Source: Thermoproteota archaeon
GTDB taxonomy: Archaea > Korarchaeota > Korarchaeia > Korarchaeales > Korarchaeaceae
Assembly (NCBI GenBank): GCA_027492205.1
Contig: JAOZFN010000004.1
Coordinates: 1-18,573, forward strand
DNA length: 18,573 nucleotides
Direction: 5' to 3'
The translations under genes were made by a program, and so were the position numbers. This document shows positions 1-18,573 of the stretch, piece by piece. The stretch's first letter is position 1, and each line of letters starts with the position of its first letter. The notes under the pieces are model-generated. The model had not been told where the DNA came from. It did not search any database and saw only the letters and a list, made by a program, of their open reading frames with translations.

Positions 1-1
1 C

Positions 2-889
2 GAGAAAGGCGGGGAGGTGGAGCTGAGAAACCTGAGCTCGATTCTGAGAAATCTCCTCAGGTTTAATAGGATCGAGGACCCATTCTTCATGTTCTCAGTC
101 GACGAGCCAGCCTCGATAAGACTCGACCTCGACGGCGCCCTAGAGGTCGAGTACTCTTACGAGCCAGAGGTCCTCTGGATCTCCTACGGGCCGATCCGTG
201 GTAAGATTGAGAGGGTATTTTCGGTCAGGAAACGGAGAGGAACGCTTTCCGTCAGCCTCGGCAGATACGCACTCTTAATGGCCGACGAGCTTCTTAAGAC
301 CCTGTCGAGGGTCAAGTTCTACAGGTTCTCCAGCCCCAAGAGATCCGTCAGCTGGGGCAAGGAGCTCCTGCCCCCGGCCGGTGAGAACCTCATTCACCTG
401 CTGAGCATCAGGGGAAGTTTGAGGGAAGTCGTGTCGTCGATCCTGTCCGACGTCGGGCTGAAGCTCAGCCTGGAGAGACCGACGGGGCGGGTTAAGTTCG
501 TCAGACAGCTGGAGACGGGCGAGCTGCTCGAGGTGCCCTGGCACCTGCTCTCGGACACCGTCAGGAGGATGATCTTCTTCCTGGCGGCCATGGAGACGAA
601 CGAGAACTCCTTCATACTGCTGGAGGAGCCAGAGGCCCACGCCTTCCCCTACTACACGAAGTTCCTGGCCGAGAGGCTGGCGATGGACAGGTCCAACTCC
701 TACCTGATAACCACGCACAACCCGTACTTCCTCGAGACCCTCGTGGACAAGGTCCCCGACGAAGACCTGACCGTGTACGTGGCCAAGAGCGAGGGGGGCG
801 TGAGCAGGTACTCGCGCGTGGAGGTCTCTGAGATCAGGGACATGATAGTGGAGGGGGCCGACGTCTTCTTGGAGCTGGGGGCTCGATGA
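2..889 (+). CDS. ABC-type (AAA_21/AAA_15-like) ATPase, 5'-truncated by the window edge
   Basis: Frame is open from base 2. Degenerate signature LSDTVRR, Walker B/D-loop ILLEEPEAH and H-loop ITTHNPY are present. Walker A is absent, so it lies upstream of the window. Confidence 0.85.
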   Translation, partial: EKGGEVELRNLSSILRNLLRFNRIEDPFFMFSVDEPASIRLDLDGALEVEYSYEPEVLWISYGPIRGKIERVFSVRKRRGTLSVSLGRYALLMADELLKTLSRVKFYRFSSPKRSVSWGKELLPPAGENLIHLLSIRGSLREVVSSILSDVGLKLSLERPTGRVKFVRQLETGELLEVPWHLLSDTVRRMIFFLAAMETNENSFILLEEPEAHAFPYYTKFLAERLAMDRSNSYLITTHNPYFLETLVDKVPDEDLTVYVAKSEGGVSRYSRVEVSEIRDMIVEGADVFLELGAR

Positions 890-1347
890 TCTGGGTGGAG
901 TGCTACCCGGACAAGGTGCTCCTGGATGTCTTGGGCTATGAGGCGAGGCACCCGAAGCACGGAGGGAAGGGGAGGGTCGTATGGAGGGCGTCTGGGGGAG
1001 GCCTCGGCCTCGTCGACTTGGACCACGAGGGTACCATATCGAGCGCGTGCGTCGTGGACGAGGAGAGGTCGAGGCCCGACAGCGGCGTGTGGGTCTTCAG
1101 GTGCGGGAGCGGCTGGGTCGTGGCCTTGGAGAATAGGCTGGAGGAATTCTTGGTGGCGGCGGCCCGGGAGTCTGGAATCAGTCTGGAGGATTACGGCCTG
1201 AGCAGCGACCCGAAGAGGCTCCACAGCCAGATCAGCAGGGTGCACCCTCCCCCCGGGTACAGGAGATGCTTGGAGGATCTATTGGAGAGGGGTGGCGGGA
1301 GGGTAAGGGTCCTCGCAGAGATCTTAAGGGATCTGGCCGGAATGTAG
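886..1347 (+). CDS. Small TOPRIM-like protein, partner of the ATPase
   Basis: ATGA overlap with the ATPase stop. N-terminal IWVECYPD (conserved E...D), glycine-rich GGKGRV and LVDLD (DxD) match the TOPRIM acidic motifs. Confidence 0.65.
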   Translation: MIWVECYPDKVLLDVLGYEARHPKHGGKGRVVWRASGGGLGLVDLDHEGTISSACVVDEERSRPDSGVWVFRCGSGWVVALENRLEEFLVAAARESGISLEDYGLSSDPKRLHSQISRVHPPPGYRRCLEDLLERGGGRVRVLAEILRDLAGM

Positions 1348-1410
1348 TCGCCTGGCGATCTGGGAGAGGTTCAGGTCGGCGGGCGCGCCCGGCTCGGTGC
1401 CCCTCCAACC

Positions 1411-1417
1411 TTTTAAG
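1411..1417 (+). promoter_or_regulatory. TATA-like box for the abrB-vapC pair
   Basis: TTTTAAG in GC-rich DNA, about 30 bp upstream of ATG 1446. Confidence 0.5.
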
Positions 1418-1445
1418 GCCCCTCTTGTGGGAGATGGGATGGGGG

Positions 1446-1693
1446 ATGGGAGTGGGAGAGCGTGTGAAGATCGACGAGAGGCGGAGGATCGTCATCCCAA
1501 AGAAGTTCAGGGGAGGGCTGAGGACGGGCGACTCCCTGATAGTTGAGAGGAGGGGGACGTCCTCTTGGTGAGGAAGGAGGGCAGGGAAGAGCTGGTAAGG
1601 AGGTTCAAGGAGATAAGACTCAAGGCGGGGGAGGGCAGGGGGAGTTGGAACGCCGAGAAGGGAAAGCACAGATACGGCGGTGTTAGAGAGTGA
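1446..1693 (+). pseudogene. vapB: AbrB/MazE/SpoVT-type antitoxin, frameshifted at the G5 run (1552-1556)
   Basis: MGVGERVKIDERRRIVIPKKFRGGLRTGDSL is an AbrB signature. Adding one G gives ERRGDVLLVRKEGREELVRRFKEIRLK...GVRE*, whose TGA (1691-1693) overlaps the vapC GTG. Confidence 0.8.
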
Positions 1694-2127
1694 GGATAGT
1701 GGACGCCGACATCCTGTCCTACGCCCTGCTGGAGGACCACATAGCGACGCCCTACGCCGAGCCCATCATTCTGAGGGGCCTCAGAGGGGAGCTGGAGCTG
1801 AACGTGGCGGGTACTACGATGCTTGAGACCTACAACACCCTGTATTGGTACTACCGGGTGAGACCGAGGCGGAGGATCTTGGAAAAGCTGGAGGTGATCG
1901 CCGAGGGCCTGAACGTCGTAAACGTGCAGGTGGACTTGGGAGTGAGAATAGCCAGGGAGGAGAACGTCCCGCTGGGCGACGGTTTACTCGTGACCACGGC
2001 GGTGGAGCATGGGATCCCCGTGATAGTATCCAACGACAGGCACGTCAGGAGACTCGCTGAAAAATATGGCCCCATATTCGAGGATCCGATCCCGGAGTCG
2101 GTGAGGAGATCCATGGGGGCGCCGTGA
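1690..2127 (+). CDS. vapC: PIN-domain VapC-type ribonuclease toxin
   Basis: IVDAD, MLETY, LGDGL and SNDRH give the four acidic PIN residues. 145 aa, directly after an AbrB gene. Confidence 0.88.
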   Translation: MRIVDADILSYALLEDHIATPYAEPIILRGLRGELELNVAGTTMLETYNTLYWYYRVRPRRRILEKLEVIAEGLNVVNVQVDLGVRIAREENVPLGDGLLVTTAVEHGIPVIVSNDRHVRRLAEKYGPIFEDPIPESVRRSMGAP

Positions 2128-2135
2128 GAGGAGGT

Positions 2136-2216
2136 CACCCCTGGGGGTTTAACTTCAACTCCAAGAGGGCCCAGCCGGTTGGAGGTTTCGCCGCCGCGCG
2201 AAGCTGACCAGGGGTG
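2136..2216. repeat. Nested inverted repeats (possible branched RNA or terminator) between convergent genes
   Basis: CACCCCTGG (2136-2144) pairs with CCAGGGGTG (2208-2216), enclosing CTCCAA/TTGGAG and GTTTCGC/GCGAAGC stems. Confidence 0.45.
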
Positions 2217-2315
2217 CGGGCTGGTTCTCCCCGATCAGAAACCTGAGCTCACTCAAGGAGCGCGTCCACAAGCCGAATGGATCCTACCCCGAGTGCAAGG
2301 AGAGGGGCTTTCCCG

Positions 2316-2690
2316 TCAACCCCCAACCTCCCACTCACTGATCAGCCTCTCGGCAACTTGACAGGCCCACTTTAGCTCCCCTATCTTGAACTCTCTATTC
2401 AGAACATAATCCGCATCGTTCCTACCCTTCCTCAGATCCGCAAGCTTTTGTCCAGTTATCGGATCGAGCCTTTCGATGACCTTCTTGTGTACATCCGGTC
2501 TCTCGTACCCCTCTAGGCCGACCTTCCGCCTGGCTACAAGGAATGCGGCGTAGTACGCCCGGCTTATTCCCGTTCGAATCCAGCACTCTCTCAGTCCCTC
2601 GCCCTCCATGTCAAGGGCCCTCTCCCCCTCCTCGAGGGCCTTAAGAATCCTCCGGGAAATCGTGAGGAACCCCTTAGGGACTTGCCTCAC
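2316..2690 (-). CDS. HEPN-domain protein (UPF0332-like)
   Basis: Motifs RTGISRAYYAAF, H in PDVHKKVI, and LRKGRNDADY (RxxADY). 124 aa, helical. Confidence 0.85.
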   Translation of the reverse strand: MRQVPKGFLTISRRILKALEEGERALDMEGEGLRECWIRTGISRAYYAAFLVARRKVGLEGYERPDVHKKVIERLDPITGQKLADLRKGRNDADYVLNREFKIGELKWACQVAERLISEWEVGG

Positions 2691-2691
2691 C

Positions 2692-3246
2692 CTACCTCAG
2701 CCTCGGCCTGACAGAGATGTAGATCCTCTTGCTGTCCCCCTCCCCGAACGCTTCGCTGGCCATTTCGATTAGCCTGTTCCAGGTGGCGTCGAGTTCGTCG
2801 AAGTCGGTGGTGTCCAGCTCGAATCTGATGACGGGCGCGCGCCACCCCTCAACCTCTGGGTCTTCAAACGCCTCTATAGACACAGAATGAGTCTTCTCAG
2901 GGAGCATTTCCCTGGCCCTCCTGATCAGCCTGGAGGTGCCCCTGAGGAACGTGCCCAGATTCAACTCTCCCGATCGGGCCATCCTCTCGATGAGATCCTC
3001 TGCCTCGGGCTTGATCCTCATGTGAAGTTCGGAAGAGAGCCTTTCAAGCGAACTTCTAACGGGCGTCACAGATATCTCGTGCATCGCCCGCTGAGTTTGG
3101 ACCACAAAGGAGATGGGAGGCAGAGAGATCTGCAGATGGGAGACGGTGACCCCTCCCCCCACGGGATATAGGATGCTAGACGAGCAGGTCAATTCAGGGT
3201 ACGTCGGCCCCGTCAGGCTCATCGAGGATAGGCTCTCTGAGGCCAT
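2692..3246 (-). CDS. Hypothetical protein, candidate antitoxin for the HEPN gene
   Basis: Stop lies 1 bp before the HEPN start. Ser/Thr/Pro-rich N-terminus of about 60 aa, then an alpha/beta domain with IEAFEDPE...APVIRF. Confidence 0.65.
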   Translation of the reverse strand: MASESLSSMSLTGPTYPELTCSSSILYPVGGGVTVSHLQISLPPISFVVQTQRAMHEISVTPVRSSLERLSSELHMRIKPEAEDLIERMARSGELNLGTFLRGTSRLIRRAREMLPEKTHSVSIEAFEDPEVEGWRAPVIRFELDTTDFDELDATWNRLIEMASEAFGEGDSKRIYISVRPRLR

Positions 3247-3248
3247 CC

Positions 3249-3719
3249 CTACTTACTCCCTCCCCTCTCCTCCTTTATGCGGGACACTACTGTACTAAAA
3301 ACCTGGTAAATCGGATATCCCAGCTGATCGTAATATCCTTTTACTTTTAGCACCCTTATTATTACAGGTTTTATCTCAAAAATGTAAGTCCCGCCAGCGA
3401 CGTTCACTCTGTAGGAGCTCCATCTCTCCTCCACAACCTTGTCCACCTCCACTTCTTGCTTGATCTCCTCAGGCAGGCTATCTAGCGGTTTTTCAGGCGG
3501 CCTGGGCTCCTTTCTCTCTTGGGAACGGACGCCAATCACGGTTTGTGTCCCTGGAATCAGCTTGGGGGGTTTCGTATCCTCCAAGAGGAGGAGCTTGACG
3601 AGGACTGGCTTAAAACTTAGAATTGCACCATCCCTCAGCCTATACCTAGACCAGCTTTCTCTGATCACCTCAAAATCGACTTCGGGCAAGTTGTGTAAGG
3701 GGATCTTAGGGGCCTGCAT
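3249..3719 (-). CDS. Hypothetical protein with an internally duplicated beta-rich domain
   Basis: EVDFEVIRESWSRYRL...FKPVLVKL aligns with EVEVDKVVEERWSSYRV...IKPVIIRV. First gene of the operon, with a TATA-like box at 3742-3748 (minus) and a 2-bp gap to the next gene. Confidence 0.75.
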   Translation of the reverse strand: MQAPKIPLHNLPEVDFEVIRESWSRYRLRDGAILSFKPVLVKLLLLEDTKPPKLIPGTQTVIGVRSQERKEPRPPEKPLDSLPEEIKQEVEVDKVVEERWSSYRVNVAGGTYIFEIKPVIIRVLKVKGYYDQLGYPIYQVFSTVVSRIKEERGGSK

Positions 3720-3951
3720 TCGAGCTGATCAGACACCCATTCTTAAATTCGCTTTTCCCACTGATCGGTTCAGATCTGTTTGGGGGACGACTACTGAGAG
3801 GGGACGGTACCTGCCACGGCGGGGATGTCTGAACCCCACCCACGCGGTGATATCATGCTGATTGTATAGTTGGGAGATGTCTGGCAATTGTAGAGAAGCG
3901 TCAAGCTCCCTCAGCGAAGCGCCAGGTCAGGTCGGTTATGGAAAAAGCGTC

Positions 3952-3990
3952 AGATCAGGTTTTAAGACCCTGGCCTTAAAACCCTGATCT
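3952..3990. repeat. 15-bp inverted repeat with one bulge and an 8-nt loop
   Basis: AGATCAGGTTTTAAG-accctggc-CTTAAAACCCTGATCT. Confidence 0.75.
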
Positions 3991-4270
3991 CGAGGATCGA
4001 GTCCGCCGTCGGCGTCAGGGTCGATCCGAAGAATTACCGGAAGGTGTTCGAGATCCTTTACCTGGGCATCGGTCTGGCGACAGGGTCTTCTGGGAGATCA
4101 AGGGCGAACTCGCCAAGGAGGGGATCAAGATCGTCCGTATGACGGAATTGCTCCCGTGCATATTCCCAGAGGTTAAGAGTAAGGTCATGACCTGGGAGGG
4201 TTACAGGACCCTCCCTGAGAGTTAGTACACTCTCAGGGTGATCGAGTACTTCGTGGCCGAGCAGGAAAAC
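3981..4270 (+). pseudogene. Degraded gene remnant, family uncertain
   Basis: Host-like codons: TLISRIESAVGVRVDPKNYRKVFEILYLG, a frameshift near 4075, then DRVFWEIKGELAKEGIKIVRMTELL...TLPES*YTLRVIEYF with an in-frame TAG at 4223. Confidence 0.45.
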
Positions 4271-4285
4271 AATATCACAGTAGCC

Positions 4286-4326
4286 AAAAGTTAATATAAA
4301 AGTTAAACACTATCTAGTATAGGTGA
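4286..4326 (+). promoter_or_regulatory. TATA box flanked by an AAAAGTTAA direct repeat, plus AGGTGA RBS
   Basis: AAAAGTTAA-TAT-AAAAGTTAA (4286-4306). AGGTGA at 4321-4326 lies 7 nt before ATG 4334. Confidence 0.6.
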
Positions 4327-4333
4327 CGGGCTT

Positions 4334-4603
4334 ATGGGAAAGAAGAAGTCTGCAGGCATATTGGGTACTCTGTTATCTGAGTTAGGAGGAAGCGCTGTGG
4401 GTTATCCCAGGGTAACGGAGTCTAAGAGCGATTCCACTGGATATGCCATATCAACAAAGATATTTACGGGAGGTTCTAGAGAGGATACTATACGGGAAAT
4501 ATACGTTAGAACTGGTGGGAGTGGTGAGCTCCATAGGGTCGCTGTTGATGAAGTACCCTTGGAAAAAGCACTAAAAGACAGGGAGAGGTCCCGCAGACGT
4601 TAG
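4334..4603 (+). CDS. Small low-GC hypothetical protein (89 aa)
   Basis: ATG with RBS and TATA upstream and a pyrimidine tract downstream. Codon use is AT-rich, unlike its neighbours. Confidence 0.6.
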   Translation: MGKKKSAGILGTLLSELGGSAVGYPRVTESKSDSTGYAISTKIFTGGSREDTIREIYVRTGGSGELHRVAVDEVPLEKALKDRERSRRR

Positions 4604-4666
4604 TCTTCGAAGGTTAGGTAGAAAGTAAGTATAAGTATATTAAGAAGTATATATATGGAGCAGAAG

Positions 4667-4689
4667 TCTCTTTTTCTCTCTTATTCCTT
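4667..4689 (+). terminator. T-rich archaeal terminator-like tract
   Basis: TCTCTTTTTCTCTCTTATTCCTT downstream of the 89-aa ORF. Confidence 0.35.
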
Positions 4690-4729
4690 CGCCGACGGGG
4701 AAGTCCCAACTCACAGTGGTGAGGGCGGC

Positions 4730-5724
4730 ATCTTCACAACCTCACGCTCAACTGCCTGAGTGCCCTCATGCTTATGCATGATAACCAAGTACACCTCCTC
4801 CGCATGGGGTGTATTACCCCGGGATACCGGAACTTCCAAGAAACAGGGAGTTCTTCACAGCCCTCCTCGCGATGAACCTCAGGCTGTTCCTGGCGCAGAC
4901 TGGGCATGCCTTGTATGACTTCCTCGAGGCTGTACTCATACTCAACGAGGGAAAGGGGTTCTACAAGCGGCCCCTCTTCAGGGGGGATGTCGTGAAAATG
5001 GGATGTGACGAGTTCCAGGTCTTGTGGCCCCCAAGGAAGGTCAGGGACGACTAATGCTCAGAAGCGTCAAGAGGTCTCTGGAAAAATACAGGAGGGCTAT
5101 AGATGAGGACCCAGTCCTCAGGGAGATTGACGGGATCGTGAGGGAATCAGGGGTCTTCGACCGGCTGCTGTCTCCCTCAGAGATGGTGGAGCCTCGATCC
5201 GAATCTTCTGCGCCCCTTACCGCGTGGAACTCCGGATTTCTTGAAGGTAGACTACCCAAGGCCATGAGAGAGGCAAACAGAGCCCTCAAGAAAAGCGCTA
5301 ATTGCCTCAGCCTCGCGCTGCGGTCGGATGGGAGGTTCCTCTTTCTGGGGGATCTCGAGAAAGAGGAGATCGAGAGAGTGGTACAAGACCTAAAGAATGA
5401 GGAAAAACCGAGTTTGAGGTCCTAGTTGCCCCACACCACGGCACACACTGGCACGACAGCCTCCTCAGCCTTCGCATCGGGTACACCCTGGTGTCGGTGG
5501 GACCTCTCCTCTGCAGGGGCGTCAAGAGGGGATTCGCTAAGATCTCACGCGCGGTCCTTACAACCCACATCTTGGGCGACCTTGGAGTCCCGATCGGCCT
5601 ACTCGACCGGGTTCTCTCGTTAAGGTGTCTGAAGAGAGAGTTTCGAGCCTACTTGATATTCCTCGCGCTGCTGAATGGCTCTGTTCCCTGCAAGCTGGTG
5701 CGAGAGATAGCGCTCTCTCCATAG
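4730..5724 (+). pseudogene. ComEC/Rec2-like metallo-beta-lactamase-fold hydrolase pseudogene
   Basis: Three frames join: FQVLWPP (4809-5054), ANCLSLAL..FLFLGDLE (to about 5408), then EFEVLVAPHHG...TTHILGD (5410-5724). Frameshifts near 5052 and at the A5 run near 5403. No intact HxHxDH motif upstream; the 5' boundary is approximate. Confidence 0.75.
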
Positions 5725-5754
5725 ACCTTCAGCCCGCTCACGGCCCATCTTGGA

Positions 5755-6639
5755 TCACCCGCCCGGCCTCTGCATCTCCACCATGACGCTCCACTCCCGA
5801 ACGTTCGCACACAAGATCTTCAGGTAGACCTCCTCCGCGTCGTCGTACACGTAGAATACGCCGCTCCCGGTGTCAGCGTCCATCGAGTACACCAGATCCC
5901 CTCTGGAGTCGTAGACTGTTATCGAGAAGATCGAGTACTGGTTCTCGGGCGTTACTCGCCACTTCACCCTCCAGATCCGCGGGGTCTCAAACTTCTCCGT
6001 GGTCTTGTCGTTGGATCCGCTCCAGCTCTTGATCAGCTCCCAGCTGGCGTTCTTGAACACAGAGCCGAACGGCTCCTCGTCCTCCGGGAGCTCCTCCTCC
6101 ACCTCCACGTACCACTGGCAGTTCGCCGATGAGATGTCGAGGTAGTACATACCCGGCTCGTGGAAGTAGATGGTGTCCTCCCCGGGGTTGTCTATCATGT
6201 AGAGCTCGTAGGGGTAGACCAAGGGCGGCACTATCCTGTAGACGGCGATGCTTAGGATCGCGAACTCAGATCCCTGCATGCCCCACCTCAGCCTCCACGA
6301 GTCGGAAGTGATCAGGAAGGCCTCCGTCGCCACGTCCTTGCCAGCCAGGCCGTCCCACCTCAGCACGCGCTTCCAGACCATCTGGGGCGGCTGAGTGGTA
6401 GGCGGGCTCGTCGTGGGAGGGGCGGTGCTCGGCGGAGCCGTGGGTGCCCGGGTGGTCGGAGGCGGGGCCGGCTCTGTGGACGTCTCGGGCGGAGGCGTGG
6501 TCTGCGCGGGAGGGGCTGCCGTACCGGCGCCCTCTCCACTCCCTCCCCCGCCGCCGAAGATCCCGGCGACCACCACCGCCCCCAGGAACATCAGAAAAAG
6601 GAGCAACGCGACCTGTCCAAATCTACCCATGAGGCACAC
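5755..6639 (-). CDS. Membrane-anchored surface protein with a Pro/Thr-rich stalk and two tandem beta domains
   Basis: N-terminal hydrophobic helix, Gly run and PPTT-type repeats. Two similar domains of about 95 aa follow (W..V..W.G....TE.F....WR..W...SI.VY...YL.I..AN..W.V.VE). Confidence 0.8.
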   Translation of the reverse strand: MCLMGRFGQVALLLFLMFLGAVVVAGIFGGGGGSGEGAGTAAPPAQTTPPPETSTEPAPPPTTRAPTAPPSTAPPTTSPPTTQPPQMVWKRVLRWDGLAGKDVATEAFLITSDSWRLRWGMQGSEFAILSIAVYRIVPPLVYPYELYMIDNPGEDTIYFHEPGMYYLDISSANCQWYVEVEEELPEDEEPFGSVFKNASWELIKSWSGSNDKTTEKFETPRIWRVKWRVTPENQYSIFSITVYDSRGDLVYSMDADTGSGVFYVYDDAEEVYLKILCANVREWSVMVEMQRPGG

Positions 6640-6849
6640 CTGTCCCTGAAGAGAGGCGAGGGTCGTGGACGACTTGGCTTAAAAGTCCGTCGCGCAGAAT
6701 TTTCACAGGAGCCAGTTCCGCTGAAATACCTTCACGCAGGCAAAGTGAAGCGGCAGACCCCATCCAGTCGGAAGCCGCCCCACCGGGGCGTCGGACCCAT
6801 CACCGAAGGGGTCACGGGATCACCTCGCAGAGCCATCTTTCAGTAGAAC

Positions 6850-6856
6850 TTTTAAC
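6850..6856 (+). promoter_or_regulatory. TATA-like box, probably a leaderless transcript
   Basis: TTTTAAC about 23 bp upstream of ATG 6879. A divergent CTTTTAAG lies at 6678-6685 on the minus strand. Confidence 0.5.
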
Positions 6857-6878
6857 CAAACTGGACCGTGCGGGCTCG

Positions 6879-7949
6879 ATGGCAGACTGCCTGTACATCC
6901 CGGGGCACCCCGTAGCCGTCTGCTCCATGCCTCGCGCGACCGAGATACCCACGTTGGCCTCGGAGTTCGACGCCGCGCTGGTGCTCGCAGAGGAGGACGA
7001 ACTCAGGGGAAATTACGATCTGAGCGAGTGGGGCCGCCACGGGGTAGAGTACCTGCACCACCCGATCCCCGACTTCAGCTCGCCCGACCTACTGGAACTT
7101 CACGGGCTGGCCCGCTGGGTGGCGTCTAGGGTGTCCCAGGGGAAGAGGGTGCTCATCCACTGTCTCGGCGGATCGGGGAGGAGCGGTACGGTGGCCGCAG
7201 CGTACCTGATCGCCAGCGGGATGGTCTTTGAGGACGCCGTCGAGGCCGCGAGGTCGGCGAGAGTGGGGGCGATCGAAACCAACAGCCAGATGGCGATCCT
7301 CGAGGCTTACGACCTACTGCTGAGATCCCTGCCAGAACCGAAGCTCTCGAGCGTGGTATGCCATGGTAGGAAGTACAATTTCGGCAGGGGGAGGAAACAC
7401 GCGGCGAAGGTCGCCCAGCTGGCGATGAAGCTCTGGAAGCTGACCTCGAGGGAACTTGGCGTCAAGCCCGAGATGCCGCCCGCGCCGCTGACCGCAGGAT
7501 CGATCCTGCACGACATTGGAGTTTGCGCGGCTGGGGAGGACAGACACCACGAGAGTAGCTACCGAGAGATCCTGGAGAGTGACGAGCTGAGGTCAGCGCT
7601 CGGTGAGGTGGACCTCACGCTGACAGCTCTTGTGGCCCTCTTTCACAGGAAGAAGGGAGATCCGAGGAGCGACGAGAGGGTGCCGGATGATTGGATGGAT
7701 CTAGTGGCCAAGATGGCCGCTGTCGTCAGGATGGCGGACGCGCTGGACAGGACCCTGTGTCAGCTGGTGGACGGTGTGGGGCTGGACTGTCGGGGAGGCG
7801 AGTGTGTCTTAACGGTGTACTACAGCAAGAGGGAGCCAGAGGTGGAGCTGGCGAAGGCCAGGGAGAAGAGTAGACTGTTCGAGGAAGTCTTCGGGGTCAG
7901 GCTCAGCTTCAGGTCCGCTTACAAGCCGCGGGCCGACAGGTGGGCCTAG
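6879..7949 (+). CDS. Dual-specificity (CX5R) phosphatase fused to a Ppx/GppA-type HD domain
   Basis: HHPIPDFSSP, HCLGGSGRSG and IETNSQ form the PTP/DSP domain. HAAKVAQLA, LHDIG, HHESSY, FHRKK and RMADALDRT form the HD domain. Confidence 0.85.
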   Translation: MADCLYIPGHPVAVCSMPRATEIPTLASEFDAALVLAEEDELRGNYDLSEWGRHGVEYLHHPIPDFSSPDLLELHGLARWVASRVSQGKRVLIHCLGGSGRSGTVAAAYLIASGMVFEDAVEAARSARVGAIETNSQMAILEAYDLLLRSLPEPKLSSVVCHGRKYNFGRGRKHAAKVAQLAMKLWKLTSRELGVKPEMPPAPLTAGSILHDIGVCAAGEDRHHESSYREILESDELRSALGEVDLTLTALVALFHRKKGDPRSDERVPDDWMDLVAKMAAVVRMADALDRTLCQLVDGVGLDCRGGECVLTVYYSKREPEVELAKAREKSRLFEEVFGVRLSFRSAYKPRADRWA

Positions 7950-8009
7950 GAGGAGGCGTTGGCGGAACCCCCCTCGCGCGCGAGGGGGTGACCGCCTCAC
8001 CTGATCAAC

Positions 8010-8518
8010 TCACCCACCCTCTCCGCTCACTATCCTCTCGTAGAGGTCCTCGCCTATCCAGAAGCCCGATTTCAGGAGTCTGTCCAACTCCCTCCGAAGA
8101 TCCTCGATCATTCCCTCCCGCCTGGCCCTCATCAAGATGCCGACGGTGCCCGTGACCTTGAGACCCAGGCTCCTCGCCACCCTCCTGGCCTCACGCTCGT
8201 CGAGGAGAACCAGATCGGCCCCCTCCTCCAGGGCGAGCACGATGGCCTCCGCCTCGCCCTCGTCCAGCTCCCTCGCCAGGACCTTCCTCAGCCTCTCGTC
8301 CCGAATCTTCAAAACCCTGATCCAGCGAGCCTCGGCTATCCTCCTGGCGTCTTCCCTCTCGCCTCCCTCGATCACGCACTCCCTGTAGACGGCCTCCGGC
8401 ACGAGCACCTCCCCAAAGAGCAGCCTGAGCAGCTCCAGCCTGCCTATCTTGGCTTGGCCAAGTGAATGAGTGGAGAGGAGTCGCTAACGACCCTCGGCGA
8501 ACGCGAGGTCCTCCTCAA
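8010..8518 (-). pseudogene. DUF3368 PIN-domain toxin disrupted by a 5-bp duplication
   Basis: VVSDSSPLIHLAK reads into IGRLELLRLLFGEVLVPEAVYRE only if one CTTGG copy (8448-8457) is removed. LDEGEAEAI, LLDEREAR and GTVGIL motifs follow. Start codon uncertain (TTG at 8518). Confidence 0.85.
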
Positions 8519-8729
8519 GCTCCTCCCCCGAGTAGTGTCTCTCGACGCCCCTCCCGGCGAGCTCCTCTATGAACTCCCACTTCGTCATGCCGGCCAGCTT
8601 CCTCGCCTTTCCCAGCGGGAGGATCCCCCTCTGGTAGAGGGCGACGGCCAGCTCGACCTTCAGGATGCGCTCCCTGTCCCCCTCAGGCAGCCTCATGGCG
8701 GCCAGCACGTCGTCAGGAATAGTTATCAT
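8484..8729 (-). CDS. UPF0175-family antitoxin
   Basis: ELAVALYQRGILPLGKARKLAGMTKWEF...LEEDL. GGGGTGA RBS upstream; overlaps the DUF3368 gene. Confidence 0.88.
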   Translation of the reverse strand: MITIPDDVLAAMRLPEGDRERILKVELAVALYQRGILPLGKARKLAGMTKWEFIEELAGRGVERHYSGEELEEDLAFAEGR

Positions 8730-9219
8730 CGATCTTCACCCCCTCACGGCCCTGATAAACTTTAGTCCGACGGGGTCGGGGGAGATCGTCCGCAGAGCGA
8801 TCGCCGCATCGGGAGAGCGCCGACGCGCGGGACGCTCAAGTCAGGGGTCGAAGACGACTACGGCGGCTTGCAGGGCGATGGTCAGGCGAGGGCAGGGGCC
8901 GGAGGCGGGACCCTCGTCCAGGGGGCAATCCTTCAGGGGCGTTCAGAAAAGGTAACTACGACGCAACATTTGGGCTCTTTTGGGGCAAATTGGAACGAAT
9001 ATTTGAAGTATAGGTACAAGAGCATTCCTGTTCACAAATTGCCATTTAGGAGGTCGCAAAAAGATTTATTGTTTTTCCCTATTTTAGATTTTACTCTCAC
9101 CGACCACTTCATCTAACGGCCCTTTGCTTCGAGAGGCCCGGGAGCGTTCTCCCAACCTCGCGCACATGCATGACTTAAATGGATAAGAGTTATTCCCAGC
9201 TGCAGTCGGAGGTAGAACA

Positions 9220-10236
9220 TTGGGCGCTACATCAGGTTTAGGCTACCTTGTCAGGATCATCAGAAGAGGCCTGTGGGACTTACTAGGCGACAGAAACTCT
9301 CCGCTGAGAGAATACTTGCTTCCATCTTTCCTAGATCCACTATCGAGTAACTATATGAACGAGAATGATCTCATAAGGATGCTTTACGATTCACTCAGTA
9401 ACCTGTCCCAGAGGGGCCCCATCCCCCTAGGCTCGGTTGGGGGGTACGACCTCTCGGTACTTGTGAGGTCCTGCATAACCCACAAGAGAATTGTTCACTT
9501 CACTACCAGCTGCTCAAATCCTCCCAGGACAAAACCCGTAGGAGCCGAGACCAGCGATATATCTTTCTTGGTCACGTACAAATACTACAGCCGTTCAGGA
9601 GAGTACGATCTGTCTGAGAAAGTGACCTTCATCCAGCTCAAGGTCGGGAGGCCCGGGCAGCAAGCTCTTGGTATGTGGGACATAAAGTTGAATCAACTCA
9701 TTTTGATGACGGAGTGGCCCGTCTTCTTATATGGTAGGGCATGCTATGACCCAAAAGAGTGCAGACTCTCTCCGGACTTGTGCTCCTTCTATCTACTTCT
9801 TCGGTCCGGAAGTGAATACACTGAGAGGCTCTGCTCCTACCGGGGGCTGAGAGGAAATCAGCAGCTCCAAGGAGCTCCGTGCATGCTCAGGAAAACGAGA
9901 GATTTGGCGGTATCAGCCATTTTAGTTCGAGGGTGGATAGAGTCTGCCGATGGGAAAAATCTACAAAAGATATTCTGTGACGGCGCAGATTTCAGAAAAT
10001 TCTCACCCTTCGGCTCACCAGAATTCGGTCCTCTTAGCTTAATCCAGAACGTGATATGGCAGTATATTGGAGTGTCATGCGAGGAGACCTCTAGATTTCT
10101 CAAGAAGATATTTCCAGAGCTCTTCAATGATTTCTACTCCGAGGCAAATGGGGGAACGAGCGACGGCTACAGATGGAAAGATGTAGGTTACTCGCTTGGC
10201 GTTCACATCATCCTGAAGCTCAAGAGACTCGAGTAG
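9220..10236 (+). CDS. Hypothetical protein, putative PD-(D/E)XK-like nuclease
   Basis: GGAGGT RBS and TTG start, lower GC than host genes. Motif AETSDISFLV...VTFIQLK resembles the E..D...QxK variant. Confidence 0.55.
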   Translation: MGATSGLGYLVRIIRRGLWDLLGDRNSPLREYLLPSFLDPLSSNYMNENDLIRMLYDSLSNLSQRGPIPLGSVGGYDLSVLVRSCITHKRIVHFTTSCSNPPRTKPVGAETSDISFLVTYKYYSRSGEYDLSEKVTFIQLKVGRPGQQALGMWDIKLNQLILMTEWPVFLYGRACYDPKECRLSPDLCSFYLLLRSGSEYTERLCSYRGLRGNQQLQGAPCMLRKTRDLAVSAILVRGWIESADGKNLQKIFCDGADFRKFSPFGSPEFGPLSLIQNVIWQYIGVSCEETSRFLKKIFPELFNDFYSEANGGTSDGYRWKDVGYSLGVHIILKLKRLE

Positions 10237-10449
10237 CTAGCTTATGCGTAGAGAACACGCCACATCCCCCTCCTAATTCCTACTAGTGCAGGACTCTCTT
10301 GGGAGATAAAGGAGTCTCCTCACATTCTCGAGGGAGCCTCTGGCTAAGTAACCTGCCGCGGGCAGGTGGGACACCAACGAATCTGGCGGGGCGAGAAGAA
10401 TTAAAGGCGCATCGAGCGAGCCAACCTTTGTGCAGCCTGCGATGATCTG

Positions 10450-11355
10450 TCAGAGCACCCCGAGTTCAGTCTCCAGCTCCTTGACCGCGCTCTTGGCCTC
10501 GTAGAACCTCCTGACCCTCTCCCACGGGATCAGCCTGAGGGCGTCGGCGATCTCGTGGAAAGAGCCCTCGACCCACCTCCTAGCCTCGTCGAGAAGCTCC
10601 GCGGTCGTGACTAGCACCGGAATGGAGTTCCAGATGTCGAAGGCGTGCTTCAGCTTGGACAGGTCCTTGAACAGGTCTCCCCCCAGGCATACCTCCCAGG
10701 CGACGTAGGGCACGCTCCTGGCCGTCCTCCTCCACACCACGTCTATCCGGCGGTCCTCTATCGGGTACTCCTTGGCTGGGAACTTCCCCTGCATGAGGCC
10801 TATCTGGTAGATCATCTCCTTGATCGCCTCGTGGTCCGGCCGCCTTGGCCTGACGGGGGTCCTGTTCCTGGCCAAGAACTCGTTCAACGCCGCCTCGAAG
10901 CGGGATATGGGGTAGGTGACCCCCTTACCCTTGGCCTCCCTGAATGTGTAGATGGACCACCTGTCGAACCGCTCCCTCAGGCCGATGAAGCCGAAGGCCG
11001 AGGCCAGCTCCTCCTTGCCGACCGGAGTTATGCCTTCGAGGGCCGAAGGGTCTGAGAGCTCCGAGGGGACCTCTGGCTCCAGCCAGACGAGCAGCGGGTA
11101 GCCGGTCGGAGGGTCCCAGTACCTTATCGGCCTGTTCAGGGCCAGCTCCTTACCTCTAAGCCTGCATAGGGCCCAGGCCCCCCTCTTGCCCCCGTACTCC
11201 CCGTACAGGAGGACCTTGGAGCCCGACGTCAGGGCCTCCCAGCGGGTCCTGTTGACCCTGTTGTCTGGGATGCCCCAGAGGCCCTCCTCGTATATGGAGC
11301 GGAGGTGCGGGTGGGTGAAGCTCCTGACGTTGATAATGGCCGCCTTGGCGGACAT
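10450..11355 (-). CDS. EVE/PUA-like domain fused to a PD-(D/E)XK nuclease (candidate modification-dependent restriction enzyme)
   Basis: N-terminal GLWGI...WEALTSGSKVLLY...YPL is EVE-like. C-terminal HEAIKE...KEY...RIDVVW...AWEV...DLSKL is restriction-endonuclease-like. Confidence 0.75.
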   Translation of the reverse strand: MSAKAAIINVRSFTHPHLRSIYEEGLWGIPDNRVNRTRWEALTSGSKVLLYGEYGGKRGAWALCRLRGKELALNRPIRYWDPPTGYPLLVWLEPEVPSELSDPSALEGITPVGKEELASAFGFIGLRERFDRWSIYTFREAKGKGVTYPISRFEAALNEFLARNRTPVRPRRPDHEAIKEMIYQIGLMQGKFPAKEYPIEDRRIDVVWRRTARSVPYVAWEVCLGGDLFKDLSKLKHAFDIWNSIPVLVTTAELLDEARRWVEGSFHEIADALRLIPWERVRRFYEAKSAVKELETELGVL

Positions 11356-11629
11356 TCGGCAAAGTTATCCCGCCATTCCATAAAATTATTCCATGGCGAT
11401 CCCAATAGAGACTGCTAGATTAACATTCAGAGACCCCCCAAAGGGAGACCCTCAAAGTTTGGGGACGAGAGGTTATCTTGCTCGCATAGGAACTGAGAGA
11501 AAGAAGATCAGAACTGTGTATTTGTTCAACGGCGGAGTTCGTGCGGAATCCATCGCGAGTTCACTCGGGGTTAGGGCAAAGAATTTAGCCTACATCTTTC
11601 CTATCTGCATTCCCTAGGAAGGTGAGGCA

Positions 11630-12064
11630 GTGGCCTGCTGGATTTTTGTGACTGGAGAAAAGAATTGGCCGGTAATTAGAGATAAAGGCGTATACGGGAT
11701 GAGGGAGAAGTGGAAAGGACTCATGCAGAGAGTTAGACCTGGAGATCAGGTGGCCATTTATCTCAAGGCGAGGAGCAAGGACGGCGAGAGAATCCCCGGG
11801 CAGATTGTGGGGATATTCGAGGTCGTCTCAGAGCCCTTTGTGAGTCGAGAGCGCGTCTTTAAAGGGGACATATATCCCTTAAGAGTTAAGTTAAAGTCAG
11901 TTATTTGTCCATCCATCCCAATAGAGTTTAAGGCTTTGGTTACTAAATTAAAATTTGTGAAAAATAAGCAGAAGTTTTCAGGATACTTCCGGCGGGGGAT
12001 CATAGAGATTCCTAAAGAAGATTTCGAAACGATAAAGAAGGAATTAATATCGAAAATCTCATGA
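11630..12064 (+). CDS. EVE-domain protein (UPF0310-like)
   Basis: WIFVT..NW.VI..GVYG, VRPGDQVAIY, IVGIFEVVSEPF, YPLRVKL and EIPKEDFETI. AGGTGA RBS; low GC. Confidence 0.9.
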   Translation: MACWIFVTGEKNWPVIRDKGVYGMREKWKGLMQRVRPGDQVAIYLKARSKDGERIPGQIVGIFEVVSEPFVSRERVFKGDIYPLRVKLKSVICPSIPIEFKALVTKLKFVKNKQKFSGYFRRGIIEIPKEDFETIKKELISKIS

Positions 12065-12571
12065 AGCTCTCTCAGCCACCCGTTTCCAAGCCTCTTCTGG
12101 TAGAAGGTATCTAACTACCTCGACCTCCTCTAGTGGAGTAATCCTCGATGCAGGATCCCGAATCACGTAAAGCTCTGGGTTGGAAGTTGCATTAACAACT
12201 ATGTAAATCCAGTACTTGCCCCTGAATCTTCTGGCCGCAATCCACTCGTTCGGGGTCAGGACGACGCCGCCACGCTCTGCTCTGGTTTTTACCTCAATGT
12301 ACCTCACTTCTCCACCGCCCTCCGATCTCACGTCAAATCCTAGGTTCTCTGATGAGACATCGACTGGCACCCTTCCATTTCTTCTCTCGTACTCCATAAC
12401 AAAGAGCATCCCTAGCCTCTCGATCTCCTCATTCTCCACCATCTCGTCGGGAGATTGGGCCTCTAGCGGCAGCACCGCCGCGACTCCAATGACCTCAGGA
12501 GGCTTTAGCGTAAGCTTTGCCTCCAATCTGATCCTCTGAGCGAGCTCCTCCCTTACCGCCACTCCTGCCAT
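12059..12571 (-). CDS. DUF3883 (NO VEIN C-terminal-like) nuclease domain, probably the 3' fragment of an SNF2 helicase gene
   Basis: EIERLGM..VMEYE, DVS..NLGFDVRS, RYIEVK, LTPNEW and YWIYIV. The preceding LTLKPPEVIGVAAVLP resembles the helicase-to-DUF3883 linker. Confidence 0.85.
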   Translation of the reverse strand: MAGVAVREELAQRIRLEAKLTLKPPEVIGVAAVLPLEAQSPDEMVENEEIERLGMLFVMEYERRNGRVPVDVSSENLGFDVRSEGGGEVRYIEVKTRAERGGVVLTPNEWIAARRFRGKYWIYIVVNATSNPELYVIRDPASRITPLEEVEVVRYLLPEEAWKRVAERAS

Positions 12572-13075
12572 CCCCCTCTTTTCAGGTGCGGCGCTATTAA
12601 CCTTGCACCCGCTAGTGAAGGACCGCGGGCTCCAGCGCGAATTGCCGCGCGTGAAAAGCGTTTACCGGGCTTCCCTATGGGGCCGGAAGTTTCCTCAGCC
12701 GGTTCTTGAGGGAGGGCGCCTACGAGGGGCTTAAAGTCCCGCCCTTCCCTCTTGGCATCGTGGGCTCTGAGTGGCACGCCGCCCCACTTGATGAGGCGGC
12801 TCGGTATCTCCACTTCGAGGCCCTCTCGCCTTCTTGCGTGGCGGCCGCCTCAGGTCTTGGGCCGGCGCCGAATCTTTCGCGCAGAGGGCCCCCCGTGAAA
12901 TAACCTCACAAAACATCCTTTAGCACCTGTCGACGGAGCGTTGGTGTGGGTATACCGACCTCTCACCCGCGCGGTCTGCTGAGACTCGATCCGGGCGGGC
13001 TCTCGCCCACCTCGGTCCTCGGCCGGGCCTTTCAAACCGGCCGCGAATTCGGCTCTGTATCGGAGGGAGGCCTAG

Positions 13076-14452
13076 TTGGGTGAGTTCCTGACCGAGTTCC
13101 TGGAGGCGCTCAGGCGCCGCCTACCCGACCTGAGGGGCGCCTTCCTCCAGACCGACCGCTCCTCGGGCGACCTCGTCGGTCGGTGGTTCAGCGAGCGCTG
13201 GCTCCCCGAGCTTCCCGCGGAGGTCGTCCCGGAGAGGGTCGTGGCGATCGACGCCAGCATGGACACGCGTCAGTACGCGGGCGGGGTAACCGTGATCTAC
13301 GCCCGCGCCCTGGCCATGGAGTTCCGCCCCCTCGACCGGTCCCGCGGGGAGCGCGTTGCCGCCAGGACCTTCGACGTCGTCCCCCACACCGGCCAGTACG
13401 ACGAGGCCAGGAACCTCTCATCCAGGCTCGCGGAGCACCTGGAGCACATGGCCGCCATCCAGGCCATGGAGACACTCGAGCCGGGCGTCCTCCTCCTCGA
13501 CGGCAGCCTGGCGGGGAGGCACATAGCCTCGGTCTTCAACTTCACCCGACACGGCTGGTTCGCCGCGGAGTACGCCCTGGCCTACTCCAGGATGCTAGAG
13601 CTGGCCAGGCTTAGGGGGTGGAGGGTGCTGGCCGTGGCCAAGACCAGTCGGGCCGCGCCCATGAGGGACCTGGCCCTGAGGGAGATCTTCAGCGACCTCA
13701 TGTCCCGCCTCTCGACGCTCGACCCGGCCACAGAGTCGGAGCTGGTGAGGGCCTGGGACCTGGCCGCAAAGGACCCGATGGTCGGGGTGGAGGTCGCCCT
13801 CAACGCCGCGGAGGACAGGCCCGACCTGGCCGCGGATCTAACGGCCCTGGCCCACCTGTTCTACGAGAAGCACCTCCGACACTCGGACGTCGACGTGATC
13901 CGGAGGTACGTGAGGGGCGAGGGTAGAACCCCGGCGATGCTCGTCGGCCCCTACACCGACCCGGTCCGCAAGCAGGTGAACTCGATGAGAGATCACCCCT
14001 TGGACTTCGCCAGGGAGGCGTCCTCGCCCGAGACAGCCAGGAGGGCCCTTGAGGGCGAGAGGGGCGAGGACCTCGAGGAGACAGCCCTCAGGGCTGTCAG
14101 GGAGGCGATCTCACTCCCCACACCAGTGACGGTCTACGCGAGGTTCAGGGAGGGGGACGACCCCATGAAGCTCGAGTTTTCGTGCTGGGAGCTGGGCGTC
14201 GACTTACCGTGGCACGCGGCCCCTCCTGAGCGCCTGGTCGAGCAGGGGAGGGAGGCGGTCGGGAGGCTGGTTGGCGTGGCCAGGGCGGGCTACGCCGGGC
14301 CGAGGTTCCACAACGTGTGGCTCGAGAGGGTGGACAGGCGGGTGAAGCTGAGGGCCGGCACGGTCGAGGCCCTCTACGAGAGGTACCTGTGGAGGGAGCT
14401 CGGAGAGCTAGTCCCTCACTCGAGGGGTGAGAGGCGTGTCTTCGGGATATGA
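13076..14452 (+). CDS. nurA: NurA nuclease
   Basis: VAIDAS, EHLE, LLLDGSL and AVAKTS motifs. GGAGG RBS; directly upstream of herA. Confidence 0.85.
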   Translation: MGEFLTEFLEALRRRLPDLRGAFLQTDRSSGDLVGRWFSERWLPELPAEVVPERVVAIDASMDTRQYAGGVTVIYARALAMEFRPLDRSRGERVAARTFDVVPHTGQYDEARNLSSRLAEHLEHMAAIQAMETLEPGVLLLDGSLAGRHIASVFNFTRHGWFAAEYALAYSRMLELARLRGWRVLAVAKTSRAAPMRDLALREIFSDLMSRLSTLDPATESELVRAWDLAAKDPMVGVEVALNAAEDRPDLAADLTALAHLFYEKHLRHSDVDVIRRYVRGEGRTPAMLVGPYTDPVRKQVNSMRDHPLDFAREASSPETARRALEGERGEDLEETALRAVREAISLPTPVTVYARFREGDDPMKLEFSCWELGVDLPWHAAPPERLVEQGREAVGRLVGVARAGYAGPRFHNVWLERVDRRVKLRAGTVEALYERYLWRELGELVPHSRGERRVFGI

Positions 14453-16109
14453 GGGTGAGCCTGGGTTCAGGTCTGAATTTGGGTCCGGATTCGAATCCGG
14501 GATCGGGATCCCGGGAGAGGAGGTCGGGACCATAGTCGGGGCCGCGAGCCCCATCGAGCTCACGATAGCGTGCGAGGGTCCGCCACCGCCGCTCTGGGAG
14601 TACTTGACGTTCCCGAGCGTGGAGGAGGTGGGATGGGAGGGCGAGCGCAGGCCCGTGCACGTGCTCGCCCAGGTGGCCCTCCCCGTAAGGGAGTCCCTCA
14701 TACTGACCGAGACCACCGACCCGGAGGCCATCAGGAAGATCAGGGACATGGGCGCCGACTCCCCCCTCTCCTACGCCTTCCTCAGGGTGCTGGGCTACGT
14801 CGACCCCGAGCTGGGGGTGGTGAGGTCCCCCAGGAACGCCCCGCAGCCAGGGCTCCCGGTGTACAGGGCTCCCGACGAACTCCTCAGGGAGTTCTACGAG
14901 TTCCCCGAGGAGGAGAGGGTGAGGATAGGCAACCTGGTCACGAGGCGCGGTGTGGCGGTGGACCTGAGCGTCAACGGCTTCAGGCGCCACCTCGCGGTTC
15001 TTGCGGCGACTGGAGCCGGCAAGAGCTACGCCACCGGCCTGATCGTGGAGCAGCTTCTGGAGAAGGGCGCCACGGTCGTGATCATAGACCCCCACGCCGA
15101 CTACGTCTACCTGGGCCTCAGGGAGGTGGAGGGAGGGGGCTACGAGGAGCTGGAGATCGCGGGGAGGGTCACCGTCCTGAAGAACCCCGGCAGCAGCGGA
15201 CGCTACGAGGGGGCCGTCGGGAGTGAGAGAATCCGAGAGTTCACCGTGGCCTTCTCAGAGCTGGACTTCGACTCCATCTGCGAGCTGGCCGGGATCCAGA
15301 CGGGGTGGTCCAAGGTCAGGGCGGCCCTCCTGGAGGCCCTCGACGAGCTGGAGGGGCAGGCCTACACCGTGGAGGACGTCATAGAGAGGCTCAGAGAGAG
15401 GGCCGGGCAGGCGAGGGCGTCAGACGCGCCGCCCATCATCTCGGCGGCGCTGAGGCTGTCAACCCTCCGAGGCCTCAGGCTCTTCGGGTACACGACCACG
15501 GACGTTGTCAGCTACCTGAGGGAGCCCGGCAGGGCCCTCGTGGTGGACCTCTCCGGCGCCACGGACTTCGAGATGGACGTCGCCACGCACCTGATCGTTG
15601 ACTCGGTCTTCAGGGCGAAGGTGAACCGCGAGATCAACTACCCGATCTTCCTCTTCGTGGAGGAGGCCCACAGGGTGATACCGAAGGGCAGGCGAATGCT
15701 CTCATCCTCGTCGATCGTCAAGGTAGCCAGGGAGGGCAGGAAGTTCGGCGTGTTCCTCACGATAATCTCGCAGAGGCCCAGCGCAGTCGACCCGGACGTG
15801 CTCAGCATGTGCCAGAGCATGATCGTCATGAAGACCGTGAACCCCGCGGACCAGCAGGCCATACGCCAGGCGGCTGAGAAGATGAGCGAGGACCTGCTCC
15901 GGGATCTCCCCGGACTCAACGTGGGCGAGGCCGTCGTGGTGGGAGAGATCGTGAGGGCGCCAGCCATAGTCAGGATCTCCGGGAGGAGGAGCGCCGAGGG
16001 CGGGTCGGACATAGACGTCGTTGCCGAGCTGGCCAGGGCCAGGAGGGACGCCCAGGTGACTCCGGAGGACGCTAGCCTTCCCACCGGTGGGGAGGGTTGG
16101 GAACTCTGA
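14436..16109 (+). CDS. herA: HerA helicase/translocase
   Basis: HAS-barrel-like N-terminus, RHLAVLAATGAGKS, IIDPHADY, FVEEAHR, AREGRKFG, SQRPS and LPGLNVGEA. GTG 14436 follows a GGGGTGA RBS (ORF track start is 14427). Confidence 0.93.
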   Translation: MSSGYEGEPGFRSEFGSGFESGIGIPGEEVGTIVGAASPIELTIACEGPPPPLWEYLTFPSVEEVGWEGERRPVHVLAQVALPVRESLILTETTDPEAIRKIRDMGADSPLSYAFLRVLGYVDPELGVVRSPRNAPQPGLPVYRAPDELLREFYEFPEEERVRIGNLVTRRGVAVDLSVNGFRRHLAVLAATGAGKSYATGLIVEQLLEKGATVVIIDPHADYVYLGLREVEGGGYEELEIAGRVTVLKNPGSSGRYEGAVGSERIREFTVAFSELDFDSICELAGIQTGWSKVRAALLEALDELEGQAYTVEDVIERLRERAGQARASDAPPIISAALRLSTLRGLRLFGYTTTDVVSYLREPGRALVVDLSGATDFEMDVATHLIVDSVFRAKVNREINYPIFLFVEEAHRVIPKGRRMLSSSSIVKVAREGRKFGVFLTIISQRPSAVDPDVLSMCQSMIVMKTVNPADQQAIRQAAEKMSEDLLRDLPGLNVGEAVVVGEIVRAPAIVRISGRRSAEGGSDIDVVAELARARRDAQVTPEDASLPTGGEGWEL

Positions 16110-16122
16110 CGGGGGTGAGGGC

Positions 16123-17283
16123 TTGAGCGTCAGGATCGTGGGGGTCGAGGCTCACCTGGACCCCTACTTCTCCTGGCTCCCTCCCAGCAGGGCCAGCGAT
16201 AGGCGAGCTGACTTCTTCAGGGTGTTCGAGGAGGCCGTGGAGTACGCGGTGAGGGAGGGGGCGCACCTGTTCCTCCTCCCCGGCGACGTGTTCGACAGGG
16301 TCAACCCGAGGAACGCGGCCCTGGCCAGGTTCGCGTCCGACCTCGTCAGGCTGAGGGAGAGGGGCGTGAGGGTCTTCGCGGTGCCCGGGCACCACGACAG
16401 GCCCAAGTACGCCAGGGACCCGTCTCCCCTCAGGATATTTCACGAGGCTGGCCTCCTGAAGCTCTTCGACCGACTGGACAGGATCGAGGGCGATTACGTC
16501 GAGGTGGACGGGCTGAGGGTCTGGGTGGGGGGCGTGGGGTACAACCCCTACCTAGAGCCCGGGCAGGACCCGATGGCTGGGCTCCCCTCGAGCGAGCCCG
16601 ACGCCGACCTCGCGGTGCTGATGACCCACAACACGATCAGGGGGTTCCCGGCCTACTCGCCCGGGGACCCGGTGGTCGACCCCGCGAGCATACCCAGGTG
16701 GGTTGACCTCGTCGTCGCCGGGCACCTCCACCAGCACCTTGTCAGGAGGGTAGGGGGCACCACCATATGCTACGTGGGAACCGCGGAGAGGCTCAGCTTC
16801 GCCGAGGAGGATCAGGATAAGGGGTTCACCGTCATAGAGGCTGGCAGGGATGAGATAAGGGTCGAGCAGGTCAGGACGAGCGCCAGGCCGATGAAGACGC
16901 TTCGAGTCCCGGTGCCGGAGGAGGGGGACCTCACGGAGCTGATCCTGGGCGAGCTGGAGCGGGCGGCCCAGGCCACACCGAGAGACGCTCTGGTCAGGCT
17001 CAAACTGGAGGGCGCCATGACCCTAGAGGTGCATTCGACCTACAGAAGGTCCGAGATCGTCAGGGCCGGCAACCGGATCTTCTTCGGGGTCAACCTTGAC
17101 GACGGCGACGTGGAGTACGTGGGGTCCTTCGAGGCCCCGCACGTGGAGCTGGAGACTCCTCTCAAAGAGCTGGAGAGGGTGTATCGGGAGAGGCTCTCCT
17201 CCGCCGACGAGGAGGAGCAGGCGATCCTCGAGGAGGCGTATCGCAGGGCGAGGGAGGCCCTGGAGGAGGCGGGAGGGTGGTAG
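16123..17283 (+). CDS. mre11: Mre11/SbcD-like metallophosphoesterase nuclease
   Basis: EAHLD, PGDVFD, PGHHD, MTHN, AGHLH and GTAERLSFAE..KGF motifs. TTG 16123 follows GGGGGTGA; lies between herA and rad50. Confidence 0.9.
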   Translation: MSVRIVGVEAHLDPYFSWLPPSRASDRRADFFRVFEEAVEYAVREGAHLFLLPGDVFDRVNPRNAALARFASDLVRLRERGVRVFAVPGHHDRPKYARDPSPLRIFHEAGLLKLFDRLDRIEGDYVEVDGLRVWVGGVGYNPYLEPGQDPMAGLPSSEPDADLAVLMTHNTIRGFPAYSPGDPVVDPASIPRWVDLVVAGHLHQHLVRRVGGTTICYVGTAERLSFAEEDQDKGFTVIEAGRDEIRVEQVRTSARPMKTLRVPVPEEGDLTELILGELERAAQATPRDALVRLKLEGAMTLEVHSTYRRSEIVRAGNRIFFGVNLDDGDVEYVGSFEAPHVELETPLKELERVYRERLSSADEEEQAILEEAYRRAREALEEAGGW

Positions 17284-17284
17284 G

Positions 17285-18573
17285 GTGAGGCTGATCTCCC
17301 TGCAGGCCAGGAACTTCAAGCACCTCAGGGGCCCCTCGGAGGGCGAGCCCTTCGAGGTCGAGTTCGGAGAGGGCGTCCTGGGCGTCAGGGGGCCGAACGA
17401 GAGCGGGAAGAGCAGCCTGATGCAGGCGGTCTTCTTCGCCCTCACCGGGTCCCCGCTGGAGGGCGGGAGGGAGATAGGCCAGTACGTCGGCTACGGGGCA
17501 AGCAAGGCCAGCGTCTCCCTGGACTTCGAGGTCGGCGAGAGGAGGTACCGGGTCTCTCGGACCATTCAGAGGATCCAGGGCAGCCTCGACAGGGGGAGGT
17601 CAGACGCCCGGCTGCTGGAGCTGAGGCCCGACGGCTCCAGGCTCACGGTCTGCAGGGGAATCAGAGAGGTCAACGCCAGGATCAGAGAGCTGCTGGGGGG
17701 ACTGGGCCCAGAGGAGCTCAGGAGCACGATCTTCATAATTCAGAAGGACTTGGACAGGCTGAAGGAGAAGAGGCCCCACGAGAGGAGGGAGCTGATCAAC
17801 TCCCTCATAGGAAGGGAGAGCTTCGACAGGGCTAAGGAGTCCCTCGCCGAGAGGAGGAGGGAGCTGGAGGGAACCCCCCAGAGGAGGGGGCTGATAGCGG
17901 AGGCGAGGGCAGAGCTAGACCGGTTGAGAGGAGATCTGGAGCGGTTCAGGAGGGCCTCCGAGGAGCTGACGGAGGTTGTCGAGAAGATCGAGGTTCTGGA
18001 GGGGCCCGCCGATCGGCCAGGGTCTGTCGAGGAGGCCAGGGCCGAGAGGGACGCGATCAGGAGGGATCTAGAGGTCCTGCGGGCCTACAGGAACTACCTG
18101 CAGGAACGGTCTGACCTCGAGCGGAGAATCCACCTCAGGGAGGAGAGGCTGAGAGGCCTCAGGGTCGAACTGGATCGGCTTGAGAGGGACGTTCAGGCTC
18201 TCGAGAAGGCCAAGCGTGACCTCCAGAGGGTCTTGGAGGAGATCGGCATATTGGACGGCCCACCCACGGATCCCCGCTCTATAGCGCACGCGTTGGCTGA
18301 AAGGGACAGGCTCGGAAAGATAGTGTCTTCCCTGAGGAGGCTGAGGGACGCCCTCCAGCGCAAGGTCCAGCTGACGGGTAGGCTGGCTGAGATAGAGGAG
18401 GCGCTGGTTGAGAGAGGGGTCGAACTCCGAGGAGTTCAATCGGAGCTCGAGAAACTTAGAGCGAAGTTGCAATCTCTCAGGGAGGAGATTCGCTCTCTCT
18501 ACGAAAGAAAGCACGCCCTCAAGTTTCGGGCTGAAACACTCACCAAGGCGGCCCTCGGTCTCATGGGCCTCGG
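17285..18573 (+). CDS. rad50: Rad50/SbcC-like SMC-family ATPase, 3'-truncated by the window edge
   Basis: GTG 1 bp after the mre11 stop. MRLISLQARNFK, Walker A GPNESGKSS, FFALTG and Q-loop IFIIQKD, then a long coiled coil open to the window end. Not listed in the ORF track because it has no stop. Confidence 0.93.
   Translation, partial: MRLISLQARNFKHLRGPSEGEPFEVEFGEGVLGVRGPNESGKSSLMQAVFFALTGSPLEGGREIGQYVGYGASKASVSLDFEVGERRYRVSRTIQRIQGSLDRGRSDARLLELRPDGSRLTVCRGIREVNARIRELLGGLGPEELRSTIFIIQKDLDRLKEKRPHERRELINSLIGRESFDRAKESLAERRRELEGTPQRRGLIAEARAELDRLRGDLERFRRASEELTEVVEKIEVLEGPADRPGSVEEARAERDAIRRDLEVLRAYRNYLQERSDLERRIHLREERLRGLRVELDRLERDVQALEKAKRDLQRVLEEIGILDGPPTDPRSIAHALAERDRLGKIVSSLRRLRDALQRKVQLTGRLAEIEEALVERGVELRGVQSELEKLRAKLQSLREEIRSLYERKHALKFRAETLTKAALGLMGL

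What the first reader, a model, noticed from the sequence alone, without database searches (positions are those of the whole stretch)
2316..3719. Three-gene HEPN operon with no recognisable MNT: candidate tripartite toxin-antitoxin-accessory system
Seen: one promoter and gaps of 2 bp and 1 bp join a duplicated beta-domain protein, a protein with a Ser/Thr/Pro-rich N-terminal tail plus a DPE-motif domain lacking the MNT GS/DxD motif, and a HEPN protein. Known: archaeal HEPN genes usually pair with minimal nucleotidyltransferases, and TAC systems use a beta-rich SecB-like chaperone that binds a disordered antitoxin tail. Inference: gene 1 could be a chaperone or sensor that binds the gene 2 tail and so controls the HEPN protein. 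I do not recognise this as a described system.
Basis: partly seen in the sequence, partly recalled or inferred. Interest (0 to 1): 0.7.

Follow-up and report, generated by a model that had tools for sequence, protein, structure and literature searches.

The report
HEPN gene with non-MNT partner module
Three tightly packed archaeal genes form a conserved module in which a HEPN RNase-like protein is paired with a previously unnamed partner protein instead of the usual nucleotidyltransferase, plus an exchangeable third gene.

Summary
Three minus-strand genes lie 2 nt and 1 nt apart behind a TATA-like box: g1 3249-3719, g2 2692-3246 and g3 2316-2690.

- **g3** is an AF0298-type HEPN-T protein. It has R90-x3-D94-Y95 and an upstream His68, all invariant in 14 relatives.
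- **g2** has a disordered S/T/P-rich tail, a helical part and a beta-beta-alpha-beta domain. It shows no Pfam match, no conserved GS/DxD motif and no profile similarity to the genome's own MNTs.
- **g1** is a confidently modelled all-beta duplicate of an unnamed family, with no structural match in PDB.

The conserved core is g2 plus HEPN. Of 16 loci holding this HEPN subfamily, 13 lack an MNT. In 11 of those 13 a significant g2-type gene sits directly upstream.

g1 accompanies the pair in 5 of the 13 loci, in three different arrangements. One protein found elsewhere fuses a g1 domain to a g2 domain. Other loci carry unrelated first genes instead, and most g1 relatives are solo genes far from any HEPN.

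The best reading is a toxin-antitoxin-like or defence module in which g2 replaces the MNT and the third gene is an exchangeable accessory. Binding and toxicity are untested. I rate it a new variant of a known kind.

The parts
3741..3756 (-). BRE/TATA-like promoter element (AAAAGCG AATTTAAGA). Its TATA part lies roughly 22-30 nt upstream of the g1 ATG, which implies a leaderless or near-leaderless transcript.
   Evidence: Read from the sequence. The promoter role is inferred from the general archaeal promoter layout and was not tested.
3725..3732 (.). Perfect 8-nt palindrome CTGATCAG between the TATA-like box and the g1 start codon. A near copy, CCGATCAG on the minus strand, lies at 3761-3768 on the other side of the box. 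Candidate operator.
   Evidence: All 3 exact copies in the window lie in the operon (2338, 2921, 3725). There are 18 matches with up to 1 mismatch, against 10.5 +/- 3.3 expected. The operator role is inferred.
3249..3719 (-). g1: 156-aa all-beta protein made of two like repeats. It belongs to an unnamed, widespread family.
   Evidence: ORF. Model pLDDT 90.4, pTM 0.79. The two halves align at E 6e-4. Its profile finds 358 representative proteins at E<=1e-3. None of the 30 representatives and 15 locus-encoded members scanned has a Pfam match.
3067..3246 (-). g2 residues 1-60: S/T/P-rich, poorly conserved N-terminal tail predicted to be disordered.
   Evidence: 37% S+T+P. pLDDT below 50 over residues 1-30 and 32-60. 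Poorly aligned among homologues, and partly missing in P0006.
2905..3066 (-). g2 residues 61-114: helical part with a short strand followed by two helices, a ribbon-helix-helix-like layout.
   Evidence: Secondary structure H63-74, E77-78, H80-92, H97-114. Weak NCBIfam MobA match at residues 72-115, E 0.064. The RHH reading is an inference.
2692..2904 (-). g2 residues 115-184 plus the stop codon: conserved beta-beta-alpha-beta domain carrying the 'DPE..W' loop. This is the part shared by all g2-type HEPN partners.
   Evidence: Strands 120-128, 136-144 and 176-181, helix 149-167, pLDDT about 72-88. 15 homologues align over this domain. Held-out members were recovered at E 4e-6 to 4e-10.
2316..2690 (-). 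g3: 124-aa HEPN protein of the AF0298-like HEPN-T kind.
   Evidence: Profile against PDB: 9xbd E 7e-7, 2hsb (AF0298) E 0.0036. Relatives pass the PF05168 cut-off. phrog_5176 E 6.7e-10.
2406..2423 (-). Codons for R90-N-D-A-D94-Y95, the variant HEPN motif in which Tyr stands where the canonical His would be.
   Evidence: R90, D94 and Y95 are invariant in 14 sequences. This variant is described for AF0298-like HEPN-T in PMC3710099 (passages read).
2487..2489 (-). Codon for His68, the alternative conserved histidine N-terminal to the motif.
   Evidence: Invariant in 14 sequences. Matches the description in PMC3710099.
2242..2257 (-). Hairpin followed by a T-rich run, 59 nt downstream of the g3 stop codon. 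Possible terminator.
   Evidence: This is a pattern match only: 4 were found in the region against 2.0 +/- 1.6 in shuffles.

Best explanation
This is a conserved archaeal module whose core is a two-gene pair. One gene is a small AF0298-type HEPN-T protein (g3), a predicted RNase-like toxin or effector with an intact variant active site. The other, encoded directly upstream and translationally coupled, is a partner from a previously unnamed family (g2) that stands where the minimal nucleotidyltransferase (MNT) antitoxin normally stands.

g2 has no nucleotidyltransferase catalytic residues. I infer that its conserved C-terminal beta-beta-alpha-beta domain holds the HEPN in check by stoichiometric binding (type II-like) and not by AMPylation (type VII-like).

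The variable N-terminal part of g2, here a disordered S/T/P-rich tail plus an RHH-like helical piece, would connect to an exchangeable third gene. In this window the third gene is g1, a duplicated all-beta protein recruited from a widespread family. It would act as an accessory input, either as a sensor, an adaptor or a stabiliser.

Shown: the gene anatomy, the family assignments, the conservation of the g2-HEPN pair, the recurrence of g1 with the pair, and the patchy distribution. Inferred: toxicity, neutralisation by binding, the role of g1, and autoregulation at the promoter palindrome.
For: 1. Anatomy. Three co-directional genes with 2-nt and 1-nt gaps lie behind one TATA-like box.

2. g3 is a HEPN-T.
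- Profile against PDB gives 9xbd E 7e-7 and AF0298/2hsb E 0.0036.
- Relatives pass the PF05168 cut-off: P0010 23.4 bits, L072 30.4, L060 30.1, L075 24.7, L073 22.5.
- R44, Y46, Y47, H68, R90, D94 and Y95 are invariant in 14 sequences, both g2-linked and MNT-linked.
- This matches the alternative active site described for AF0298-like HEPN-T (PMC3710099, passages).

3. g2 is not an MNT by sequence.
- No Pfam, NCBIfam or PADLOC hit.
- hhalign against 11 MNTs of the same genome gives probability 0.3-0.6%.
- No conserved GS or DxD motif in 15 homologues.

4. The pair is conserved. 16 loci of this HEPN subfamily were read.
- 3 have an MNT upstream (L079, L081, L082).
- 13 do not.
- In 11 of those 13 a g2-type gene lies directly upstream. 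Eight are significant in the first-round HMM searches (the window's own g2 and its two closest relatives being seed sequences of that model), and 3 held-out ones reach E 4.4e-10, 6.9e-9 and 4e-6 among 1354 ORFs.
- In the other 2 (L063, L080) a gene of similar architecture is not significant.

5. The same genome has 16 PF01909 and 18 PF05168 matches, with at least 10 adjacent pairs. MNT-HEPN is therefore the local norm, and this locus departs from it.

6. g1 is linked to the pair.
- It is present in 5 of the 13 loci: g1-g2-HEPN (window, L006, L058), g2-HEPN-g1 (L076) and g1 divergent from g2-HEPN (L077).
- P0066 carries a g1 domain (residues 9-154) fused to a g2 C-domain (residues 215-301, E 3.9e-7 / 1.1e-9).

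7. The distribution is patchy and accessory-like.
- g1 and g2 are in 0 of 4 same-genus genomes.
- The HEPN subfamily is in 11 of 401 and 2 of 120 genomes sampled.
- The neighbourhood holds a PIN/AbrB pair, an AAA_21 ATPase, DUF3368, EVE and NOV_C genes.
Against: - No experiment or accepted interaction prediction supports binding, toxicity or rescue.
- g3 itself has no Pfam HEPN hit at E<=1. It is also not among the genome's PF05168 matches at E<=0.01, so its assignment rests on transitive homology.
- RNase activity of AF0298-type HEPN-T proteins is predicted, not shown, in the text I read.
- 2 of the 13 non-MNT loci have an upstream gene that the g2 profile does not recognise (E 0.53 and 0.73).
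- g1 is absent from 8 of the 13 loci.
- The g1 family is mostly solo and lies in housekeeping-like neighbourhoods. Only 1 of 30 Bathyarchaeia loci is HEPN-linked, and 0 of 20 loci from other lineages are. Its presence here could therefore have a different meaning.
- The loci come from few lineages and kin are not independent.
Confidence: 0.5

Rival explanations
1. g2 is a highly diverged, catalytically dead descendant of an RHH-MNT antitoxin, that is, a pseudo-nucleotidyltransferase. The module would be a decayed HEPN-MNT system that kept binding and lost AMPylation. g2 would not be a new partner family.
For: - g2 has the same position and orientation as an MNT upstream of a PF05168-type HEPN.
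- MNT partners in L079 and L081 carry an N-terminal extension ahead of the MNT domain (161 and 222 aa). This parallels g2's helical part followed by an alpha/beta domain.
- The order helix, strand, strand, helix, strand resembles the MNT core.
Against: - Profile-profile comparison with 11 MNTs of the same genome gives probability at most 0.6%.
- No residue at the GS or DxD positions is conserved among 15 homologues.
- The short helix between the first two strands of an MNT is replaced by a tight loop in the model.
Confidence: 0.3
2. The module is an abortive-infection type defence system and not an addiction-type toxin-antitoxin pair. The exchangeable first gene (g1, X or Y) would sense a viral cue, g2 would be the adaptor, and HEPN would be the RNase effector that is released or activated on infection.
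For: - A variable first gene sits next to a constant g2-HEPN core. This modularity is typical of defence systems.
- The length of the g2 N-terminal part goes with the kind of third gene: 141-226 aa with g1, 182-184 aa with X, 267-287 aa with Y.
- Elsewhere g1-family genes abut an AAA_15/AAA_21 ATPase (L017, gap 0) and a MauJ-like protein (L022, gap 0).
- The window holds other defence-like genes.
Against: - No PADLOC model fits. The only hit is a weak HEPN_IX match, E 0.027, over 28 residues.
- No virus-related evidence was obtained.
- Most g1 relatives lie in housekeeping-like neighbourhoods.
- This reading overlaps with the best explanation and cannot be separated from it by sequence alone.
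Confidence: 0.25
3. One reading: a TAC-like tripartite system in which g1 is a SecB-like chaperone that binds the disordered g2 tail and thereby stabilises the antitoxin.
For: - g2 has a disordered N-terminal tail.
- g1 is beta-rich and tightly coupled to g2.
- One g1-g2 fusion protein exists.
Against: - g1 is dispensable for the pair in 8 of 13 loci, and can lie downstream of the pair or divergent from it.
- From memory, not checked here: in TAC the chaperone-addiction segment is C-terminal, whereas this tail is N-terminal.
Confidence: 0.1
4. The three proteins form a non-toxic RNA-handling complex. g1 would be a nucleic-acid-binding beta-sheet protein and HEPN an RNA-binding or RNA-processing subunit. 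The TA-like look would be incidental.
For: - The g1 family is common: 91 of 401 Bathyarchaeia genomes.
- It usually occurs as a single gene near housekeeping-like genes.
Against: - The triad and the g2-HEPN pair have a patchy distribution: 0 of 4 congeners, 11 of 401 and 2 of 120 genomes.
- The window locus sits among TA and defence-like genes.
- The HEPN subfamily also occurs with classical MNT partners.
Confidence: 0.12

Closest known systems
HEPN-MNT (HepT-MntA) toxin-antitoxin modules, with a PF05168/COG2250-type HEPN and a PF01909 minimal nucleotidyltransferase
   Same: - A small HEPN-T protein has its partner gene directly upstream and tightly coupled.
- The distribution is patchy.
- The same genome carries at least 10 such pairs.
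- MNT-linked relatives of g3 share all seven invariant residues.
   Different: - The partner (g2) has no nucleotidyltransferase match, no GS/DxD motif and no profile similarity to MNTs.
- A third gene belongs to the unit.
- Neutralisation by AMPylation, known for HEPN-MNT from memory and from reference titles seen, cannot work without those catalytic residues.
AF0298 (PDB 2hsb) / HEPN-T family of Anantharaman et al. 2013 (PMC3710099)
   Same: The Rx4-6H histidine is missing, and a second conserved histidine lies N-terminal to the motif (passages read). g3 has H68 and R90-x3-D94-Y95, and its profile matches 2hsb at E 0.0036.
   Different: The table rows and passages of that paper that I read list standalone forms, MNT fusions and R-M neighbourhoods for HEPN-T. 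They mention no g2-type partner or three-gene unit. I did not read the whole paper or its additional files.
RnlA-RnlB and LsoA-LsoB
   Same: A HEPN RNase is kept inactive by direct interaction with a small non-MNT protein encoded next to it (passage in PMC3710099).
   Different: No homology was detected between g2 and anything named. From memory, RnlA is a large multidomain protein. Those systems are bacterial and have two genes.
TAC tripartite systems (toxin, antitoxin, SecB-like chaperone)
   Same: Both have three genes and a disordered extension on the middle protein.
   Different: No SecB-like fold was found for g1. The tail is N-terminal, the toxin family differs, and the third gene is exchangeable and not always present.
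AbiV (HEPN RNase with an RNA antitoxin; bioRxiv 10.1101/2024.05.05.592566)
   Same: It is a HEPN without an MNT partner, and AF0298 is among its closest structural relatives (passages read). PMC3710099 says AbiV shares the alternative histidine position with HEPN-T.
   Different: According to that preprint the AbiV antitoxin is an RNA. Here the partner is a conserved protein. No sequence link between g3 and AbiV was tested.

Membership tests
HEPN domain, PF05168 (HEPN-T) | Sequence match to the family model above its curated cut-off | tested here: inconclusive
   g3 itself has no Pfam hit at E<=1 and is not among the genome's PF05168 matches at E<=0.01. Its relatives do pass the 22-bit cut-off: P0010 23.4, L072 30.4, L060 30.1, L075 24.7, L073 22.5. 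The g3 profile finds the solved HEPN proteins 9xbd (E 7e-7) and 2hsb (E 0.0036).
HEPN domain, PF05168 (HEPN-T) | Canonical Rx4-6H motif | tested here: not met
   The motif reads R90-N-D-A-D-Y95, with Tyr where His would stand.
AF0298-like HEPN-T subfamily (PMC3710099) | Basic residue of the motif kept, His of the motif absent, and a second conserved His N-terminal to it | tested here: met
   R90 and H68 are invariant in 14 sequences, and no His lies within 4-6 residues after R90. The description was read.
HEPN domain | Four-helix up-down bundle fold and dimer | not tested
   No structure of g3 was predicted.
Minimal nucleotidyltransferase, PF01909 (for g2) | Sequence or profile match to MNT | tested here: not met
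   No Pfam or NCBIfam MNT hit. hhalign of g2 alignments (4, 5 and 15 sequences) against 11 MNTs of the same genome gives probability 0.3-0.6%. The same MNT model does find the partners in L079, L081 and L082.
Minimal nucleotidyltransferase, PF01909 (for g2) | Conserved hG[GS] and [DE]x[DE] catalytic motifs | tested here: not met
   The only G[SG] in g2 is at residue 30, in the disordered tail. D129-P-E131 and D148-F-D150 are not conserved among 15 homologues.
Minimal nucleotidyltransferase, PF01909 (for g2) | Pol-beta-type alpha/beta fold | tested here: inconclusive
Type II toxin-antitoxin module | Two small adjacent co-directional genes with a conserved pairing and patchy distribution | tested here: met
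   A g2-type gene lies directly upstream of the HEPN in 11 of 13 non-MNT loci. The module is in 0 of 4 congeners, and the HEPN subfamily is in 11 of 401 and 2 of 120 genomes.
Type II toxin-antitoxin module | Toxin arrests growth and the antitoxin binds and neutralises it | not testable with these tools
   This needs expression and binding experiments.
TAC (SecB-like chaperone) for g1 | SecB-like fold of the third protein | tested here: inconclusive

The most novel reading that the evidence does not exclude
A branch of HEPN-T toxins has swapped its nucleotidyltransferase antitoxin for a new protein family (g2). That family's small beta-beta-alpha-beta domain neutralises the HEPN by binding, and its variable N-terminal part plugs into interchangeable input proteins: g1, a duplicated beta fold with no solved relative, or the unrelated X or Y proteins. 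This would be a modular three-component archaeal defence or TA system, built from at least two protein families that are not in Pfam.
Probability: 0.35. Interest if true: 0.7.

Novelty: new variant of a known kind. Interest (0 to 1): 0.55.

Why it matters
HEPN-MNT pairs are among the most abundant mobile gene pairs of thermophilic archaea, and this genome alone has at least ten. Their known neutralisation chemistry depends on the MNT.

A recurrent HEPN-T branch has a partner with no nucleotidyltransferase residues, so a second way of controlling these RNase-like proteins should exist.

The work also assigns a context to three unnamed protein families:
- **g2:** a HEPN partner.
- **g1:** 358 representative clusters, in 91 of 401 Bathyarchaeia genomes sampled, with no structural relative found.
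- **X and Y:** the alternative first genes.

All of this can be tested directly with a few expression constructs.

Tried and rejected
**Interaction prediction.** I sent g1, g3 and g2 with g2 as partner. The verdict was 'no answer'. The tool states that this counts neither for nor against binding.

**Sequencing runs.** None was listed and no RNA holder is listed.

**Family libraries.**
- g1: no match in Pfam, NCBIfam, PADLOC or PHROGs.
- g2: only chance-level rows (NCBIfam MobA E 0.064, phrog_28367 E 0.081).
- g3: only a weak PADLOC HEPN_IX row, E 0.027.
- Wider g1 members, g2-like, X and Y proteins: no credible Pfam or PHROGs match.

**Fold searches.**
- g1: PDB Foldseek, VIA wide and BFVD gave nothing convincing.
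- No SecB, RHH or clear MNT match stood out.

**ESM Atlas.** Only unnamed clusters, with scores below 0.9.

**The search for related loci.**
- The g1 protein, alignment A2 and alignment A1 found nothing.
- P0066 gave only a spurious hit in genome contigs and nothing in metagenome contigs. The neighbours of the fusion protein therefore remain unknown.
- The 7762-bp contig that appears to hold P0003, P0163 and P0008 could not be fetched. That they share one contig is inferred from the equal contig length only.

**Homology of other downstream partners.** The 170-aa proteins that follow single-domain g1 genes in three deltaproteobacterial MAGs showed no relation to g2 (hhalign probability 0.4-1%). 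X is unrelated to g1 (probability 0.06%).

**Earlier findings of this scan.** Nothing to show.

**Literature.** Searches, and passages read, gave no description of a g2-type HEPN partner. These were word searches of an open-access subset, and no supplements were opened.
Full report
**Observation**

The window is a whole 18,573-bp contig (C8) of a 1.94-Mb, 17-contig archaeal genome. One search lists three minus-strand ORFs:
- g1: 3249-3719, 156 aa
- g2: 2692-3246, 184 aa
- g3: 2316-2690, 124 aa, GTG start

The junctions read TAG-GG-ATG and TAG-G-GTG, so the gaps are 2 and 1 nt. Relatives of g3 begin at the same place, which supports the GTG start.

A BRE/TATA-like AAAAGCGAATTTAAGA lies at 3741-3756, its TATA part roughly 22-30 nt before the g1 ATG. 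That fits a leaderless archaeal transcript, which is an inference from the sequence. A hairpin with a T-run lies 59 nt past the g3 stop codon. The promoter tool models sigma-70 only, so 'one promoter' is plausible but not shown.

**g3 is a HEPN of the AF0298 kind**

g3 itself has no Pfam hit. It does match phrog_5176 at E 6.7e-10.

Its relatives pass the PF05168 cut-off of 22 bits: P0010 23.4, and L072 30.4, L060 30.1, L075 24.7 and L073 22.5. A five-sequence profile finds the solved 'HEPN domain-containing protein' 9xbd (E 7e-7) and AF0298/2hsb (E 0.0036).

In 14 aligned sequences R44, Y46, Y47, H68, R90, D94 and Y95 are invariant. The motif is R-x-x-A-D-Y. The canonical histidine is missing and a conserved histidine lies further towards the N-terminus. 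Passages of Anantharaman et al. 2013 (PMC3710099) describe exactly this for the AF0298-like HEPN-T family and propose an alternative active site. That activity is a prediction.

**g2 is not an MNT by any sequence test**

The AlphaFold model has mean pLDDT 68.7.
- Residues 1-60 are below 50.
- Residues 61-184 are around 85.
- Secondary structure runs helix 63-74, short strand 77-78, helices 80-92 and 97-114, strands 120-128 and 136-144, helix 149-167, strand 176-181.

The tail is 37% S+T+P. The strand-helix-helix stretch, together with a weak MobA row (E 0.064), suggests a ribbon-helix-helix. This is an inference.

No library names g2. The genome has 16 PF01909 and 18 PF05168 matches, at least ten of them adjacent pairs. 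I built an alignment of 11 of its MNTs and compared it with g2 alignments of 4, 5 and 15 sequences. The probability was 0.3-0.6%. The 'DPE' loop and the acidic residues after the second strand vary among the 15 homologues, so no catalytic set is conserved.

**g1 is a duplicated beta protein of an unnamed, widespread family**

The model is confident with only four sequences (pLDDT 90.4, pTM 0.79). It is all-beta and has two repeats with long strands. The two halves align at E 6e-4, and single-domain relatives exist.

A profile search of 1.84 billion representatives gives 358 proteins at E<=1e-3 and 63 at E<=1e-10. None of the 30 representatives scanned, nor of 15 further g1-family proteins encoded in fetched loci, has a Pfam match.

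**The triad recurs**

The same three families occur in the same order and tightly coupled in two other places:
- G011:C42, which is another genus of the same family.
- A Thermoproteales MAG contig, L058. There the local HMM E-values are 7.8e-46, 6.8e-7 and 2.6e-22, and the HEPN is cut by the contig end.

P0003 (g1), P0163 (g2) and P0008 (g3) each come from a contig of 7762 bp. This is probably a fourth triad, but the DNA could not be read.

None of the 4 same-genus genomes has g1 or g2.

**The conserved core is g2 plus HEPN**

Searching the HEPN profile in two archaeal classes gave hits in 11 of 401 and 2 of 120 genomes. Together with the loci above, this makes 16 distinct HEPN loci.
- 3 have an MNT directly upstream (L079, L081, L082). 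These HEPNs score 53-73 bits on PF05168.
- 13 have no MNT.
- In 8 of the 13 the upstream gene is significant in the first-round g2 HMM searches. This count includes the window's own g2, which, like its closest relatives, was among the sequences the model was built from.
- An HMM built from the ten significant C-domains then recovered three held-out genes at 4.4e-10, 6.9e-9 and 4e-6 among 1354 ORFs. The next-best row was E 0.49.
- The remaining two (L063, L080) have an upstream gene of similar size and layout that is not significant.

**The third gene varies**

g1 is present in 5 of the 13 loci and in three arrangements:
- g1-g2-HEPN in the window, L006 and L058.
- g2-HEPN-g1 in L076.
- g1 divergent from g2-HEPN in L077.

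Two paralogous loci in one Bathyarchaeota MAG have an unrelated 225-237-aa protein X in first place. Three loci have a helical protein Y of about 210 aa.

The length of g2 goes with the kind of third gene: 141-226 aa with g1, 182-184 aa with X, 267-287 aa with Y. The numbers are small.

One representative, P0066, carries a g1 domain followed by a g2 C-domain (E 3.9e-7 and 1.1e-9). This is a fusion of the two families.

**g1 is mostly found elsewhere**

It occurs in 91 of 401 Bathyarchaeia genomes sampled. Of 30 loci fetched there, only one, the same place as L076, holds HEPN and g2. The others are single genes near housekeeping-like genes.

In 20 loci from other lineages no HEPN or g2 was found. 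There the neighbours include:
- an AAA_15/21 ATPase (gap 0),
- a MauJ-like protein (gap 0),
- a winged-helix protein,
- HicA-like and ParE-like genes.

**Mechanism**

I commit to a TA-like or defence module. g3 is the RNase-like effector with a variant but intact site. The C-domain of g2 is its protein inhibitor, standing in for the MNT. The N-terminal part of g2 links to an exchangeable accessory gene, here g1.

The anatomy, the family assignments, the pair conservation and the distribution are shown. Toxicity, binding, the role of g1 and autoregulation are inferred.

One small observation fits autoregulation. The 8-nt palindrome CTGATCAG lies between the TATA box and the start codon, with a near copy on the other side of the box. 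All three exact copies in the window are inside the operon. L006 and L058 also have a short palindrome at the same place. This is weak evidence.

**Comparison and novelty**

The closest known systems are HEPN-MNT modules and the AF0298 HEPN-T family. g3 is a new member of that family. The g2 partner and the three-gene, exchangeable layout were not found in the libraries or in the texts I searched. That search covered an open-access subset by word, and no supplements were read. I therefore rate this a new variant of a known kind, of moderate interest. It offers a clear and cheap experimental route.

Noticed in passing
window 2338-2345, 2921-2928, 3725-3732 (exact); 2204, 2231, 3661, 3761, 3951 (1 mismatch): The palindrome CTGATCAG is concentrated in and around the operon. 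All 3 exact copies in the window lie there, as do 8 of the 18 copies with up to 1 mismatch (expected 10.5 +/- 3.3 for the whole window). The copies inside g2 and g3 share an 11-mer and encode R-L-I. This could be operator sites or chance.
   Followed up: partly
window 3966-4225 (+): Two overlapping stop-free frames of 58 and 81 aa read like one gene broken by a frameshift. They lie in the low-GC spacer (about 0.50) between the operon and the next genes. No other copy exists in the genome.
   Followed up: partly
window 1266-2127 (+): An AbrB/MazE-type antitoxin (match at residues 67-96 of the 1266-1571 ORF) is followed by a PIN-domain gene at 1690-2127. The antitoxin reading frame seems to continue in another frame (1565-1693), so it may be frameshifted.
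   Followed up: no
window 2-889 and 886-1347 (+): An AAA_21 (AbiEii-like) ATPase, cut by the contig end, is followed by an overlapping 153-aa ORF with no family match. Elsewhere a g1-family gene abuts an ATPase of this kind (L017).
   Followed up: no
window 13076-18571 (+): NurA, HerA, Mre11-like phosphoesterase and Rad50-like genes lie in a row. This is the archaeal DNA end-resection cluster, in the high-GC part of the contig.
   Followed up: no
window 8010-8408, 11630-12571, 6879-7949: Other conflict-type genes are present: a DUF3368 (PIN-like) gene, an EVE-domain gene convergent with a NOV_C gene, and a dual-specificity phosphatase fused to a Ppx/GppA domain III. GC content dips at 9001-10000 and 11501-12500.
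   Followed up: no
L011 1291-2146 and L012 1462-2098 (G041, G042): A single-domain g1 relative (74 aa) is followed, with a 2-nt gap or an overlap, by a protein with an N-terminal tail, a coiled coil and an ArsR-type winged helix. No HEPN is present.
   Followed up: partly
L019, L020, L021 (deltaproteobacterial MAGs): A single-domain g1 relative of about 90 aa is followed at a 2-3 nt gap by a conserved protein of about 170 aa. That protein has no family match and no detectable relation to g2.
   Followed up: partly
L022 3950-5262; L017 3971-5517; L033 2327-3024; L016 3413-4483: g1-family genes directly abut other conflict-type genes: a MauJ-like protein (PF17419, E 6e-12), an AAA_15/AAA_21 ATPase, a weak ParE-like gene (E 0.015) and a HicA-like gene (E 3.9e-11).
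   Followed up: partly
L084-L113 (Bathyarchaeia): The g1 family is common there, in 91 of 401 genomes sampled. It is mostly a single 150-185-aa gene next to housekeeping-like genes such as HIT-family, protease-like and transporter-like ORFs. This suggests a general cellular role for the family.
   Followed up: partly
G008:C1:545942-546211 and G012:C22:33914-34183 (L007, L008): The g2 profile gives weak matches (E about 0.009) inside a 439-aa ORF in two genomes of the sister genus. I did not examine them.
   Followed up: no
G043:C75:3254-3701 (L070, L071): The Thermoproteales MAG holds a second g1-like copy that is interrupted by stop codons. No HEPN or g2 lies next to it.
   Followed up: no
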